Shown here: in pieces, positions 1 through 42,044 of the stretch | Numbering within the stretch: position 1 is the first letter of the stretch | How the letters are laid out: each line of letters starts with the position of its first letter | Assembly (NCBI GenBank): GCA_040904625.1 | Contig: JBBDTC010000105.1 | Span: forward strand, 1 to 42,044 | Direction of reading: 5' to 3' | From: Gammaproteobacteria bacterium | Lineage (GTDB): Bacteria; Pseudomonadota; Gammaproteobacteria; Ga0077536 | Length of the DNA stretch: 42,044 nt | The notes under the pieces: model-generated | Seen by the model: only the letters and a program-made list of their open reading frames with translations | Database searches by the model: none | What the model was told of the DNA's origin: nothing | Program-made: the position numbers and the translations under genes

Positions 1-225
1 CCAGTAGCGCGGCTCGGGCGGAATGATCTTTTCCTCCCCCGTCACCAGCGCCACGGCCGAGTCGCCGGCGCGCTGGCGCACCCGGTCGTAGACCTCGCGC
101 GCCAGCAGCCTGAGCGGCAAGCCGATCATGCCGCTCGGGCTGGCGAGCATGCGCTCGACCGCCAGGTGCGTCTTGCCGGTGTTGGTGGGGCCAAGGACGG
201 CGGTGACGTTGCGGGCAGCAGCCAT
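1..225 (-). CDS. Host ATP-dependent helicase (Suv3-like helicase-related protein), N-terminal fragment running off the window
   Basis: Minus-strand ATG at 223-225. Translation MAAARNVTAVLGPTNTGKTHLAVERML...LPLRLLAREVYDRV has a Walker A P-loop (GPTNTGKT). It is absent from the ORF track because it has no stop codon in the window. Confidence 0.55.
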   Translation of the reverse strand, partial: MAAARNVTAVLGPTNTGKTHLAVERMLASPSGMIGLPLRLLAREVYDRVRQRAGDSAVALVTGEEKIIPPEPRYW

Positions 226-484
226 GAACGGGGATGATTACTCGTTACGAGATTGCGAGGGGCGCAAGCGGTTTCGCTGGTACTCATGGATGTATGAGAC
301 CGATGGCGCTTGTTCAAGCTTTCGAACCGAACGGGAACAAAGTCCGTCCGAATCAGGGACTCGCCCCCGTTTCCCGCTTTGTTCACCGGGAGTTCGCCAT
401 TGGCCCCGTGAATCCACAGCTTATCCACACGTTGCCCACAGGTTTGCCGCGATTATTTTCTCGCGGTCGCCGGAAACTCGATGC

Positions 485-489
485 CCGGC
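485..489. repeat. Target-site duplication CCGGC, left copy
   Basis: CCGGC lies immediately outside the TG terminus at 490. An identical 5-mer lies immediately outside the CA terminus at 41612. Confidence 0.55.
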
Positions 490-545
490 TGTAGCGCGCC
501 AGGCATTGTGGCCCACGCGACGTTTATCCTGGCCCACGAAAATCG
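490..545 (+). promoter_or_regulatory. Late-end (attR-type) terminal inverted repeat with putative transposase-binding sites
   Basis: TGTAGCGCGCCAGGCATTGTGGCCCACG matches the reverse complement of 41585-41612 (TGTAACGCGGCGGTGAGAGTGGCCCCGG). TGGCCCACG is repeated at 509-517 and 530-538, 21 bp apart. Confidence 0.5.
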
Positions 546-561
546 AGGGTGCGCCTGCCGT

Positions 562-759
562 TCACGTCTGTGCGTGCAGGGCTTGGGCGATCGATTCGAG
601 ACCTAGCACTCGCTCCCGGCTGGCAAGGCTGCGGGACCTGCTGTCGTCCGCCTGTATGTCCGCCAGCTTCAGCAGCGCCAGGGCGATGGCATAGGTGCCG
701 TCGCCGGCACGGGCCTTCTCCTCGAACAGATCCTCGATCGTCATCTCTGGCTTCGCCAT
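562..759 (-). CDS. Hypothetical 65-aa protein, last gene at the late end
   Basis: ORF with a GGAGGG Shine-Dalgarno sequence 6 nt upstream of the ATG. The acidic helical sequence is unlike the Arg/Pro-rich shadow ORFs. Confidence 0.5.
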   Translation of the reverse strand: MAKPEMTIEDLFEEKARAGDGTYAIALALLKLADIQADDSRSRSLASRERVLGLESIAQALHAQT

Positions 760-789
760 CGTCTGCCCTCCATTCGCATGTCTGGACGG

Positions 790-1611
790 TCAGGTTACAC
801 GATTCGGCCCGGTGACGATCAGCTCCCGCGCTGGCGCCGCAGCCCCCTTGGCGAGCGTGTACGTCGTCTTCACAGGGGTCATCAAGAAGTCTTCGAAGGC
901 GGCTCGAACGGGCTTCGTATCGTTGATCGACAGGACGAAGCGGCCCCTAATGCCGGCGAGCTGCGCGGACAGGGCCTCGAAGTCGGCGCGGCCGAAGACG
1001 CCCTTGCCGTAGTCGTCCTCGGAGCCCTCGTAGGGCGGGTCGAGGTAGAACAAGGTGCCCGGCCGGTCGTAGCGGGCGATGAACTCGCCATAGGGCAGGC
1101 ACTCGATCACCACCCCGGCGAGGCGCTCGTGCAGGGCCTCCAGCATCGGCTGCAGCCTGGTCACATCGAAACGCCCCGGCCGCTCCACCGCCACCCCGAA
1201 GGTCCGCCCGCTCACCTTGCCGCCGAAGGCGGTGCGCTGGAGATAGAGAAAGCGCGCCGCTCGCTCCAGATCGGTGAGCGTCGTCGGGTCCGTCCGGCCG
1301 AGCCGCTCGAACTCGCGCCGGCTGGTGATCTGAAACCGCAGCATCTCGAGGAAGGCCACATAGTGCCGCTGGAGCACCCGAAAGAACCCGGCGACATCGC
1401 CCGACAGGTCGTTGATCACTTCCGCCCTGGGCGCCAGGCGGCGCCGCAGGAACACCCCGCCCATGCCGACGAAGGGCTCGGCATAGGTGGTGTGCGGCGT
1501 GGCCTCGATCAGCTCCACGAGCCGGCCCGCCAGGTTGCGCTTGCCGCCGATATAGGGGGCCACGGGGCGCACCGGCTCGACGGGGCGGAAATTTGACTCC
1601 ACATTCGACAT
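790..1611 (-). CDS. dam: Dam-family (D12 class) N6-adenine DNA methyltransferase
   Basis: Motifs YIGGKR, EPFVGMGGVF (SAM binding) and LDPPY. It occupies the late-end position that mom occupies in Mu. I prefer the ATG at 1609-1611 over the GTG at 1621-1623. Confidence 0.8.
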   Translation of the reverse strand: MSNVESNFRPVEPVRPVAPYIGGKRNLAGRLVELIEATPHTTYAEPFVGMGGVFLRRRLAPRAEVINDLSGDVAGFFRVLQRHYVAFLEMLRFQITSRREFERLGRTDPTTLTDLERAARFLYLQRTAFGGKVSGRTFGVAVERPGRFDVTRLQPMLEALHERLAGVVIECLPYGEFIARYDRPGTLFYLDPPYEGSEDDYGKGVFGRADFEALSAQLAGIRGRFVLSINDTKPVRAAFEDFLMTPVKTTYTLAKGAAAPARELIVTGPNRVT

Positions 1612-1786
1612 GATTTCACCCACGATCCGCCCGCCGCGAGCGCTGCGGTGGCGGGACGGCCGACTTCGGCGGCCGAGTTGAGGTCGTGGGAGTTCCAGCT
1701 CCCGGTTCGGGGTGTTGACGCACCCCGGCCCCCGCCTTCAGCGGGCGCAGGAAGGCCCTTCAGAGCCGCATAAAGTCACGCCCTCC

Positions 1787-2176
1787 TCATGGCTGAACGA
1801 GCGATTCCCAATCCACATCGGCCGCGGCCCTCACATCTGCGATGGTCGCCGCCGCCTCGATCGCAATCTTCGCGCCCTGACGCTGTCCCTCGATCGCCGC
1901 GGAAAGCCCGCGCCAGTTGTCGGCCGTGTCGATGACGAGCTGCGCCACGTCGGCCGCGGGGATGCCGCGCGCCGATGCCTCGGCCGCGACGTGGGGCACG
2001 ACGGCTGACGGGTTAGCCTGGAGCGCCCGGGCCTCGGCTTCCTTGACCAGGTAGACCATCGCCTGGCCGGCGCCGGGCGTGATGAAGCGGTGCCGGAAGG
2101 CCTCGGCCTCGGCGTCGACCCTGGCCAGCATCGCGGCCTTGTAGTCGTCGAGCGGCGGGTCGGGATTGACCTTCAT
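1787..2176 (-). CDS. Hypothetical protein (tail-distal module)
   Basis: The start at MKVNPDPP forms an ATGA overlap with the stop of the upstream gene (2173-2176). Confidence 0.5.
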   Translation of the reverse strand: MKVNPDPPLDDYKAAMLARVDAEAEAFRHRFITPGAGQAMVYLVKEAEARALQANPSAVVPHVAAEASARGIPAADVAQLVIDTADNWRGLSAAIEGQRQGAKIAIEAAATIADVRAAADVDWESLVQP

Positions 2177-2532
2177 GCGACCACCACCTCGGCCTCGAAC
2201 GGCTGCCACGGGAACGGCGGATCGAGCCGCACGCGATAAGTGCCGGGAATGCCGCTCTCGATCTCGACCTTGCCGTCATCGCAGACGCCGTGATCAATGT
2301 CGTTGACGAACACCCGCGTGCCCTCGGGCACGGTGGAGAGATCGGCAATCGTGGGGCGGGTCGCCGGCGCAGCGTCTTCCGTGCCTGGATTGACGACATA
2401 TTCCGTCAGGTCGTCGCAACCGACGCCCACCAGCACCGACTGCCCGGCCCTGGCCTGAAGTTCGACGTCTGACACCGAGCAAGTCCCCGATCGCAGAATT
2501 TTACCTGACGCGACATATACGGTGTACTTCAT
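2173..2532 (-). CDS. Hypothetical protein downstream of the host-specificity gene
   Basis: Complete 119-aa ORF, MKYTVYVASGK..., co-oriented and closely spaced with its neighbours. Confidence 0.5.
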   Translation of the reverse strand: MKYTVYVASGKILRSGTCSVSDVELQARAGQSVLVGVGCDDLTEYVVNPGTEDAAPATRPTIADLSTVPEGTRVFVNDIDHGVCDDGKVEIESGIPGTYRVRLDPPFPWQPFEAEVVVA

Positions 2533-2536
2533 ACTC

Positions 2537-5500
2537 TCACCTCTTCAGTGTCGTGAGAACTAGCTGACGGGCCGATATATGAAATTCCCCGTCCACCGAA
2601 GACTGGACCTCGATGTAATATGTTGGCGATCCGTCTGGAGGTGATTCGTCCACATACTGAAGCGAGTAGGTAATGCGCTTCTCCGTCCCCGAATGGACTA
2701 AATAGACGAAGGCGGTAGTTCTAATATCGGTTCCGTCCCGGCGTATATAAAGCGTGACCCGGCAGTCAGAAGACGACTTCCTGAACTGCGCGGTGAACAT
2801 TATGAGAACCTTGTAGTCGCTCGCCGTCGTGATCGTTGCGCTTTGGGCCTCCAGTCTGGTGAATCGGTCTACCGTTTCATCCGACCCTCCTGTGAACGCG
2901 CTTGCCGCTGCGGTGGCCGCCTCAAGATCGAGGTTGCCAGTCTCCACCCCGCCGACCGAGATCTCGTCGGTGGTGATGGTGCTCGCAGCGATATTCGTCG
3001 CCGTGATCGTGTTGACATCGAGGTGGTCGCCGGTGATCGAACCATCGACGATCAGCTCGCCGCCGAAGGGCTCGCGGAGGTAGACGTCATCGAAGTAGGT
3101 GGTGGCATCGCCGCCATCATTAAGCACGAGGAGAGCCGGGCGCGCCGAAGCCGCACCAGTGGGAGCAGTGGCCTTGACGGTGAGTTTCTGATATTCGCTG
3201 GTTGGGGTTATGTCATCACTATTGTCTATGGTTATCAAGGATGCAAACGAGTTAAACCACGCGATCCTCACGCGGGCTTGGTTTGCTGTTCCTGCTCCTG
3301 CCTTGGCCCATGCTTCCAGATAGACACTCTGGCCCTCGGAGACCTCAATCTCTTGCTGCACAACCCCGTTGGCCGTCTGGCCGGTCGGGTCATACTGCAA
3401 AGCATAGGAGCCCGACCGCTGCTCGCTCGATGCGATGCTCCACGTTCCCCCGGTGCCGCCATTGGCAGTGCTCGGGTCCAGAACGCCAGTCTCGAACCCG
3501 CCGTTCTCGAACAGATTTTCGAAGTTGGCGATGGCCAGCTTTTCGGCCGTGATGGCTTTCGACGCGATCAGGTCGGCGCTGATGGTCCCGGCCGCGATCT
3601 TGGCAGCCGTCACGGCCTCGGCCGCCAGCTCGTCGGTGCTGATCGCGCCGGCCGCAATCTGTCCCGCCGTGATGGTGTCCGCGGCGATCTCGCTGGCGGT
3701 AATGGTGTTCGCCGCGATCTTCGCCGCCGTTACCGCGTTGGCCGCGAGCTTGGGCGTGCTGATGGCATCGTCGGCAATCTCGGTCTCGGTGATCGAGCCC
3801 GCAGCGACGCTGGCATCGGCCACCTCGGCGCTCCATGCCGTGCCGTTCCAGACATAGAGCTTGCCGTCGGTCGTCAGGTAGACCGTTTCGCCCGCGACAC
3901 CCGAAGCCGGCAAGGATGACACCAGGCGAACCGGCGACAGATCCGAGGCGAACTTCGCCAGCGTCACCGCCTCGTCGGCCAGCTTGGCCGCCGTCACCGC
4001 GGCGTCGTTGATCTTCGCCGCCGTGATCGCGTTGTCGAGGATGTCCAACGCGCCGATGCGCCCGTCGAGCGTGGTGACCGGCATCCACAGCGACCAGTCC
4101 GTGGAGTAGCCCTCGCGGCTCTGGAAACGCCCGCGCACCTCGTAGTCGGTGAGCGACTGGAGTCCGGACAGTATGATCAGCTCCTCCGCCTCGGGCTCGC
4201 TGCTCGAGGCTTCCGCGATCTGGCTCGCCTGCGACGGCCGCCGGTGCTCCACATGAATCGCGACCACGTCGGCGTCTTCCGGGGCGGTCCAGTAGACCCG
4301 GATCGCCGGGCGCAGCGCCCCGCTGTCGCTGGGGTGCAGGGAGGCCTCGACGGAGAACCCGTCAACCACCTTGGGATCGGGTCGGTCGGTCACCAGCGAG
4401 CCGTCGGCCTCGGGGATCAGGTCGGTGGCCGCGTCCCAGTCGTAATCGGTCTCGTCGACCTCGGTGAGGGACACCGTGGTCGACAGGTCGTGATAGTCCT
4501 CGACGGCATCGACCTCGAAGAGCTTGTCGACATACCCGTTGCGCTCGCTGGTCCATTCGACGATGTCGCCGGGCTCCAGCCCCCAGCACGACGGCGGCAG
4601 CGGCAGCTTGTGGCGGCGTTCCTTGCGAGCCCGGGCGAGCATCTGCTGCATCATGCGCTGGGCATGATTGCCCGACTGGATCATCGGAGCGTCGAGGTTG
4701 CCCGACACGCGCCGGCCGTCGATCGCCACGCCACCGGGGAACTCCCGCGGCGGCGCCACCTTGGGCACCCAGCCATCGATCGGGCTGGTGTACTTGCCCG
4801 TGACGTGGTTGATGCGCTGTTCCAGCGGCCGGATGGGGCGGAACACGTCCTCTTCATCGGCCCGCACCATCCCGTCGTCGAAGGCGAGCACCGGCAGGCC
4901 CGGCGCCCCGACGTAGAGCTTGTAGACCCCGCCGACCTCCACGAACCTGCCGTCGCAGGCCTTGACGATCTCGCGCAGTGTCTCCAGCGGCTCGGTGTCG
5001 ACGGTGATCTCGGCCCCGCCGTGGAACTGCGGCTCGCCGTCCACCTCGACGTCGGCCTCGTTCATGGCGGCGAACCACACGTCGAGCGGCAACGCCTCGG
5101 CCGGGGTGTCTTCCAGTCCGTAGAAGTGCTGCGGATCGCCGTTGTGGTCGGCCACGCGGATGCCGCGCAGCATGTTGTAGGCGATGAGGGGCAGGTTGGC
5201 GCTGAACTCGTGCGTCGACAGGTCGTCGAAGCGGTGCGTCCCGGATCCGCCGGACACGGTGGAGTCCTTGCGCGGGTCATAGAGCGCGATGCCGTCCACC
5301 ACGAAGCGCCAGCGCATCGGGCTCGGCGTCAGCTCGGGCTCGTACATGGTGTTGGTGCGGACGTAAGCGATGCCTCGCCCGACGAAGCCCGACGTCCAGG
5401 GCCGCTGCGGATGGCTGGCAAGATGGGTGACGGCGAAGCTGTCGGCGCTCGTCTGGCTGCCATCCTTGAACACGAAATGCAGGTACTCGCGGCCGTCCCT

Positions 5501-5956
5501 GGCATAGGACGTGAGTTCATTGCCGCGGAACGCCCCGCCCGCGACCCAGCTTTCGTCCTGGCCGTCGACGAACACCTTGACCAGTCCCTCGCAAGGGTGG
5601 TCGGCAATCGCGATGCCGTCGACGAAGTGCTGGTTCTTGTCCCCGTGCGACTCGCCGTAGAACAGCGACCCGGCGGTGACGGCGCGGCCGACGATGAGCG
5701 ACTGCGGCACATCGGCGTCGATGCGGATGTCGAGTTCCACGCCGCCGGCGGGCTTCTGCTGCTTGGGCGCCAGCAGCTTGTTGGCGAGGTAGGACGCGCC
5801 GATCGACAGGGCTGCGGTGATGGCGGCCGTGCCGACAGCGGCGGCCGTGCCGGTCAGCCCGATGAAGCCGACGATGGCGGCCGATATCGGATCGGCCTGT
5901 GCCGGGGCCGAAGCGAAGATGAGCGCGGCGACCAGGGTGAGAACGAAGATCATCAT
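2537..5956 (-). CDS. Tail host-specificity / central fibre protein (J-like, about 1139 aa)
   Basis: The start MMIFVL overlaps the upstream stop (ATGA at 5953-5956). It has an N-terminal hydrophobic segment, an Fn3-like stretch (YWTAPEDADV...YEVRGRF), 10-aa tandem repeats, a CBM-like segment (NLFENGGFETG...SGSYALQ) and a distinct C-terminal domain. Confidence 0.75.
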   Translation of the reverse strand: MMIFVLTLVAALIFASAPAQADPISAAIVGFIGLTGTAAAVGTAAITAALSIGASYLANKLLAPKQQKPAGGVELDIRIDADVPQSLIVGRAVTAGSLFYGESHGDKNQHFVDGIAIADHPCEGLVKVFVDGQDESWVAGGAFRGNELTSYARDGREYLHFVFKDGSQTSADSFAVTHLASHPQRPWTSGFVGRGIAYVRTNTMYEPELTPSPMRWRFVVDGIALYDPRKDSTVSGGSGTHRFDDLSTHEFSANLPLIAYNMLRGIRVADHNGDPQHFYGLEDTPAEALPLDVWFAAMNEADVEVDGEPQFHGGAEITVDTEPLETLREIVKACDGRFVEVGGVYKLYVGAPGLPVLAFDDGMVRADEEDVFRPIRPLEQRINHVTGKYTSPIDGWVPKVAPPREFPGGVAIDGRRVSGNLDAPMIQSGNHAQRMMQQMLARARKERRHKLPLPPSCWGLEPGDIVEWTSERNGYVDKLFEVDAVEDYHDLSTTVSLTEVDETDYDWDAATDLIPEADGSLVTDRPDPKVVDGFSVEASLHPSDSGALRPAIRVYWTAPEDADVVAIHVEHRRPSQASQIAEASSSEPEAEELIILSGLQSLTDYEVRGRFQSREGYSTDWSLWMPVTTLDGRIGALDILDNAITAAKINDAAVTAAKLADEAVTLAKFASDLSPVRLVSSLPASGVAGETVYLTTDGKLYVWNGTAWSAEVADASVAAGSITETEIADDAISTPKLAANAVTAAKIAANTITASEIAADTITAGQIAAGAISTDELAAEAVTAAKIAAGTISADLIASKAITAEKLAIANFENLFENGGFETGVLDPSTANGGTGGTWSIASSEQRSGSYALQYDPTGQTANGVVQQEIEVSEGQSVYLEAWAKAGAGTANQARVRIAWFNSFASLITIDNSDDITPTSEYQKLTVKATAPTGAASARPALLVLNDGGDATTYFDDVYLREPFGGELIVDGSITGDHLDVNTITATNIAASTITTDEISVGGVETGNLDLEAATAAASAFTGGSDETVDRFTRLEAQSATITTASDYKVLIMFTAQFRKSSSDCRVTLYIRRDGTDIRTTAFVYLVHSGTEKRITYSLQYVDESPPDGSPTYYIEVQSSVDGEFHISARQLVLTTLKR
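3527..3805 (-). repeat. In-frame tandem repeats of about 30 nt (10 aa) inside the host-specificity gene
   Basis: The peptide motif (A/D)xxAITAxKIAA recurs about 9 times (AISTPKLAANAVTAAKIAANTITASEIAADTITAGQIAAGAISTDELAAEAVTAAKIAAGTISADLIASKAITAEKLA). A second short block lies at 3945-4040. Confidence 0.8.
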
Positions 5957-6357
5957 TCGACCCTGAATGCGCGCTTGGCGTGCGACAGCGGCACCTGCCC
6001 CATGCCCGCTTCTGTTCTGGCCGCGATCATATGCCCGCACACCACGCCGATGCCGTCGCGGCCCTGCTCATCCTCGACATGCGCCCAATCGCCGGAGCGG
6101 GCGTGGGCCAGCGGGATCTCCGGCAGCAGCGAGGCCGCCACGTCCCCCATGTCCCGCCAGCCCTCGTTGACCATGACGCGGCGCGCGCCGGTCTCGCTCG
6201 AATAGCGCCGCTTCAGCGCCGTCGCCGGGTCATGGCCGGTGATTGCCGCCGCACACGCCGAGGCGAAGTGCAGGCAGTCCGCCGAGCCCCACGCGAAGGA
6301 GCGCAGGCGCCAGGCGCGGTAGAGCGTCACGACGATGCGCTTGCGGTTGACCATCAC
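5953..6357 (-). CDS. NlpC/P60-like tail-associated cell-wall peptidase
   Basis: WGSADCLHFASACAAAITG (Cys) and GDWAHV...GIGVVCG resemble phage NlpC/P60 tail peptidases. Its position just before the J-like gene fits. Confidence 0.55.
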   Translation of the reverse strand: MMVNRKRIVVTLYRAWRLRSFAWGSADCLHFASACAAAITGHDPATALKRRYSSETGARRVMVNEGWRDMGDVAASLLPEIPLAHARSGDWAHVEDEQGRDGIGVVCGHMIAARTEAGMGQVPLSHAKRAFRVE

Positions 6358-6971
6358 AGCCTCCGCCCCCGCCTGCGCTCGGACCGCGGCCCCTTGCGCC
6401 CGAAGTACACCGGCCGCTCGCTCTGCAGGTTCGTGTGGCGATAGATGTCGTCGTCCGGGTCGCGCTCGTGCTGGGTGGCGTCCGACCGGGTGCCGGTGCG
6501 GCTGATGGTCAGCGCCCGTGACGTGGACTCGCAGGTCAGCACGACGGTGCTCTCGCCCCCGGCCTCCGGGGTGGTGATGTCGATGTCGTCGACCACGCCG
6601 ACGAAGCGCGGGATCAGCGGCGGGATCAGGGTGTTCGTGTCCACGTCGAAGATGCCGACGTGCACCTCGAGCGGGCGCTGACCCACAGTGGAGCCGCGCA
6701 CCAGGGCCGCGACCTCGGCCGGCAGCCCCGACAGCGTGACGCGCAGGCCGGGGATCGTCATGTCGGTGGACGCCGACAGCGTGGCGACCTTCACCAGAGG
6801 GCCCGAGCCGACATAGGTCCGGCCGTTGATCTCGACGGTGCCGACGTCGTTCCAGAAGCCCGCCGGGTCGGGATCGCCCATGTCATCGAGCGCGTCGCAC
6901 CACACGAAGATGCGCCGCTCGACGTGACGCCTGGCGAGCGCCTCCTGCTGGGCTGTGGTGAGGGTGATCAT
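6354..6971 (-). CDS. Minor tail protein
   Basis: Complete 205-aa ORF in the block between the tape-measure and J-like genes, with overlapping stops and starts on both sides. Confidence 0.55.
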   Translation of the reverse strand: MITLTTAQQEALARRHVERRIFVWCDALDDMGDPDPAGFWNDVGTVEINGRTYVGSGPLVKVATLSASTDMTIPGLRVTLSGLPAEVAALVRGSTVGQRPLEVHVGIFDVDTNTLIPPLIPRFVGVVDDIDITTPEAGGESTVVLTCESTSRALTISRTGTRSDATQHERDPDDDIYRHTNLQSERPVYFGRKGPRSERRRGRRL

Positions 6972-7618
6972 AGCGTCTGGATCGCCTCGAAGGAGACGCG
7001 CCCGAAGTGCGGCGCCTCGGCCGGCGCCGACCAGGTGTCGGGCAGGATCAGGAACTTCGCCGTGGCGCGATGGAGATCGACCGTCGCGGCCGCCTCCCAG
7101 CCCGTGCGCACGTGCGGCCGGACCTCAACCGTCAGTTCGCCCGCCCCGTCGGCGTCGCCGCCGGCGACCACCATGTGCAGGGCCCGGCTGTCGGTCCCGT
7201 AGTCGAACGCCAGGTAGTCGCCGGGCCTGAGGCCGAAGCCTGCCGGCAGCGCCGACAGATCGATCTCCTTGGTGTTCGCGGCGACGGCGTCCAGCGCCGC
7301 CGTCCCGTCGAACGCCAGCCCGCCCACCTCCAGGTCGCCCCAGCCGTGCTTGTAGAGCAGCGGGTATTCCCTGAGCTTGTCGTAGCCGTAGAACGCCTCG
7401 TAGGAGAGCAGTGTGGCGTGCCAGGCGCGCACCTCGCCGAACTCGTCCTCGAGCATGCGGTGCGACTGCCACTGGGCCCGCCAGAACGACGGGCCGAGGT
7501 TCTTGGCGATGGTCCGGCCCGAGCGCGTGGGCGCGAGCTCCGCCATCGGCTCGAGCGTGAACTCCAGCCCGATGATCGGCAGGTCGTGAATGAAGGCGCG
7601 GGGTAAGGCGATGGCCAT
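6968..7618 (-). CDS. Minor tail protein (distal-tail-like)
   Basis: Complete 216-aa ORF immediately downstream of the tape-measure gene. Confidence 0.55.
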   Translation of the reverse strand: MAIALPRAFIHDLPIIGLEFTLEPMAELAPTRSGRTIAKNLGPSFWRAQWQSHRMLEDEFGEVRAWHATLLSYEAFYGYDKLREYPLLYKHGWGDLEVGGLAFDGTAALDAVAANTKEIDLSALPAGFGLRPGDYLAFDYGTDSRALHMVVAGGDADGAGELTVEVRPHVRTGWEAAATVDLHRATAKFLILPDTWSAPAEAPHFGRVSFEAIQTL

Positions 7619-7635
7619 CGGCTAATACCCCACCA

Positions 7636-9873
7636 TCAGCTGAACCCCTGCTCGCGGCGCGACTGGGCTTCGCGCACCGCCTGCAGCGCCACCCGCGGCA
7701 TGTCGCGCCGGTCGCGGGCCATCTGCGCCTCTATGCGGGCCATCCCCTCCCTGTCGGCGCCGCGGGCGTCGATCTGCGGGCTGTAGTGGATCACCACCGG
7801 GCTGCCGCCGCCGGACGCCTCGACGCCGAGTCGGCCGCCGGCGCCGCGCTTCAGCGGCATGATGGCCTCCGGACCCGCCTCGCCCATCAGCCCGGCGCCG
7901 TTGGCCATCGGAAAGAACGTCGGGCGATCGACGACGCCTCCCCCCAACACTCCTCCCAGCCCGAAGGCATGCACGTGGCCGGCGCTGAAGACGTTGCCCA
8001 GAGCGCTGGGCACGATGTTGGTCGGGGCGCCGCCGCCGAACAGGCTCCCGGCCACCGAACCGAGCAGCGTGCCGAAGATCCCGGTTCCGGAGCTGCCCTG
8101 CTTGCCGAGCAGAACGTCGAGCAGATCGTTGGTCGCCAGTTCCGCCAGCCGGTCGGCCACGCGCACCAGCGCGTTGGCGAAGGTGTCGGCGATCGAGGCG
8201 CCCTCCTGGAAGCCCGACCGCATGTCCTGGAAGAAGCCGCGCGCCACGGCACGGTGGTCGTCGAGACGGTCGATGGCCGCCGCTTCCCTCTCGCGCGCCG
8301 TGATCAGGCCGCGCACCGCGGCTTCCTCCTCGGCCGTGGCGAAGGCGAGCGTGTCGCGCAAGCCGATCATCTCGCGCATCACCGGATCGGTGGCGCGCAG
8401 CATGTCGAGCTCGATCTGCAGTGCGCCCGTCAGGTCGCCGACCGACTGCCGGCCCGATTCCCAGGCGGCCTGGGCAGCCTCGCCCGCCTGGGCGGCGCGC
8501 GTCTGGGCCTCGGCGAATGCGTGGTTGCGCGCCACCAGGCCTGCGATGACCTGGCCGGCTTCGGAGTTCAGCGCCACGCCGGCCTTCTTGACGGCATCGA
8601 GCTGGGCCTGGGCGACTTCGGTGCGCCGCAGCGCCGCGGCCTCCTCCTCGAGGCCCTTGACCACCCCGTCGATGCGCCCCTGCGCGATCTCCTCCGCCGC
8701 CTTGCGGGAACGAACGTCGATGCTCTGGCGCTGTGCGCGGCCGAAGCGCTCGACCTCGTCGATATTGGCCTGGATGGCTTCCTTCTGCCGCTCCCACTCA
8801 CGAATTTGCGCATCGGCCCCCGGTAACCGGAGTCCGGTCTGAAGAGCCTTTTGCGCCGCTTCGATCTGGTCGATCTCCTGGCGCGCGTCGGCCAGGAACC
8901 CATTCATGCCCCCTTCGGAACTCATCGCGTCGTTGACGGCACCGACCCCGTCAGCGACCGCCTGCAGGCCGCCGGCCAGGTTGGTGATGTCCGCGATGCC
9001 CCCGCCGATGAGCTCGAACCACCGACCGGTGTTCTCGACCAGCGTATCGAAGGCGCCCGAAAGCCCGCCGGCGGCCGCGGCCCCGGCGCCGCCGACCTGC
9101 TGCTCGACCGCCTTGAGGATTTCCCGCTGGGCCTCCGCGGTGCGGCCGGTCTCGTTGAAGTTCCTGATCAGCTCGCGCTGCGTGGCGGTGAAGCTGATGC
9201 CTACCCGGCGCAGCGCCGTCAAACCCTGTTCGGGATCCTCCATCGCCTTGGCGAGCTGCACCGCCGACGAGGCCACGGTGCCGAAGCCGACGGCCGCCAG
9301 GTCCTGGGCCAGGCGCAGCGTGTCGTCGAAGGTCTCCCCGGCGATGGTGCGGAAGGTCAGCAGCTGCTGGGCGGCCTGGCGCACGCCGGTGGTGGAGGCG
9401 AGCGTGCCGAGGCCGATCTCGCGCGACAGCGTCTCGATGTCCTGCGCGGTGCGCCCCGCCGCGCCGCCGGTGGCGCGGATCACCTGCTGGGTGGTGAGCT
9501 GGGCGCGCTCGTATTCGGCGAAGGCGCGCACCCCGCGCTGGGCGGCAAACGTCACACCGCCGATGCCGATGGCAAGCCCGCCCATGGCCAGCCCCATCCG
9601 CCCCACGAGCATCCCGGTGGCGGACAGGCGCGAGGCTATGCCGCCAAGCGGGCCGTGCATCACCGCGACGGAACCGGCAGCATTGCGGAACGAGGCGGCC
9701 AGCCCCTGGTTGGCCCTGGTCAGCCCCGCGGCCTCGGCCGAGGTGCGGCGCATGCCCTGGGCGGCCGTGCCGGACTGGCGCCCCAGACCGCCGACGGCGC
9801 GCTGGGTCTCCTCGGCGGCCTTCCTGGCGCCCTCGGCGTTGCCGTCGATGACAAGGGCGAGGCGCAGTGTCAT
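7636..9873 (-). CDS. Tail tape measure protein
   Basis: 745 aa, Ala/Gly-rich and helical with hydrophobic glycine-zipper segments. It lies directly downstream of the frameshifted chaperone pair. Confidence 0.8.
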   Translation of the reverse strand: MTLRLALVIDGNAEGARKAAEETQRAVGGLGRQSGTAAQGMRRTSAEAAGLTRANQGLAASFRNAAGSVAVMHGPLGGIASRLSATGMLVGRMGLAMGGLAIGIGGVTFAAQRGVRAFAEYERAQLTTQQVIRATGGAAGRTAQDIETLSREIGLGTLASTTGVRQAAQQLLTFRTIAGETFDDTLRLAQDLAAVGFGTVASSAVQLAKAMEDPEQGLTALRRVGISFTATQRELIRNFNETGRTAEAQREILKAVEQQVGGAGAAAAGGLSGAFDTLVENTGRWFELIGGGIADITNLAGGLQAVADGVGAVNDAMSSEGGMNGFLADARQEIDQIEAAQKALQTGLRLPGADAQIREWERQKEAIQANIDEVERFGRAQRQSIDVRSRKAAEEIAQGRIDGVVKGLEEEAAALRRTEVAQAQLDAVKKAGVALNSEAGQVIAGLVARNHAFAEAQTRAAQAGEAAQAAWESGRQSVGDLTGALQIELDMLRATDPVMREMIGLRDTLAFATAEEEAAVRGLITAREREAAAIDRLDDHRAVARGFFQDMRSGFQEGASIADTFANALVRVADRLAELATNDLLDVLLGKQGSSGTGIFGTLLGSVAGSLFGGGAPTNIVPSALGNVFSAGHVHAFGLGGVLGGGVVDRPTFFPMANGAGLMGEAGPEAIMPLKRGAGGRLGVEASGGGSPVVIHYSPQIDARGADREGMARIEAQMARDRRDMPRVALQAVREAQSRREQGFS

Positions 9874-9886
9874 GGGCGCGCCCCGC

Positions 9887-10635
9887 TCACTCGTTCAATG
9901 CCTCGAGCGCCGCGGCTTCCATCACCTGGAGCCCGAGCCACAGCTCCCGCGTCACGGCGATGCCCGCCGCGTCGAGCCCGGCCCGGACGCCTGCATAGTC
10001 CAGTCCGATGAAGGTCAGCCGGGCAGGTGTCATGCCGCCGCCGAGGCTCTGCGTCCGCCACTGGCTGGAGATCCACAGGAAGGCGGCGACCGTTTCGGCG
10101 TTCTGAGGCCATACTCCCGAGCCGGGACCGGCGCGCACGGCGGCCGGCGCTCCCAGCGATTCGCGGATGGCGTCGAGCGCCTCCTGCGAAGCCCCCCCGG
10201 CGCGGGCATCCGCCACCGCCTCGGGCTCGTCGCCGGGAGCGCCGCCAGGCGCAACGGGTGAGCTGTCGCTCAGGCTGCCCGTCGCCCAGGCCCGGGCAGC
10301 CCATTTCAGTTTCCCCTTGCGGCCCCGGCGACCGCCTCGAAATACGCCCTGGCGAGCGCCAGCCGCGCATAGGGCAGCGCCAGGACCTGGTCGCGTACCG
10401 CGTCGGAATAGGGCACCGGCTTGCCGTCCTCGCCGGCGATATCGTCGAGGCGCTGGATGACGCGCTCCAGGAAGTCGCGTGTGCCCTGCCGGTCGTAGAG
10501 GTCGTAGCGGCCGGCCTCCTCGACGTCGAGCACGCAAAAGGTGGCGCTCAGCGTCTCCTTGCGGTGGCCGCCGTCGGCCGGCACCAGCACCTCGACGGAG
10601 CGGGTGAAGGTGGGATTGGCATCGAGCTTGAACAT
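9887..10635 (-). CDS. Tail assembly chaperone, -1 frameshift fusion product (GT-like)
   Basis: The frame downstream of the slip site has no start codon of its own but encodes a DUF1799-like segment (VWPQNAETVAAFLWISSQWR...FIGLDYAGV...ELWLGLQVME). Confidence 0.6.
10306..10635 (-). CDS. Tail assembly chaperone (G-like, 109 aa)
   Basis: MFKLDANPTFTRSVEV..., with an AAGGAG Shine-Dalgarno sequence upstream of the ATG at 10633-10635. It lies between the tube and tape-measure genes. Confidence 0.7.
   Translation of the reverse strand: MFKLDANPTFTRSVEVLVPADGGHRKETLSATFCVLDVEEAGRYDLYDRQGTRDFLERVIQRLDDIAGEDGKPVPYSDAVRDQVLALPYARLALARAYFEAVAGAARGN
10309..10315 (-). promoter_or_regulatory. Programmed -1 ribosomal frameshift heptamer G GGA AAC
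   Basis: A canonical XXXYYYZ heptamer read as G-GGA-AAC in the zero frame, immediately before the TGA stop (10306-10308). Lambda G/GT uses GGGAAAG. Confidence 0.6.
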
Positions 10636-10734
10636 GGGGCTCCTTCGGGGTGTGTGGTTGGTGGCGATGGTAAGTAGTGAGTGGGAGATGGCGGCCGGGC
10701 GAAGCATCCCTATTCACCACTCACCACCCACCCC

Positions 10735-11670
10735 TCACGTCAGCGTGATCGTGAACTGATCGTCGCCGGAGTCGAACTTCGGGCTCAAGCTGAGCGGCCA
10801 CTCGACGATGCCCTGCTGGTTCTCCAACCCGGTCATGCGCTGAACCTCGCACTTCGGCGCGGCGATGGTGGAGATCTTGCCCGCAGCGGTGCCGTGGGTG
10901 ATGCTCACAGCGACTTCCGTCTTGTCCTTGGCCGCGGCGAACGGGTCGAAGGTGGTGAGCGGTACCGCCTCGACACTGGCCGAGATCACCTCGGCGCGAT
11001 CGACGATCAGAATATCCTCGCGCCCGATGAGCAGCCGCGGCTGTACATCGTTGGCCAGGTCGAGCTGGAAGTTGCGCAGCACCAGGGACTCGCCCCCGAC
11101 CGTGAAGGCCGGCGTATTGGCGTGGCTGCCGACGATCGGCGCCTCGAAGCCCGACAGGTCGGGCGTGACGCGCGTCTCTTCCGACGGCGCGACATAGAGC
11201 CCGGTGAAGGTCCAGCGGATGCGCGGCACCCCTTGCGCCGGAATCTCGATGACGCCCGTTCCGCGGGCCCCCAACAGGACGTGCCGGGTGCCGCCCTTCC
11301 AGAAATAGAAGGTGGCGCTCTCGTGATCGTCCGACACCGGGTTGTAGACCACGTCGACGCCCGCCTGGGTCGTTTCGGCAAGCGCGCAGGCCCGCGCCAG
11401 CACGCCCCATTTGGGCGCCGTGCCGGCCGTGCCGGAGCCCACCAGCTCGGTGGCGCCTGAGAGCACCGCCCGGACGGCCGCCACCAGCGTGCCCTGGTTG
11501 CCGAGCTGGGCGAACTCGAGCTCGCGGCCAACGTCCTCGCCTTCCTGGGGGCGCAGCTGCACGTCCGTCATCAGCATGCCGTCGCTACCGACGGGCTCGG
11601 CGTCGGTGCCGTAGGTCGTCTCGATCTTCGCGAGTGCAATGGTCGAGCGCCACTTGATTGGGTCAGGCAT
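10735..11670 (-). CDS. Major tail tube protein
   Basis: 311-aa ORF directly upstream of the chaperone pair. The composition looks beta-rich. Confidence 0.6.
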   Translation of the reverse strand: MPDPIKWRSTIALAKIETTYGTDAEPVGSDGMLMTDVQLRPQEGEDVGRELEFAQLGNQGTLVAAVRAVLSGATELVGSGTAGTAPKWGVLARACALAETTQAGVDVVYNPVSDDHESATFYFWKGGTRHVLLGARGTGVIEIPAQGVPRIRWTFTGLYVAPSEETRVTPDLSGFEAPIVGSHANTPAFTVGGESLVLRNFQLDLANDVQPRLLIGREDILIVDRAEVISASVEAVPLTTFDPFAAAKDKTEVAVSITHGTAAGKISTIAAPKCEVQRMTGLENQQGIVEWPLSLSPKFDSGDDQFTITLT

Positions 11671-11839
11671 TGGACGATCCCTCCTTCACGCCCTTGCCTT
11701 TCTGCCCGCCTGCTCCTTGCGGAGAGGGGGTGGGGGGAGCTGCCGGGCGCTCCTTGCGCGGCTCCGTCCACTGCCGCCGCTCGAGCTTGCCGTCCTTGCG
11801 AGCATACGAGCCGCCCTTCCTGGGTGTGGTTCTGGTCAT
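11663..11839 (-). CDS. Small basic 58-aa protein carrying a degenerate copy of the GC-rich element
   Basis: MTRTTPRKGGSYARKDGKLERRQWTEPRKERPAAPPTPSPQGAGGQKGKGVKEGSSNA. The ATG forms an ATGA overlap with the upstream stop at 11836-11839. It is below the ORF-track cutoff as a stand-alone ORF. Confidence 0.4.
   Translation of the reverse strand: MTRTTPRKGGSYARKDGKLERRQWTEPRKERPAAPPTPSPQGAGGQKGKGVKEGSSNA
11705..11740 (+). repeat. Degenerate fourth copy of the GC-rich hairpin element
   Basis: ctgctccttgcggagagggggtggggggag shares the GGGGGTGGGGGG tail and a CTCC-TTGC-GGAG hairpin with the copies at 27881, 36209 and 37891. Confidence 0.45.
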
Positions 11840-12276
11840 GAGGCGATCCTCAGCTGGTCCATGAGTGAAAAATCGATCTGGTAGATGACTGTGCCGGCGT
11901 TCACCGAAACGAGCCGCCCGCGCCGGGCGACGAACACGCCGATGGCATCGTCCGGCGCCCAGCCGGCGATCGCCGCCACGACGGCGTCCTTGAGCTGGTC
12001 GACCGTGGCGAGCGCCCGCCTGGCGCGCGGGTCGCCGGCGGCCTCGACGAACAGGATGACGCCGACGGTTTCGGTGGTGGACTGGCGGTAGAGCCCGGCC
12101 GCGGCGTCCGGGGTGCCACCGTCGAAGCCGAGCGGCACGACGAAGGCGGCGGGATTCCGCTGCGGCAGTGCCCCGGTGCTGACGAGGACGGCGAGGTCGG
12201 CCACCTCGTCGACTCGGCCGGTCAGCGCCGTCACCTCCGCCTCGAGGCGCGTCTTGATGTCGGAGACGAGCGTCAT
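11836..12276 (-). CDS. Neck / tail-terminator protein (Mu gp37-like)
   Basis: 146 aa starting MTLVSDIKTRLEAE, with an ATGA overlap at 12273-12276. Its position after the G homologue fits. Confidence 0.5.
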   Translation of the reverse strand: MTLVSDIKTRLEAEVTALTGRVDEVADLAVLVSTGALPQRNPAAFVVPLGFDGGTPDAAAGLYRQSTTETVGVILFVEAAGDPRARRALATVDQLKDAVVAAIAGWAPDDAIGVFVARRGRLVSVNAGTVIYQIDFSLMDQLRIAS

Positions 12277-12782
12277 GGTGCGGCCCCGGTCCCGGCTTCG
12301 TCGTCCGCGATCCAGTCGCGGGCGATCGCCAGGATCTCGGTCTCGTCGTCCTCGTCGATGCCAAGGAACGGCCGGGCCGGGATGGTGACCTGCTGCTTGG
12401 TGGCCCACTGGCCCCCCACCTTGAAGCGCAGGCCCTTCGATGTCTTGGCCGTGATGGTGCCGCCCAGCTGGTGGATGGCGGCGTAGAGCACGTTGGTGCC
12501 GACCTCGACGCCGGACTCGGTGGCGTTGTGGGTTAGCGACTGTACGAGGATCCCCGAAACACGCAGTGTCGGGCGGCCATCTCCAAGGAGTTCCCGAATG
12601 GCCGGCGGCCAGGGGCTGCCGTCCGGGCCCTGCTTGCGCTCGAAGCGACGCTGGGTCGACACGACCAGGCGCGCGCCGATGTTGTCGAACATGCCGCGCG
12701 GGTTTGAAGCCCGTTCGACATAGCCTTGAAGGGCCTCCAACGCCTCGTCCTGGCCGGTGACCTGGATGCGCGCCCCGTCCAT
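12273..12782 (-). CDS. Virion morphogenesis protein (Mu G / P2 S family)
   Basis: The signature VGTNVLYAAIHQLGG...IPARPFLG is typical of the family. Confidence 0.7.
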   Translation of the reverse strand: MDGARIQVTGQDEALEALQGYVERASNPRGMFDNIGARLVVSTQRRFERKQGPDGSPWPPAIRELLGDGRPTLRVSGILVQSLTHNATESGVEVGTNVLYAAIHQLGGTITAKTSKGLRFKVGGQWATKQQVTIPARPFLGIDEDDETEILAIARDWIADDEAGTGAAP

Positions 12783-13210
12783 CAGATGTAGCCCTTCAGG
12801 TTGTCGGGCGTGAGCGGCCGGTCGCGGTCGTTGGTGCGCACGCCCGACGAGCCCGAGGCCGTCGGCTCGGCGCCGTCCACGTCGAGGCGCACGGTGCCCG
12901 CCGCGATGTCGCGCAGCACCCGCAGCGCGTCGTCATAGTCCCGCCGGACCTTTTCGCTCGCGACGTTGCGGTGCAGCTTATAGAGCGCGATCGCCAGCGC
13001 CAGGTCGACGAGCAGCGCCGGGGTGGCGGCGAGCGGCAGCAGATAGCGGCCCTTCAGAAACCCATCGATCAGCGCGTCGGTGTCGGCCAGCGCGCGCTCG
13101 ACCACGTCGGCGTCAACGGCGCCGATCGGCGTCTCGCCCCGATCGGTGAGCTCGATCAGCATCGTCTCGCCGTAGCGGTCGGTCAGCTGGGCCTGGGTGG
13201 CGTAGGGCAT
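12782..13210 (-). CDS. Head-tail connector protein (Mu gp36-like, DUF1320)
   Basis: The pattern MPYATQAQLTDRYGETMLIELTDR...IDGFLKGRYLLPL is typical of the family. Confidence 0.7.
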   Translation of the reverse strand: MPYATQAQLTDRYGETMLIELTDRGETPIGAVDADVVERALADTDALIDGFLKGRYLLPLAATPALLVDLALAIALYKLHRNVASEKVRRDYDDALRVLRDIAAGTVRLDVDGAEPTASGSSGVRTNDRDRPLTPDNLKGYI

Positions 13211-13321
13211 CGCCGTCTCTCAAAGGTTCGGGGGCCGGCCTGAGCCCGGCTCAGGATGTGATGTATCCCCTCCGGCCCCCGGCTTCGGGGTTGCATGGCT
13301 CGGAGCGGGGCGGCTCGCCCC

Positions 13322-13927
13322 TCAGGTCGCTCCGCCGACCGTTCCGCCGCGCGCATAGGTCAGGAGCTCGACCGTCAGGTTCGGCTCCGCCAACAGCGCG
13401 GCGATCTGCTGACAAGTGAAACGGTCGATCGGATGCTCGACTGCCGCCTTGGAGTGCCGCATCCCGGCCCGCCGGAATCCGTCACGCTTGGCCGCGATGC
13501 GAACGTGTGTCGGGGAGCCGGACTGTGTCCCTACGTTCGGCGAGGCGACCGCCCCGTCCGACGTTCCGCCACCGGTGCTGGGGGCCTCGCGAGCCGTACC
13601 AGAGCTCCCCTCTGGGGTATTGGTGGAGGCGGGCTGCTCATCCGCCTCCTTCGGTTCAGCCGCGGCAGGCGGACCATCGACCGCCACAGCCTGAGGAGGC
13701 GTTTCCGAATTGACCTCGGGCGGCGCGCCGGGAACACTCTCTGCCGCGTAGAGCACGGCCTGCGGGCCCCAGTCGTCCATGCGGCTCGCCGGCAGCAGGT
13801 CGGCGACGTCGACCGGCACCTCCGTGCTCGCGAAGCCGGCGATCTGCGCGAAGCTCGTCACGCCCCTGGCGCGCAGCTCCTCGGCCGTCTTCGGCCCGAT
13901 ACCCTTGATGCGTGTCAGATCGTCCAT
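13322..13927 (-). CDS. HhH-domain protein with a FluMu/HI1506-like C-terminal domain
   Basis: N-terminal helix-hairpin-helix (IKGIGPKTAEEL), a low-complexity linker, and the C-terminal stretch VRIAAKRDGFRRAGMRH...TCQQIAALLAEPNLTVE. Confidence 0.6.
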   Translation of the reverse strand: MDDLTRIKGIGPKTAEELRARGVTSFAQIAGFASTEVPVDVADLLPASRMDDWGPQAVLYAAESVPGAPPEVNSETPPQAVAVDGPPAAAEPKEADEQPASTNTPEGSSGTAREAPSTGGGTSDGAVASPNVGTQSGSPTHVRIAAKRDGFRRAGMRHSKAAVEHPIDRFTCQQIAALLAEPNLTVELLTYARGGTVGGAT

Positions 13928-13945
13928 GTCGTCTCCCTCGAGTGC

Positions 13946-14020
13946 TGGTAGCGGGGGCCGGGTTCGAACCGGCGACCTGCAGGTTATGAGCCTGCCGAGC
14001 TACCGCTGCTCCACCCCGCG
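13946..14020 (-). tRNA. tRNA-Met (anticodon CAT), initiator-like
   Basis: The reverse complement is CGCGGGGTGGAGCAGCGGTAGCTCGGCAGGCTCATAACCTGCAGGTCGCCGGTTCGAACCCGGCCCCCGCTACCA. It folds as a 75-nt cloverleaf with a 7-bp acceptor stem, GAGC/GCTC D stem, GCAGG/CCTGC anticodon stem, loop CTCATAA, GCCGG/CCGGC T stem, and an encoded CCA. Confidence 0.85.
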
Positions 14021-14037
14021 GTTGATCCGGTCAGGCG

Positions 14038-14931
14038 TCAGGCCAGCCAGGGAACGACGAGCAGCTCCGCGGTGCCCTTCCACTCATTGGTCTCGCCGCC
14101 CGAGGCGTTCTCGGAGTTGAGGATCTTGCGTGCGGCGCTCTCCAGCGACGGCGGCACGACGAGCAGGTTGGGCATGAGGCCCAGCGGCCGGCCGTAATCG
14201 CCCTTCATGCCGCTGAGCGCGGCCCGCGCCGTGGCGTAATTGGCCGCGTTGAGCGTCTGCTTGGAGCCCCAGGCGAACTGCCAGAAGCCGAAGCCCACGT
14301 TGCCGCGGGCGTCCGCGCCGTAGACGAACTCCTTGTTGGTGAAGACGTTGTCGTCGGTCAGCTTGTCCTTGGCGACGAACTGGAAGTCGCGGCGCTTCTG
14401 CAGGATCACCGGCTTGAGCACGCGGGAAGCGTCGATGAGGAACCAGGGCGTGCCGGCCCCGCCGTCGGTGTTGGCGACCGAAGTCTCCGCGCCGTTTGCG
14501 TCGAGCACCGGGTGGTCGGTGTCGAAATAGGGCTGGCCGTCATAGGCGAGCTCGGTGAAGCCGTTTTTCAGGTGGGCGAAGGCGAGCGTGTCCCAGTGCG
14601 CGCCGGTCGACTGGCCCATTTCGGTGAACAGCGGCGTGTAGATGCCGAGGTTGTCGGTCTCGATGTCGTCGCGGTCGACGCCGATGGTCAGCTCCCACGG
14701 CTTCTCCTTGATGGCATAGTCGTGCTGCTGCAGGTTCTGCACGGCGCGCGGCCCGATCCATTCGCGGACGTTGGGGATCTTGCCGAGCCAGCCGTACTTC
14801 TGCTCCTTGGCGGACGACGGGACGATGGTGGCGATGCGGGTGTGCATCGTGGAGGCCATCGCCAGCCCGCCCTGGAAGCTGGTGGAGAAACCGACGCGCA
14901 GGGCGTCGAGGTTGGCGGCATTGACGAGCAT
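14038..14931 (-). CDS. Major head subunit (Mu gpT family)
   Basis: 297 aa, with ...KYGWLGKIPNVREWIGPR... and ...LLVVPWLA typical of Mu-like gpT. It lies after the protease/scaffold gene. Confidence 0.8.
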   Translation of the reverse strand: MLVNAANLDALRVGFSTSFQGGLAMASTMHTRIATIVPSSAKEQKYGWLGKIPNVREWIGPRAVQNLQQHDYAIKEKPWELTIGVDRDDIETDNLGIYTPLFTEMGQSTGAHWDTLAFAHLKNGFTELAYDGQPYFDTDHPVLDANGAETSVANTDGGAGTPWFLIDASRVLKPVILQKRRDFQFVAKDKLTDDNVFTNKEFVYGADARGNVGFGFWQFAWGSKQTLNAANYATARAALSGMKGDYGRPLGLMPNLLVVPPSLESAARKILNSENASGGETNEWKGTAELLVVPWLA

Positions 14932-14995
14932 GAGACTTGTTCCTTGGGTTCGGATGCCTGGTGGGGTGCCTGGGGGTTACGGGTGGCCTGGGCTC

Positions 14996-15412
14996 TCAGA
15001 CGATGCCCAGCTTGACCCAGACGCCGTTGTCGTCGACCTGGACGACCTTGCCGGCGACGGAGCGGGCACCGGTGTCGTCGGTCTTGGCCACCGTCTGGTC
15101 ATCGACGATGTAGCAATCGTCCCCGATCTCGGCGGCGGTGATCTCGTCGGCGCCGGCGGAGTTGGCGAACTGGAAGACGCCGCGCCGGACCCTCACCTTG
15201 ACGTCGCCGGCGGCACCGTCGGTGTTGTCCACCCGCTCCTCCGCCCGGCCCACGGTGACGAGGGTGGTGGCGGTCGCGCCAGGCGTGGCGAAGCCGGTGG
15301 CGCTCAAGGCCACGATCGCCCCGGCATAGATCAGAGCAGCGGCGGCCACGCCGTACGATTCTACGTCGCCGTCAGCGCGCGGCGTGTTGCGGTCAGCAGT
15401 CAGGGCGGGCAT
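14996..15412 (-). CDS. Head decoration-like protein (DUF2190-like)
   Basis: 138-aa beta-rich ORF between I/Z and T. Its start shares one nucleotide with the I stop (TGATG). Confidence 0.45.
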   Translation of the reverse strand: MPALTADRNTPRADGDVESYGVAAAALIYAGAIVALSATGFATPGATATTLVTVGRAEERVDNTDGAAGDVKVRVRRGVFQFANSAGADEITAAEIGDDCYIVDDQTVAKTDDTGARSVAGKVVQVDDNGVWVKLGIV

Positions 15413-16014
15413 CAGGCGGCCTCCTCGGCATCAGCGGCCTCGGCCGCCAGGGTTTTGGCGTAAGCTCCCGGGTCGATCCCGAGGAGCTTGGCGGCGGTGC
15501 GGTGCTCGGCGTGGAGCGAGACATTGCCGTCCTTGTCCTTCGCCGGCGGCGCGATCGTCGCGCCCGAGTGGCCGAGGATCGGGAACGCGCCGATCTCCTT
15601 CTCGACGCGCGCCGGGTCGGCCGCGTGCATGGCGATGTAGTGGTCACGCAACGGCTTGACGCCGACGCGCCCCCTGGCGATCTCGCCGTCGACGAAGGCG
15701 GTGGCCTTGTCCGTGGCGCCGGCGGTACGCAGCTCGTTGAGCTGGGTGGTAACGGTGGCGAGCTCCGCCTGCAGGGCGGTGACGGCTTCCCCGTGCCTGT
15801 CGGCGCCGGACCCATTCGCGGCGAGCGTCGTGACCGCATTCAGCACGGCATCCTGGTCGGCGTCTTCCTTGAGGCCGGCGGCCTTGGCGATCGGCGCCAG
15901 GGCCGACTGCAGCGACGTCGAACCCTTCAGCTCGCCGACGGAGTGCAGCACGGCGGCTTCGTCGGCATCGGCGGCAAGCCCGAGGGCCTCCCGCAGCTTC
16001 GTGAGCAAGTCCAT
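15412..16014 (-). CDS. Nested scaffold protein (gpZ-like), in-frame internal start
   Basis: Internal ATG at 16012-16014 (MDLLTKLREALGL...) preceded by a GGAGGA Shine-Dalgarno sequence at 7-nt spacing. The C-terminal half is helical and Ala-rich. Confidence 0.5.
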   Translation of the reverse strand: MDLLTKLREALGLAADADEAAVLHSVGELKGSTSLQSALAPIAKAAGLKEDADQDAVLNAVTTLAANGSGADRHGEAVTALQAELATVTTQLNELRTAGATDKATAFVDGEIARGRVGVKPLRDHYIAMHAADPARVEKEIGAFPILGHSGATIAPPAKDKDGNVSLHAEHRTAAKLLGIDPGAYAKTLAAEAADAEEAA

Positions 16015-16584
16015 CTTGGAATCCTCCAGTTCGGAGTTGAGCGCGGCCAGGCCGCGCAGGTTTGGGCGGTTGGTTAGCGCGGCCCGCAGGATGCCGGTCA
16101 CGCGATGATGGCTGGTGTGGGTGATTGCCGGAGAGATGTGCCGGTAGGCCCGGTCGGACATCAGCGCCTTGCCGGCGGCCGTCCATTCGACCCGCCCCCA
16201 GATGCCGTCGTCGCGCGCCTGCAGATCCACGATCCAGCCGCGCGCCGGCGACGGGCCGCCCTGGGGCGCGGCGAGATCGGTGGAATGGTTCTCGTCGATC
16301 GGCAACCGTCCGCCGGCGGCCTGGAGGCTCGATGCGGCGAGCTGGGCGGCGTCGGTGACGCGATAGGGACCGCGGCCGTCGACAGTGATGACCATGTCGG
16401 CCGGCAGCAGATGGACCCACTCGGGCGCATCACGATGGCCATCCGCGCCGGCGGCGACGTCGGGCAGCGCCACGGCCTGGCATAGCGCGGCCCGGTCGGT
16501 CGCCCGATCGGTCACCACGTCGGCCGCGGCGTGCAGTGCCACCTGGAGGGCGGGGAGGCCGGGGATTGCGTTGAAGCGCGTCAT
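15412..16584 (-). CDS. Head maturation protease / scaffold (Mu gpI family)
   Basis: WVHLLP...GRGPYRV...LPIDENHS...GWI..L..R.DGIWGRVEWT..G matches Mu I-type proteins. I chose the ATG at 16582-16584, because the longer GTG-started ORF (16635) would read through the upstream palindrome. Confidence 0.75.
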   Translation of the reverse strand: MTRFNAIPGLPALQVALHAAADVVTDRATDRAALCQAVALPDVAAGADGHRDAPEWVHLLPADMVITVDGRGPYRVTDAAQLAASSLQAAGGRLPIDENHSTDLAAPQGGPSPARGWIVDLQARDDGIWGRVEWTAAGKALMSDRAYRHISPAITHTSHHRVTGILRAALTNRPNLRGLAALNSELEDSKMDLLTKLREALGLAADADEAAVLHSVGELKGSTSLQSALAPIAKAAGLKEDADQDAVLNAVTTLAANGSGADRHGEAVTALQAELATVTTQLNELRTAGATDKATAFVDGEIARGRVGVKPLRDHYIAMHAADPARVEKEIGAFPILGHSGATIAPPAKDKDGNVSLHAEHRTAAKLLGIDPGAYAKTLAAEAADAEEAA

Positions 16585-16618
16585 GTGGGCAATATCGGGA
16601 TTGCAGGGGCTGCCCATA

Positions 16619-16638
16619 CCGGTGACGCGCGTCACCGG
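16619..16638. promoter_or_regulatory. 20-bp perfect palindrome CCGGTGACGCGCGTCACCGG upstream of gene I (putative late-activator site)
   Basis: Its centre is about 44 bp upstream of the I start codon. A near-identical palindrome (one mismatch) sits about 45 bp upstream of the endolysin start. Both are followed by the block ATCCCGATAWTSCCCAC. Confidence 0.5.
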
Positions 16639-16768
16639 TATTCACTCTCCAGGCAGGTGGTGATCTGGGCTGACTGGGTGAAGCCAGCACCCGCTTCAAC
16701 CACCCGCCAAGGAGATGCCCGATGCCGATCTTCGTCTGAATCTCAGATTGCCCGAATGACCTCTACCC

Positions 16769-16796
16769 GAGGCCCGGCCCCCAGCCGGGCCTCTTT
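16769..16796 (+). terminator. Strong GC hairpin terminator at the island / I-operon boundary
   Basis: GAGGCCCGGC-CCCCA-GCCGGGCCTC followed by TTTG on the plus strand, with an A-tract on the other side. It lies between the stop of the 392-aa gene and the PI region. Confidence 0.6.
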
Positions 16797-16829
16797 GCGT
16801 CCGGCACGTGGCCGAGGGAAGCGTTCGAC

Positions 16830-18008
16830 CTAAGGCTTTGCCAGCAGGCGCGCCACCAGCGCTGACAAGGAAGCGTCAGGTGCTCCCTCATCCTTCACAA
16901 TGCCGTCCGCCGACGGCCGAAACAGCGGAGCCAGGACGAGTGCCCGATCGCTCCTATCGAGTTCCTGCTCCTTGACCAGGGCAAGGAACGTCTTGACCAT
17001 CGCGATCCGCTCCAGCGCATCGATCCGCAGGTGGTGAGCGCTCAGGAAGAGGCGCACCAGGATGCGCCCGATCCAGAACAGGATCGTTGTGCCCAGGACA
17101 AAGAGTGCAGCGGAGACGATGAGCAGATTTGGACTTTGCGTCGGCTCCGTCGCGATTAGGAGGGGGATCACCTCAACTCCCGCTCCTATGCCGGCCAGCA
17201 GGGCGATGAATGCAAATGCGACCACAGACCAGGTCAGCCACCAACGCGAGGTGGCGTAGAGGGTGGCCTGTTGTTTCCAATAGTCGACAGCCGCCGCCAG
17301 TTCCATATGGGATGCATAGAGCTCGTTAGTGGAATTGATCCTGTCGATGCTTTCCTGGATCTTCGTCACCCAGGACTCCCGAAGCTCCTTTTCGAGCGCA
17401 ACCAGACGAGCCTGGCTTGCCTCGAGCTGCTCTTCCAATTCCTTCTTCTGGGCCGCCGCTTCCGATTGTGCATTGGCCAGGTGGTCCGCGGATATGTCGG
17501 CGATCCGTTTTAAGGAGCGCCAGATATCGTCCGGTGTGTTCTGGCCCACGCCCCCGTCCAGCATGGCAGCCTCGACCGCGCCACGGATGACCGCCAGGGG
17601 AGCTCGACCGCTATCAAAACGCAGCTTACCCATGCAGGCGGCGACTGCGCATGCAGCAACGTCGTGCAGATCCGCCTGCACGAGGCGGTCGGCAACTTGC
17701 CAGATTGGATCCGTCGACATCGGGTACCGCTTCCGCTCGTAGAGTTCTTTGAGCCGATCCGTCACCTGCTTTTCGTGTTCGGGAGTCTTCTGCCACTGGC
17801 GGATGTCCCCCATGGCCGCGTCCAAGAGGCCACGGAACTCCTCCTGAAAGTTGTCGGTGTAGTCGCGGACCGTTTGGACACGCCGGTGGCGTATCCATTC
17901 CCACGCGTCCATCTCCTCCTGCATCCACCGTTCTGCGGCGGCGGGTGATTCGAACACGAGTGGGGCCGCCCGACCGACATCGATGGAAAGCGCTTTGTTC
18001 TGCGACAT
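16830..18008 (-). CDS. Accessory membrane protein, 392 aa (soluble N-domain, coiled coil, two TM helices, amphipathic tail)
   Basis: ATG at 18006-18008 with a GGGGGA Shine-Dalgarno sequence. Coiled coil QKKELEEQLEASQARLVALEKELRE; TM helices WWLTWSVVAFAFIALLAGIGAGV and LLIVSAALFVLGTTILFWIGRILV. Its composition is lower in GC than the phage genes. Confidence 0.75.
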   Translation of the reverse strand: MSQNKALSIDVGRAAPLVFESPAAAERWMQEEMDAWEWIRHRRVQTVRDYTDNFQEEFRGLLDAAMGDIRQWQKTPEHEKQVTDRLKELYERKRYPMSTDPIWQVADRLVQADLHDVAACAVAACMGKLRFDSGRAPLAVIRGAVEAAMLDGGVGQNTPDDIWRSLKRIADISADHLANAQSEAAAQKKELEEQLEASQARLVALEKELRESWVTKIQESIDRINSTNELYASHMELAAAVDYWKQQATLYATSRWWLTWSVVAFAFIALLAGIGAGVEVIPLLIATEPTQSPNLLIVSAALFVLGTTILFWIGRILVRLFLSAHHLRIDALERIAMVKTFLALVKEQELDRSDRALVLAPLFRPSADGIVKDEGAPDASLSALVARLLAKP

Positions 18009-18204
18009 TGGTCCCCCGCGGTTGCTCCGTCCTGAATAGCCCATGCTGCGCGATCAAGCACCCCATCGAAGGGGTTTTAGGCAGCCGAGGCGGGGCCGGG
18101 CGTGCGAATCGGTTCATCGTCCGGCGGTGGCATTTCGGCGTTAATCATATCCTCAGGTAGTAGATAGACTATAGCATCGGGGAAAACGCCGTCGGGGGAC
18201 TGGC

Positions 18205-19392
18205 ATGAACCGGCTGTACTTCGGTGACAATCTCGATTGGCTGCCGCAAATAGAAATCGGCAGCGTCGATCTCGTGTACCTGGATCCGCCCTTCAATCGG
18301 CAGGCCAGCTTCAACATCCTCTACAGATCTCCGAGCGGCGATCAAACTGCCCAATACAGGGCCTTCGAGGACACCTGGCGGTGGGGCCCGGCGAGCGACT
18401 ATGCCTTTGCGCATGTGAAGCAAAGCGGATCACCAGCATTCGACACCCTGGTTTCGCTGAACAACTACATGCAGAAGAGCGATCTCATGGCCTACCTGAC
18501 CATGATGACCGCGCGGCTGCTCGAGCTGCGCCGGGTGCTGAAGCCGTCCGGCAGCTTGTTCCTCCATTGTGACGCCAGCGCCAGCCACTATCTGAAGATC
18601 ATTCTGGACCAGATCTTCGGGGCCGGCACCTTCCGCAACGAGATCATCTGGCGGCGGTCGATGGGCAAATCGCTCATGACCCGCCGCCTCCCGACGAACC
18701 ACGACGTCATCCTGTTCTATTCAGGTGACGAGGCCGTCTGGAACGGGGATCACGCGTTCGCAGCCTATGACGTCGACGACCTTCCCACGAAGGCCGCAGC
18801 AAAGTACGCCCAGAAGGATGCGGACGGGCGACGATATCAGCTCACGAGCCTGATCAATCCCAATCAGAACAGGCCCAATCTGACGTATGAATTCCTTGGC
18901 GTCACAAAGGTCTGGCGCTGGACGCAGGAGCGAATGCAGGCGGCGCACGAAGCAGGGCTGATCGTTCAAACTGCGCCGGGTCGCGTGCCGCGGTTCAAGC
19001 GATATCTCGATGAACAGCGGGGCCTGCCTCTTGACGACGTCTGGACAGACATCCCGCCGATCAATTCGCAGGCGCAGGAGCGGCTCGGCTATCCGACGCA
19101 GAAGCCATTGGCGCTTCTCGGGCGCATCATCAAGCTGGCCACGAATCCGGGTGACGTAGTGCTGGATCCGTTCTGTGGGTGCGGTACAGCAGTCGAGGCG
19201 GCACAGAAGCTCGGGCGGAGATGGATTGGAATAGACGTGACCGTGCTCGCGATAGATCTTGTCGAGAAGCGGCTACGCCGACTGAAACTCGAGCGCGATG
19301 CTGATTACACGGTCGAGGGCATCCCACTGGATGTGGACGGTGCCCAAGCCTGTTCGAGTCTGATCCGCACGCGTTTCAGCTTTGGGCTCTAA
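18205..19392 (+). CDS. Beta-class N4/N6 DNA methyltransferase (catalytic domain intact, 3' end out of frame)
   Basis: Motif IV DLVYLDPPFN precedes motif I VVLDPFCGCGT. GGGGGA Shine-Dalgarno sequence before the ATG at 18205. The last approximately 14 codons (CSSLIRTRFSFGL) look like out-of-frame read-through. Confidence 0.8.
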   Translation: MNRLYFGDNLDWLPQIEIGSVDLVYLDPPFNRQASFNILYRSPSGDQTAQYRAFEDTWRWGPASDYAFAHVKQSGSPAFDTLVSLNNYMQKSDLMAYLTMMTARLLELRRVLKPSGSLFLHCDASASHYLKIILDQIFGAGTFRNEIIWRRSMGKSLMTRRLPTNHDVILFYSGDEAVWNGDHAFAAYDVDDLPTKAAAKYAQKDADGRRYQLTSLINPNQNRPNLTYEFLGVTKVWRWTQERMQAAHEAGLIVQTAPGRVPRFKRYLDEQRGLPLDDVWTDIPPINSQAQERLGYPTQKPLALLGRIIKLATNPGDVVLDPFCGCGTAVEAAQKLGRRWIGIDVTVLAIDLVEKRLRRLKLERDADYTVEGIPLDVDGAQACSSLIRTRFSFGL

Positions 19393-19958
19393 CTCTGGTG
19401 GACGGTCAGCCGCGCGAAGGGGGAAAGCGCGGTGCGGACAGAGGTATTGATGGCCTGCTGTACTACATGGAGGACGCCAAAACGGCCAGGCGAGCGATCA
19501 TCTCCGTGAAAGGAGGCAGGAATATCCACGCCGAGCACGTCCGCGATCTGATCGGCACCATGCATACGCAGGGCGATCAGCTCGGGCTGATGATCACGTT
19601 GCACAACCCCACCGATGCAATGGACAGGGCGGCAAAGGAAGCGGGCACGCTGGAGGCTTTCAACAAGCCACGCCCAGCGGTTCAGATCTTTACAGTGGCG
19701 CAGCTTCTTGCTGGCCTCAGGCCGAACCTGCCGCCCGTGCTTGACATCATCGCAACTGCGGCAGCGGCCAGACGGGCCTCTGCAAAGAAGGCTCCGAAAG
19801 CCCCGACGCCCGCGGACATCCGGAAGTCTCCTCCACTCAAACTGCCAATCACCGGCGGCCGATCTCGCGAACTTCAAGACGTCTTGGACATAGACGATCC
19901 TCTGCTGGTTCAGCAGCAGGATGACGCGGCAGCAAAGCGGGGCCGCCGGCGCGCATAG
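19305..19958 (+). pseudogene. Mrr-type PD-(D/E)xK nuclease domain displaced into another frame from the methyltransferase
   Basis: The frame is open from 19305 and reads ...LFESDPHAFQLWALTLVDGQPREGGKRGADRGIDGLLYY...AIISVKGG (D...GIDG...xVK motif). It has no convincing Shine-Dalgarno sequence of its own; the listed ORF starts at the GTG at 19398. Confidence 0.6.
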
Positions 19959-19993
19959 GCTGTCTGACCGATCTTGATGCCTCGCCGCCATGA

Positions 19994-20105
19994 TAATCCC
20001 GCCGTCAAAGGGGTTTTGAAGGGGCTGGGGGGCCAAAGGCGGCTCCGGTGCATCCACCGGGCCTCCAAGCCGCCCGGAAGCCGCTGTGGGCGTTCTGTGC
20101 GGCTC
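19994..20105 (+). repeat. Copy X of an intergenic repeat of about 110 bp (34-bp perfect core)
   Basis: TAATCCCGCCGTCAAAGGGGTTTTGAAGGGGCTG (19994-20027) is identical to 24409-24442. About 75 further bp align imperfectly. Confidence 0.8.
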
Positions 20106-20216
20106 GCCCGGAGGCGGTACTTCGCCTCGCATCCCATCACAATCGGCCGCTTTGATGGACCGCCTGCCACACAGGTCGTATGGTGGTCCTGCGACCATCG
20201 CGGAAAGGAGTCGACA

Positions 20217-20438
20217 ATGCCGTTCGCTCCGTACCAATCGAGCTTCAACTCCGATTCTCTCAGGATTCTTCAAGAGGCATTCGACCAGGCCTGGGCCGAG
20301 GTGGCGGCCTCGCCCAGCGTCACACTCGACGAGCAGGCCGCGCGCAACATGATCGCCAATCGGATCGTGCACGCCTGGCGCGACCAGGGCGAACGCGACC
20401 CGGAGCGGCTGAAGCAGCACGCTGTCGAGGGGCTGTAA
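20217..20438 (+). CDS. Small 73-aa helical protein of the accessory island
   Basis: AAAGGAG Shine-Dalgarno sequence 6 nt before the ATG at 20217. MPFAPYQSSFNSDSLRILQEAFDQAWAEV... resembles small orphan proteins common in Rhizobiales. The longer ORF-track version (19974) lacks a ribosome-binding site. Confidence 0.6.
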   Translation: MPFAPYQSSFNSDSLRILQEAFDQAWAEVAASPSVTLDEQAARNMIANRIVHAWRDQGERDPERLKQHAVEGL

Positions 20439-20462
20439 ACCTGGGCGTCCGTCTGGCGCGGC

Positions 20463-21179
20463 CTAATCGCCCCGCCGGCGGGCGAGCTCCTCGCGCAGAT
20501 GCTCGTCCAGCGGCGCGCCGGGCCGATAGGCGAAGCCCGGGTCGATCCCCTGCGGCACGCGCACGGTGGTCGGACCTTCGGCGGTATTGATGCGCCGCTC
20601 GACCAGCGGCGACTCCGGGGTCTCCGATACCGTCAGTCCGAAGCGCTCCACGTCGCGGGCGTTCAGCGACTGGGCCAGGCAGCGGCAGTTCCAGCCGTTG
20701 GGCGGAAAGTGCGTCTGCCACCACGGGTCGTCGGCCGGCAGCACTGTATCGTGCCAGGCAGCGTGCTGCGGCCTGGTGCGCGCATCCATCACCGCGACAT
20801 AGCGGATGTAGGGGCGCTGCTCCTTCACCCGCTGGATCTGCTCCCAGCGCCCCGCCGCATAGGCCATGCGCAGGTTCGTCTGGAAGATCACCCGGGACCG
20901 CCAGTTGCGCCCTCCCTTGTAGCTCCAGCCGTACCGCGCCACGATCTCATCGAAGTCCTCGCGGAACTGGGCCAGCGTGCGGCCCTCCTCGAGCGCCGCC
21001 AGGACGGCGGCATGGAAGTCCGCGATAAGGTCCTGGCTTTGCGCCCCGGCGACCACGAAGGCGGCCGAATGCATCTCCTGCCAGATGTCGGTCCAGGTCC
21101 GCGTCGGGATGTCGAGCTTGCGGCGCAGGAACTCGATCGCCTCGGTCGGGTTGGCCGCGAAGGGCTGGGCCTCAGGCAT
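20463..21179 (-). CDS. Mu F-like minor head / morphogenesis protein (gp30 family)
   Basis: The signature RTRPQHAAWHDTVLPADDPWW...PPNGWNCRC is typical of the Phage_Mu_F family. Confidence 0.8.
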   Translation of the reverse strand: MPEAQPFAANPTEAIEFLRRKLDIPTRTWTDIWQEMHSAAFVVAGAQSQDLIADFHAAVLAALEEGRTLAQFREDFDEIVARYGWSYKGGRNWRSRVIFQTNLRMAYAAGRWEQIQRVKEQRPYIRYVAVMDARTRPQHAAWHDTVLPADDPWWQTHFPPNGWNCRCLAQSLNARDVERFGLTVSETPESPLVERRINTAEGPTTVRVPQGIDPGFAYRPGAPLDEHLREELARRRGD

Positions 21180-22731
21180 CGGCGCTCGCGATCTCGTCGC
21201 GCCCCGCTAGATCGGCGAACAGCATGGCGAGCCCCATCGCCGTCGCCAGCTGATCGGAGGGGAGCCCAAGGTCGAGGATCGCCTCGCGTACCTCCTCGAG
21301 GCTCTGAGCGACGTCGATCAGCCCGCGAATCGTGTCGATCATCTCATCCATAGCCGGCTGCGCGTGCGCTTCGGCCGCCGCGGCCAGGCCGTCCAGCCCG
21401 TCGCGCGGCGGCTTCACCTCTTCCGCCTGCAGCGCCTGCTTGCCCTCCTGCGGGGCGGGTCCGGGGAGTGGGGCAACCGGCGCCGCCCGCGCCTCCAGGA
21501 CCTCGGCATCGGGATCCGGATCCGGCAGCCCGAACTTGTCGCGGATCACGCTCGCCTCGACGCGCAAGCCGAGCGGCACCAGCTTCGCCAGCGACTCGGC
21601 GAGCAGCTTCAGGTCCTCTTCCTCGGGCCGGCCGATGCGCAGCCGCGGATAGACCTTCTGCGGCCCGAACTCGAGATCGATCCACGGCCGCACCAGGTCA
21701 CGGTTGAGCACGGCCGCAAGCGCTTTCGCGTCGGCCCGCTCGATGTCCTCCTGCACTTGGCGGTGCTCCTGGCCGACGGCATGGCCGCCGGCGATCGCGT
21801 CCGTCGTGGCGGTCTGGCCCAGCACCGCCTTGGAGACCTGCCGGTCGAGCCAGTCGGCACGGCGCTCGTAGAGATCCATGGAAGAGCCCACCGACTTCGA
21901 CTCGATAAACTCGATCAGCATCGACTCGGGGATGATCGCCGCGCAGTCGCCGGCGATGTTGGCCACCGCCCTGAACAGGGTGTCCTTGTCGGCCTCGGTG
22001 GCGCCGGCGCCGTATTTCCCGACGCGGATCGGCTGGCCATAGGTCTGGGTGAAGATCGCCCAGTCCCTGAGGGTGAAGGCCTTGAACATCCACGACCAGG
22101 CGGCCAGCCGCGCGATGCCCGATCGCACCGGCAATCCCGACTTGGACCGAATGATCGCCTGGATGAACTTGAAGGCGGGCAGCGGCTGGTCGCCCTCGTC
22201 GGTGCGCAACAGCGGCGTGGTGCCGTCATGCCGGTCGAAGCGGAACCAGCGCGGGTCGCGCCACTCGAGGCGGGCGGGGCGCCACTGGCCGGCGCTCGTG
22301 TCCCAGATGATCTCGGTGAGGCTCGTCCCCTTGCCGATGGCGTCGAGGATATCGAATATCTCGTCCTGCAGCTGGTCGCGCAGCAGCCAGTCGCGCACCA
22401 TGTCAGCGTGGCGCACGTGCTCGGGCGCGTCCGACGCCGCGTCCACGGTGATGTCGATCTGCGCCACCGAGCGCCGGCGGGTGCCGAGCACGCCGGCATA
22501 ATGCAGGTCGCGCTCCTCGATCTGCTCGGCGAGCTCAAAATAGCGCAGCGGCTCGCCCTGGTCGGCATCGCGCAGGATGTGCGCTAGGCGCAAGGGGTTG
22601 AGGCCGTCGCCGGGATAGCCGGAGATGACCGAGCGCACGCCGGTGATCGTCGGTCCGGCGACTTCCTCGGTGAGTACCTCGCGCCGGATCGGCTGGCCAT
22701 CGGGGCCGAGCAGCTGGGGTTTGGTCGCCAT
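21172..22731 (-). CDS. Portal protein (Mu gp29 / DUF935 family)
   Basis: The start MATKPQLLGPDG shares one nucleotide with the TerL stop (TGATG at 22729-22733). 519 aa in the conserved position. Confidence 0.8.
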   Translation of the reverse strand: MATKPQLLGPDGQPIRREVLTEEVAGPTITGVRSVISGYPGDGLNPLRLAHILRDADQGEPLRYFELAEQIEERDLHYAGVLGTRRRSVAQIDITVDAASDAPEHVRHADMVRDWLLRDQLQDEIFDILDAIGKGTSLTEIIWDTSAGQWRPARLEWRDPRWFRFDRHDGTTPLLRTDEGDQPLPAFKFIQAIIRSKSGLPVRSGIARLAAWSWMFKAFTLRDWAIFTQTYGQPIRVGKYGAGATEADKDTLFRAVANIAGDCAAIIPESMLIEFIESKSVGSSMDLYERRADWLDRQVSKAVLGQTATTDAIAGGHAVGQEHRQVQEDIERADAKALAAVLNRDLVRPWIDLEFGPQKVYPRLRIGRPEEEDLKLLAESLAKLVPLGLRVEASVIRDKFGLPDPDPDAEVLEARAAPVAPLPGPAPQEGKQALQAEEVKPPRDGLDGLAAAAEAHAQPAMDEMIDTIRGLIDVAQSLEEVREAILDLGLPSDQLATAMGLAMLFADLAGRDEIASADA

Positions 22732-24389
22732 CAGATGCTCCCTCTCAATCCTACCCCATAGGGCTGGCGCCACCAGGCGCGGCTCTCGGAGCCGTCCTCG
22801 TCCGGCCCGCCGGCGGCGCCGCCGCCGGGCTGGACGGTCGCCGAGCGATAGCCGTATTCGTGCCATTGCATGCGCGATGCGAAGTGGGCGAGCGCCAGCG
22901 CGATGGCATAGTCGCCGTGGCGCTTCTTGCCCTTCTCGCCCTCGCGCGTCGCCGGCACCATCGGGATGCCCCTGATGGTCTTGACCAGGCGCAGGTCGGA
23001 CAGGTGCTCGGCGTCGGGCGCAATCGCGATCGCGTCATCCTCGAAGGCCACCTTCAGCGGCGGCATGTGCAGGCGATACCACTCCTGGGAGAACTTGATC
23101 GCCCAGACGAGGCCGCCGCTCGTCTCGTCCTCGCGCAGCCCGAACTTGCGGCCCATGTCTTCGGCCACCGTCCAGCCCATGCCCGTGGCGTCGAAGGCCG
23201 CGCCGACGAGGCGCGAGCGCACCCGCTCCAGCACCTTGGCCACGATCTGTTTCTGCTCGTCGCCGGGCACGCCGCGCAGCTCGAAGGTGAGGGCGCTGCG
23301 CCGCCGCAGCGGCTTCTCGATCGACAAGAGTTTGCCGACCGACAGGTCCGCCACGCGGGCGAAGTCGAAGCCGAAGGCATAGAGGGGGGCGAGGTCGAGC
23401 CCGTCGAGCGCCGCCTCCAGCTCCTCCATGAAGGGCGCGAGCAGCGACTGGCGCTCCAGTTCTGGCCGCTGCAGGAAGTCCGGCGGTAGCTCGAGCCTGA
23501 GGATCGGCGCGTCGGCCGTCATGCGCGCCTCGATCAGCGGGCCCGACAGCCAGGCGCCCGAGCCCAGCGCCGGCACGCAGAACAGCTCCTCGTCGGCCGC
23601 CTCGCCGTAGAAGTCGATGATGTCCTGGCGCCAGGCGGCCTCGCTTTCCGCCGTCCACTCCGCCCCCGTCACCAGGCAGATGCGCTGGTAGAGCCCCTCC
23701 ATCAGCGCCTGGTCGAAGTCGATGCGCATGTGGTCGTACTTCGACCGGCCGCCGAGGATGTCCTGGACCAGCTCGTTGAAGTGGTTTTCGGAGCCGTTGT
23801 GGGTCGAACACACGACCACCTGGCCGCCCCACATGAGGAAGGCGAGAGCGGCCTTCAAAAGCTCCTTGAGCGAGTCGACGAAGGCGGCCTCGTCGATGAT
23901 CACCAGGCCCTGCTTGCCGCGCAGGGTGCGCGGCGCCGAAGACAATGCCAGCACCTCGAAGCCCGACGCGAAGCGGATCCGGAACGCCTGGATGGCGCGG
24001 TCGCCGGTCTCGTCGCTGTCGTCGAACAGGAACTCCTCGGCCGCCAGGGCCGCCATGTTGTAGGCCCGGGCCCACATGGCGCAGGCGTCGACGAACTCCC
24101 GCGTCATCTCCTGCGAGTAGGAGATGTACATGGCGTCCATGCCGCCGGCCGCCTTGGACCGGGCGGCGCGCAGCACCGCATGCGCCCCGAGCCCCCAGGT
24201 CAGCCCGATGCGGCGCGACTTCTCCACCACCAGCACGCGGGTGCCGGCGGAGTCGAGCAGCCCCACGGCGCGCTGCTGATAGGGCAGCAGCAGGTCCGGC
24301 AGCCCGACCTGCTCGATGACCTGGTCGAGGCCCGCGATCGACTCCCACCGCAGCGCCTCCCAGTCGGCTTTCGACAGCGGGGCGTTCAT
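22731..24389 (-). CDS. Terminase large subunit (Mu gp28-like)
   Basis: Walker-like VVEKSRRIGLTW and LVIIDEAAF, with a C-terminal nuclease region. The ATG at 24387-24389 is preferred over the GTG at 24396-24398. Confidence 0.8.
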   Translation of the reverse strand: MNAPLSKADWEALRWESIAGLDQVIEQVGLPDLLLPYQQRAVGLLDSAGTRVLVVEKSRRIGLTWGLGAHAVLRAARSKAAGGMDAMYISYSQEMTREFVDACAMWARAYNMAALAAEEFLFDDSDETGDRAIQAFRIRFASGFEVLALSSAPRTLRGKQGLVIIDEAAFVDSLKELLKAALAFLMWGGQVVVCSTHNGSENHFNELVQDILGGRSKYDHMRIDFDQALMEGLYQRICLVTGAEWTAESEAAWRQDIIDFYGEAADEELFCVPALGSGAWLSGPLIEARMTADAPILRLELPPDFLQRPELERQSLLAPFMEELEAALDGLDLAPLYAFGFDFARVADLSVGKLLSIEKPLRRRSALTFELRGVPGDEQKQIVAKVLERVRSRLVGAAFDATGMGWTVAEDMGRKFGLREDETSGGLVWAIKFSQEWYRLHMPPLKVAFEDDAIAIAPDAEHLSDLRLVKTIRGIPMVPATREGEKGKKRHGDYAIALALAHFASRMQWHEYGYRSATVQPGGGAAGGPDEDGSESRAWWRQPYGVGLRGSI

Positions 24390-24408
24390 GCGGCCCACCC
24401 GGGCACGT

Positions 24409-24520
24409 TAATCCCGCCGTCAAAGGGGTTTTGAAGGGGCTGCAGGCCGCATGGCGGCATCCGGCGCAGCACGGGGCCATAACGCCGGCCCGGAGGCGCC
24501 GTGGGCGCCCTGTGCCGGTG
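24409..24520 (+). repeat. Copy Y of the intergenic repeat of about 110 bp
   Basis: It has the same 34-bp core as 19994-20027. It fills the only large gap (24390-24555) in the lysis-to-portal gene string and contains the hairpins GCCGC-ATG-GCGGC and GGCGCC-GTG-GGCGCC. Confidence 0.8.
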
Positions 24521-24555
24521 CAGCTTTCCCCAGCAGGTTTTGGAGAGGAGGTCGT

Positions 24556-24753
24556 TCACGCGGGCTCCCCCTTCGCGATCTCACCTGCCTCGACAAGCAA
24601 GTCAGCGGAGAGGGTCCGGATCAACTCTCCGTCGTCTCTCTGGTCGAACGGCTCGATCCTGATGCTGAAGTCGTCGCCCTCGCGCGTCATCGTCACGCGC
24701 CGCCCGTGGCGGTCACGCCCGAGATCCCAGGTGACGCTAGCCGGCTTCTTCAT
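24556..24753 (-). CDS. Hypothetical 65-aa protein
   Basis: Its start forms an ATGA overlap with the stop of the TerS-like gene at 24750-24753. Confidence 0.45.
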   Translation of the reverse strand: MKKPASVTWDLGRDRHGRRVTMTREGDDFSIRIEPFDQRDDGELIRTLSADLLVEAGEIAKGEPA

Positions 24754-25346
24754 CCCTTCACCCCCAGGATCTTCGCCTTGATCTCCTCGGCCGTCTCGGC
24801 GGTCAGCCCGTGGGCCTTGGCAACCGTGTCGACCGCCTTCTCGGCCTTGGCCCGGACGTCGGTCTCGATCTTCTTGCGCGTGTCGGTCGAGATCTTCTTC
24901 GCCTCCTCGGCGTGCTTGAGCGCACGGCTCGTGAACATCAGCATCTCGGCCGTGGCGCCGTCGGCGGCGAGGTCGCCGGCATTGCCGAGCATTTCCGCCA
25001 CCAGCGTCTTGATCGTCTCGGCCACCAGCAACGTGAGCTCGTTGTCGCCGGCGGCCTCGATCTTGGGCGCCAGGACGGCGGCGATCTCGCGCGTCTCCTG
25101 GAGCCGGCGGCCGAGCACCGCCAGGCGCACGGCGGAACGGTTGAAGGCCGAGCGCGAGATCTGCGGCGGCTCAGGCTCGCCCTGTTCCCAGGCCGCCGCC
25201 CGGAGCCGGTCGTTGAACGCCTCGAGGATCTCCAGCTGCGGCAGCTTGCGCTCCTTCAGCTGCTCGAAGGCCCACAGCTTCGCCTCGTCCGCCCACTCGG
25301 GCAGCCTGTCGATCGCCGATAGGCGGCCTCGGCCGCGGCGGGCCAT
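24750..25346 (-). CDS. Terminase small subunit (Mu gp27 / DUF3486 family)
   Basis: MARRGRGRLSAIDRLPEWADE...LPQLEILEAFN, an N-terminal HTH-type segment followed by a helical body. It lies upstream of TerL. Confidence 0.7.
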   Translation of the reverse strand: MARRGRGRLSAIDRLPEWADEAKLWAFEQLKERKLPQLEILEAFNDRLRAAAWEQGEPEPPQISRSAFNRSAVRLAVLGRRLQETREIAAVLAPKIEAAGDNELTLLVAETIKTLVAEMLGNAGDLAADGATAEMLMFTSRALKHAEEAKKISTDTRKKIETDVRAKAEKAVDTVAKAHGLTAETAEEIKAKILGVKG

Positions 25347-25348
25347 CT

Positions 25349-25645
25349 TCAGGACTCCGCCGGCGACGGCCGCTTGACGCCCTCGATTGCGATGCGCCGC
25401 TGGACGTGGTCGAGGCCCTTGGCCGTGATCGAGGCGATGCGCACCGAGCCGACTTCAGTCACCGTGATGGCGCCCATGGACGCGAGCCAGCCCAGCTCGT
25501 CGTGCACCCAGTCGCGCGGCTTGGCGATCCCGTAGACCTGCAGGTTGTCCTGCAGCGCGGCGGAATTGAGCGACCCGTTGGTTTCGTTCGCCAGCACGCG
25601 CAGCACGATCAGCCGGGCATGCTCGCGGATGATCCGGTCCATCAT
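25349..25645 (-). CDS. Winged-helix phage protein conserved next to Mu-type TerS
   Basis: RLIVLRVLANETNGSLNSAALQDNLQVYGI...WLASMGAITV...GVKRPSP resembles the small winged-helix proteins of Mu-like packaging modules. Confidence 0.55.
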   Translation of the reverse strand: MMDRIIREHARLIVLRVLANETNGSLNSAALQDNLQVYGIAKPRDWVHDELGWLASMGAITVTEVGSVRIASITAKGLDHVQRRIAIEGVKRPSPAES

Positions 25646-25767
25646 TCTCCGGCCGCCTCTTCCTCTAGGGCCATGATCCGCATCTCCAGAACGACGATGC
25701 TCTCGTCCCGGTCGAGTGATTGGTATTTGGCCATCAGGTCCAGCAACTCGCTTTCGAACTCTTCCAT
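25642..25767 (-). CDS. Small 41-aa acidic protein
   Basis: MEEFESELLDLMAKYQSLDRDESIVVLEMRIMALEEEAAGE, coupled on both sides (TAATG upstream, ATGA downstream). Confidence 0.35.
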   Translation of the reverse strand: MEEFESELLDLMAKYQSLDRDESIVVLEMRIMALEEEAAGE

Positions 25768-26156
25768 TACTTGCGGGGCTCCCGGTGCTTGCGGTCGTCG
25801 CGGTGCTGCTCCAGCAGGAACTCCTGCAGCCGGTCGGCGATCGCCGCCACGGGCACCAGGCGCTCGTTGAGCACGCCCATCTGCCCGCGCATCTCGGTGA
25901 GCGTGAGCTCCATCCGCTGCACCGTGTCCCGGCCCGGCATGTGGGCCATGTCGACCTCGATGCGGTCGCTGCGCCGCTCGCACTCCTCGACCCGCTTGGT
26001 CACCGCCCCGATCTCCTGCCTGGTGTCGTGGGCGAGCTTCTCGAGCTGCTCGGCGTTGTTCCGCGTCCCGGCGGTGAGCCATATATAAAGCGTGGCGCCG
26101 ATCGAGATCAGCAGCGCCAGCGTCGAGACCCACGGCTGAATATCCGCCCCCGTCAT
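25767..26156 (-). CDS. Membrane-anchored coiled-coil protein (DUF2730-like)
   Basis: N-terminal TM helix (WVSTLALLISIGATLYIWL) followed by a helical domain, with an ATGA overlap at 26153-26156. Confidence 0.5.
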   Translation of the reverse strand: MTGADIQPWVSTLALLISIGATLYIWLTAGTRNNAEQLEKLAHDTRQEIGAVTKRVEECERRSDRIEVDMAHMPGRDTVQRMELTLTEMRGQMGVLNERLVPVAAIADRLQEFLLEQHRDDRKHREPRK

Positions 26157-26554
26157 TTCGACCGCCACCCGCCGCCGCTGGCGACTCCGCAGGCGAGGTC
26201 GCCGCCACCGGTGACGGCTACGATCGACCAGACCCCTTCTGGTGAAACCAGCAGGAGGATCTCGGTTCCGTCATCCACGATGCCGGCCCCGGTCGAAACC
26301 TGCCCGAACATCTCTGCGTGGACGGTGAGCATGGCCGCTGCATCGGCGCACGGCGCCTCGAACACCAGTGTCATGCTGGCGGGCGGGGGCATCGGCAGGG
26401 GCTCGGGCATGTCGCCGGGCAACTCCGTGGCTGCGGCGGCCGCCTGGTGCACGGGAAGCTCCGCCGGCACCGCAACCACCGACTCGATCCCCAGCGCCAC
26501 GACCACCACCAGGAGGGCCAGGGCGAGCGCGAAGCAATAATCGCGGAACCTCAT
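26153..26554 (-). CDS. Secreted/periplasmic protein with a signal peptide
   Basis: MRFRDYCFALALALLVVVVALG is a signal-like N-terminus, with an ATGA overlap at 26551-26554. Confidence 0.5.
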   Translation of the reverse strand: MRFRDYCFALALALLVVVVALGIESVVAVPAELPVHQAAAAATELPGDMPEPLPMPPPASMTLVFEAPCADAAAMLTVHAEMFGQVSTGAGIVDDGTEILLLVSPEGVWSIVAVTGGGDLACGVASGGGWRSK

Positions 26555-26631
26555 GCCTCCCCCTCCCGCGCCCACCGCCACGCCAGAAAACCGAAGGCGG
26601 CGGTGATCAGAATTCGTGTCGATCTCGTCAT
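26551..26631 (-). CDS. 26-aa hydrophobic micro-ORF
   Basis: MTRSTRILITAAFGFLAWRWAREGEA, with a GGGGGA Shine-Dalgarno sequence 4-9 nt upstream. Its stop overlaps the next start (ATGA). Confidence 0.3.
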   Translation of the reverse strand: MTRSTRILITAAFGFLAWRWAREGEA

Positions 26632-26642
26632 GGTATCCCCCT

Positions 26643-26837
26643 TCAACCGCCGAAGAGCAGGTAAGCCCAGTATGCGGCCCCGGCGGCGACAGTGCCGAAG
26701 CCGCCGAGAATGGGCCTCCACCCTTCGTTCTGTCGCACCGAACCACCGCCGGGGTTCATCATGTTGCCGCCGATCATCAGCAGTACCCATGCGATGCCGA
26801 CCAGCAGCACCAGGGTCGCGAGCACGTAGTCAGCCAT
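26643..26837 (-). CDS. Holin-like two-TM protein (64 aa)
   Basis: MADYVLATLVLLVGIAWVLLMIGG...FGTVAAGAAYWAYLLFGG has two hydrophobic helices. It is adjacent to the spanin and endolysin genes. Confidence 0.5.
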   Translation of the reverse strand: MADYVLATLVLLVGIAWVLLMIGGNMMNPGGGSVRQNEGWRPILGGFGTVAAGAAYWAYLLFGG

Positions 26838-27111
26838 CGATTCCCTCCCCGTAAATCGTCCGCACGTCGTTGTAGAAATGATCCTTCCCGGCGTTCTTCC
26901 GGCTGCATTCGCCGAGCGCCAGGCGCGTCTCGGCGATGGTCTCGACGGCATCCTCCGCCACGCCCGGATCACGGCAGTCGCCGGCCACCTCCGCAGGCCA
27001 GTCCGGCAGGTCGGGGCTGAGCACCGCCGGCACGTCAGCGGATGTCGAGCAACCGGCGACGAACATCAGGATCGAGGCGGCAGCCGTCGCCCTTATCGCT
27101 CCGCAGCGCAT
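26830..27111 (-). CDS. Outer-membrane spanin (Rz1-like lipoprotein)
   Basis: Lipobox ILMFVAGCS. The gene overlaps the 3' end of the i-spanin gene in a different frame. Confidence 0.65.
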   Translation of the reverse strand: MRCGAIRATAAASILMFVAGCSTSADVPAVLSPDLPDWPAEVAGDCRDPGVAEDAVETIAETRLALGECSRKNAGKDHFYNDVRTIYGEGIDG

Positions 27112-27367
27112 TCACTTTCCCCCTCATGGCCTCGATCTCGGCCAGGCGCCGGAGGCCTTCCGATCGCGCCCTCTCCAGCACTTCGTCCCTGGCCTTCGCC
27201 TGCCGAGCCTGCTCGGCCACGACCACGCGCAGGTCCTCGGCTTCGGCGCGCGCCCGCTCGGCCGACACGATGGTGTGGTGCACCCACGCATAGGCCGCGA
27301 GTGCCGCCACCCCGATGGCCAGCGGCTGCCAGACGAGGCCGAGGACCCTGAGCGCGACCCGCGTCAT
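27035..27367 (-). CDS. Inner-membrane spanin (Rz-like)
   Basis: An N-terminal TM helix followed by a charged coiled coil (ERARAEAEDLRVVVAEQARQAKARDEVLERAR). Confidence 0.65.
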   Translation of the reverse strand: MTRVALRVLGLVWQPLAIGVAALAAYAWVHHTIVSAERARAEAEDLRVVVAEQARQAKARDEVLERARSEGLRRLAEIEAMRGKVNALRSDKGDGCRLDPDVRRRLLDIR

Positions 27368-28404
27368 GACGTCTTGCCGCGCCGCTCATCGTCCACCCGG
27401 GCCTGACCGGCCTTCCATGCCTGCCACGCGATATAGGCGCCGATCGCCACCGCCACGGCGCAGACGGCCAGGCCGTATTCGGCGACGAACCAGCGCACCG
27501 GCCGCAGCCAGTCGCCGATCTGCCCGACCGTGTCGGCCACTTGGCCCGCCATGCCGACCGCGCCGCCCACCGCCACGCCGCCGCCGGCGGCGACGTTCTT
27601 CAGGCTGGCATCGGCGATGCGGCTTTCCTTGGCGAGACCGGCGAGATTGGCCTCCGCGCGCTGCACCGAAATCGGGCGCCGCTTGCCCCGGTCGATCGCC
27701 TCCAGCGTCACCGGCCCGGCGATACCGTCGGTCTCGATGTCGTTGTCGGCCTGGAACGCCAGCACGGCGGCCCGAGTGCGTGCCCCGAAGCTGCCGTCGA
27801 TGTAGCCGACCTGATAGCCGAGCTCATCCAGCCGCTGCTGCAGGATCTCCACCGCGACGCCCCTGCTGCCCATCCTGAGCAGCGCTCCCTCCCCCCTTGT
27901 GGGGGAGGGCTGGGGTGGGGGGGCAACCGCCACCGCGTCATCGGGCTCGGCCCGCCGATCCGCCGCCGGCGCCCGCCGGATGCCCAGCAGCCGCACGTGC
28001 GGATAAGTCGTGACAGTCACCGCATCGCGTTGGTTGCCGCCCAGAACCTCCACCCTGTCGCCGGCCCACCCGAGGAAGAACGCGACATGCCCCTCCGCCG
28101 GGTTCTTGCCGCGCGAGAACACGGCCACATCGCCCGGTCGGGCATCGCTCTCCACGACCGCCTTGCCCCACTTCATGTAGGAGCGAGCCGCCAGCGAGCG
28201 GGTCGATCGCACGCCGCCGCGCTCCAAGCAGGCGCCGACGAAGGCGGCGCACCACGGCACCTCGTCGTGCTCGACCCACTTGTGGCCGAGCTGGCCGTAC
28301 ATCGCCATGATGACGGGGTTGTCCTTCGCGCCGGCGATCTCCTTCGTCCCGAGGAGCTCGCGCGCGATGGTGAGGTGCTTGGGGTCTGCGTCGCTGTTCG
28401 TCAT
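27364..28404 (-). CDS. Endolysin: CHAP/NlpC-P60-like domain, PG_binding_1 domain and C-terminal TM anchor
   Basis: VPWCAAFVGACL (Cys) and EGHVAFFLGW (His); LQQRLDELGYQVGYIDGSFGARTRAAVLAFQ (peptidoglycan-binding repeat); C-terminal hydrophobic segment YGLAVCAVAVAIGAYIAWQAW. Confidence 0.8.
   Translation of the reverse strand: MTNSDADPKHLTIARELLGTKEIAGAKDNPVIMAMYGQLGHKWVEHDEVPWCAAFVGACLERGGVRSTRSLAARSYMKWGKAVVESDARPGDVAVFSRGKNPAEGHVAFFLGWAGDRVEVLGGNQRDAVTVTTYPHVRLLGIRRAPAADRRAEPDDAVAVAPPPQPSPTRGEGALLRMGSRGVAVEILQQRLDELGYQVGYIDGSFGARTRAAVLAFQADNDIETDGIAGPVTLEAIDRGKRRPISVQRAEANLAGLAKESRIADASLKNVAAGGGVAVGGAVGMAGQVADTVGQIGDWLRPVRWFVAEYGLAVCAVAVAIGAYIAWQAWKAGQARVDDERRGKTS
27881..27923 (+). repeat. 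GC-rich hairpin element, copy in the endolysin linker
   Basis: AGCGCTCCCTCCCCCCTTGTGGGGGAGGGCTGGGGTGGGGGGG has a 9-bp stem, CCCTCCCCC/GGGGGAGGG. It is read in frame as PPPQPSPTRGEGAL. Confidence 0.8.
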
Positions 28405-28439
28405 GGCAGCGACGGTAGTGGGGATTATCGGGATTCCTA

Positions 28440-28459
28440 CCGGTGATGCGCGTCACCGG
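28440..28459. promoter_or_regulatory. Palindrome CCGGTGATGCGCGTCACCGG upstream of the lysis operon (putative late-activator site)
   Basis: One mismatch from the copy at 16619-16638. It is followed on the minus strand by AATCCCGATAATCCCCAC, which contains a GATAAT -10-like hexamer. It lies directly downstream of the Mor/C gene, as Plys does in Mu. Confidence 0.5.
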
Positions 28460-28483
28460 GGCCGCCCCGTCCCGGTCTCAAAT

Positions 28484-28518
28484 GGGGGTCAACCCCCACA
28501 TAAAGTGTTGTCGACAAC
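28484..28518 (-). terminator. Hairpin region between the Mor/C gene and the late promoter
   Basis: GGGGG-TCAA-CCCCC (28484-28497), followed on the minus strand by ATTTG, plus the 12-bp palindrome GTTGTCGACAAC (28507-28518). Confidence 0.3.
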
Positions 28519-28527
28519 AACCCCGCC

Positions 28528-28944
28528 TCAGGACTCGAACAGATCGCCCTGGGCGAGCAGCGCGTCGGCCGTGGGCACCTGGCCGTTGCGGTGCTTCTTG
28601 GCGGTCCGCGCATGGCATCCGACGGCACGGGCAATCTGGGCCGCCGACGCGCCGGCGTCAATCAGCTCGCGCATGCGCCGCCAGCGGGCCGCCTGGGAGG
28701 CGCTCGGTCCCATGGGCACCAGCAGCTCGATGCCGGACTGTCCGGGCGCCAGCGCCCGGCCGATGGTCAGGGCCTTGTCGTGGCCGACCGTCGTGCTGAG
28801 CCAGTGCCGCGGCCCCGGACGGGCCGGGAAATAGGCGTTGGTCCCGCCCTTGACGCGGGCGATCTCCAGCGCCGCCGCCAGACCGGCGGCCTCGGCGATC
28901 TCCTGCAGGATGCCCGGCAGGCGGTATTTGCGCTCGAGGCTCAC
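28528..28944 (-). CDS. Mor/C-family late transcription activator
   Basis: LPGILQEIAEAAGLAAALEIARVKGGTNAYFP... with a C-terminal HTH (ASAAQIARAVGCHARTAKKHRN). The GTG start forms a GTGA overlap with the upstream stop. Confidence 0.7.
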   Translation of the reverse strand: MSLERKYRLPGILQEIAEAAGLAAALEIARVKGGTNAYFPARPGPRHWLSTTVGHDKALTIGRALAPGQSGIELLVPMGPSASQAARWRRMRELIDAGASAAQIARAVGCHARTAKKHRNGQVPTADALLAQGDLFES

Positions 28945-29141
28945 CGGGGCCGGTCCCTCAATGCCGCTTCCAGCTCGAGCTGGCGCGTGGTCAGCGCCTT
29001 CTGCCGGATCTCGAGCTCGATGCGCTTGCGGTGCCCGCGCGGCAGCATGCGCATCCACTCCAGCAGCCGGTCGCGCTCGGCCGCAATCTTCTCGATTTCC
29101 TGGGTGCTGGCCCAGCCGATCAGCGGCAGCGGCCGGTTCAT
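28941..29141 (-). CDS. Hypothetical 66-aa coiled-coil protein
   Basis: MNRPLPLIGWASTQEIEKIAAERDRLLEW... Its ATG forms an ATGA overlap with the stop of the 29138-29806 reading frame. Confidence 0.45.
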   Translation of the reverse strand: MNRPLPLIGWASTQEIEKIAAERDRLLEWMRMLPRGHRKRIELEIRQKALTTRQLELEAALRDRPR

Positions 29142-29806
29142 CGGTAATCCTCCGCCCGCTCGAGCCGCGCCCGGCAGGGCGAGCCATTCGAGCTGCGACC
29201 CGACATCTCTGTTCCTGTCGAGAACAACACGGCCACCGCTATCAACGAACCAAACCGCCCAACCATATGCGGTGGCCGAGCTCGCATCGGGATCAAGCCG
29301 ATCCTTGACCATCGGGATGCGCTCCACCGATTGGAGCCAGCATGTGGGGCGACGTGCGGTCGAGAACAGCTCGCACCAGCGCTCGTCGCCTTCCAGCCAG
29401 GCGGTACGCAGCAGCAGCGCCACGCCTTCGCTCGCGCGGACAAGGCGACCTCTGCGAACTCCAGCGCCTTCGTAAATGGCGGGTTCGTGATGATCCAGCC
29501 GTACGCGCGCTCCGGCTCGGGGGCGTCGAACAACGGCTGCGGCAGGAAGTCCCGGACCTCACCGAAGCCGTAGGGGAAGATGTCCGACGCGTGCACCTGG
29601 CCGAAGTGCTCCGCTAGGGCCTGCGCCATATGACCCTCGCCGCAGGCAGGCTCCCAGCACGTCTGGTGGCGCGGGGTTTCGCCACGCTTGTAAAGCCATT
29701 CGCAGAAGCCCCGCACCGCCCATGGCGGCGTCGGGAAATAGTCGAGCTCGTCGGGCGCCGAGGCGCGCCGGGCCATCACGGCCGTGGAGCCGGCGGGGCG
29801 GGTCAT
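29138..29806 (-). pseudogene. N6-adenine DNA methyltransferase with an internal frameshift
   Basis: The N-terminal part (YFPTPPWAVR, WEPACGEGHM, WIITNPPF) is in one frame up to ...SARAKA. The expected continuation (VALLLRTAWLEGDERWCELF...SSATAYGWAVWF) is in another frame (ORF 28941-29423). The original frame then reads Cys/Trp/Arg-rich nonsense. Confidence 0.65.
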
Positions 29807-30054
29807 GGCCGCACCTTCTTTGGCGGCATGGTCTGCTCCAGCACCGTCACGACGGTGCCGTGCCTGACGACGTAGGAGAGACCGTCGGCAACAATCGCGT
29901 ACTCGGTCTCGGCCACCGCCCCGGCCGCCACTCGGGCGCGATCGAGCGAGGCACTCAAGGCGTCGCGGATGGCCGCGATGTCATGGCCGCCGGCGCGCTC
30001 CAGGAAGCGCACAAGGGCATGGTCGGAGATCCTCAAGCCTTGCCTGTCAGACAT
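29803..30054 (-). CDS. Hypothetical 83-aa protein
   Basis: Complete ORF with compact spacing in the middle operon. Confidence 0.45.
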   Translation of the reverse strand: MSDRQGLRISDHALVRFLERAGGHDIAAIRDALSASLDRARVAAGAVAETEYAIVADGLSYVVRHGTVVTVLEQTMPPKKVRP

Positions 30055-30394
30055 GCCCCTCTCCCTGTTTCATGGCCGCGATCTCGCCCTCGAGCTCCGC
30101 CACCCGCTCGCGCAGGCGGATCATCTCGGCGGCGCCGCGCGCCAGCGGCTCGCCCTCGGCCATGGCGAAGTCGATCAGCGCCTTGACTTCGACCAGGGTG
30201 AGCGGCGCGCGGACCAGGCTACCGGACTCGGTGGCGATGAGCTCCATCACGATCGCCCCGGCGGGGTCATAGGCGCAGGCCCGGTCGATCATCACGATCT
30301 TGCCGGTGACCTGGCGGCGGCGGAACGCGTCGCGGCGATCCTCCAATTCGGGGCCGGCGACGATCTCGCGCATGGTGGCGAAGCGGCGCATCAT
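30047..30394 (-). CDS. Hypothetical 115-aa protein
   Basis: ATGA overlap with the GemA-like stop at 30391-30394. Confidence 0.45.
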   Translation of the reverse strand: MMRRFATMREIVAGPELEDRRDAFRRRQVTGKIVMIDRACAYDPAGAIVMELIATESGSLVRAPLTLVEVKALIDFAMAEGEPLARGAAEMIRLRERVAELEGEIAAMKQGEGHV

Positions 30395-31086
30395 CCGGTC
30401 CTCTCTGCCTGGCGCGCCAGCGCGCCCCGGAGCTTGGCCCCGGCGACGCGGATCAGCTTGTCCCAGTCGGCCGGTTCGTAGAAGCCGAAGGCGGCCTTGC
30501 CGGTCACCCTCCAGCCGTAGCCCTCAATGTCGGAACGGTGCAGCTCGGCCAGGTACGGCTTGAAGGCGCCGAGCGCCACGAGGCGCCGGAACTGGGCCTC
30601 GACGACGCAGCGGCGCGGATTGTCCGACTGGCTCCAGTCCACGTCGGCCTCGCGGGCGAACCAGCTCTTGAGCGCTTCCACGACCACGCGGGCGTCCTCG
30701 GCCCGGGTCAGCCACCGGCTGGACTCGATGCCGGTCTGGCGCTTGATGAAAGCGGCCATGGCGCCGTCGCTGCGATCGCGCACGATGCCGAGGTGCCAGC
30801 CCGACAGCCACAGGGCGCGGACCTTGGGCAGATAGACGGAGTCGGCAAAGCCCTTTTCGCCCCCCTTCGAAGGCGGCTTCGAAGAGGCGTTGAAGCCCCG
30901 CTGCTGGAAGTGCCGCAGGGCGCGCGACAGCTCCGCCTCGGTCATATCCTTGGCCGAGCGCCGGCCGGTCGCCGCCTCGAGCGTGTCGCGATACAGCCCG
31001 TCGTCGAGCCCGAGCTGCTTCTTGGCGATATGCAGCTTGGCGATCATCGCGCTGCGTTCAGAACGGGGCTGGCGGGCGGCGGTCAT
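30391..31086 (-). CDS. gemA: GemA-like regulatory protein (Mu gp16, DUF1018)
   Basis: The signature IAKLHIAKKQLGLDDGLYRDTLEAATGRRSAKDMTEAEL is typical of the family. Confidence 0.7.
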   Translation of the reverse strand: MTAARQPRSERSAMIAKLHIAKKQLGLDDGLYRDTLEAATGRRSAKDMTEAELSRALRHFQQRGFNASSKPPSKGGEKGFADSVYLPKVRALWLSGWHLGIVRDRSDGAMAAFIKRQTGIESSRWLTRAEDARVVVEALKSWFAREADVDWSQSDNPRRCVVEAQFRRLVALGAFKPYLAELHRSDIEGYGWRVTGKAAFGFYEPADWDKLIRVAGAKLRGALARQAERTG

Positions 31087-31466
31087 TGCAGGTCCTCCCA
31101 GCAGATCAGGAGGCCGGTGAACTCGTCTTTGCCGGGGTGGTGCTTGCGCCAGAACGCCTTCAATTCCGCCCAGGACTGGAAACCGTCGTTGCGGGCGAAG
31201 CCTTCCAGCCCGCCCTCATACCCGAAGCCGGGCAAGATGATGCCCTCCCCCTCGGGATCGTTGTCGTCGAAGAGAATGGTGATCCGCCACCACTCCGAGC
31301 AGCGGACTCGTTTGATCAGCCGGCAGTGGCGCGTGCGCAGTCCGGTGTAGAGCTGGAGCTCCTCGCCGGCATGCGGGTTTCGCTTTCGTTCACTGCGCAC
31401 TGTCTGGCACTTCGTCCCGGCGAGGATCGGAGGAACGAACTGCCGCTGGAACGAATAGGCCACCAT
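31083..31466 (-). CDS. ASCH-domain protein
   Basis: MVAYSFQRQFVPPILAGTKCQTVR is an ASCH-type N-terminus. The start shares one nucleotide with the upstream stop. Confidence 0.5.
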   Translation of the reverse strand: MVAYSFQRQFVPPILAGTKCQTVRSERKRNPHAGEELQLYTGLRTRHCRLIKRVRCSEWWRITILFDDNDPEGEGIILPGFGYEGGLEGFARNDGFQSWAELKAFWRKHHPGKDEFTGLLICWEDLQ

Positions 31467-31672
31467 CACAGCAGCCCCTTGTCGTCGAACACAGTTGCGT
31501 CGGCGTGCATCCACCGCCACTCGTCGACCATGCGTTCAAGCCGCTTGATGCGCTCGGCGGTCAGATCGTCGTAGTGGGTGTCACACAGGCGAGCAGCGAG
31601 ACGGTGGAGCCTGTCGCCCGGCTCAAACTCGATGCGCCTGTTCATGTATTCAGCGGCGATGGGCTTGCGCAT
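31466..31672 (-). CDS. Hypothetical 68-aa protein ending KGLL
   Basis: Starts MRKPIAAEY, with TGATG junctions on both sides. Confidence 0.4.
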   Translation of the reverse strand: MRKPIAAEYMNRRIEFEPGDRLHRLAARLCDTHYDDLTAERIKRLERMVDEWRWMHADATVFDDKGLL

Positions 31673-31884
31673 CACAGCAGCCCCTTCTCGACCGCCAGCC
31701 ACTCGGGAATGTCGAGCCAGTAGGTCTCCCCGTCGCCGTTGGGCGTCAGCTCCACCTGCGACAGCGGCACCCAGGCGGGCTCGCGAGTCGAGTTGACCGA
31801 ATCCACCAGGACGGCCCGATCCGTCTGGTGGCGCAGGTAGACGCTCATGCCGATGAGGTCCGACTTCCCGGCGTTCTCAGCCAT
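31672..31884 (-). CDS. Hypothetical 70-aa protein ending PEWLAVEKGLL
   Basis: Starts MAENAGKSD. The C-terminal PxWLAxEKGL motif is common in small early phage proteins. Confidence 0.45.
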   Translation of the reverse strand: MAENAGKSDLIGMSVYLRHQTDRAVLVDSVNSTREPAWVPLSQVELTPNGDGETYWLDIPEWLAVEKGLL

Positions 31885-31886
31885 GA

Positions 31887-32111
31887 TCAATCTCGCCTTG
31901 CTGGGGGTGGTGGCGGGCTTTCGTGGTCGTGGGCGTCGGGCGGGAAGCTCATGCCCCAACCCGCCGGCCGGTCCTGCCGGCGCAGACTGTCATCCTCGCG
32001 CTCCGCCAGCCAGCCGGCGGTGACCAGCATGACGACGGCGCCGATGATCATGCCGAGGACAACGCCGGCGGCCCCGGCCACGATGGCGACAGAAATCAGT
32101 AGCTCGTTCAT
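31887..32111 (-). CDS. Small single-TM membrane protein (74 aa)
   Basis: MNELLISVAIVAGAAGVVLGMIIGAVVMLVTAGWL, with an ATGA overlap with the HNH-like gene stop. Confidence 0.45.
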   Translation of the reverse strand: MNELLISVAIVAGAAGVVLGMIIGAVVMLVTAGWLAEREDDSLRRQDRPAGWGMSFPPDAHDHESPPPPPARRD

Positions 32112-32740
32112 GATGCTGCTCCCTTCTTCCTTCGCCGCGCGCTCTGCTCCAGCTTCGCCACGGCCATGATGGTCGGCTTGATCTCCGCCGGCGCGCTGTC
32201 GTAGCCGCGGCCGGAGCGGCCGTTGAGGCGCGGCAGCAGGGCGCGCGGCACGAGTTCCCAGTTCGAGGGATCGGTGTTCAGCCGGTCGCCGAGGCACTTC
32301 AGGCACATGCCCTCGGGCACCGGGCCGTGCGCCTGCTCCCACAGCCAGCGATGCTTGAGGACGTGGCGGCGCTCGAACCCGGTGTGGGGGTTCGTCTCCT
32401 CGACGCTGATCTCGACATACCCCTCTGTCGAAACCCGCTCGTGGCCGGCGTGTTTCGTGTTGTGCGGCAGCTGGCCCTTCCTGAACCGCGTGGCCGCCGA
32501 GTTCGGATGGAAGGGCATGCGCTTGCCCTTGTTGGCCGGGACAATCCCCTTTGCGAAGCGGCCGTCGCGGCCGGTCAGCCAGCCGTTGCGTTTGCACAAC
32601 GCGATCAGGTTGACGAGCGACACGTCCTCGCGGCCGAACCACGCGACGAAGGCCGCGTGCAGGCGCGAGCGCGGCCAGTCCTGCCGGAGGTAGACGAAGG
32701 CGAGTTCGTCCACGCTGTAGCGGATGTGCGCGCCTCTCAT
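32108..32740 (-). CDS. HNH-family (HNH_3-like) endonuclease homologue
   Basis: VLKHRWLWEQAHGPVPEGMCLKCLGDRLNTDPSNWELV aligns to the HNH_3 pattern, but the usual (D/H)H..GD histidines read CLKCLGD. Confidence 0.5.
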   Translation of the reverse strand: MRGAHIRYSVDELAFVYLRQDWPRSRLHAAFVAWFGREDVSLVNLIALCKRNGWLTGRDGRFAKGIVPANKGKRMPFHPNSAATRFRKGQLPHNTKHAGHERVSTEGYVEISVEETNPHTGFERRHVLKHRWLWEQAHGPVPEGMCLKCLGDRLNTDPSNWELVPRALLPRLNGRSGRGYDSAPAEIKPTIMAVAKLEQSARRRKKGAAS

Positions 32741-32988
32741 TTCGCCGGCTCGCTCTCGGGGCCGCCGAGCATCGGCAGGCGCTTCTCGAACCGGTCGCCG
32801 TGATCGGCGATCAGCTTGCAGGCCTGCAGCTGCAGGCGGGCGTTGTCGACGATCGCGTCGGCCACCTGGACGATGGCGTCGGAGCGCTTGACCTCGCCCT
32901 CGATCTGCTCGGCCGTCAGGTCCTCTTCGGACAGCCTCTCGATCTGCGCGAAAAGATGGTCGTTCAGGTCGCTGAGCCGGTTCTTCAT
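32737..32988 (-). CDS. Hypothetical 83-aa helical protein
   Basis: MKNRLSDLNDHLFAQIERL..., with an ATGA overlap with the gam stop at 32985-32988. Confidence 0.45.
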   Translation of the reverse strand: MKNRLSDLNDHLFAQIERLSEEDLTAEQIEGEVKRSDAIVQVADAIVDNARLQLQACKLIADHGDRFEKRLPMLGGPESEPAK

Positions 32989-33542
32989 GACTTCGCCCCC
33001 TCGATCCCGTCGGGCGAGTACGGCTCGATCACGAAGGCCTCGCCGGCCGAGCCGATCTTCAGCTCCTTCACCCGGGCGGCCGCCTTCGGGTTGTCGAGGA
33101 TCGCCTCCTTGTTCACCTCCTCCTTGACCCGGATGAACTTTCGCAGGCGCAGCGATTTGAAAATGGCGATCAGCTCGTCGACCTTGACCCCGCGCCAGGT
33201 CACCGACGGCGGCGCATCCCGCCATGACACCACGCCTGCGGGGAACGGTACGGTTTTGGACTTGCCGTCCTTCGTCAGCTCGCCCCGGCGACCCTCGCAG
33301 AAAGCCTTCACCCCCTCCGATAGGGCGCCGCGGCGCACGGCCAGCGGCGCCGCCCCCCCCCCCGCCGCCGTTTCGTACTGCTCCTTCACGGCGGCCAGGG
33401 CATCCTTCAGGTCGGCGTCGATGCGCTGCAGCGCGCGGTCGAGCCGGCCGATCTCCGCGATGGTCTCAGACGTCTCCTCCCGGGTCTGCGGGACCGGCAG
33501 GGTCGAGGCCTTCATCTTCACCTTCAGCGCGTGCTTCGCCAT
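32985..33542 (-). CDS. gam: Gam host-nuclease inhibitor (Mu Gam family)
   Basis: Collinear with Mu Gam: ...AEIGRLDRALQRIDADLKDA..., GVKAFCEGRRGELT, VSWRDAPPSVTWRG, LRKFIRVKEEVNKEAIL. Confidence 0.85.
   Translation of the reverse strand: MAKHALKVKMKASTLPVPQTREETSETIAEIGRLDRALQRIDADLKDALAAVKEQYETAAGGGAAPLAVRRGALSEGVKAFCEGRRGELTKDGKSKTVPFPAGVVSWRDAPPSVTWRGVKVDELIAIFKSLRLRKFIRVKEEVNKEAILDNPKAAARVKELKIGSAGEAFVIEPYSPDGIEGAKS
33353..33363. repeat. C11/G11 homopolymer inside gam
   Basis: An uninterrupted run of 11 C on the plus strand (G11 in the mRNA) encodes AAGGGAAP. Confidence 0.9.
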
Positions 33543-33819
33543 TGCGTCTCTCCTTGATGTTGTGGTCGTAGAGTTCCTGGCTGTAGAGGCGGTTGTGGCT
33601 CAGGACGTTGAGAAGTTCGGCCCCGTCGATCGTGGTGCCCTCGACGATGGCGTCCTCGGCGAACGCCGCGATCTCGTCGATTGCCGCGATGGTCGTGAGC
33701 GCGAAGGCGGACAGGGCCTGCAACTCGACGGTCGAGATCAGCACGGTCGCCCAGCGCGACGACACGGCTTTCCGTGCCACCGCGACCGGGTCGACAGTCG
33801 GGCTCGCGCCGCCGCTCAT
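33466..33819 (-). CDS. Hypothetical 117-aa protein (3' end overlaps gam)
   Basis: The start MSGGASPTVD forms an ATGA overlap at 33816-33819. The last approximately 25 codons overlap the gam start and look non-native. Confidence 0.4.
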   Translation of the reverse strand: MSGGASPTVDPVAVARKAVSSRWATVLISTVELQALSAFALTTIAAIDEIAAFAEDAIVEGTTIDGAELLNVLSHNRLYSQELYDHNIKERRNGEARAEGEDEGLDPAGPADPGGDV

Positions 33820-34043
33820 GACTGGCTCCGAACCGGCAGGCGGGCGACCTTGCCGTCCACCAGGTCGGCGTCGGTCACCCGCATGGCGGGCGGCACGACG
33901 CCCGACTCGAGCGCCATCGCCTGGTCGATGCAGTCCACCAGCTGACACCGCATGGCGATGATCTGCAGCCGGGACACCGGCTTGCCGTCCTCCATGCGCT
34001 GCTCCAGCGTTTCGGCGATGCTCATCAGGTCACGACTCAACAT
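33816..34043 (-). CDS. Hypothetical 75-aa protein
   Basis: Complete ORF in the early operon. Confidence 0.45.
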   Translation of the reverse strand: MLSRDLMSIAETLEQRMEDGKPVSRLQIIAMRCQLVDCIDQAMALESGVVPPAMRVTDADLVDGKVARLPVRSQS

Positions 34044-34476
34044 TGTCTGTCTCCTGGCCTTTGGTTTCCGATGTCTGCAGCCGGCTGTGCGGGCAGTCGC
34101 CGCGGCATGTGCGGTACAGCGCCACCCGCATCGACGAGCCGGCCGAGAAGTGCCGCGCGTGGCGCTGGTGGCGCCCGCAGGTGTCGCTGGCGAGTTCGCC
34201 GAGCACCGGGCAATCCACGGTCTCGGCCATGAAAGCGCCCTTCACGGCCTGTTCGACGGCCCCGTAATCGCCCTTGTAGGAGTGCCTGATCACCTGGCTG
34301 ACGACCGACCCCGAGTAGCCGAGTCGCTTGGCGATGCGGGTCTGCGAGCTCTGGTCGGCGGCTTCGGCGAGGCGGACGATCCATTCCGGTATCGCCTCGC
34401 CCCAGGCGGCCCGGGCATTGGCGAGAGAGGCGCCGGTGCCCGATCCCCGATTTTGGCCTGATTTGGGTCCGCGCAT
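34030..34476 (-). CDS. HTH DNA-binding protein with a Cys-rich C-terminus (148 aa)
   Basis: SQTRIAKRLGYSGSVVSQVIR is an HTH, followed by CPVLG...C...C..C.H. The start shares one nucleotide with the upstream stop. Confidence 0.5.
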   Translation of the reverse strand: MRGPKSGQNRGSGTGASLANARAAWGEAIPEWIVRLAEAADQSSQTRIAKRLGYSGSVVSQVIRHSYKGDYGAVEQAVKGAFMAETVDCPVLGELASDTCGRHQRHARHFSAGSSMRVALYRTCRGDCPHSRLQTSETKGQETDNVES

Positions 34477-35129
34477 CACAGCTTGACCTCCCTGACCACG
34501 GCCAGGCCTTGCGTGAAGGCGCGCCGGTTGACGTCGTAGACCAGCCTCAGGTCGCAGAAGCGCGGCGGCAGCGGGCCGGTGTTCATCTCCGGCCGCAGCC
34601 GCCATTCCCGGTCGCCCGAGCGCCGGCCTGGCACGGCGAGCGCCATCAGGTAGCCGGCCTCCTCGAGGCGATCGATGAAGCGCTGAGCGCATTTCTTGGT
34701 GACCGGCACCTCTTCGGTCGAGGCGATGACGGCGAGCTGGCCGGCGGTGAAGCTCCCGGTCATCTTCACCGTGCGCCACAGGCAGGTGCGCCTGGCGTGA
34801 TCGTCCGACGGCCGGCCGATCTCGTCGAACACGACGGGCCACGGGCGCCACGTCAGGTCGTAGATCTTCTCGCCCGTGCCCTCTTTCAGGCCGACCTGCT
34901 GGGCGTGGCCGTGCCGCTGCAGGCGGGCGAGGTAGATCTCCGCCGCGCCGCCGGTGCAGTTGGCGGCCTGGGAAACGTCATCGACGGTGAAGCCGCCGCC
35001 GCGCTTGGCCAGCGGCTCCATGGAAAGCCAGATTTCCTCGCAGCCCGGCTCCATGACCGCGTCGACGGTCTGGCGGTGCGGATCGTAGCTCGAGGTGGCG
35101 GGGGAGGGTCTGAGGTTGGCGGCCATCAT
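34476..35129 (-). CDS. Hypothetical early protein (217 aa)
   Basis: ATGA overlap with the stop of the transposase B gene. Confidence 0.5.
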   Translation of the reverse strand: MMAANLRPSPATSSYDPHRQTVDAVMEPGCEEIWLSMEPLAKRGGGFTVDDVSQAANCTGGAAEIYLARLQRHGHAQQVGLKEGTGEKIYDLTWRPWPVVFDEIGRPSDDHARRTCLWRTVKMTGSFTAGQLAVIASTEEVPVTKKCAQRFIDRLEEAGYLMALAVPGRRSGDREWRLRPEMNTGPLPPRFCDLRLVYDVNRRAFTQGLAVVREVKL

Positions 35130-35917
35130 GCGACCCTCCCACTTGCGGCCGATCGGGCACTGCGGGCGCGCGCCGAGGACGGCAGCCGCCGCGGCGTGGG
35201 CACGCCGGTGTAGACCTCCGCCTGGCCCCAGTCGCGCAAGGCCAGGCGCGACACGCCCTTGACGATCCCCGCCTCGCGCGCCGACGCCAGGTTGGCGACC
35301 ACGCGCCGGGTGCAGCCGTCCGTCTGGTCGATGATGTACTCCAGCAGATCGTCCGCGATCTCCACTCCGGCCGCGTAAAGCGTCACCAGGTGGCGGGCGT
35401 CGGCGAGGTTCGTCGGCTGCGCCGGCACCCAGTCGAGCACGCGGTTGTGCGCCCGTTCAAACGGCATCAGTTTCGCGGAAAGCTTCTCCTCGCCGATGAG
35501 AACGATGGGAGAGCCTGACTTGTCGGCGACCTCCCGGACGATATCGATCTTGCGTTTGCCGACCAGGTGATCGGCCTCGTCGATGATCAGCGGCCGGCCG
35601 TCGTCGGCCAAGATGCGGATGATCTCGGTCACCTTGCCGGCGATCGAGCCCCTGAGGGCTTGCCCGGTCAGCTCGTGATAAATGGCGTCGACCAGCGTCG
35701 AGGCGTTCCAGGAGGCGCCGCATTCGACGTAGTAGGCGCCCGAGCGGTTGGCGCCGTACACTGCCGAGCAGGTCTTGCCGTAGCCCGACGGCCCGTAGAA
35801 GCACCCGATGTTGAGTGTCGGGCTGGGCCGGTTCTGCATGCGCTCGACGAGCTGCATGAACAGCGCCACATTGCGCAGCGGCGCCGTCGTGTTGACGTGC
35901 GATCCTTTGGCTGTCAT
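35126..35917 (-). CDS. Transposition ATPase (MuB-like AAA+)
   Basis: Walker A GPSGYGKT and Walker B LIIDEADH, with a GGGGGA Shine-Dalgarno sequence. It lies directly downstream of the transposase gene. Confidence 0.8.
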   Translation of the reverse strand: MTAKGSHVNTTAPLRNVALFMQLVERMQNRPSPTLNIGCFYGPSGYGKTCSAVYGANRSGAYYVECGASWNASTLVDAIYHELTGQALRGSIAGKVTEIIRILADDGRPLIIDEADHLVGKRKIDIVREVADKSGSPIVLIGEEKLSAKLMPFERAHNRVLDWVPAQPTNLADARHLVTLYAAGVEIADDLLEYIIDQTDGCTRRVVANLASAREAGIVKGVSRLALRDWGQAEVYTGVPTPRRLPSSARARSARSAASGRVA

Positions 35918-35992
35918 TCTTTCCCCCTTGCTGGTTGGTCAGTTCAATCGGCACTCAGGGGCCCGCACGCCGCTCGATCCGGCGGGCGGGCC

Positions 35993-38182
35993 TTACTCGT
36001 TCAGCGATGCCTCTCCGAAGTCGGCGAGCATTGCTGCCCGGGCCCGGAACTCCGGGCTCGTCTCGTAGCCGCCGAGCCACAGCGCCTGGTCGGCCGGAAC
36101 ATCCGCCCCGCCATCGATTGCTGCGCGCAGCTCCAGCGCCCGCCGGAACCGCTGCGTGGCGGTCTCCGGCAGCGGCACGACATTTGCGGTGCTTCCCTCC
36201 CGCTCCGTAGCGCTCCCTCCCCCCTCTTGGGGGAGGGCCGGGGAGGGGGCCGCGGGCGGGCCGGATGTCGCATCCCCCGCAGCATCGAGATCGCGCGTCG
36301 TGTAGCCTGTCGATCGCTGCGGAAACTGGGCCAGGTTGGCCTGCTTGTCCCGGGCGAGCCCGAGCACCCCGTCGATCATGTCGCGCGGCTTGATCCTGGC
36401 TGCCTCGCGCCGGATCTCGGCCGTGCCCGACCGGATCAGGTCGGCTTGGGCCTCGCGGGCCGCCTGGACGGCGGCGCGCGGATCGATGCCGGCGCGCTCC
36501 GAGCAGATCGCTTCGCCCAGGAACGCGCCGGTCTCCCCCTCGAACGCATAGAGCGTGCCGTAATCCTCCGGGTCCTGGCGGCAGAACACGCGCGTGCCGG
36601 GCATGATCTCGGGCGCCAGATAGTAGGCACCGTCGAGCCGGATGCCCTGCTTGGTCACCGTGCGATAGCCATCCGAGCCCGCGACGGGTGCCAGCAGTAG
36701 ATCGAGCGCATGCTGGTTCTCGATCCGGCGCACCGCGCCCGTATGCGAGGCGAGCCGCTGGAACGGGCTCTGCCCGGCCAGGCCGCCGTGCGCGCGGTGC
36801 TGGTACTTGTCGGTGCACCAGTCGTCGATCGCCGCCTGCAGCTCGCCCGCCGTCAGGTCGACGCAGAAGGCCTTGTCGGCGCTCTCGCCCAGCCGGGCGG
36901 CGAACGCCTTGCGCCCTTCGATCTGCTTGCGCTCGGCCACGTTGTGCCCGATGAAGCCCGGCAGTAGCGGCATGAGGCCGTGCTGCATCGTGTGGATATG
37001 CCGCTCGACCAGCCCCTTCTGCTCCGGCGAGAAGGGCGCGGTCACGTCCTGCCGGATGCCGAGGCTGATGAGCGCCCGGACGAAATGGTGGCTGGTGAAG
37101 TCCGAGCCGTTGTCGGTGCGCAGGGTTTCCGGCACGCCCCAGGCGAGAATTGCCCGCCGGGTCAGCAGGAGTGCCGCTTCGGTGCGCGCCGTGCGGCTGA
37201 TGTAGCCCATCATCCGGCGCGACCACACGTCGACCACCACGTAAAGATTGAACCGGCCGTCGGCGCACAGCACGTCGGCCGGCGAGGCGTCGATCTCCCA
37301 CAGCTGGTTGAGCCGGTTGACGAAGGCGTAAGCGTTGCTGCCGGACAGCCGTTTGCTGCCCTTGAAGGCGTCGGGGTCGGTCAGCGCCTGCAGCGCCACG
37401 CCGTTCTTCGACTTCCAGTCGCAGATCCACCGCTGGAAGGCGCGCGGGGATGGCAGCGGCTTGGCGCCGGACGGCGTCGCGAGTTCGGCCCCGAAGCGGG
37501 CCTCGATTAGGTCGCGCACGTGGTGGGCAGTCAGGAACGGCTGCTTGACCAGCAGCCCGCCGATGTAGCGCGCCACGGCGCCGTCCTCGGCGGTCTGCAG
37601 CACGCAGGCGCGCGCCCGGCGGGCATAGCCGGTGGCCACATCGTGCCAGCGCCCGTCGTCGCGCATGGAACGCCAGCGGGCGAGCGACCGTCGCGAGGCA
37701 TAGGCGACCTCGCGCCTGACCCACTCGGGCGTTTCGATCCGGCCGGCGTTGTAGGCGGCTGCGAAGCCCTCGTCGGCGCCGCGCGTGCCGAGCGCCCGGT
37801 TGGCGGCATAATGGGCGTCCGCCAGCGACAGCAGCATCAGGCGGGCATCGCGCCGCAACACGTCGCGCTCTTTCAATTCGTGGGGGCTCGGCTCCCCTCC
37901 CCCTCGCGGGGAGGGGCCGGGGGTGGGGGGCAGGGCAGGGGCAGTCGCCGCCTTCAGCACCCTGGCCTTGAGTTCCGACCGCGCCGCCGGCGGCAGCAGG
38001 GAGACATGGTACTCCGCCCCGCCGCCGCGCCCCTTGCGCGCCCGCGCCAGCGGTTCTCCGAGAGGTGACAGCCGCGTCGCCCAAACCTCTTCCTGGGCCA
38101 GATCGTTCACCCGGCGCTTGCTCGTCGGCAGGCCCGGCAGCCGCGCGTCGGCGATCTCCTGGGCCGTCATCCACTCGCTCAT
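35993..38182 (-). CDS. DDE transposase (MuA-like, 729 aa)
   Basis: N-terminal Mu-type winged helix (WMTAQEIADARLPGLPTSKRRV) and an rve core with WEIDASPADV, TDNGSDFTS and GLVERH. Confidence 0.85.
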   Translation of the reverse strand: MSEWMTAQEIADARLPGLPTSKRRVNDLAQEEVWATRLSPLGEPLARARKGRGGGAEYHVSLLPPAARSELKARVLKAATAPALPPTPGPSPRGGGEPSPHELKERDVLRRDARLMLLSLADAHYAANRALGTRGADEGFAAAYNAGRIETPEWVRREVAYASRRSLARWRSMRDDGRWHDVATGYARRARACVLQTAEDGAVARYIGGLLVKQPFLTAHHVRDLIEARFGAELATPSGAKPLPSPRAFQRWICDWKSKNGVALQALTDPDAFKGSKRLSGSNAYAFVNRLNQLWEIDASPADVLCADGRFNLYVVVDVWSRRMMGYISRTARTEAALLLTRRAILAWGVPETLRTDNGSDFTSHHFVRALISLGIRQDVTAPFSPEQKGLVERHIHTMQHGLMPLLPGFIGHNVAERKQIEGRKAFAARLGESADKAFCVDLTAGELQAAIDDWCTDKYQHRAHGGLAGQSPFQRLASHTGAVRRIENQHALDLLLAPVAGSDGYRTVTKQGIRLDGAYYLAPEIMPGTRVFCRQDPEDYGTLYAFEGETGAFLGEAICSERAGIDPRAAVQAAREAQADLIRSGTAEIRREAARIKPRDMIDGVLGLARDKQANLAQFPQRSTGYTTRDLDAAGDATSGPPAAPSPALPQEGGGSATEREGSTANVVPLPETATQRFRRALELRAAIDGGADVPADQALWLGGYETSPEFRARAAMLADFGEASLNE
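36209..36249 (+). repeat. GC-rich hairpin element, copy in the transposase C-terminal region
   Basis: AGCGCTCCCTCCCCCCTCTTGGGGGAGGGCCGGGGAGGGGG. The first 16 nt are identical to the endolysin copy. It is read as PSPALPQEGGGSA, a different frame from the other copies. Confidence 0.8.
37891..37930 (+). repeat. GC-rich hairpin element, copy in the transposase N-terminal linker
   Basis: GCTCCCCTCCCCCTCGCGGGGAGGGGCCGGGGGTGGGGGG, read as PPTPGPSPRGGGEP around residue 90. Confidence 0.75.
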
Positions 38183-38505
38183 GGCTGGGGGGCCCGCGCC
38201 TGCAGCGCGACGGCGATCCGCTCGTCGATCAGTTCGACGAGTACCGCAATGATGTTGCCGTGCGACCGCGCGGGAGACCGGAACCGCGCCGGCAATCCGC
38301 CTGATCTCGCCTGCTGCGCAAAACGGTTGAACGCTGTCCGTGAGACCGGTCGGAATCCCAGCTCCGCCAGCCCGAAATTGAAGCCCGCCAGGATCGAGCG
38401 CTGAGGCAAACGCCGCTCCGTAAGCATGTCCGCGGCCCAGCGGATCACCTCGTCCGCTTCGGGCGGCATCCGCTCGATGGCTGAAAGTCTTCCGCGCTTA
38501 GCCAT
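38179..38505 (-). CDS. Truncated paralogue of the gp27/DUF3486 small terminase N-terminal domain (108 aa)
   Basis: MAKRGRLSAIERMPPEADEVIRWAADMLTERRLPQRSILAGFN...SRTAFNRFA aligns with MARRGRGRLSAIDRLPEWADE...LPQLEILEAFN...SRSAFNRSA of 24750-25346. It has an ATGA overlap with the transposase start. Confidence 0.6.
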   Translation of the reverse strand: MAKRGRLSAIERMPPEADEVIRWAADMLTERRLPQRSILAGFNFGLAELGFRPVSRTAFNRFAQQARSGGLPARFRSPARSHGNIIAVLVELIDERIAVALQARAPQP

Positions 38506-39361
38506 CGCTGGGCCTGCCCAGCTGCTTGTGCGCCCGGAGGTATTCGATGAACTGCCGCTGCGCCTTGCGCGGCGCCAAATGCCAGGCCCTGACCAGCTTG
38601 TTGTAGCCCTTCTGGTCCGGCGTTTGCGGGTCGACCCAGTCGTCGAGGACATGGAGGGCGTCATGGACCTTCCGCGCCTTTGGCTCGCTCGTGCCGGAGT
38701 CCGGCGCCAGCAGTAGCTCGAGGATCGCCTTCTGACGCTCGCTCGACAGCTTCGAGAGGCGCACCAGCTCTGCCTGGTTGTGGGCGAGCGGCGTGCCGCC
38801 GATCATTTCGCGGGCCTCGGGCGAAAGCCCCTCATACAGCCGCACCGCCGCCTCGAAGGTGCGAGGCGAAAATCCTGTCTTTGCGGCGATCTCGGATCGA
38901 AGCGAAAACATTTCGCTTTGATCCTCGCGGCTGTCGCGAAACTCCTTGCTCTTGCGGTCGCCGCCGCGTTGCCACTCTGGATGGAGCTGCCGGTGGATCG
39001 CCTTCCACTCCGCCAGGTGCGCAGCGCGGTCGAGCGCCGACAGCTCGCGCCGGCCGACGTTTTCGCTGATCTCTTCCTGGCGAGCTTCCACCTCGGGCTG
39101 ATCGGTCTCCAGCTCGACGATCCGGGCATGGATGGCCGTCCAGCCCAGTTTTTTCGCCACCTCCAGCCGGTGCGCGCCGGTGTTCAGGCGATAGGCCGTC
39201 GGGCAGCCGGGAAAGTTTTGGATCAGCTGAACCGGCGCCTGCAGGCCGGTCTTGCCCATCAGCTCGGCCATGGCCTCCACCCAGTCTGCATCCACCTGAC
39301 GCAGCCGGTCGGAAACCGTGATGTCGGCGATTGCTATCTCATCGAAGCGGACGAACTTCAT
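38498..39361 (-). CDS. ParB-like nuclease-domain protein (287 aa)
   Basis: IADITVSDRLRQVD...YRLNTGAHRLEVAKKLGW is a ParB/Srx-type N-terminal domain. Confidence 0.6.
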   Translation of the reverse strand: MKFVRFDEIAIADITVSDRLRQVDADWVEAMAELMGKTGLQAPVQLIQNFPGCPTAYRLNTGAHRLEVAKKLGWTAIHARIVELETDQPEVEARQEEISENVGRRELSALDRAAHLAEWKAIHRQLHPEWQRGGDRKSKEFRDSREDQSEMFSLRSEIAAKTGFSPRTFEAAVRLYEGLSPEAREMIGGTPLAHNQAELVRLSKLSSERQKAILELLLAPDSGTSEPKARKVHDALHVLDDWVDPQTPDQKGYNKLVRAWHLAPRKAQRQFIEYLRAHKQLGRPSDG

Positions 39362-39576
39362 CGCTCCGCCTCCGTCGCCGTGCCGTCATAGCCGACTGCA
39401 TCGGCGATCGCGCCGCGCAGGAACGCCGCCGTCGTCTGGCCGCTGCGCAGGGCGGCCCGGTGCACCGCGTCGATCAGCGGTGCGCTGGCATGGAACGCCA
39501 GGCGGTCGTGGCCGGTCATTGGTCCGCGCGCCGGGTGCTCCGGCAAGCGGTTGAGGCGCTGGACAGTTTCGCTCAC
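39358..39576 (-). CDS. Ribbon-helix-helix-like small protein (72 aa)
   Basis: RLAFHASAPLIDAVHRAALRSGQTTAAFLRGAI is a beta-alpha-alpha pattern. It has a GTG start. Confidence 0.45.
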   Translation of the reverse strand: MSETVQRLNRLPEHPARGPMTGHDRLAFHASAPLIDAVHRAALRSGQTTAAFLRGAIADAVGYDGTATEAER

Positions 39577-39577
39577 G

Positions 39578-39697
39578 TCACCAGGCCCCCAGCAGCCGGG
39601 CGATCTCCGCGCCCAGGGCCAGCTCGGCCGCGATCAGCGTCGCGGCGACCAGGACCAGAGTCTCTCTTCGTTCTCGTCGGCGGTGTGCATAACCCAT
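39578..39697 (-). CDS. 39-aa micro-ORF with a hydrophobic helix
   Basis: MGYAHRRRERRETLVLVAATLIAAELALGAEIARLLGAW, with a GAGGGGG Shine-Dalgarno sequence upstream. It fills the gap between ner and the next gene. Confidence 0.3.
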   Translation of the reverse strand: MGYAHRRRERRETLVLVAATLIAAELALGAEIARLLGAW

Positions 39698-39720
39698 GGA
39701 AAACCCCCTCGCGTCCGATT

Positions 39721-40017
39721 TCAGGCCGCGTTAACTGACTCGCCTGCCTCGGTTTTTCTGTTAGAGTTCGCGCGGACGGTGGGGATGAGCTTGCCGTCGC
39801 GGTCGTACCAGCTCGGCCAAAGCTCTTGCAGGGGCAGACCGAGGAACTGGGCAATGGCGCGGTTTGCGCCGGGTATGGGTCTTTTGAGCGCCCAGCGCAG
39901 GGTTGCGGGCCGGTAGCCGGCAGCTTGCGCGAGGGAGGCTAGTGTCTGCCCTCGGCGGTGGATTTCCGCCTTGATGGCATGCACGTCCCAGACCTTTGTC
40001 GACGACGGTTGTCTCAT
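39721..40017 (-). CDS. ner: Ner-like DNA-binding protein (Nlp/Ner family)
   Basis: WDVHAIKAEIHRRGQTLASLAQAAGYRPATLRWALKRPIPGANRAIAQFLGLPLQELWPSWY matches the Ner pattern. Start at the internal ATG at 40015-40017 with a GGAGGGG Shine-Dalgarno sequence. Confidence 0.8.
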   Translation of the reverse strand: MRQPSSTKVWDVHAIKAEIHRRGQTLASLAQAAGYRPATLRWALKRPIPGANRAIAQFLGLPLQELWPSWYDRDGKLIPTVRANSNRKTEAGESVNAA

Positions 40018-40030
40018 CCCCTCCGCCTTT

Positions 40031-40120
40031 CGGTTCGTGCTGCCGATCACGGTTGTGATCGCCGAATCACGAACGTGGTAAGTTAGGCATACGTTCGTGA
40101 CCGCGTCAAGGGCAATCACG
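40031..40120. promoter_or_regulatory. Divergent c/ner operator-promoter region
   Basis: GTTCGTG (40033-40039), TCACGAAC (40067-40074) and GTTCGTGA (40093-40100); inner dyad GATCAC/GTGATC (40045-40060); AATCACG at 40065 and 40114. Confidence 0.6.
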
Positions 40121-40142
40121 GCGCCGCACCGGGGGGAGTGGC

Positions 40143-40565
40143 ATGGCTGCTGATGAACCGCAAAAATACGAGATTGCAAAGCGGCTTAGGATGCTCATGG
40201 GGCGTCGAGAGCCGCCGCAGTTTGCCGCCTTGACGGGGATCCGGAAGGGCACATTGCGCAATTACATTCGTGGCGAGCGTGTTCCCGACGATGCGGCGCT
40301 GATCCTTTTGAAGGCAGCCACTGGCGTGAGTATCGACTGGCTGCTCACCGGCGAAGGCGAGATGTACGCGCCCGCAGCGCCGCTCGACACAGAGGCGCTC
40401 ACGGAGATCGTCGAGAAGGTCCTGAAGAGACGCCCAGACCTGCCGCCCAGGGAGGCGGCCGATAGGATCGTTGAAATCTACGCCGCCCTCATGGAGGATA
40501 GGCGTAAGCGGCAGGCAAGCGAAGCCGCGGCGGCGATCGAGACTCCAGACAAGGAGGTGTCATGA
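40143..40565 (+). CDS. Lysogeny repressor (CI/c-type HTH)
   Basis: YEIAKRLRMLMG...FAALTGIRKGTLRNYIRGERVPDDAALILLKAATGVSIDWLLTGEG is a CI-repressor-type HTH. It is divergent from ner. Confidence 0.75.
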   Translation: MAADEPQKYEIAKRLRMLMGRREPPQFAALTGIRKGTLRNYIRGERVPDDAALILLKAATGVSIDWLLTGEGEMYAPAAPLDTEALTEIVEKVLKRRPDLPPREAADRIVEIYAALMEDRRKRQASEAAAAIETPDKEVS

Positions 40566-40825
40566 CGGGCCCAGACGATATTGACCGAGCCGTGGACAAG
40601 ACGCTCGGTGCGAACAACAACCGTCCGCAACCGCGCACGGTCAAGGTCGAGCACTCCGGCGAGGTGACCGTCAACCTGGTGGTCCATGATTCCAGCCCCC
40701 GCCCGCCGGGCTCATCCACGCCGGCGGCGCGCACCCGCCGGCCGCGCTCGTCCACCGCCGGGCGCCTGGTGCTCAATCCCGCCCCCTGGGTCCGCGCCAT
40801 GGTCGACAGGGAAGGTGAATCATAG
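40562..40825 (+). CDS. Hypothetical 87-aa protein in the repressor operon
   Basis: ATGA overlap with the repressor stop. It is partly low-complexity. Confidence 0.4.
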   Translation: MTGPDDIDRAVDKTLGANNNRPQPRTVKVEHSGEVTVNLVVHDSSPRPPGSSTPAARTRRPRSSTAGRLVLNPAPWVRAMVDREGES

Positions 40826-40850
40826 CCGCCTGCAGAGAGGAGCCCGTTGA

Positions 40851-41171
40851 ATGCTGATCATCATATTCGTCATCTTCGCCGTCACCGTGGCCGCGCTGGT
40901 CGCCACGGCGGCCAAGGGCCGCGGCCGCAATCCCTTCGTGTGGTTCGCCGCCAGTCTGCTGCCCGGCCCATTCCTCGCTGTGGCGCTCGGCGCGGCGTGG
41001 ATCGGGCTGATGTTCCTCGGCGTCATGGAGCGACTGACGTCGACGCCGGAGATCGTGTCGGTGCTGCACCAGCTGCTCGGGTTGGGCGCGGTTCTGTTCG
41101 TCGTCACCCCGGTGGCCGCGGCGGCCTTTCTGTTCGCCATGCCGAAGGTGGACGTAGCGCCGCCCGCATAG
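40851..41171 (+). CDS. Small polytopic membrane protein (106 aa) in the repressor operon
   Basis: GAGAGGAG Shine-Dalgarno sequence and three hydrophobic helices (MLIIIFVIFAVTVAALVATAA, LLPGPFLAVALGAAWIGLMFLGV, LLGLGAVLFVVTPVAAAAFLFA). Confidence 0.6.
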   Translation: MLIIIFVIFAVTVAALVATAAKGRGRNPFVWFAASLLPGPFLAVALGAAWIGLMFLGVMERLTSTPEIVSVLHQLLGLGAVLFVVTPVAAAAFLFAMPKVDVAPPA

Positions 41172-41559
41172 GCGATGTTCCTCCTGCGTTCCCCGCAAAT
41201 GCGTCCCACTTCCCGTCGCTGTCCGGCACGCCCCGCTCGGCTCTATCCTATTGATTGCGCCGCGGTTTGCGCGTTCGCCCAGTTCAGTCGGAAGTGGGAC
41301 GCGAATCGTTTGATTTCTCCCGCCTCGAACGCCGTTCCAAACGGCCGTTAAGACGCATCACAGGACGTTTTCCGTTGGATTGAAGGGGACTTAGCTCGCC
41401 CCCGGCCATTTTCAGCGCCAGGCCACGATATCTGTCGCACCCGCCGCTCAGCTGTCGCACGGCGACTCGCCGCTGACCAACCCCGCCGGTGGCCGACAGC
41501 GTAGCCAAGCCATTGCCGCGCCACGCCTTTTGCGCCGCCACCTTCCCACCTCCTTCCCC

Positions 41560-41612
41560 GGTGTTCCCACGCAATCCCACATTTCCGGGGCCACTCTCAC
41601 CGCCGCGTTACA
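41560..41612 (-). promoter_or_regulatory. c-end (attL-type) terminal inverted repeat with putative transposase-binding sites
   Basis: The reverse complement reads TGTAACGCGGCGGTGAGAGTGGCCCCGGAAATGTGGGATTGCGTGGGAAC. GTGG(G/C) motifs recur roughly every helical turn. Confidence 0.5.
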
Positions 41613-41617
41613 CCGGC
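41613..41617. repeat. Target-site duplication CCGGC, right copy
   Basis: Identical to 485-489 and directly abutting the CA terminus. Confidence 0.55.
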
Positions 41618-41898
41618 GCTCGCTGCGGCGGCCATCATGGTAAACCGCCTGCAAGTGGAAAACCCCGGGGCCCGCCGCTGGCTGTTAACGGATCGGCGGA
41701 AACAGGAACACAACGGGCCCGAATCACTCCCGCCGTCACGTTCCCGTTGCGTGCTCAGCCTATCTAAAGGGTCGCCGGCATCGAACCGCAACATCTGGTA
41801 AGAGCCTTTCCAGCCCGGGCGCATCCTGCCAACCTCGGGGGCCGTCGCCGTTAAGCTTTCGTCCCGCTCCGGGACAGGGCGATTCTCGGGCGCTAAGC

Positions 41899-41927
41899 TT
41901 GACGCCTCCAAGCCCCTCGCCTATAGA
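41899..41927 (+). promoter_or_regulatory. Host sigma-70-type promoter of rpmB
   Basis: TTGACG, a 17-bp spacer, then TATAGA, about 90 bp upstream of the rpmB ATG. Confidence 0.55.
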
Positions 41928-42017
41928 AACGGCCCGATCCGCCGGTGCCTCGCGTGCCGGCTCGTTTGGTTGCGTCGGCGCTGTGTTCGGCCGGCAGGAG
42001 TTTTTCGGAGCAGATCC

Positions 42018-42044
42018 ATGGCGCGTCGTTGCGAACTCACTGGC
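42018..42044 (+). CDS. rpmB: 50S ribosomal protein L28, first 9 codons
   Basis: MARRCELTG is the conserved L28 N-terminus, with a GGAG Shine-Dalgarno sequence upstream. The gene runs off the window. Confidence 0.6.

Follow-up and report, generated by a model that had tools for sequence, protein, structure and literature searches.

The window (the whole 42,044-bp stretch of DNA that was analysed) contains a small, transposable, temperate phage of the Mu type whose single tRNA is the initiator, carried inside the head operon directly after the major head gene. The initial annotation, made from the letters of the sequence alone, had described a phage-borne initiator-type tRNA in this late operon position, and the description is supported. 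Judged from its sequence, the product is probably a functional phage-encoded initiator tRNA of the tRNA-fMet type, which would supplement the host pool late. The same annotation had taken the identity elements to be altered; this is not borne out, since the A29:U41 pair, the C1xU72 mismatch and the 7-nt D loop are each a natural variant of initiator tRNAs.

Genomic context of the tRNA gene

Scoring with ARAGORN, a check that had been proposed at the outset, finds one tRNA in the window, a tRNA-Met with anticodon CAT at 13946..14020 on the minus strand. The genes around it are all on the minus strand and all match phage Mu families. The principal features are listed below in order of coordinate.

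12782..13210, minus strand: Mu Gp36-type head-tail adaptor, which closes the variable tRNA-bearing interval on its downstream side (Pfam Phage_Mu_Gp36, E = 1.3e-36; PHROG 195)
13322..13927, minus strand: 201-aa gene with an N-terminal helix-hairpin-helix and a C-terminal FluMu_N domain, HI1506-like (Pfam FluMu_N, E = 3e-10; HHH_5, E = 6e-6)
13928..13945, minus strand: 18-nt spacer from the CCA end to the next ATG, holding the Shine-Dalgarno sequence GAGGGAG (...ACCA GCACTCGAGGGAGACGAC ATG)
13946..14020, minus strand: initiator-type tRNA-Met(CAU) gene, 75 nt, with encoded A73-CCA (ARAGORN, Rfam, fold and position parsing)
14021..14037, minus strand: 17-nt spacer from the gpT stop codon (TGA, 14038-14040) to tRNA position 1, presumed to be the RNase P leader (read from the sequence)
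14038..14931, minus strand: major head protein of the Mu gpT family, immediately upstream of the tRNA (Pfam Mu-like_gpT, E = 8.3e-125; PHROG 371, E = 5e-121)
14996..15412, minus strand: virion structural protein, upstream in the same operon (the region of this gene and gpI matches PHROG 328 and PHROG 1731)
15412..16635, minus strand: gpI protease/scaffold, upstream in the same operon (Pfam Mu-like_Pro, E = 6.9e-51; PHROG matches as in the preceding line)
21172..22866, minus strand: Mu portal (Portal_Mu, domain search)
35993..38182, minus strand: MuA-type transposase (domain search)

The window also encodes a MuB-like AAA protein, GemA, Gp27, a large terminase and Mu F, together with a tail tube, a tape measure and a tail-tip protein. 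The phage is recognised as Mu-like and transposable by its DDE transposase MuA with a Mu DNA-binding domain, its MuB-like ATPase, GemA and Gp27, and by its portal, Mu F, gpI, gpT and Gp36, all in the Mu order. Among cultured phages it is closest to Rhodobacter phage RC1 and Rhodovulum phage RS1 (69% nucleotide identity across the head module), and among plasmids and chromids the best gpT matches are in Rhizobium, Azospirillum and Pannonibacter; an exact look-up of the gpT protein matched no record. From these phages and prophages an alphaproteobacterial host is the best inference, and we infer on the same grounds that the tRNA is adapted to the translation apparatus of such a host.

In a scan of positions 12500-17000 no sigma-70-like promoter was found next to the tRNA and no terminator, the sole terminator-like match in that region falling inside the downstream gene at chance level. 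The lack of a promoter or terminator of its own, together with the tight packing between late head genes, suggests that the tRNA is co-transcribed with those genes. The 111-nt gap between the HI1506-like gene and gp36 holds no credible remnant of a degenerate tRNA (sub-threshold Rfam noise; fold z-score -0.5).

The source run also yields an independent Logan contig (13,066 nt, depth 13.1) that carries the downstream gene, the tRNA and the 3' end of gpT with zero differences; the tRNA-gpT junction is therefore not an assembly chimera. A diverged contig of 323 nt from a second sample of the same study also has the tRNA joined to gpT. Essentially the whole sequence (99% of sampled words) is present in only one sequencing run, from a sediment metagenome; 5-11% of sampled words are found in four more metagenomes from soil or sediment, and none of the RNA-seq runs searched contains the sequence. 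Metagenome contigs that match the tRNA itself are dominated by the initiator tRNAs of the community, at depths from several hundred to about 1,300.

Sequence, fold and isotype

The tRNA sequence is CGCGGGGTGGAGCAGCGGTAGCTCGGCAGGCTCATAACCTGCAGGTCGCCGGTTCGAACCCGGCCCCCGCTACCA. The Rfam tRNA model covers 13946..14020 in full with 60.9 bits against a gathering score of 29 (E = 6.6e-11), and the minimum-free-energy fold is a perfect cloverleaf in which position 1 is unpaired. The acceptor strands CGCGGGG/CCCCGCU form G2:C71, C3:G70, G4:C69 and G5:C68 below a C1xU72 mismatch. The D stem GAGC/GCUC places A:U at 11:24 and encloses a loop of 7 nt (AGCGGUA); the anticodon stem GCAGG/CCUGC, with A29:U41, G30:C40 and G31:C39, carries the 7-nt loop CUCAUAA; the T arm is GCCGG-UUCGAAC-CCGGC, and the 3' end reads ...GCU-A-CCA, with the A73 discriminator and a templated CCA. 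High CCA templating is reportedly a feature of initiator genes, according to one study. The 5'-most 16 nt are the same as in E. coli metZ and in the alphaproteobacterial initiator.

ARAGORN and position parsing thus agree with every base-level detail of the initial annotation, from which only the strand was absent: the 5' sequence shared with bacterial tRNA-fMet, A11:U24, G2:C71, C3:G70, CAU within CUCAUAA, the U72 that gives C1xU72, A29:U41 followed by two G:C pairs, and a D loop 2 nt shorter than that of E. coli tRNA-fMet (7 nt against 9 nt). As far as sequence can tell, the tRNA has every feature of a bacterial initiator.

A CAU anticodon alone is ambiguous, and the ARAGORN call is tRNA-Met(CAT) only. 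The gene could then specify an elongator tRNA-Met, or a tRNA-Ile2 in which CAU is modified to lysidine and reads AUA, but we hold this to be highly improbable in view of the C1xU72 mismatch, A11:U24, G2:C71/C3:G70 and G30:C40/G31:C39, all of them initiator features. An elongator tRNA-Met has a Watson-Crick 1:72 pair, Y11:R24 and no run of G30:C40/G31:C39, and the window tRNA departs from it at each of these points. The acceptor stem of the TilS-type tRNA-Ile2 of E. coli has C4:G69 and C5:G68; that of the window tRNA, with G4:C69 and G5:C68, is of the initiator type, and a tRNA-Ile2 would find little AUA to read, this codon making up 14 of the 8,930 codons of the phage genes. Across 5,426 E. 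coli genomes the median number of places matched by the window tRNA is 4 per genome, as many as there are initiator genes in E. coli (metZWV and metY; PMC5389676), and the one match examined, a three-gene tRNA-Met cluster between mltA and amiC, is metZWV.

Natural variation at the initiator identity positions

The strict E. coli rule of three consecutive G:C pairs at 29:41, 30:40 and 31:39 does not describe the window tRNA, in which 29:41 is A:U; the natural au/GC/GC variant of that rule does, as it does for seven alphaproteobacterial initiators. These are the housekeeping initiators of Azospirillum, Tistrella, Sphingobium, Cereibacter, Gemmobacter, Ensifer and Bosea, seven genera in five orders, each retrieved from downstream of a 5S rRNA gene. 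They are near-identical, and all have the anticodon stem UCAGG/CCUGA, with A29:U41 and two G:C pairs. A first A:U pair in the anticodon stem (au/GC/GC) is reported for all alpha-proteobacteria (PMC5389676). Because the alphaproteobacterial housekeeping form carries it, A29:U41 is the norm for the probable host class.

The other two variants are likewise found in cells. A scan of 185,579 species genomes for initiators that share the short D arm of the window tRNA gave at least 120 loci, with 125 tRNAs among the matches listed. In these tRNAs 1:72 is C·A in 77 of the 125 and C·U in 19 of 125; the C·U carriers among the matches listed are mostly Chloroflexota lineages, with Ignavibacteriales and a Clostridium. 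Also among the matches listed, the housekeeping initiators of Desulfosporosinus and other Peptococcaceae, of Chloroflexota, Patescibacteria and Terriglobia have the 7-nt D loop. The C1xU72 of the window tRNA differs from the C1xA72 of Alphaproteobacteria and E. coli, with the mismatch kept. A29:U41 occurs in 15/125 of the short-D-loop initiators among the matches listed and together with C·U in 0/125 of them, so that on these sequences only the combination of variants appears unusual, each alone being natural. In annotation, A29:U41, C1xU72 and a short D loop should be taken as natural variants of initiators and not as signs of altered function. Among the matches listed, no homologues of window proteins were found at the loci from this genome scan.

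Relationship to cellular initiator tRNAs

The exact 72-nt tRNA has no match in the 185,579 species genomes and none in IMG/VR; the exact 39-nt pattern of D arm and anticodon arm has none in metagenome contigs, and the exact pattern of anticodon loop and T arm none in IMG/VR. The best cellular matches among those listed are 88-92% identical, and the best short-D-loop genomic tRNA among the matches listed, from a Patescibacteria assembly, is identical at 69/75 positions. Identity is 68/77 to the alphaproteobacterial consensus and 67/77 to E. coli metZ.

The alphaproteobacterial housekeeping tRNA-fMet shares with the window tRNA A11:U24, CUCAUAA, A29:U41/G30:C40/G31:C39, A73 and an encoded CCA. 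The nine differences from this form lie in the D loop, which is 2 nt shorter in the window tRNA, at 27:43 (U:A to G:C) and 51:63 (A:U to C:G), at two bases of the T loop (G57 and C60 in the window tRNA), and at position 72, which is U and not A; both stem changes are compensatory. The alphaproteobacterial gene lies in an rRNA operon, whereas the window tRNA lies in a phage late operon. With E. coli tRNA-fMet (metZWV, metY) the window tRNA shares the acceptor pairs 2:71-7:66, the D stem, the anticodon loop, the variable loop and the T stem GxCGG/CCGxC; the E. coli tRNA differs in having G29:C41, and hence three G:C pairs, C1xA72 and a 9-nt D loop.

The tRNA thus has, by sequence comparison, diverged while keeping a perfect fold. 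The initial annotation had set its variant tRNA against a host initiator gene of exactly the same sequence. The absence of an identical gene from the 185,579 species genomes speaks against a simple captured copy, and a plain host copy is excluded by the zero exact matches together with the 9/77 differences from the alphaproteobacterial consensus. Since no identical cellular gene exists among these genomes, the tRNA is not a recent capture.

tRNA genes between the capsid gene and gp36 in related phages

Relatives were taken as 110 de-duplicated loci with a gpT relative (59-86% amino-acid identity) and at least 1 kb downstream. The content of the gpT-to-gp36 interval varies among them, and RC1 and RS1, the cultured phages most similar to that of the window, have only 18 bp there after the capsid gene. 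An initiator-like tRNA-Met(CAU) is present in this interval in 7/110 and a tRNA-like gene in 3/110; about 90% of the close relatives are without any tRNA there. The earlier statement that Mu-like phages rarely carry tRNAs therefore holds only roughly: most relatives do lack one, but in 7-10 of the 110, or about 6-9%, this interval does contain an initiator-like tRNA or a tRNA-like gene.

The tRNA and tRNA-like genes of those 10 loci lie 300-860 nt after gpT, against 17 nt in the window. Between gpT and the tRNA, at least four gpT-type relatives (L253, L283, L037 and L009; phmmer) have a gene homologous to the 201-aa gene of the window, so that the tRNA follows the HI1506-like gene there and precedes it in the window. 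The layout seen in the window is found in 0/10 of the tRNA-bearing loci.

A search with the D arm finds initiator-like tRNAs in nine other viral contigs, L093 among them. This contig and a prophage of Bosea sp. TWI1241 (L133), which was recognised through PHROG families only, have the order protease, major head, tRNA and Gp36-type adaptor, with an unrelated capsid family (PHROG 1005). The initiator of Bosea itself is the normal 77-nt alphaproteobacterial form, and the prophage copy is thus clearly accessory. In four contigs there is an 86-nt tRNA-like gene with an initiator-like acceptor stem, T arm and CCA, in which a 17-nt hairpin replaces the anticodon loop. tRNA or tRNA-like genes recur in the capsid-to-gp36 interval in at least three phage groups, among them phages with an unrelated capsid family (L093 and L133).

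The related Mu-like loci from IMG/VR and metagenomes (L009, L037, L044, L049, L072, L243, L253 and L283), with L093 and L133, share with the window the location between major head and Gp36-type adaptor, the CAU anticodon, invariant pairs 2:71-6:67 and a 1:72 position that is never G:C. L049 and L072 are IMG/VR prophages that derive from isolates. Six of these ten, namely the gpT-type loci except L253 and L283, have an elongator-like D stem with C11:G24, whereas the window tRNA has A11:U24. The D arm GAGC-AGCGGUA-GCUC is common to the window, L093 and L133. This sharing of a D arm with L093 and L133 and not with most gpT-linked copies, together with the different position, suggests that the window tRNA was acquired independently into the same interval. 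Among the relatives, too, the interval tRNAs have seemingly been acquired more than once.

Conservation among the interval tRNAs

Eleven distinct tRNAs from the gpT/capsid-to-gp36 interval, that of the window and 10 related ones, were aligned and scored against the cloverleaf. Pairing is seen in 96.1% of cells, compared with 80.2% in shuffles and 43-50% in slid controls; 9 pairs have changed on both sides, and the covariation score of 0.447 (0.131 in shuffles) is reached by 0/500 shuffles. The CAU anticodon, the pairs from G2:C71 to G6:C67 and G30:C40 are invariant, the 7-nt loop is kept in all eleven, and the discriminator is A73 except for C73 in one.

Position 1:72 behaves differently from the rest of the acceptor stem. 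The lack of a Watson-Crick pair at this position is a formylation determinant and blocks binding of EF-Tu and the action of peptidyl-tRNA hydrolase, as established by work in E. coli. Among the eleven tRNAs, 7 have a mismatch, 3 have U:A and 1 has U-G, and none has G:C or C:G; seven forms are represented (C·U, C·A, G·A, A·A, A·G, U·G and U:A). Selection for formylation and against EF-Tu binding would be expected to give such a pattern. Together with the conserved CAU, the pattern argues in favour of genuine initiator tRNAs that are charged, over elements kept for structure only.

Proposed role and alternative explanations

A plausible scenario, and the one that we consider probable, is that the tRNA is transcribed as part of the late head-morphogenesis mRNA and excised from it by host RNase P and 3'-end processing enzymes. 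Host MetRS would charge it through the CAU anticodon and A73, and host formyltransferase would then act through the unpaired C1xU72, G2:C71, C3:G70 and A11:U24; IF2 and IF3 could place it in the P site through G30:C40 and G31:C39 with the alphaproteobacterial-type A29:U41. All of these elements are present in the tRNA. The net effect would be more initiator tRNA during the bulk synthesis of capsid and tail proteins. The initiator gene of Alphaproteobacteria themselves stands at the end of rRNA operons, where its supply follows rRNA transcription, so that a copy on the phage would free initiation capacity from its dependence on rRNA transcription and could keep that capacity up if the host pool falls. 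As about 90% of the relatives do without the tRNA, any benefit is likely to be conditional, and the genes without an anticodon in the same interval hint that selection may have acted, at least in part, on something other than decoding.

The initial annotation had also suggested that a variant initiator might serve as a decoy, or as a replacement when the host initiator is attacked by a defence nuclease. Stated more fully, the variant tRNA would resist or soak up a host toxin that inactivates initiator tRNA, and so sustain initiation during abortive infection; the candidates are PIN nucleases of the VapC type or toxins that attack the acceptor end. The window tRNA does differ from the initiator of the probable host class, in the D loop and at G57, C60, U72, 27:43 and 51:63, and the variability of 1:72 (seven forms in 11 tRNAs), in an acceptor stem otherwise frozen, might mean that the acceptor end is under diversifying pressure. 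VapC toxins that cleave initiator tRNA, and phage tRNAs that counter tRNA-targeting defences, have been published (PMC10264068), and those phage tRNAs resemble that of the window in being copies of a tRNA species attacked by known toxins. Their signature, however, is change in the anticodon loop, which is absent here: CUCAUAA is the loop of the alphaproteobacterial and E. coli initiators, although that of the actual host may differ, and pairs 28:42 to 31:39, four of the five in the stem, are also those of the probable host class. Moreover, phages generally avoid encoding tRNA-fMet where VapC targets it (PMC10264068), variation at 1:72, including C1xU72, is seen in cellular initiators too, and no tRNA toxin, formyltransferase, deformylase, tRNA-repair or tRNA-modifying enzyme was found among the approximately 45 window proteins scanned. 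The sequence thus lends no support to a decoy or nuclease-resistant replacement, and we regard such a role in defence as unlikely.

The gene stands close behind the structural gene in greatest demand, 17 nt from its stop codon, and 18 nt ahead of the next start codon. This position would also suit a tRNA fold that is kept mainly as a signal for RNase P to cut the late mRNA after the capsid gene, with decoding secondary or absent. Cleavage of this kind would set different stabilities or translation rates for gpT and for the downstream adaptor and tail genes. It is because of this tight embedding after the capsid gene and the four hairpin contigs, in which acceptor stem, T arm and CCA are intact, that the explanation is entertained, and the recurrence of tRNA and tRNA-like genes in this interval across the phage groups, those of L093 and L133 included, is in keeping with it. 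An RNase P signal would need none of CAU, the 7-nt loop, A73 or the formylation determinants, yet these are conserved despite turnover in the stems; in addition, the relatives with a tRNA have it elsewhere in the interval than the window does, and most relatives lack such an element altogether. We therefore think it quite unlikely that mRNA cleavage is the main role. Still less credit is due, in our view, to a gene gained by illegitimate recombination into a permissive interval and simply not yet decayed, with no benefit to the phage. The variable content of the gpT-gp36 interval, the many relatives that have no tRNA in it and the mere 18 bp found in RC1 and RS1 would all suit such a passenger. 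Against it, the tRNA is 9 differences away from its nearest plausible donor class and retains a perfect cloverleaf, intact identity elements and compensatory stem changes, there is no identical cellular gene among the 185,579 species genomes that would mark a recent capture, the diverged relative in another sample also has the tRNA adjoining gpT, and acquisition into this same interval is recurrent.

Setting these alternatives beside a functional initiator that supplements the host pool, we note a broader and doubtful reading, in which the interval between major head and Gp36 adaptor of Mu-like phages would be a conserved niche for RNAs derived from initiator tRNA and selected for something beyond tRNA supply. 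It draws on a 1:72 position that is hypervariable yet never strongly paired and on the lineages with a hairpin for an anticodon loop. Such RNAs might be decoys or replacements against toxins that recognise the acceptor end, or RNase P punctuation that sets the ratio of capsid to adaptor.

Comparison with other phage-borne initiator tRNAs

Phage tRNAs are usually discussed for large lytic phages, as a means of codon supply or of escape from anticodon nucleases. Phage-borne Met and fMet tRNAs are common, and the window tRNA matched 258 phage records. Single tRNA-Met or tRNA-fMet genes occur in the temperate phiLM21-like prophages of Sinorhizobium meliloti (PMC12429752), and unannotated initiator-like tRNAs are present in the small temperate phages CBW1004C-Prop1 and Mesorhizobium vB_MseS-P1. 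Like the phage in the window, all of these are temperate, 35-55 kb in size and carry one CAU tRNA (Met/fMet). They differ from it in being of the integrase type (the phiLM21-like prophages) or in having lambda-like regulators (NinG, Q, CII), whereas the window phage is a transposable Mu-like siphovirus. In the two comparison loci examined the tRNA lies in regulatory or early regions, and not, as in the window, inside the head-gene operon.

A search of the literature for tRNAs in Mu-like phages found no paper. If the tRNA is functional, some temperate phages of Alphaproteobacteria would secure initiation capacity, and not codon supply, for late expression, and this, if true, would fit a host class whose initiator gene is tied to rRNA operons. 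Two small observations are new, namely the recurrent capsid-to-adaptor location and the pattern at 1:72.

tRNA-like genes in the gpT to gp36 interval

The interval following the major head gene gpT, where the window has its initiator-type tRNA-Met(CAU), contains an 86-nt tRNA-like gene in four IMG/VR contigs related to the window: L305 and the three listed here.

L057, 4508-4593: 86-nt tRNA-like gene
L077, 1626-1711: 86-nt tRNA-like gene
L078, 1877-1962: 86-nt tRNA-like gene

The acceptor stem of this gene is initiator-like, with a C1xA72 mismatch, and it has a D arm, a T arm and CCA. The 7-nt anticodon loop is replaced by a 17-nt segment that folds as an extra hairpin, and no CAU is found in the segment at the anticodon-loop position. 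The gene scores 45-49 bits with the Rfam tRNA model and occurs in two variants, with the differences confined to the extra hairpin.

Another element, of 91 nt, lies immediately upstream of gp36 in two further loci, and is reported by ARAGORN as 'tRNA-Gly(ccc)'.

L013, 4631-4721: 91-nt element
L220, 4131-4221: 91-nt element

The acceptor stem, T arm and ACCA are present in both, the middle section is aberrant, and the element scores below Rfam E = 0.01.

Initiator-like tRNAs in other phages and prophages

An accessory initiator-like tRNA-Met is present between the capsid and adaptor genes of L133, a myovirus-type prophage of Bosea sp. TWI1241 with a protease (PHROG 976), a major head protein (PHROG 1005), a Gp36-type adaptor and a tail sheath. 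Two published phage genomes contain unannotated examples.

L133 (NZ_JBDJKW010000011.1), 2761-2835: accessory initiator-like tRNA-Met
L298 (phage CBW1004C-Prop1), 3001-3076: initiator-like tRNA-Met, unannotated
L300 (Mesorhizobium phage vB_MseS-P1), 3001-3074: initiator-like tRNA-Met, unannotated

In the Bosea prophage tRNA the D loop is short, the 1:72 position is U1-G72 and there are three G:C pairs, whereas Bosea's own initiator has A29:U41 followed by G30:C40 and G31:C39. In vB_MseS-P1 the tRNA sequence is overlain by a CDS annotated 'transcriptional repressor'.

Other features of the window

An island of lower GC (0.60 vs about 0.69) at approximately 16700-20450, flanked by the gene for the gpI protease and that for Mu F, contains three genes and is probably defence cargo carried by the prophage within its head module.

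16830..18044, minus: AbiZ-like DUF6161 protein
18205..19392, plus: type II N6/N4 DNA methyltransferase
19389..20420, minus: 343-aa ORF, unassigned

A 64-nt direct repeat (copies 81% identical; core TAATCCCGCCGTCAAAGGGGTTTTGAAGGGGCTG) has one copy within this island (19980-20043) and the other in the region where the terminase gene is predicted to begin (24395-24458); duplication of a late promoter or activator site may account for it. The phage also has a gene for a Dam-like D12-class N6-adenine methyltransferase (790-1623), which lies at the tail-fibre end, in the place that the com/mom region takes in Mu.

Three copies of a GC-rich palindromic element of about 41 nt are also present, with the minus strand pattern CCCC.CCCC.GCCCTCCCCC-ACAA-GGGGGGAGGG-AGCGCT.

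27881-27921: palindromic element
36209-36249: palindromic element
37888-37928: palindromic element

All three are in frame within coding sequences, at inter-domain linkers, where they encode Pro/Gly-rich stretches: one copy separates the CHAP and PG_binding domains of the endolysin, and two lie in the Mu transposase (aa 85-99 and aa 645-658). Their arrangement recalls palindromic elements inserted in frame elsewhere, for example the Rickettsia RPEs.

Follow-up and report, generated by a model that had tools for sequence, protein, structure and literature searches.

The analyzed window (42,044 nucleotides) contains a Mu-like prophage in which foreign DNA is located between the Mu F-like and the Mu I-like gene (Table 1). 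This island occupies what would be the junction between a transcription unit ending with F and the late transcription unit starting with I. Two of its genes, encoding a DNA methyltransferase (MTase) with an Mrr-like domain and the small protein p73, are oriented against the phage genes, and the stop codons of p73 and the convergent F are 24 nt apart. The open reading frame of I spans 15412-16635 on the minus strand, with its likely ATG at 16584. The G homologue, identified by its Phage_tail_S domain, lies away from F and I, as originally predicted.

Table 1. Features of the island and the adjoining phage genes
Feature	Position	Strand	Remarks
G homologue (Phage_tail_S)	12273-12782		
Mu I-like protease/scaffold gene	15412-16584	-	Pfam Mu-like_Pro 6.9e-51; left flank of the island
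Perfect palindrome, 26 bp	16616-16641		ATACCGGTGACGC / GCGTCACCGGTAT; just 5' of the I start
GC-rich hairpin	16769-16796		33 nt beyond the stop codon of the abiZ-like gene; perfect GC stem of 10-11 bp
abiZ-like gene (DUF6161)	16830-18008	-	392 aa, ORF intact
Divergent intergenic region, abiZ-like/MTase	18009-18204	.	Presumed site of island promoters
Beta-class N6/N4 DNA methyltransferase with C-terminal Mrr-like (NA-iREase1-like) domain	18205-19961	+	One gene, split
Frameshift site	19349/19350	+	1 base missing, ...GCC CAA GC / CTG TTC GAG... (AQA/LFESDPH)
MTase-p73 intergenic stretch	19962-20216	.	Contains CAAAGGGGTTTTGAAGGGG, about 20002-20033
p73	20217-20438	+	73 aa, helical; AAGGAG 7 nt upstream of ATG; convergent with F
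Mu F-like head morphogenesis gene	20463-21179	-	Pfam Phage_Mu_F 1.4e-21; 238 aa, short form; right flank of the island
Portal_Mu gene	21172-22866	-	

The palindrome is the phage's own and forms the left boundary of the inserted DNA; relatives harbor a different palindrome, CTGACAnnTGTCAG, in the equivalent position. The hairpin had been described as a strong terminator. Its stem is real, and a 66-nt segment containing it folds at -33/-30 kcal/mol (z -1.8/-2.4). However, the minus strand lacks a U-tract, the plus strand offers just CUUUG, and the hairpin was not among the calls of the terminator scan. It may serve as a terminator or insulator ahead of the regulatory region of I. In relatives, a hairpin is positioned immediately 3' of the F stop codon. 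An AT-rich promoter region, predicted between the two divergent genes, was not confirmed: the GC content there (61.2%) equals the island mean, and no sigma-70 consensus site was detected anywhere in 15300-21300. Shine-Dalgarno-like GGGGGA sequences occur 4-5 nt ahead of the abiZ-like and MTase start codons. In the closest relative (L009), the intergenic DNA between F and I agrees at 26 of 32 positions (z 4.6) with the reverse complement of CAAAGGGGTTTTGAAGGGG, and in the window this motif pairs with 18056-18078 as a 23-nt direct repeat of 78% identity. On this weak evidence, CAAAGGGGTTTTGAAGGGG may be what is left of an ancestral F-I spacer. The abiZ-like gene shares its strand with the late genes. 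Read-through from F could express it while the phage itself grows lytically, a pattern that would suit a pure exclusion gene poorly.

Foreign composition and the F-I slot in related phages

The original prediction of about 3.8 kb of visibly less GC-rich DNA between F and I is borne out, and this is the lowest-GC stretch in the window. GC content is 0.58-0.65 in 500-nt windows across 16501-20000 and about 0.70 on either side. For the island (16797-20462) it amounts to 61.6%, compared with 68.7-68.9% elsewhere in the window, and none of the other 3.7-kb windows across the 42 kb is equally low. Codon usage also differs from the rest of the phage. With 35 phage genes as reference (mean GC3 0.884, sd 0.053), the abiZ-like gene (GC3 0.74), the MTase part (0.75) and the REase part (0.69) show z values of -2.5 to -3.7, whereas p73 deviates less (0.82, z -1.1). 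Flanking direct repeats, a transposase or an integrase were not found around the island.

Using F as query, 160 related Mu-like loci were retrieved, and both F and I were mapped in 88 of them. The spacer between F or G and I has a median of about 176 nt, and in 29 of the 30 relatives whose F is at least 55% identical the F-I spacing is at most 791 nt, consistent with the view that F and I are normally neighbors. Spacers above 1 kb occur in 9 of the 88 loci (about 10%); eight of these nine are 8-17 GC points below their flanks. As expected of an accessory insertion, related prophages do not carry the island genes as conserved structural genes: the abiZ-like gene, the Mrr part and p73 are matched nowhere in the 160 loci, no island gene occupies the F-I position in any of them, and MTase matches are only short and located upstream of the portal gene. 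In other Mu-like prophages the slot harbors Drt5 (DRT5; 3e-178), a KAP NTPase/PDC-S20 (7e-89), a RelA_SpoT protein with a Pyocin_S/colicin DNase, or an SNase protein, and in Rhodovulum phage RS1 three hypothetical ORFs. In Pseudomonas Mu-like phages the region RGP G is an anti-CRISPR locus of low GC content (PMC4378225). This published region and the varied cargo support the proposed accessory hotspot, and foreign DNA would lodge at the F-I junction leaving the head genes undisturbed.

The methyltransferase-Mrr gene and p73

The split gene comprises the ORFs 18205-19392 and 19398-19958 and matches the Pfam families N6_N4_Mtase (1.4e-45), Mrr_cat (1.5e-07) and NA-iREase1 (3e-06). Motif IV (DPPF) precedes motif I (FCGCGT), the order of beta-class enzymes, and the two nuclease-like matches lie in the other frame; the gene thus corresponds to the predicted methyltransferase with a frame-displaced Mrr-type domain. 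That MTase and Mrr are separate genes was rejected, as both belong to a single common gene that a 1-nt deletion has disrupted. In a DNA alignment with two homologues (L001 and L006) the gap at the frameshift site is the only one that is not a multiple of 3, and the sequence contains no slippery heptamer or repeat tract at this site. The reconstructed fusion of 583 aa has more than 8000 homologues. Of the 119 best-listed (excluding the ORF of the window), nearly every one is a single protein of 535-645 aa, and the highest identity among the matches listed is 78%. The closest homologues (71-78%) are solitary genes on the chromosomes of Bradyrhizobiaceae and Mesorhizobium and adjoin IS1595 transposases, and the fusion is intact in Streptomyces and Mycobacterium phages. 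Judged by its homologues, the family is very common, usually solitary, and both phage- and chromosome-borne. Most plausibly, the enzyme would methylate DNA, either to shield the genome of the phage or the host against restriction or in an epigenetic role. As the catalytic domain is complete ahead of the deletion, the gene is either decaying or encodes a 395-aa enzyme without the C-terminal domain. Unless it is a sequence error, the frameshift shows that strong selection is lacking for at least some of the island.

The fusion of an Mrr_cat domain to a DNA methyltransferase could point to a present or former single-polypeptide restriction-modification enzyme that excludes unmethylated incoming DNA. 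The motifs GADxGxDG and SVKGG are kept at ≥90% across 117 homologues, which indicates that the REase-like domain is under selection. However, the acidic residue of the canonical (D/E)xK motif is replaced by Ser family-wide (S-V-K is conserved), and the 'inactive REase' family NA-iREase1 matches the domain about equally. Lytic or temperate actinophages carry intact homologues, where a self-restricting enzyme is unlikely, and in the window the domain has lost its first helix and lies in a different frame. A restriction-modification enzyme is hardly credible here, and its sequence suggests that the Mrr-like nuclease domain is probably inactive.

For p73 no match was found in Pfam, PHROG, NCBIfam, PADLOC or PDB. 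Its AF2 model consists of four short helices (pLDDT 86), and five homologues of 73-104 aa (55-82% identity) are located in non-phage contexts, sometimes as tandem paralogues. The homologues and the strong Shine-Dalgarno sequence uphold the predicted gene, and sequence comparison identifies p73 as a small conserved protein without an assigned role.

With its frameshifted MTase fusion, the island might be regarded as decaying, horizontally acquired DNA, a functionless cargo that hitch-hikes until it is lost. Its proteins form singleton clusters, each seen in this window only, the sigma-70 scan detected no promoter, and most relatives have no cargo in the slot. We consider this rather unlikely: p73 is intact and has conserved homologues, the MTase catalytic domain precedes the frameshift, and the abiZ-like ORF is open over all 392 codons with its invariant residues kept and a confident model.

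The abiZ-like gene and the nature of the island

In the abiZ-like protein, a helical domain at the N-terminus is followed by a long coiled-coil helix, a pair of transmembrane (TM) helices and a cytoplasmic tail that is conserved. Its hydropathy peaks (256-288 and 292-322) follow a helix of 129 residues, in line with the predicted two-TM coiled-coil membrane protein, and the AF2 model reaches a pLDDT of 89. The protein matches Pfam DUF6161 (3.4e-15) and PADLOC AbiZ (4e-16, model positions 194-396 of 398), and it retains all 11 invariant family residues, H326, D330, R334 and D368 among them, plus the nearly invariant ones. The AbiZ profile was matched by 60/60 DUF6161 homologues tested. The full-length lactococcal AbiZ used as reference is a plasmid protein adjoining abiA (AbiZ match 2.6e-166). 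Comparison of the family profile with this protein by hhalign yielded a probability of 97.9% (E 4e-13) at residues of about 198-387; the 190 aligned columns extend from the pre-TM helix through the two TM helices into the tail. Neither PADLOC nor hhalign aligned the N-terminal half with AbiZ.

Lactococcal AbiZ aborts phage infection by premature lysis and is thought to speed lysis together with a phage holin (PMC13064643). If expressed in the lysogen, the AbiZ-like protein would be an inner-membrane protein whose N- and C-termini both face the cytoplasm, and by homology to AbiZ it would sense a late event of the infecting phage. It would then either permeabilize the membrane or act jointly with the holin of the invader, and premature lysis would abort the infection; the lysogen would thus exclude competing phages. 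The divergent N-terminal domain might be the specificity or sensor part. Cooperation with a holin would also suit a lysis-timing or holin-accessory factor that works in lytic growth of the prophage itself and has no part in excluding other phages. The position of the gene on the late-operon strand, immediately following F without a convincing terminator in between, would fit this as well. Such a role is improbable, as the gene is missing from 160/160 related Mu-like loci, its composition is foreign, and the family occurs in cellular defense islands and unrelated phage types at varying positions. DUF6161 homologues occur alongside Gabija and SIR2, alongside Type III Mod and a Ppl-like gene, and near PDC-S02 nucleases or PemK. 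Homologues are also present on 17 IMG/VR viral contigs, one of them Mu-like with the DUF6161 gene downstream of an S24 repressor. One homologue lies in a housekeeping neighborhood with rplU/rpmA on one side and a rhodanese gene on the other, which indicates that not every family member need be defensive. On the basis of its sequence, the abiZ-like gene is a candidate abortive-infection or superinfection-exclusion effector, and it is the likely functional cargo of the island.

The original prediction grouped the three genes as one cassette. Adjacent and divergently arranged, they might constitute a new methylation-linked abortive-infection system, in which the MTase-REase-like protein marks or senses DNA, the AbiZ-like protein is the effector and p73 a regulator. 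In one locus type (L093/L095) an N6_N4 (Type III-like) methyltransferase is indeed followed after 17 nt by a DUF6161 gene, but this enzyme belongs to another subfamily, and among about 20 distinct DUF6161 loci a beta-class MTase is near only this type, apart from a weak, distant match. The closest MTase homologues stand alone beside transposases, p73 homologues occur in unrelated contexts, the MTase gene is frameshifted, and DNA similarity of the island to other loci is gene-sized only. Homologues of each gene are found alone or with other partners and their neighborhoods contain none of these pairings, which indicates that the genes are not one system; a joint function is very improbable. The original prediction named no described system for this gene combination; one of the genes, the abiZ-like gene, does match a known defense family, AbiZ. 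The locus is an ordinary accessory island and not a new defense system. We consider it fairly probable that it is a mosaic moron island of three independently acquired, gene-sized cassettes, with the abiZ-like gene as likely exclusion cargo.

Comparison with known systems

The island resembles RGP G of the P. aeruginosa D3112, DMS3, JBD30 and PaMx73 group (PMC4378225) in its position immediately upstream of the protease/scaffold gene, a GC content below that of the phage, a content that varies between relatives, and the lack of a recombinase or repeat signature. In contrast to RGP G, it carries no anti-CRISPR or aca genes, G is located outside F-I, and the island is larger (3.8 kb) with two genes on the opposite strand. 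The defense hotspots of P2-like phages and P4-like satellites likewise consist of a fixed slot between conserved genes that harbors varied anti-phage systems, but they belong to another phage lineage with other flanking genes, and the Mu-like slot is filled in no more than about 10% of the relatives sampled.

Streptomyces phage SarahRose gp48 and Mycobacterium phage Dori gp42 share the beta-class N6_N4 MTase with a C-terminal REase-like domain (48-56% identity over residues 1-513) and have no adjacent cognate endonuclease gene either, whereas the copy in the window is split by the 1-nt deletion. Lactococcal AbiZ (pTR2030 type; WP_032398699.1, plasmid pUCCL629C, beside abiA) is encoded on a Gram-positive plasmid, whereas the abiZ-like gene, known from sequence, is carried by a prophage in a high-GC host. 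Only the C-terminal half shows identity (about 19%); the N-terminal half, about 190 residues, is unaligned. Nevertheless, the C-terminal halves are homologous, and both genes are single-gene units encoding about 400 aa on a mobile element.

Composition and distribution of the F-I island

A transposable prophage of the Mu-like type, encoded on the minus strand, fills almost the whole window. Among isolated phages, Rhodovulum phage RS1 and Rhodobacter phage RC1 are nearest to it (portal identity 57%), and the closest prophages occur in Hyphomicrobiales, with F identities of up to 76%. The 3.8 kb between F and the protease/scaffold gene I, which contain an abiZ-like gene, a methyltransferase gene (MTase-REase-like) and the small gene p73, are the lowest-GC stretch of the window (61.6% versus 68.7-68.9%). 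Third-position GC is 0.69-0.75 in the two large genes of this island, corresponding to z values of -2.5 to -3.7 against 35 phage genes (mean 0.884, sd 0.053). The lower GC content and the gene content that the original prediction had described were thus both recovered, the latter by ORF and Pfam checks.

Coordinates of features in the window and in retrieved loci
Feature	Location	Position	Strand
MuA-like ORF	window	35993-38182	
Portal gene	window	21172-22866	
F	window	20463-21179	
p73	window	20217-20438	+
Direct repeat beside methyltransferase gene	window	18056-18078, 19995-20033	
MTase-REase-like gene	window	18205-19961	+
abiZ-like gene	window	16830-18008	-
Hairpin	window	16769-16796	
Palindrome	window	16616-16641	
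Protease/scaffold gene I	window	15412-16584/16635	
Major head gene	window	14038-14931	
tRNA-Met (CAT) gene	window	13946-14020	-
201-aa ORF	window	13322-13927	
G-like Phage_tail_S gene	window	12273-12782	
1167-aa ORF	window	2537-6040	
Palindrome core, further sites	window	28444-28455, 11166-11177	
Drt5, full-length (slot cargo)	L046	11745-13256	
KAP NTPase (slot cargo)	L084	9931-11508	
RelA/SpoT-domain protein and pyocin (slot cargo)	L088	10915-14721	
SNase-domain protein (slot cargo)	L071	8763-9626	
Intact MTase-REase-like homologue	L001	9767-11517	
Intact MTase-REase-like homologue	L006	7755-9039	
Tandem p73-family paralogues	L090	576-1326	
Tandem p73-family paralogues	L091	224-858	
Mod-like, DUF6161 and Ppl-like genes	L093	547-7241	
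Repressor and DUF6161 genes	L107	1299-4607	

For comparison, 80 genomic and 80 IMG/VR loci with F relatives were retrieved, in which portal, F, I, the decoration-like protein, the major head protein and G were placed by tblastn. In 88 of these loci F as well as I could be mapped, and the spacer was taken from G where G lies between them (35 loci). In the lineage of the window G is found several kb downstream, so that F and I are directly adjacent. The median F/G-I spacer is 176 nt; only nine of the 88 are longer than 1 kb and two longer than 3.5 kb, and the spacer measures at most 791 nt in 29 of the 30 loci with an F identity of at least 55%. Relatives of the abiZ-like protein, of the Mrr part and of p73 are absent from all 160 loci compared, and in none of them does the methyltransferase occupy the F/G-I slot. 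The short spacers and the absence of the island genes in relatives show that the island is lineage-specific cargo. It had been proposed to be an accessory insertion rather than a set of genes conserved in related prophages, and no compared locus carries these genes in the slot. The short form of F (about 230-240 aa) is present in the window and in the relatives L010-L012, L014-L016 and L019, and a long form (about 430 aa) also occurs among close relatives (window F set against L009, L013, L025 and L026). The short F is a trait of the lineage, and the island did not truncate it.

No transposase, integrase or flanking repeat that would account for the arrival of the island was found among its ORFs, in Pfam or by repeat search. 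A discrete mobile element (IS, transposon or integrative element) was therefore rejected, as there is no recombinase or transposase gene and repeats spanning the boundaries do not exceed chance level. Absence of a recombinase or repeat signature is usual in morons. The same lack of transposase, integrase and flanking repeats has been reported for Pseudomonas Mu-like phages (PMC4378225). The intergenic stretches of the island hold no credible additional small ORFs, and Rfam gave no match above threshold in the island, the sole match being a sub-threshold one to Xoo2 (E 0.3). A 23-nt direct repeat with 78% identity and the motif AAGGGGTTTT (GAAGGGG) lies on either side of the methyltransferase gene. 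Its second copy is identical at 26 of 32 positions to the stretch separating F and I in L009, the closest relative, and motifs of similar kind (TTTTGAAGGGG/TTTAAG) occur within the F-I spacers of other relatives. This weakly suggests that the methyltransferase cassette may have landed inside an ancestral F-I intergenic region.

Elsewhere in the prophage, a tRNA-Met gene (Rfam 60.9 bits, ARAGORN concurring) lies within the head module, between the major head gene and the 201-aa ORF. A second dip in GC content (0.55-0.60) at 2501-3500 covers the 3' part of the 1167-aa ORF, a pattern characteristic of tail fibre genes whose receptor-binding end has been exchanged.

The F/G-I junction as a cargo slot

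In Mu, the I gene starts its own late transcription unit from the promoter P_I. As I heads its own unit, the F/G-I junction is an operon boundary, which would explain why insertions are tolerated there. The island lies between F/G and I, is absent from close relatives and deviates in composition, and so fits an accessory hotspot of the RGP G type; RGP G of P. aeruginosa Mu-like phages is a low-GC region at the same position that carries anti-CRISPR genes (PMC4378225). Large spacers in the relatives show a similar deviation: eight of nine have a GC content 8-17 points below that of their flanks. Among the largest ORFs in these spacers are those for the type 5 defence reverse transcriptase Drt5 (3e-178; Vibrio prophage), for a KAP NTPase (PDC-S20, 7e-89) and for an SNase-domain protein; a Pseudomonas prophage encodes a RelA/SpoT-domain protein and, adjacent to it, an S-type pyocin that contains a colicin DNase domain. 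Several further ORFs had no match. The cargo of L046, L084 and L088 has markedly lower GC than its flanks, with L071 as the exception. In phage RS1 three hypothetical ORFs separate the G-like gene from the protease gene. The assignment of the slot to the moron hotspots, with likely defence content, is supported by these low-GC spacers as well as by the published RGP G. Thus, the junction known as the anti-CRISPR locus of Pseudomonas Mu-like phages also receives cargo occasionally in Mu-like prophages of alpha- and gammaproteobacteria, and could be mined for new systems.

The regulatory signals ascribed to the island fared less well. The hairpin proposed as a terminator is real, with a perfect GC stem of 10-11 bp, but it lacks a U-tract and was not called by the terminator scan. 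The region 18009-18204, taken to be an AT-rich divergent promoter, has a GC content of 61.2% and is no more AT-rich than the whole island; a consensus scan found no sigma-70 consensus promoter. A perfect 26-bp palindrome (ATACCGGTGACGC followed by GCGTCACCGGTAT) precedes the I start codon by about 30 nt. In relatives this site is taken by another palindrome (CTGACAnnTGTCAG then GGTTA), with additional CTGACA half-sites, and the core TGAYGCGCGTCA is matched eight times elsewhere in the phage versus 1.2 expected. A late regulator specific to the phage probably binds to this palindrome.

The methyltransferase gene and p73

The methyltransferase domain matches N6_N4_Mtase (PF01555) with 156 bits (cutoff 26.7) and shows the beta-class motif order, as DPPF (motif IV, residues 27-30) is N-terminal to FCGCGT (motif I, residues 323-328); both are kept in 117 homologues. 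All methyltransferase motifs lie ahead of a frameshift, after which plus-strand frame 3 carries the protein on as ...LFESDPHAFQLWALTLVDGQPREGGKRGADRGIDG. The two domains are in frames 1 and 3, separated by a 1-nt deletion at 19349/19350. In a DNA alignment with two homologues this is the lone 1-nt gap, all remaining gaps being multiples of three, which identifies the two predicted ORFs as one gene. The reconstructed protein has 583 aa and more than 8000 homologues, the best listed one being 78% identical and from a Bradyrhizobiaceae genome. A single uninterrupted ORF for both domains is absent in the window and present in nearly all of the 120 best listed homologues; apart from the window's own 395-aa ORF, these 119 are nearly all single proteins of 535-645 aa, with a few shorter entries as exceptions. 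Programmed frameshifting or phase variation was rejected, as the site has neither a slippery heptamer nor a repeat tract and nearly all listed homologues are single ORFs. Either a plain mutation or an error in sequencing accounts for the frameshift.

In the nuclease-like domain the motifs GADxGxDG and SVKGG are conserved. Across the family (motif GIDG ... S-V-K) the serine of S-V-K is conserved in at least 90%, and the sequence SVKGG implies that the canonical acidic residue of (D/E)xK is missing. An active Mrr-type PD-(D/E)xK restriction endonuclease is improbable, since no D ... (D/E/Q)xK triad is present. NA-iREase1, an 'inactive REase' family, is matched (3e-06) about as well as Mrr_cat, PHROGs and NCBIfam gave nothing for the Mrr part, and the domain has its first helix in another frame. 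A Type II or III restriction-modification system was discarded, because 16640-20462 contains no cognate nuclease ORF and the closest homologues are solitary. The predicted methyltransferase and frame-displaced Mrr-type domain are both there, but they belong to a common, usually solitary gene that is broken by the 1-nt deletion.

Of the homologues examined, the closest two (L001 and L006) are intact and stand alone on the chromosome, each followed by a convergent IS1595-family transposase gene and a small HTH_3 gene. This suggests that the methylase travels with, or beside, an IS1595-family element. The family is also found on plasmids and, intact, in 22 Streptomyces phages and the Mycobacterium phages Dori and Mask.

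p73 is a genuine small gene, with five homologues (55-82% identity) that lie in non-phage contexts, sometimes as tandem paralogues; its AF2 model (pLDDT 86) consists of four short helices. No family or fold match was obtained in Pfam, PADLOC, PHROGs, NCBIfam or the PDB at E <=0.001. Its composition is nearer to that of the phage than that of the other island genes. The tandem paralogues at L090 and L091 are located on soil metagenome contigs.

The abiZ-like gene and its relation to AbiZ

The 392-aa product matches DUF6161 in Pfam (56.5 bits, cutoff 27) and the PADLOC AbiZ model PDLC02354 (4e-16), the latter confined to model positions 194-396 of 398; the same model is matched by 60 of 60 aligned homologues. 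A lactococcal plasmid protein adjoining abiA is a full-length AbiZ (PADLOC 2.6e-166, positions 1-397). Alignment of the abiZ-like family profile with this protein by hhalign gave a probability of 97.9% (E 4e-13) over 190 columns, which span the pre-membrane helix, both TM helices and the conserved tail (residues ~198-387). The N-terminal halves could be aligned by neither PADLOC nor hhalign, and similarity is not full-length. This indicates that the abiZ-like protein belongs to the AbiZ superfamily as a distant relative of AbiZ rather than its orthologue. The original prediction could name no described system with this combination of genes. The trio matches no conserved system, and the abiZ-like gene belongs to a described family.

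DUF6161 is a large family, with about 3000 representatives (at 50% identity) at E <=0.001 and 1444 at 1e-10 in an exhaustive HMMER search. Its members are mostly about 400 aa long, the best being 37% identical to the abiZ-like product, in which every family-invariant residue is kept. Hydropathy segments at 256-288 and 292-322 mark two TM helices near the C-terminus. The AF2 model (pLDDT 89) has continuous helices at 158-286 and 293-346, giving a helical domain at the N-terminus, one helix of 129 residues that leads into TM1, and after it TM2 and a tail; hydropathy and charge distribution place both termini of this predicted topology in the cytoplasm. The model has no PDB or BFVD match at E <=0.001, and AbiZ itself is likewise without structural match (2026 review, PMC13064643). 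The protein had no match in PHROGs or NCBIfam, nor by tblastn against 50,697 phage genomes.

DUF6161 genes are found beside Gabija and SIR2 genes and PDC-S02 nucleases, near a PemK toxin, in one neighbourhood type flanked by genes for a Type III Mod-like methylase and for a Ppl-like protein, on 17 IMG/VR viral contigs and, in one case, in a housekeeping neighbourhood. At L093, and also at L095, the DUF6161 gene lies 17 nt downstream of a gene for a 992-aa Type III Mod-like methyltransferase and upstream of one for an 808-aa Ppl-like PHP/ATPase protein; these three genes may form an operon in a defence island. On the Mu-like IMG/VR contig L107 a DUF6161 gene follows an S24-type repressor gene in the same direction, and thus belongs to the immunity region, not the head module. 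AbiZ has been reported to work with the phage holin to cause premature lysis (PMC13064643); in that review's account of Durmaz and Klaenhammer 2007, infected cells lyse prematurely and the burst is reduced. From the AbiZ homology and the defence-type neighbourhoods, the abiZ-like gene is a probable abortive-infection or superinfection-exclusion effector.

Alternatively, the three genes could together make up a hitherto undescribed abortive-infection system of a transposable phage, linked to methylation, in which a DNA-modifying or -sensing component would control the two-TM lysis effector. However, no pair of island genes recurs in the neighbourhoods examined (two methyltransferase, seven DUF6161 and two p73 homologues and 17 viral DUF6161 loci), and DNA similarity to other loci is limited to single genes and ends at gene ends. 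A methyltransferase-family HMM found a beta-class methylase near DUF6161 only at loci of the L093/L095 type, where it is of a different (Type III-like) subfamily, and in one weak, distant match. Methyltransferase and p73 homologues have unrelated neighbours. These comparisons point to three independent cassettes and make a single system very improbable. Of the original prediction, the accessory island at a moron hotspot with likely defence content is supported, with three corrections: one gene belongs to the described AbiZ family, the methylase/Mrr pair is a common, solitary gene that is broken in this copy, and the trio is no conserved system.

None of these results overturns current understanding. 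Reusable are the AbiZ-superfamily link for DUF6161, whose members occur in defence islands and several phage types, and the general use of the F/G-I junction for cargo among Mu-like prophages. To our knowledge, Lactococcus is so far the only genus in which AbiZ has been characterised, and a Mu-like prophage of a high-GC alphaproteobacterium is a new setting for a gene of this family. The alignments suggest that DUF6161 proteins are modular, and that their two-TM module at the C-terminus may widely act as an effector of premature lysis, combined with variable N-terminal sensors. Lactococcal AbiZ has this C-terminal module in common with the abiZ-like protein, whereas its N-terminal half differs.

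Follow-up and report, generated by a model that had tools for sequence, protein, structure and literature searches.

We show that a 42,044-nt stretch of contig DNA (the window) encodes, on the minus strand at positions 16830-18008, a membrane protein of the AbiZ/DUF6161 family whose C-terminal half is homologous, on sequence comparison, to the lactococcal abortive-infection protein AbiZ. By the same comparisons the gene is an ordinary new member of the known AbiZ defence family. With a probability of roughly 0.6, we read its product as a single-gene AbiZ-family abortive-infection or superinfection-exclusion protein, borne on a horizontally acquired insert of a Mu-like phage. The original prediction, made from the letters of the sequence, was of a membrane-acting effector of this kind, with no family named; it is supported by the match to an AbiZ model, the lactococcal homology, and the defence contexts of relatives, from which the function itself is argued.

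Family assignment and the link to lactococcal AbiZ

Residues ~185-390 of the window protein match Pfam DUF6161 (PF19658) with 56.5 bits (E 3.4e-15; profile positions 20-214 of 216), above the gathering cutoff of 27 bits; the corresponding NCBI label is 'DUF6161 domain-containing protein'. The 392-aa product is present in identical form in a public protein collection (P0001), for which PF19658 is likewise precomputed, and all 30 of 30 close relatives contain DUF6161. PF19658 is, however, a domain of unknown function that describes the C-terminal half only, and is silent on both the N-terminal domain and the connection to AbiZ. That connection is made by the PADLOC AbiZ model (PDLC02354), which aligns residues 187-400 (numbered on the alternative 404-aa form described below) with profile positions 194-396 of 398 (E 4.4e-16, 57.2 bits), and which matches eight other family members with E values from 1.7e-80 to 3.6e-08. 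Searches of PHROGs and NCBIfam returned no family for the protein.

AbiZ of Lactococcus lactis was reportedly described from plasmid pTR2030 by Durmaz and Klaenhammer in 2007. Together with a phage holin it causes premature lysis and raised membrane permeability, and it reduces the burst, acting late, at lysis, and leaving adsorption unaffected (PMC13064643; PMC6356687). It is effective as one cloned gene (PMC13064643; PMC11381338), its phage resistance was re-confirmed in a lactococcal plasmidome study (PMC11381338), and a 2026 review found neither a functional domain nor a structural relative for it (PMC13064643).

For direct comparison we used WP_032398699.1, a DUF6161 protein of 432 aa that was reached via a Lactiplantibacillus plasmid match and is encoded on the dairy Lactococcus plasmid pUCCL629C. 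Its gene comes after, in this order, those for a LlaJI-type restriction enzyme, AbiA, and an integrase, the latter two being 1.6-2.4 kb away. Given that it covers the PADLOC AbiZ model end to end (552 bits), that its neighbours include AbiA and LlaJI-type genes, and that AbiZ-identical genes are reported in the pUCCL plasmid set (PMC11381338), this protein is probably AbiZ itself. BLASTP aligns residues 192-391 of the window protein with residues 234-431 of WP_032398699.1 (E 4e-14, 214 columns), placing both membrane helices on its two hydrophobic stretches, and the tail on the AbiZ segment IS.QHIS.EY.QK.ALT.YYLSM...EEK.LLLP.IFSK.DSGLIK; hhalign of the family against a Lactobacillales pair returned 97.9% (E 6e-13, 183 columns).

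The two proteins are thus alike in being about 400 aa long and apparently products of stand-alone genes, with a cytoplasmic N-terminal domain, a long helix, two C-terminal transmembrane helices and a conserved tail, in having homologous C-terminal regions of ~200 residues, and in being carried by mobile elements near restriction-modification (R-M) genes. They differ in that identity is only 21%, the inter-helix loop is shorter in the window protein, and the N-terminal halves are not alignable: residues 1-190 gave no alignment to the lactococcal protein by BLASTP or hhalign, so the specificity of the trigger may differ. AbiZ profile coverage reaches further towards the N-terminus in two other family members (from position 61 in L050 and from position 129 in L003), which makes divergence, rather than a domain swap, a possible origin of this difference. 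Furthermore, AbiZ is plasmid-borne and its phenotype is known from the lactococcal protein alone, whereas the window gene is phage-borne and its host, judged from the closest phages, is a Gram-negative bacterium of high G+C content in which lysis requires a breach of the outer membrane as well. The contig itself derives from a sediment metagenome, for which a search of sequencing runs listed none of RNA.

Gene boundaries and protein architecture

As originally called, the 392-codon reading frame runs on the minus strand from ATG 18008 to a TAG stop codon (16832-16830). A spurious frame was considered and rejected, since the top 150 cluster representatives match at full length with 11 exceptions, nine of which are shorter than 360 aa. 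The start is less certain. The Shine-Dalgarno sequence claimed for the gene is present as GGGGGA (18017-18012, minus strand), but its spacing to ATG 18008 is only 3 nt. The first in-frame ATG past the upstream stop lies at 18044, and would add the 12-codon extension MGYSGRSNRGGP (18009-18044, minus strand) to give a 404-aa product beginning MGYSG; 17 of 176 relatives share an MGY(G/Y)G N-terminus. Given this shared start and the tight spacing at 18008, translation may begin at ATG 18044, although no Shine-Dalgarno sequence was read upstream of it.

The other flanking signals are less distinct. The gene is indeed divergent from an N6/N4 methyltransferase gene (18205-19392), at a distance of 196 bp from ATG 18008. 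The intergenic region counted from ATG 18044 (18045-18204) contains an A+T-richer patch with TATAGT, and yielded no sigma-70 consensus match at the threshold of the promoter scan. A terminator of its own had also been proposed, but is not confirmed: the G+C-rich stem-loop that starts 36 nt past the stop codon (16769-16793, minus strand; 11-bp stem, 3-nt loop) has no T-run, was passed over by the terminator scan, and lies in a region that folds no better than shuffled sequence (z -0.49).

Four parts had been predicted for the protein, and this layout is largely borne out. The soluble N-terminal domain (residues 1-158; 17535-18008, minus strand) is about 158 aa long, helical, and modelled confidently by AlphaFold (pLDDT 86, pTM 0.79). 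It is variable across the family, is a candidate sensing or partner-binding domain, and has no fold match in the PDB at E <= 0.001 by Foldseek. It is followed by a long charged helix (residues 159-254; 17247-17534, minus strand) that ends in a conserved juxtamembrane motif, M..L.A.V.YW..(K)A (residues 235-248; conservation 0.53), and that the AlphaFold model continues as a single unbroken helix from residue 159 to residue 286. The heptad-rich coiled coil predicted here is not confirmed: a/d-register tests, which are crude, gave results no better than shuffles (p 0.16-0.85), and hydrophobic periodicity peaks at 3.6-3.67 residues rather than 3.5.

The two hydrophobic helices occupy residues ~255-288 (17145-17246, minus strand; Kyte-Doolittle values up to 2.29 in a 19-residue window) and ~297-322 (17043-17120, minus strand; identified by hydropathy and conservation, with conserved W312, R315, and R319), and are separated by the 8-residue loop TEPTQSPN (residues 289-296; 17121-17144, minus strand). 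As this loop contains no K or R, while R254 precedes the first helix and R315/R319 flank the second, the positive-inside rule places the loop in the periplasm and both termini inside the cell. An inner-membrane hairpin with cytoplasmic N-terminal domain and tail is therefore predicted. The tail (residues 323-378; 16875-17042, minus strand) is the most conserved region, forms the DUF6161 core common to lactococcal AbiZ, and bears the motif LS..HL..DA.ER..M..T(Y/F)LAL ... DR.LVL.PLFRP..DG.VKD.G.P; mean top-residue frequency is 0.71 over residues 323-346 and 0.63 over residues 347-378, compared with 0.30 in the N-terminal domain. Of the 34 family positions with >= 85% conservation, 32 are retained in the window protein, and the conserved family residues are all cytoplasmic; those of the tail include S323, H326, D330, E333, R334, F363, R364, D368, and G369. 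Foldseek searches of the full model against the PDB and BFVD returned nothing at E <= 0.001, only long-helix proteins and weak matches to two-helix membrane effectors, and a PDB sequence search gave chance matches only.

Genomic context in the Mu-like phage and among relatives

The gene is part of a 3.8-kb insert of low GC3 between two head genes of the phage, both on the minus strand: a Mu F-like head protein gene upstream (20463-21179; Pfam Phage_Mu_F, E 1.4e-21) and a Mu-like protease/scaffold gene I downstream (15412-16635; Pfam Mu-like_Pro, E 6.9e-51), whose product is 54% identical to protein I of Rhodobacter phage RC1. GC3 is 0.74 in the AbiZ-like gene, as opposed to 0.84-0.95 in the phage genes. 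The insert also encodes, on the plus strand (18205-19958), an N6/N4 DNA methyltransferase (18205-19392; Pfam N6_N4_Mtase, E 1.4e-45) and an Mrr-type nuclease domain (19398-19958; Mrr_cat, E 1.5e-07), with GC3 of 0.70-0.75; the frame reading suggests that the two are a single gene interrupted by a 1-nt frameshift near 19345-19350. The F-to-I interval is itself variable, with three small ORFs in RC1 and none in vB_ThpS-P1. The foreign composition and the variable slot suggest that the AbiZ-like gene was acquired horizontally, as a probable prophage accessory gene (moron). The insert has no bounding repeats, the DNA upstream of gene I is not similar to that of RC1, and promoter and terminator scans and RNA folding found no promoter or terminator belonging to the insert. 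Membership of the phage lysis cassette was also considered and rejected, as the endolysin region (27364-28404) lies 9 kb away. The gene is likely defence cargo of the Mu-like phage, beside the methyltransferase-nuclease gene.

The family comprises 4,247 cluster representatives at E <= 1e-3, distributed over many phyla. Neighbourhood ORFs were called with an amino-acid-composition score; the family gene is so foreign in composition that a GC3-filtered caller misses it in 23 of 66 loci, and in 27 of 32 genomes its GC3 is lower than that of distant neighbours (median difference -0.20). Relatives lie 22 bp past hsdS at the 3' end of type I hsdRMS operons on three independent contigs, and between PglX and PglY inside BREX type 2 at five loci. 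Other neighbours include HipA/Fic, PemK, DUF4411/M78, Gabija, Dsr1, MADS, and type IIG genes. A comparison of 50 loci showed no conserved partner gene; linkage to hsdS, PglX/PglY, and Fic genes is recurrent, and relatives mostly lack R-M and BREX genes at a distance of up to two genes. Relatives also occur on five IMG/VR viral contigs, in one case between portal and prohead protease genes; the family gene of L073 is antisense to late genes, and immediate neighbours in these viral contigs gave no PADLOC match. A tblastn search of 50,697 deposited phage genomes with the protein and the family consensus produced no match. Two Lactobacillales homologues occur near small holin-like type I toxins.

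The neighbourhood analysis suggested alongside the original prediction thus agrees with it, relatives being located in operons of type I R-M systems, in BREX loci, in islands with toxin-antitoxin genes, and in insert slots of phages. Close relatives are found in mobile or defence contexts and are patchily distributed among taxa, rather than behaving as housekeeping genes; the exception is a distant DUF6161 variant of 511-552 aa between murC and murB/ddl in the dcw cell-wall cluster of five Rhodobacterales genomes. That variant has only the C-terminal half in common, and its GC3 (0.50-0.53, against 0.65-0.76) is foreign too.

Proposed function and alternative explanations

By homology with lactococcal AbiZ, the protein would be harmless in the lysogen until a superinfecting phage reached late infection. 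It would then act with the holin of that phage, or with some other lesion of the membrane, in causing early permeabilisation, so that the cell would lyse or die before superinfecting progeny were assembled. Lysogen expression, trigger, permeabilisation of the membrane, and protection are features that we infer by analogy; expression in particular is put forward as such because the gene is oriented like the late head genes and the scan matched no promoter consensus. A phage with an AbiZ-type protein must avoid hastening its own lysis; no self-immunity element was identified.

Other membrane effectors offer partial parallels. The two-helix effectors of CBASS type (S-2TMbeta / SLATT) are likewise small membrane modules made of helices, with a presumed role in permeabilising the inner membrane in abortive infection, and Foldseek gave weak matches to viral proteins so annotated, which are not significant (E above 1). 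The window protein nevertheless lacks sequence similarity to them and differs in its conserved tail, and no cyclic-nucleotide synthase accompanies it. RexB of prophage lambda, a holin-like abortive-infection effector, is similarly encoded by a prophage and located in the inner membrane, whose integrity it is proposed to collapse upon superinfection, but it has four membrane helices and depends on the sensor RexA, whereas the window protein has a large cytoplasmic domain of its own. The Rex models in PADLOC did not match it.

Four alternatives deserve consideration. PrrC, which is held by EcoprrI, is a precedent for a guard-type effector, and the AbiZ-like protein could conceivably be a membrane analogue of that pair: its N-terminal domain would bind the adjoining methyltransferase-Mrr protein (elsewhere type I R-M or BREX type 2 components), and the membrane module would fire once a phage anti-restriction protein disabled the partner. 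The DUF6161/AbiZ module might, on this unlikely reading, be a general 'second-line' effector whose fast-evolving N-terminal domain docks on HsdS/HsdM, PglX/PglY, or methyltransferase-Mrr, in which case the head-gene cluster of the Mu-like phage would house a compact cassette that combines restriction with a guard. The positions 22 bp past hsdS on three independent contigs and between PglX and PglY at five BREX type 2 loci speak for such an arrangement, as do the divergent placement of the window gene beside the methyltransferase-Mrr gene within one low-GC3 insert and the LlaJI-type R-M system near lactococcal AbiZ. However, within two genes of most relatives there is neither an R-M nor a BREX gene, the partners are of such unrelated types that clustering in defence islands fits better than a specific complex, the methyltransferase-Mrr gene of the window appears frameshifted, and for lactococcal AbiZ one cloned gene is enough (PMC13064643; PMC11381338). 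We regard as similarly improbable an exclusion of superinfecting phage at DNA entry, in which an inner-membrane protein stops genome injection and the cell survives; a prophage-borne gene, an inner-membrane hairpin with a short periplasmic loop, and relatives adjoining defence-type genes would all suit this. Incoming genome injection is blocked by P22 SieA, T4 Imm, and HK97 gp15. In the window protein, however, only 8 residues are exposed to the periplasm and the conserved residues are all cytoplasmic, while the characterised homologue acts late, at lysis, with no effect on adsorption (PMC13064643; PMC6356687).

A role in the phage's own lytic cycle, such as lysis timing or holin tuning, in place of host defence, appears less probable still. 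AbiZ does act on the lysis clock (PMC13064643), the window gene lies directly upstream of gene I and runs in the same direction as the late head genes, and the two Lactobacillales homologues near holin-like toxins would be compatible with such a role. Against it stand the 9 kb between the gene and the endolysin region at 27364-28404, its absence from the related phages RC1 and vB_ThpS-P1, its composition foreign to the phage, the antisense orientation of the L073 copy relative to late genes, and the mostly chromosomal location of relatives, in R-M or BREX islands that contain no phage lysis genes. Very improbable is a housekeeping or cell-envelope membrane protein with no part in phage conflict, for which the Rhodobacterales variant between murC and murB/ddl is the argument; that variant shares only the C-terminal half and is itself of foreign GC3, whereas the window gene is phage-borne and its close relatives are taxonomically patchy and sit in mobile or defence contexts.

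For the window alone, the practical value of placing the gene in the AbiZ family is annotation. A language-model study scored Pseudomonadota DUF6161 proteins as likely defence genes, and the homology described here corrects its statement that proteobacterial DUF6161 proteins are without detectable homology to known defence proteins (10.1101/2025.01.08.631966). Few abortive-infection proteins are believed to target the phage lysis clock, and AbiZ is among them; its conserved core is the DUF6161 module, found in thousands of proteins across many phyla, phage-borne copies included. This provides a comparative handle on the family, consisting of a few near-invariant cytoplasmic residues beside the second transmembrane helix, and of a variable N-terminal domain that is a candidate determinant of specificity.

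Sequence relationship to lactococcal AbiZ

The window protein (minus strand, 16830-18008) is, with a probability of about 0.95, an AbiZ-family membrane protein. Its residues ~185-390 matched Pfam DUF6161 at E 3.4e-15 (56.5 bits; cutoff 27) and the PADLOC AbiZ model at E 4.4e-16 (profile positions 194-396 of 398), and searches of PHROGs, NCBIfam, and PDB sequences with the protein returned no match. A lactococcal sequence was sought to check whether AbiZ itself is the homologue behind the PADLOC match, the route running from the family consensus through a DUF6161 protein encoded by a plasmid of Lactiplantibacillus plantarum to a 432-aa DUF6161 protein of Lactococcus plasmid pUCCL629C. The latter matches the AbiZ profile over its full length (552 bits), and its gene is separated by 1.6 kb from an integrase gene and by 2.4 kb from AbiA; an LlaJI-type restriction gene follows beyond both. 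Given that abiZ is reportedly located downstream of abiA on pTR2030, the two plasmids share this arrangement. The pUCCL plasmids come from a study in which genes identical to AbiZ were detected and AbiZ-mediated resistance was confirmed anew (PMC11381338).

BLASTP aligned residues 192-391 of the window protein with 234-431 of the Lactococcus protein (E 4e-14, 21% identity), and profile-profile comparison of the family with the two Lactobacillales proteins yielded a probability of 97.9% (E 6e-13), again for the C-terminal part (183 columns). The overall layout of AbiZ and the window protein is alike, but their relationship is remote and relatedness of the N-terminal halves is undetectable.

Small membrane type I toxins (L067 6391-6507 and L068 7191-7334, locus coordinates) are encoded near both Lactobacillales AbiZ-type genes, namely a 'putative holin-like toxin' in L. 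plantarum, 150 bp downstream of the gene, and PepG1 in Lactococcus, 1.3 kb upstream. This proximity may be suggestive given the reported cooperation of AbiZ with holin, or may be due to chance on plasmids.

Gene structure, architecture, and conservation

The first in-frame ATG (18044) would yield 404 aa and the second (18008), 3 nt downstream of a Shine-Dalgarno-like GGGGGA, yields 392 aa. The ORF itself, on the minus strand and ending at 16830, was confirmed, and its 392-aa form has a public protein entry (P0001). The possible N-terminal extension (18009-18044, minus strand; N-terminus MGYSGRSNRGGP) begins with MGYSG, and 17 of 176 relatives start with MGY(G/Y)G; the true protein may therefore have 404 aa instead of 392, judging from these starts. 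Divergent orientation relative to the methyltransferase was correct according to the ORF map and Pfam. The flanking signals fared less well: the supposed terminator is an 11-bp G+C hairpin (16769-16793) that lacks a T-run, was not flagged by the terminator scan, and folds no better than shuffled sequences, and a promoter scan of the window gave no consensus match.

Hydropathy bore out two hydrophobic helices (TM1 ~255-288, TM2 ~297-322) separated by the short loop TEPTQSPN. The hairpin is flanked by arginines and the loop contains neither K nor R, a pattern from which the N-domain and tail are both predicted to be cytoplasmic. An AlphaFold2 model built with 30 relatives was all-helical (mean pLDDT 77.7) with a single continuous helix at 159-286, and residues 1-158, when modelled alone, folded confidently (pLDDT 86, pTM 0.79), in agreement with the proposed soluble N-terminal domain. 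The proposed heptad coiled coil was not upheld (register tests, p 0.16-0.85; hydrophobic periodicity peak at 3.6-3.67 residues).

At E <= 1e-3, an exhaustive profile search identified 4,247 cluster representatives, of which 1,641 remained at E <= 1e-30. Nearly the whole profile was matched by 139 of the best 150 representatives, the other 11 comprising nine shorter (268-355 aa) and two full-length proteins. Conservation is focused on a juxtamembrane motif before TM1, on TM2, and above all on the 56 residues that follow TM2; in the N-domain, the long helix, and TM1, the sequence is freely variable across the family. The window protein looks intact, retaining 32 of the 34 positions whose conservation is at least 85%.

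The carrier phage and the insert

The whole window (1-42044), of sediment-metagenome origin, represents a Mu-like transposable phage whose minus-strand genes encode a MuA-type transposase (35993-38182), a MuB-like ATPase (35126-35917), a CHAP/PG-binding endolysin (27364-28404), portal (21172-22866), Mu F (20463-21179), protease I (15412-16635), major head protein T (capsid; 14038-14931), Gp27, and large terminase, with a divergent CI-like repressor (40143-40565, plus strand). Among deposited phages it is most closely related to Rhodobacter phage RC1 and Rhodovulum phage RS1, with 54% identity in protein I and 75% in the capsid. In these phages the G gene lies between F and I, whereas in the window phage a G-type morphogenesis gene is found at 12273-12782.

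F and I of the window phage are separated by 3.8 kb of lower GC3 (0.70-0.75 vs 0.84-0.95), in which the AbiZ-like gene is accompanied by an N6/N4 methyltransferase and an Mrr-type nuclease ORF. The matching interval (G to I) varies in relatives, with three small ORFs in RC1 and none in vB_ThpS-P1. The methyltransferase and Mrr_cat ORFs (18205-19958, plus strand) read as one fusion gene with a 1-nt frameshift near 19345-19350: the Mrr frame runs on upstream as ...LFESDPHAFQLWALTLVDGQPREGGKRGADRGIDG, directly after methyltransferase ...DVDGAQA. This frameshift is either a pseudogene lesion or an assembly error. At the insert edge, a small ORF at 19974-20438 (likely 20216-20438; plus strand) has no family match and very low GC3 (0.43), and is thus at best a putative gene.

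Family members were also found on five IMG/VR viral contigs. In locus coordinates, these include an antisense gene between portal and prohead protease/scaffold (L073, about 9300-10546, plus strand), a gene downstream of a CI-like repressor and adjoining a MuA-like transposase (L070, 3396-4556, plus strand), and a gene after tail sheath and tube genes (L072, 8897-10270, plus strand), the last belonging to a pair of 40%-GC genes in a phage of 66-70% GC.

Genomic neighbourhoods and proposed function

A pattern-limited scan, with one genome per species, gave 57 loci from Alpha-, Beta-, and Gammaproteobacteria, Campylobacterota, Verrucomicrobiota, Bacteroidota, Planctomycetota, Myxococcota, Actinomycetota, Cloacimonadota, and a candidate-phylum bacterium. 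One locus (L063, candidatus Porisulfidus) carries two family genes 5 kb apart (3368-5113 and 10388-11749).

Precomputed annotations showed hsdR-hsdM-hsdS type I R-M operons in which the DUF6161 gene begins 22 bp beyond hsdS, on the 3' side (L008 6770-8035, L077 6729-7994, L078 6568-7833), followed by a convergent DUF4411/M78-peptidase pair; the arrangement looks like one transcription unit. They also placed one relative inside a BREX type 2 locus. A Variovorax relative adjoins HipA, Fic, and H-NS genes; elsewhere the gene adjoins a Schlafen/AlbA gene, lies near PemK, or adjoins DUF5710, DUF4411/M78, and WYL genes. For 50 non-redundant loci, genes were called and the two nearest per side scanned (174 proteins). 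PADLOC matches included PglW, PglX, BrxC/PglY, BrxD, type I and type IIG restriction enzymes, SoFic/PDC-S24, MADS, Gabija, Dsr1, dGTPase, PD-T4-6, PDC-M61, and SngB, to which Pfam added MqsA, AbiEii-type AAA_21, resolvase, VapE, and DUF2971. Neighbour clustering of these loci placed the DUF6161 gene between PglX and PglY in five independent BREX type 2 (Pgl) loci (L003 10001-11242, L031 9803-11125, L037 6389-7624, L043 9956-11191, L048 9344-10612), accompanied by a Fic-type or MqsA-like gene. In 27 of 32 genomes, the GC3 of the family gene fell below that of distant neighbours (median difference -0.20). The association with defence genes is strong but qualitative, rather than a measured enrichment. 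As an exception, five Rhodobacterales genomes (Celeribacter, Pelagimonas, Aliiroseovarius) encode a 511-552 aa variant, homologous only in its C-terminal half, between murC and murB/ddl of the dcw cluster (L040 9080-10633, L049 9050-10648, L052 9011-10669, L055 9125-10759, L061 8771-10306). Its GC3 (0.50-0.53 vs 0.65-0.76 in neighbours) marks it as foreign, and its position may reflect a hotspot for insertions or recruitment to a function in the cell envelope.

We consider it likely that the window protein serves anti-phage defence or exclusion. The original AbiZ paper reportedly describes lysis of infected cells some 15 minutes ahead of time and a greatly reduced burst. In Lactococcus, AbiZ leaves adsorption unblocked; infected cells lyse early, and membrane permeability is raised in cells expressing phage holin (PMC13064643, PMC6356687). 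What AbiZ and the window protein have in common is precisely the hairpin in the membrane and the conserved cytoplasmic segments on either side of it, from which we infer that the window protein would act as the same kind of effector, permeabilizing the inner membrane early. Defence or exclusion specifically through holin-linked premature lysis is a more tentative proposal, somewhat short of even odds by analogy with AbiZ. The variable N-domain is, from conservation patterns, a natural candidate for trigger recognition or regulation. The repeated linkage to R-M and BREX genes may be functional, as a guard model would have it, or may simply reflect clustering in defence islands.

The window protein belongs to DUF6161, is a remote AbiZ relative, and is already detectable by public models. 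According to a 2025 preprint, no homology to known defence proteins is detectable for proteobacterial DUF6161 proteins (10.1101/2025.01.08.631966). What the present analysis offers beyond routine annotation is a link, made explicit at the sequence level, between DUF6161 proteins of proteobacteria and the AbiZ of Lactococcus, together with the observation that several phage types carry a DUF6161 gene as an insert in their structural-gene clusters.

Follow-up and report, generated by a model that had tools for sequence, protein, structure and literature searches.

The window, by which we mean the whole 42,044-nt stretch of DNA analyzed, is GC-rich (about 0.61–0.72) and densely filled with genes on the minus strand, the coding share being 87.5% according to our GC3 gene caller. 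Given the domain content of its transposase and endolysin, the window is a Mu-like phage, and the closest relatives of its proteins carry names from the Hyphomicrobiales (Aestuariivirga, Bauldia, and Parvibaculaceae). The endolysin contains the Pfam domains CHAP (residues 47–124, the fold extending to about residue 144) and PG_binding_1 (182–237), and the transposase contains HTH_Tnp_Mu_1 (13–74), rve (290–386), and Mu-transpos_C (495–556). The two genes carry three copies of a short GC-rich repeat (Table 1). An Rfam scan of the window gave a tRNA as the sole match passing the gathering score, and at permissive thresholds the best match over copy 1 was a miRNA model with E = 0.39.

Table 1. 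Coordinates of the repeat copies and of the reading frames that contain them, in positions of the window
Feature	Position	Strand	Description
Endolysin gene	27364..28404	-	346 aa; CHAP, linker, PG_binding_1, C-terminal helices
Mu-type transposase gene	35993..38182	-	729 aa
ORF with doubtful fourth copy	11663..11839	-	58 aa; coding status uncertain
Repeat copy 1	27885..27921	+	C-block CCCTCCCCC 27887-27895; G-block GGGGGAGGG 27901-27909; mirror block GGGTGGGGG 27913-27921
Repeat copy 2	36213..36249	+	C-block 36215-36223; G-block GGGGGAGGG 36229-36237; mirror block GGGAGGGGG 36241-36249
Repeat copy 3	37892..37928	+	C-block CCCCTCCCC 37894-37902; G-block GGGGAGGGG 37908-37916; mirror block GGGGTGGGG 37920-37928
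Doubtful fourth copy	11705..11740	+	Imperfect hairpin and near-mirror run GAGGGGGTGGGGGGAG

A repeat search of the window recovered one family, consisting of positions 27881–27921, 36209–36249 (90% identical), and 37888–37928 (71%). The same three sites were the only ones in the 42 kb to match a degenerate hairpin pattern, for which dinucleotide shuffles gave an expectation of 0.02 matches; the three copies far exceed chance. We built a 37-nt family profile from 261 copies of other genomes, mostly intergenic, among the matches listed; it recovered copies 1, 2, and 3 with E-values of 1.5e-9, 3.2e-8, and 1.9e-5, respectively. The initial annotation had counted four copies, and three of them stand. 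The fourth was rejected as a family member, as the profile matched it over 9 nt with E = 75, and its fold had z = -0.01. It is a decayed relic at best and may be intergenic: the 58-aa ORF around it had no Pfam match and was not called by the GC3 gene caller, and the GC contents of its three codon positions were 0.61/0.66/0.76 vs. about 0.7/0.5/0.9 in the neighboring genes.

The unit consists, in order, of a C-rich block, a short loop, a complementary G-rich block, a loop of 2–3 nt, and a G-rich block that mirrors the preceding one. All blocks are 9 nt long in the three copies, the series being CCCTCCCCC / GGGGGAGGG / GGG(T/A)GGGGG in copies 1 and 2 and CCCCTCCCC / GGGGAGGGG / GGGGTGGGG in copy 3, which is in a shifted register relative to the other two. 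In copy 1 the loop CT(G) separates the G-block from the mirror block, and the mirror block GGGAGGGGG of copy 2 carries A where copy 1 has T. The unit is made up of G and C only, with the exception of one T:A pair. The 9-bp stems described earlier were predicted for copies 1–3 with ViennaRNA, which models the hairpin only and has triplexes outside its scope, and the predicted energies of the mRNA hairpins ranged from -21 to -27 kcal/mol. The hairpins were no more stable than those of dinucleotide shuffles (z = -0.3 to -1.45); as any run of C followed by a run of G folds equally well, the hairpin alone is weak evidence. The G-rich sequence first taken for a tail of the hairpin is an integral third block, making the unit more than a hairpin.

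The layout of copies 1–3 is that of a purine-motif (class II) intrastrand triplex. In such a structure, with stems of at least 8 nt and loops of about 3–6 and 2–3 nt, the third block can run antiparallel to the first purine block; its G faces G:C pairs and its T or A faces A:T pairs, and the bases found in the window at the position concerned are T, A, and T. Among the 133 viral copies in the matches listed, the base interrupting the third block was T in 85, A in 40, and C in 8, although it had been left free in the viral search pattern; in the background the base following GGGG is C in 46% of the cases. The free end of the third block was almost always (T/A)GGGGG in the viral matches listed (IMG/VR), and T or A occupied the last loop in 94% of the copies vs. 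54% in the background. A preference for T or A is what the triplex reading predicts; a quadruplex has no need of it. The copies also have the components of a G-quadruplex-hairpin, with four G-tracts of at least 3 G, short loops, and, on the 5' side, a C-rich sequence that complements tracts one and two. When single-stranded, DNA of this kind can adopt three folds: hairpin, G-quadruplex, or purine-motif intrastrand triplex. In copies 1–3 the G-rich strand is the plus strand and thus the template strand of the host gene.

The claim that the copies lie in frame within minus-strand coding sequence holds for copies 1–3, the peptides quoted for them were reproduced by translation, and the copy said to be read in another frame is copy 2, whose frame is offset by one from that of the other two. 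Copy 1 encodes about residues 161–175 of the endolysin, between CHAP and PG_binding_1, where an alignment with 16 homologues showed a 29-column gap in most of them. The AlphaFold2 model had pLDDT < 50 at residues 149–172 and no secondary structure over residues 145–175. Copy 3 encodes about residues 84–97 of the transposase, following the N-terminal HTH domain, and copy 2 about residues 644–657, in the variable C-terminal linker; both regions are linkers that vary in length. Across 120 transposase homologues, identity to the window was 0.05 and 0.12 in the element residues vs. 0.47 overall. Judged by the codon usage of the window itself, the 45 element codons are atypical (logL -61.9 vs. -42.4 +/- 5.0, p = 2e-4), with CCC, GGG, GGA, AGG, and CGA where CCG and GGC are preferred.

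The atypical codons and the frame difference together rule out ordinary conservation of the linkers at the peptide level. The conservation at the nucleotide level put forward in the initial annotation is supported by both and by the fact that the 37-nt profile matches intergenic copies in unrelated genomes. A broader version of the alternative would see the copies as ordinary Pro/Gly-rich linkers, brought about by peptide selection or GC composition, whose similarity in nucleotides is incidental. The translated segments are indeed typical of linkers in composition and predicted disordered, and the hairpins are no better than shuffles. Such an origin is nevertheless very improbable, as it would leave unexplained three sites where 0.02 chance matches are expected, an E-value as low as that of copy 1 from a profile of foreign copies, the replacement of preferred codons by rare ones, the deviating frame of one copy, and the 5–12% identity at the element residues among the transposase homologues.

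Copies are absent from most of the orthologous proteins. In the alignments, the linkers of the orthologues are nonhomologous and mostly shorter at these sites; the nearest orthologue, at 58% identity, gave no clean comparison with an empty site. Orthologues nearer than 58% for the transposase or about 50% for the endolysin were lacking in the databases searched, and since the relatives are too distant, an empty site beside a filled one was not seen for the copies of the window.

The repeat, first presented as a family of four, is not private to this genome. It is a GC-rich member of a pan-bacterial group of short interspersed repeats described as BoxC, PIT, or "triplex motif" (TMECO) elements (PMC4666352) and, in another structural reading, as HPG1/HPG2 (PMC5100583). 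The TMECO pattern is CCCTCNCCC N3-6 GGGNGAGGG N3 GGGNGAGGG, with 3610 occurrences in 262 proteobacterial genomes (PMC4666352). Holder et al. 2015 trace the motif to the E. coli "BoxC" and to the "PIT elements" of Maher's group (PMC4666352), the earlier work on the latter being that of Hoyne and Maher as cited there. BoxC has been characterized as a 56-bp repeat of E. coli with 32 copies (Cozzuto et al. 2008, PMC2267715). In our searches, the E. coli variant was present in 5409 of the 5426 complete genomes, with a median of 17 sites in each. BoxC was first noted near envM/fabI, and one motif copy of E. coli K-12 lies upstream of fabI.

Compared with the pattern CCCTCNCCC-N5-GGGNGAGGG-N3-GGGNGAGGG, copies 1 and 2 have one mismatch each, where none are expected to come as close by chance, and exact matches to the TMECO pattern were absent from the window. 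Given the mismatch in copies 1 and 2 and the shifted register of copy 3, we consider the repeat a variant within the family and not TMECO proper. The two share the three-block layout, with loops of 3–6 nt and 2–3 nt and a total length of about 35–37 nt, and both are dispersed in multiple copies that at times form inverted pairs. They differ in their blocks, G5-A-G3 or G4-A-G4 in the window, where one A interrupts the G and the third block is mirrored, vs. GGGAGAGGG and GGGTGAGGG in E. coli, and in their second loop, which has 2 nt here and 3 nt there. The E. coli motif has been reported to be always intergenic and not to occur on phages, plasmids, or transposons, and a triplex was not detected for it in vivo (PMC4666352). 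In contrast, a Mu-like phage carries the copies of the window, and all three lie within genes, in frame. HPG1/HPG2 of E. coli has been described as a G-quadruplex-hairpin-duplex switch (Kaplan et al. 2016, PMC5100583). It is the same element under a different structural reading, having four G-tracts, loops of 1–3 nt, and a preceding C-rich region; the window copies, with G5-A-G3-CT-G4-T-G7 and similar sequences, share this organization, but their G-tracts comprise 4–7 G instead of 3.

With a search pattern derived from the window copies, we found exact matches in at least 120 viral stretches (IMG/VR) and at least 120 genome stretches (one genome per species), counts that are indicative only as the samples comprise the matches listed, the pattern derives from the window, and homologous GTA-like clusters make up about a quarter of the viral loci listed. 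With three further copies in 42 kb, where 0.02 are expected, the repeat is thus dispersed, overrepresented, and multicopy. A BLAST search of the cultured-phage collection with the element gave no match, most likely an effect of the low-complexity filter. The matches listed include Alphaproteobacteria (Sphingomonas, Methylobacterium, Bradyrhizobium, Hyphomicrobium, Rhodobacter, and Asaia), Betaproteobacteria (Variovorax and Comamonas), Gammaproteobacteria (Pseudoxanthomonas, Luteimonas, and Halothiobacillus), Deltaproteobacteria, Chloroflexi, Planctomycetota, and Nitrospirae, as well as single MAG contigs labeled Bacteroidales, Thermotogae, and Bacillota. The GC-rich pattern therefore spans a wider range of phyla than the 262 proteobacterial genomes of TMECO.

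To place these copies relative to genes, we used a crude GC3 log-likelihood caller that reproduces the operon layout of the window, on loci with a GC content of at least 0.58; a coding test based on the longest spanning ORF was dropped as misleading in high-GC DNA. Among the matches listed, 200 of 245 foreign copies were outside called genes and 45 inside, and 21 of these 45 were robustly genic, lying deep inside high-scoring genes in both orientations. Overall, about 80–90% of the family copies in the matches listed are intergenic and about 9–18% genic. Of the intergenic copies, 38–45% are within 30 nt of an upstream stop codon, and the genomic copies among the matches listed lie more often between convergent genes (19) than between divergent ones (7). 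In agreement with the published descriptions, then, most of the family lies outside genes, but the genic minority is real. For such a family, it is unexpected that all strong copies of the window are genic: at a genic share of about 9–18% in the sample, the probability for three copies is at most 0.18^3 = 0.006.

The genic minority extends to conserved enzymes. In-frame copies form an inverted pair in ThiC (locus L202, 1302-1338/1368-1405), where the segment has 65 residues vs. 12 in the Caulobacter enzyme 3epm (+53 aa), and another in GltB (locus L155, 3390-3426/3436-3472), with 31 residues vs. 5 in 7mfm (+26 aa). Further in-frame carriers were read from their sequences as probable GcvPB, phage terminase, and portal proteins. 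Stop codons occur in 2–11% of the copies in any given frame, and due to this rarity the motif is translatable in almost any frame.

Insertion in frame in unrelated ORFs and in different frames, giving a tolerated surface or linker peptide, is also how Rickettsia palindromic elements (RPEs) behave, and we observed the same in the window and, elsewhere, in ThiC, GltB, and the probable terminase and portal proteins. RPEs are about 100–150 bp long and richer in AT, and to our knowledge they are confined to Rickettsia. At about 37 nt the present unit falls outside that length range, and its third mirror block, mostly intergenic location, and distribution across phyla set it further apart from the descriptions of RPEs. 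The picture of an ORF-colonizing, RPE-like element drawn in the initial annotation is partly right, fitting the behavior seen in the window; the large majority of the sampled family copies are intergenic, and the family is already known. Repeats within coding genes of R. conorii are cited in Cozzuto et al. 2008 (PMC2267715).

Comparisons among relatives indicate gain and loss of copies. In the homologous GTA-like clusters, a copy was found at four different intergenic junctions: that of the capsid and adaptor genes, that of two head-completion genes, and those preceding the major tail gene and following the tape-measure gene. None of four loci with related Mu-like transposases (L121–L124) had a copy, whereas another Mu-like relative (L246), with a transposase 56% identical to that of the window, had several. 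One of them occupies the same C-terminal linker of the transposase but is read in the other frame, and the N-terminal linker holds a remnant reduced to the hairpin. Of two more copies, one lies between genes and the other at the end of the contig, ahead of the first gene.

The different junctions occupied in homologous clusters could point to an element resembling REP/REPIN or MITE sequences, moved in trans by a dedicated transposase, in which the inverted doublets would be mobile and the single copies remnants. Such doublets are frequent, as in ThiC and GltB, and E. coli K-12, with its 23 copies, has five pairs (PMC4666352). Like REP and REPIN sequences, the unit is a short GC-rich palindrome in many copies, mostly intergenic, often near the 3' ends of genes, and found in inverted doublets. 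REP sequences are, however, specific to species, while the present core is nearly identical across phyla and thus fits poorly with lineage-specific pairs of RAYT and REP. The 5' tag GTAG/CGTC was also lacking, CT being the only conserved flank in the window and in 132 genomic copies listed. No transposase family recurred within 2.5 kb of the copies listed, bearing in mind that RAYT acts in trans, and the recurrent neighbors within this distance were GTA or phage structural genes. As the copies of the window are, moreover, single and in one orientation, we regard mobilization of this kind as improbable.

The orientation of the copies is uniform in the window and L246 combined: all seven have their C-rich strand as sense and their G-rich strand as template. 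This is suggestive, but the seven events may not be independent. Such uniformity could come from selection, or from a process with a direction, instead of neutral passengers, and it gives some support to the main rival explanation, in which the window copies are nucleic-acid structures selected in the phage. These might act as mRNA hairpins that pause ribosomes at domain boundaries or affect mRNA decay; alternatively, a triplex or G-quadruplex in the template strand might serve as a pause site or as a recombination hotspot promoting the exchange of modules at domain junctions. The exact placement of three copies at interdomain linkers, the stable hairpins predicted, and the association of the E. 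coli motif with local genomic instability (PMC4666352) are in line with such a role. In the family at large, on the other hand, the motif shows no preference in its orientation to transcription or in its distance from genes, and the hairpin energies of the window copies are no better than those of shuffles. Earlier work, as summarized in PMC4666352, detected neither promoter or terminator activity nor a triplex footprint in vivo. Most orthologous proteins manage without the motif, and purifying selection alone would equally leave copies in linkers. We therefore consider a selected function unlikely, though less so than transposase-driven mobility.

We favor the explanation, with a probability of roughly 0.7, that the copies belong to a structure-prone repeat of the BoxC/PIT/TM family that is tolerated in phage linkers as translated, disordered spacers. 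The identity of the motif, its distribution, the in-frame position in linkers, and a constraint on nucleotides over peptides are direct observations; that the window copies were acquired through insertion or copying and are kept as tolerated passengers of no service to the phage is what we infer from them. The repeat is scattered over many bacterial phyla, their phages, and GTA-like clusters, mostly in intergenic spacers. In a phage almost devoid of intergenic space, copies would persist only where they are harmless, that is, in frame and in disordered linkers. As the sense strand is the C-rich one and stops are rare in every frame, the copies are translated into Pro/Ser/Gly-rich disordered spacers, which proteins would be expected to tolerate at interdomain linkers.

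While the element itself is already known, its coding and phage-borne location appears to be new: a literature search on in-frame palindromic elements returned no report for the BoxC/PIT/TM family, and a search with the literal sequence of the element gave irrelevant matches only. More tentatively, and with less confidence than we place in tolerated passengers, BoxC/TM-type repeats may not be strictly extragenic but may maintain a steady in-frame minority, often as inverted pairs. They would then be a GC-rich, pan-bacterial counterpart of RPEs that makes Pro/Gly-rich linkers de novo and possibly marks recombination-prone domain boundaries in modular phage proteins. The carriers cited for this minority are ThiC, GltB, and GcvPB among cellular proteins, and terminase, portal, endolysin, and Mu transposase among those of phages.

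No function has been assigned to the BoxC/PIT/TM repeat in the thirty years or so that it has been known. Copies in phages and GTA-like clusters are a possible vehicle for its spread across phyla, and the translated in-frame copies in linkers and loops indicate that structure-prone DNA can turn into protein sequence. Genic and intergenic copies in either orientation provide natural test cases for the effects of triplexes or G-quadruplexes on replication, transcription, translation, and recombination. In genome annotation, recognition of the motif explains many odd inserts of the "PSPxxGEG" type and spurious small ORFs in GC-rich genomes.

In L246, a contig from a Mu-like relative of the phage, three clear copies of the motif and one remnant retaining only the hairpin lie within 4.4 kb, and all of them have the same orientation as the copies in the window. 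The transposases of the two are 56% identical, and one of the L246 copies occupies the same C-terminal transposase linker as a window copy but is read in a different frame.

The motif also occurs within core enzymes, where inverted pairs lengthen the protein in comparison with solved homologues, adding 53 residues to ThiC of L202 (versus 3epm) and 26 residues to GltB of L155 (versus 7mfm). Among the IMG/VR matches listed, RcGTA-like structural clusters make up about a quarter of the "viral" motif loci. In four of these clusters (L001, L006, L007 and L016) the motif sits between genes, each time at a different junction. Among the matches listed for the genome loci (L126–L245), intergenic copies were found between convergent gene pairs more often than between divergent ones (19 versus 7). 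This excess suggests that the motif avoids promoter regions or prefers the 3' ends of genes.

Coordinates of motif copies in other loci and of further features of the window
Feature	Locus	Position (strand)	Details
Motif copies (three) and hairpin-only remnant (one)	L246 (JGI 3300037465 contig, 4375 nt)	4-34, about 557-580, 2237-2273, 3353-3390	
Inverted motif pair, in frame in ThiC	L202 (uncultured alphaproteobacterium MAG)	1302-1338 (+)/1368-1405 (-)	
Inverted motif pair, in frame in GltB	L155 (Gemmataceae MAG)	3390-3426 (-)/3436-3472 (+)	
Motif copies in RcGTA-like structural clusters	L001; L006; L007; L016 (IMG/VR)	2104-2136; 6095-6128; 1746-1779; 10411-10445	
Direct repeat, two copies	Window	19980-20043 and 24395-24458	64 nt, 81% identical
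Gap from major-capsid-like gene to next gene	Window	11671-11835	165 nt; contains candidate 58-aa ORF
tRNA-Met gene	Window	13946-14020 (-)	Anticodon CAT; Rfam 60.9 bits
Periodic repeats inside 1139-aa gene (2537-5956)	Window	3591-3807 and 3953-4031	Periods 120 nt and 30 nt

Within the window, the copies of the direct repeat share the core TAATCCCGCCGTCAAAGGGGTTTTGAAGGGGCTG and are spaced 4.4 kb apart, with terminase/portal-sized genes between them; the repeat may serve as a site for regulation or as one linked to packaging. The candidate ORF in the gap would encode a Lys/Arg-rich product and shows an ATGA start/stop overlap, with weak coding statistics. The internal periodicity of the longest gene is what a tape-measure-like protein would be expected to show. 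The tRNA gene has phage structural genes on either side.
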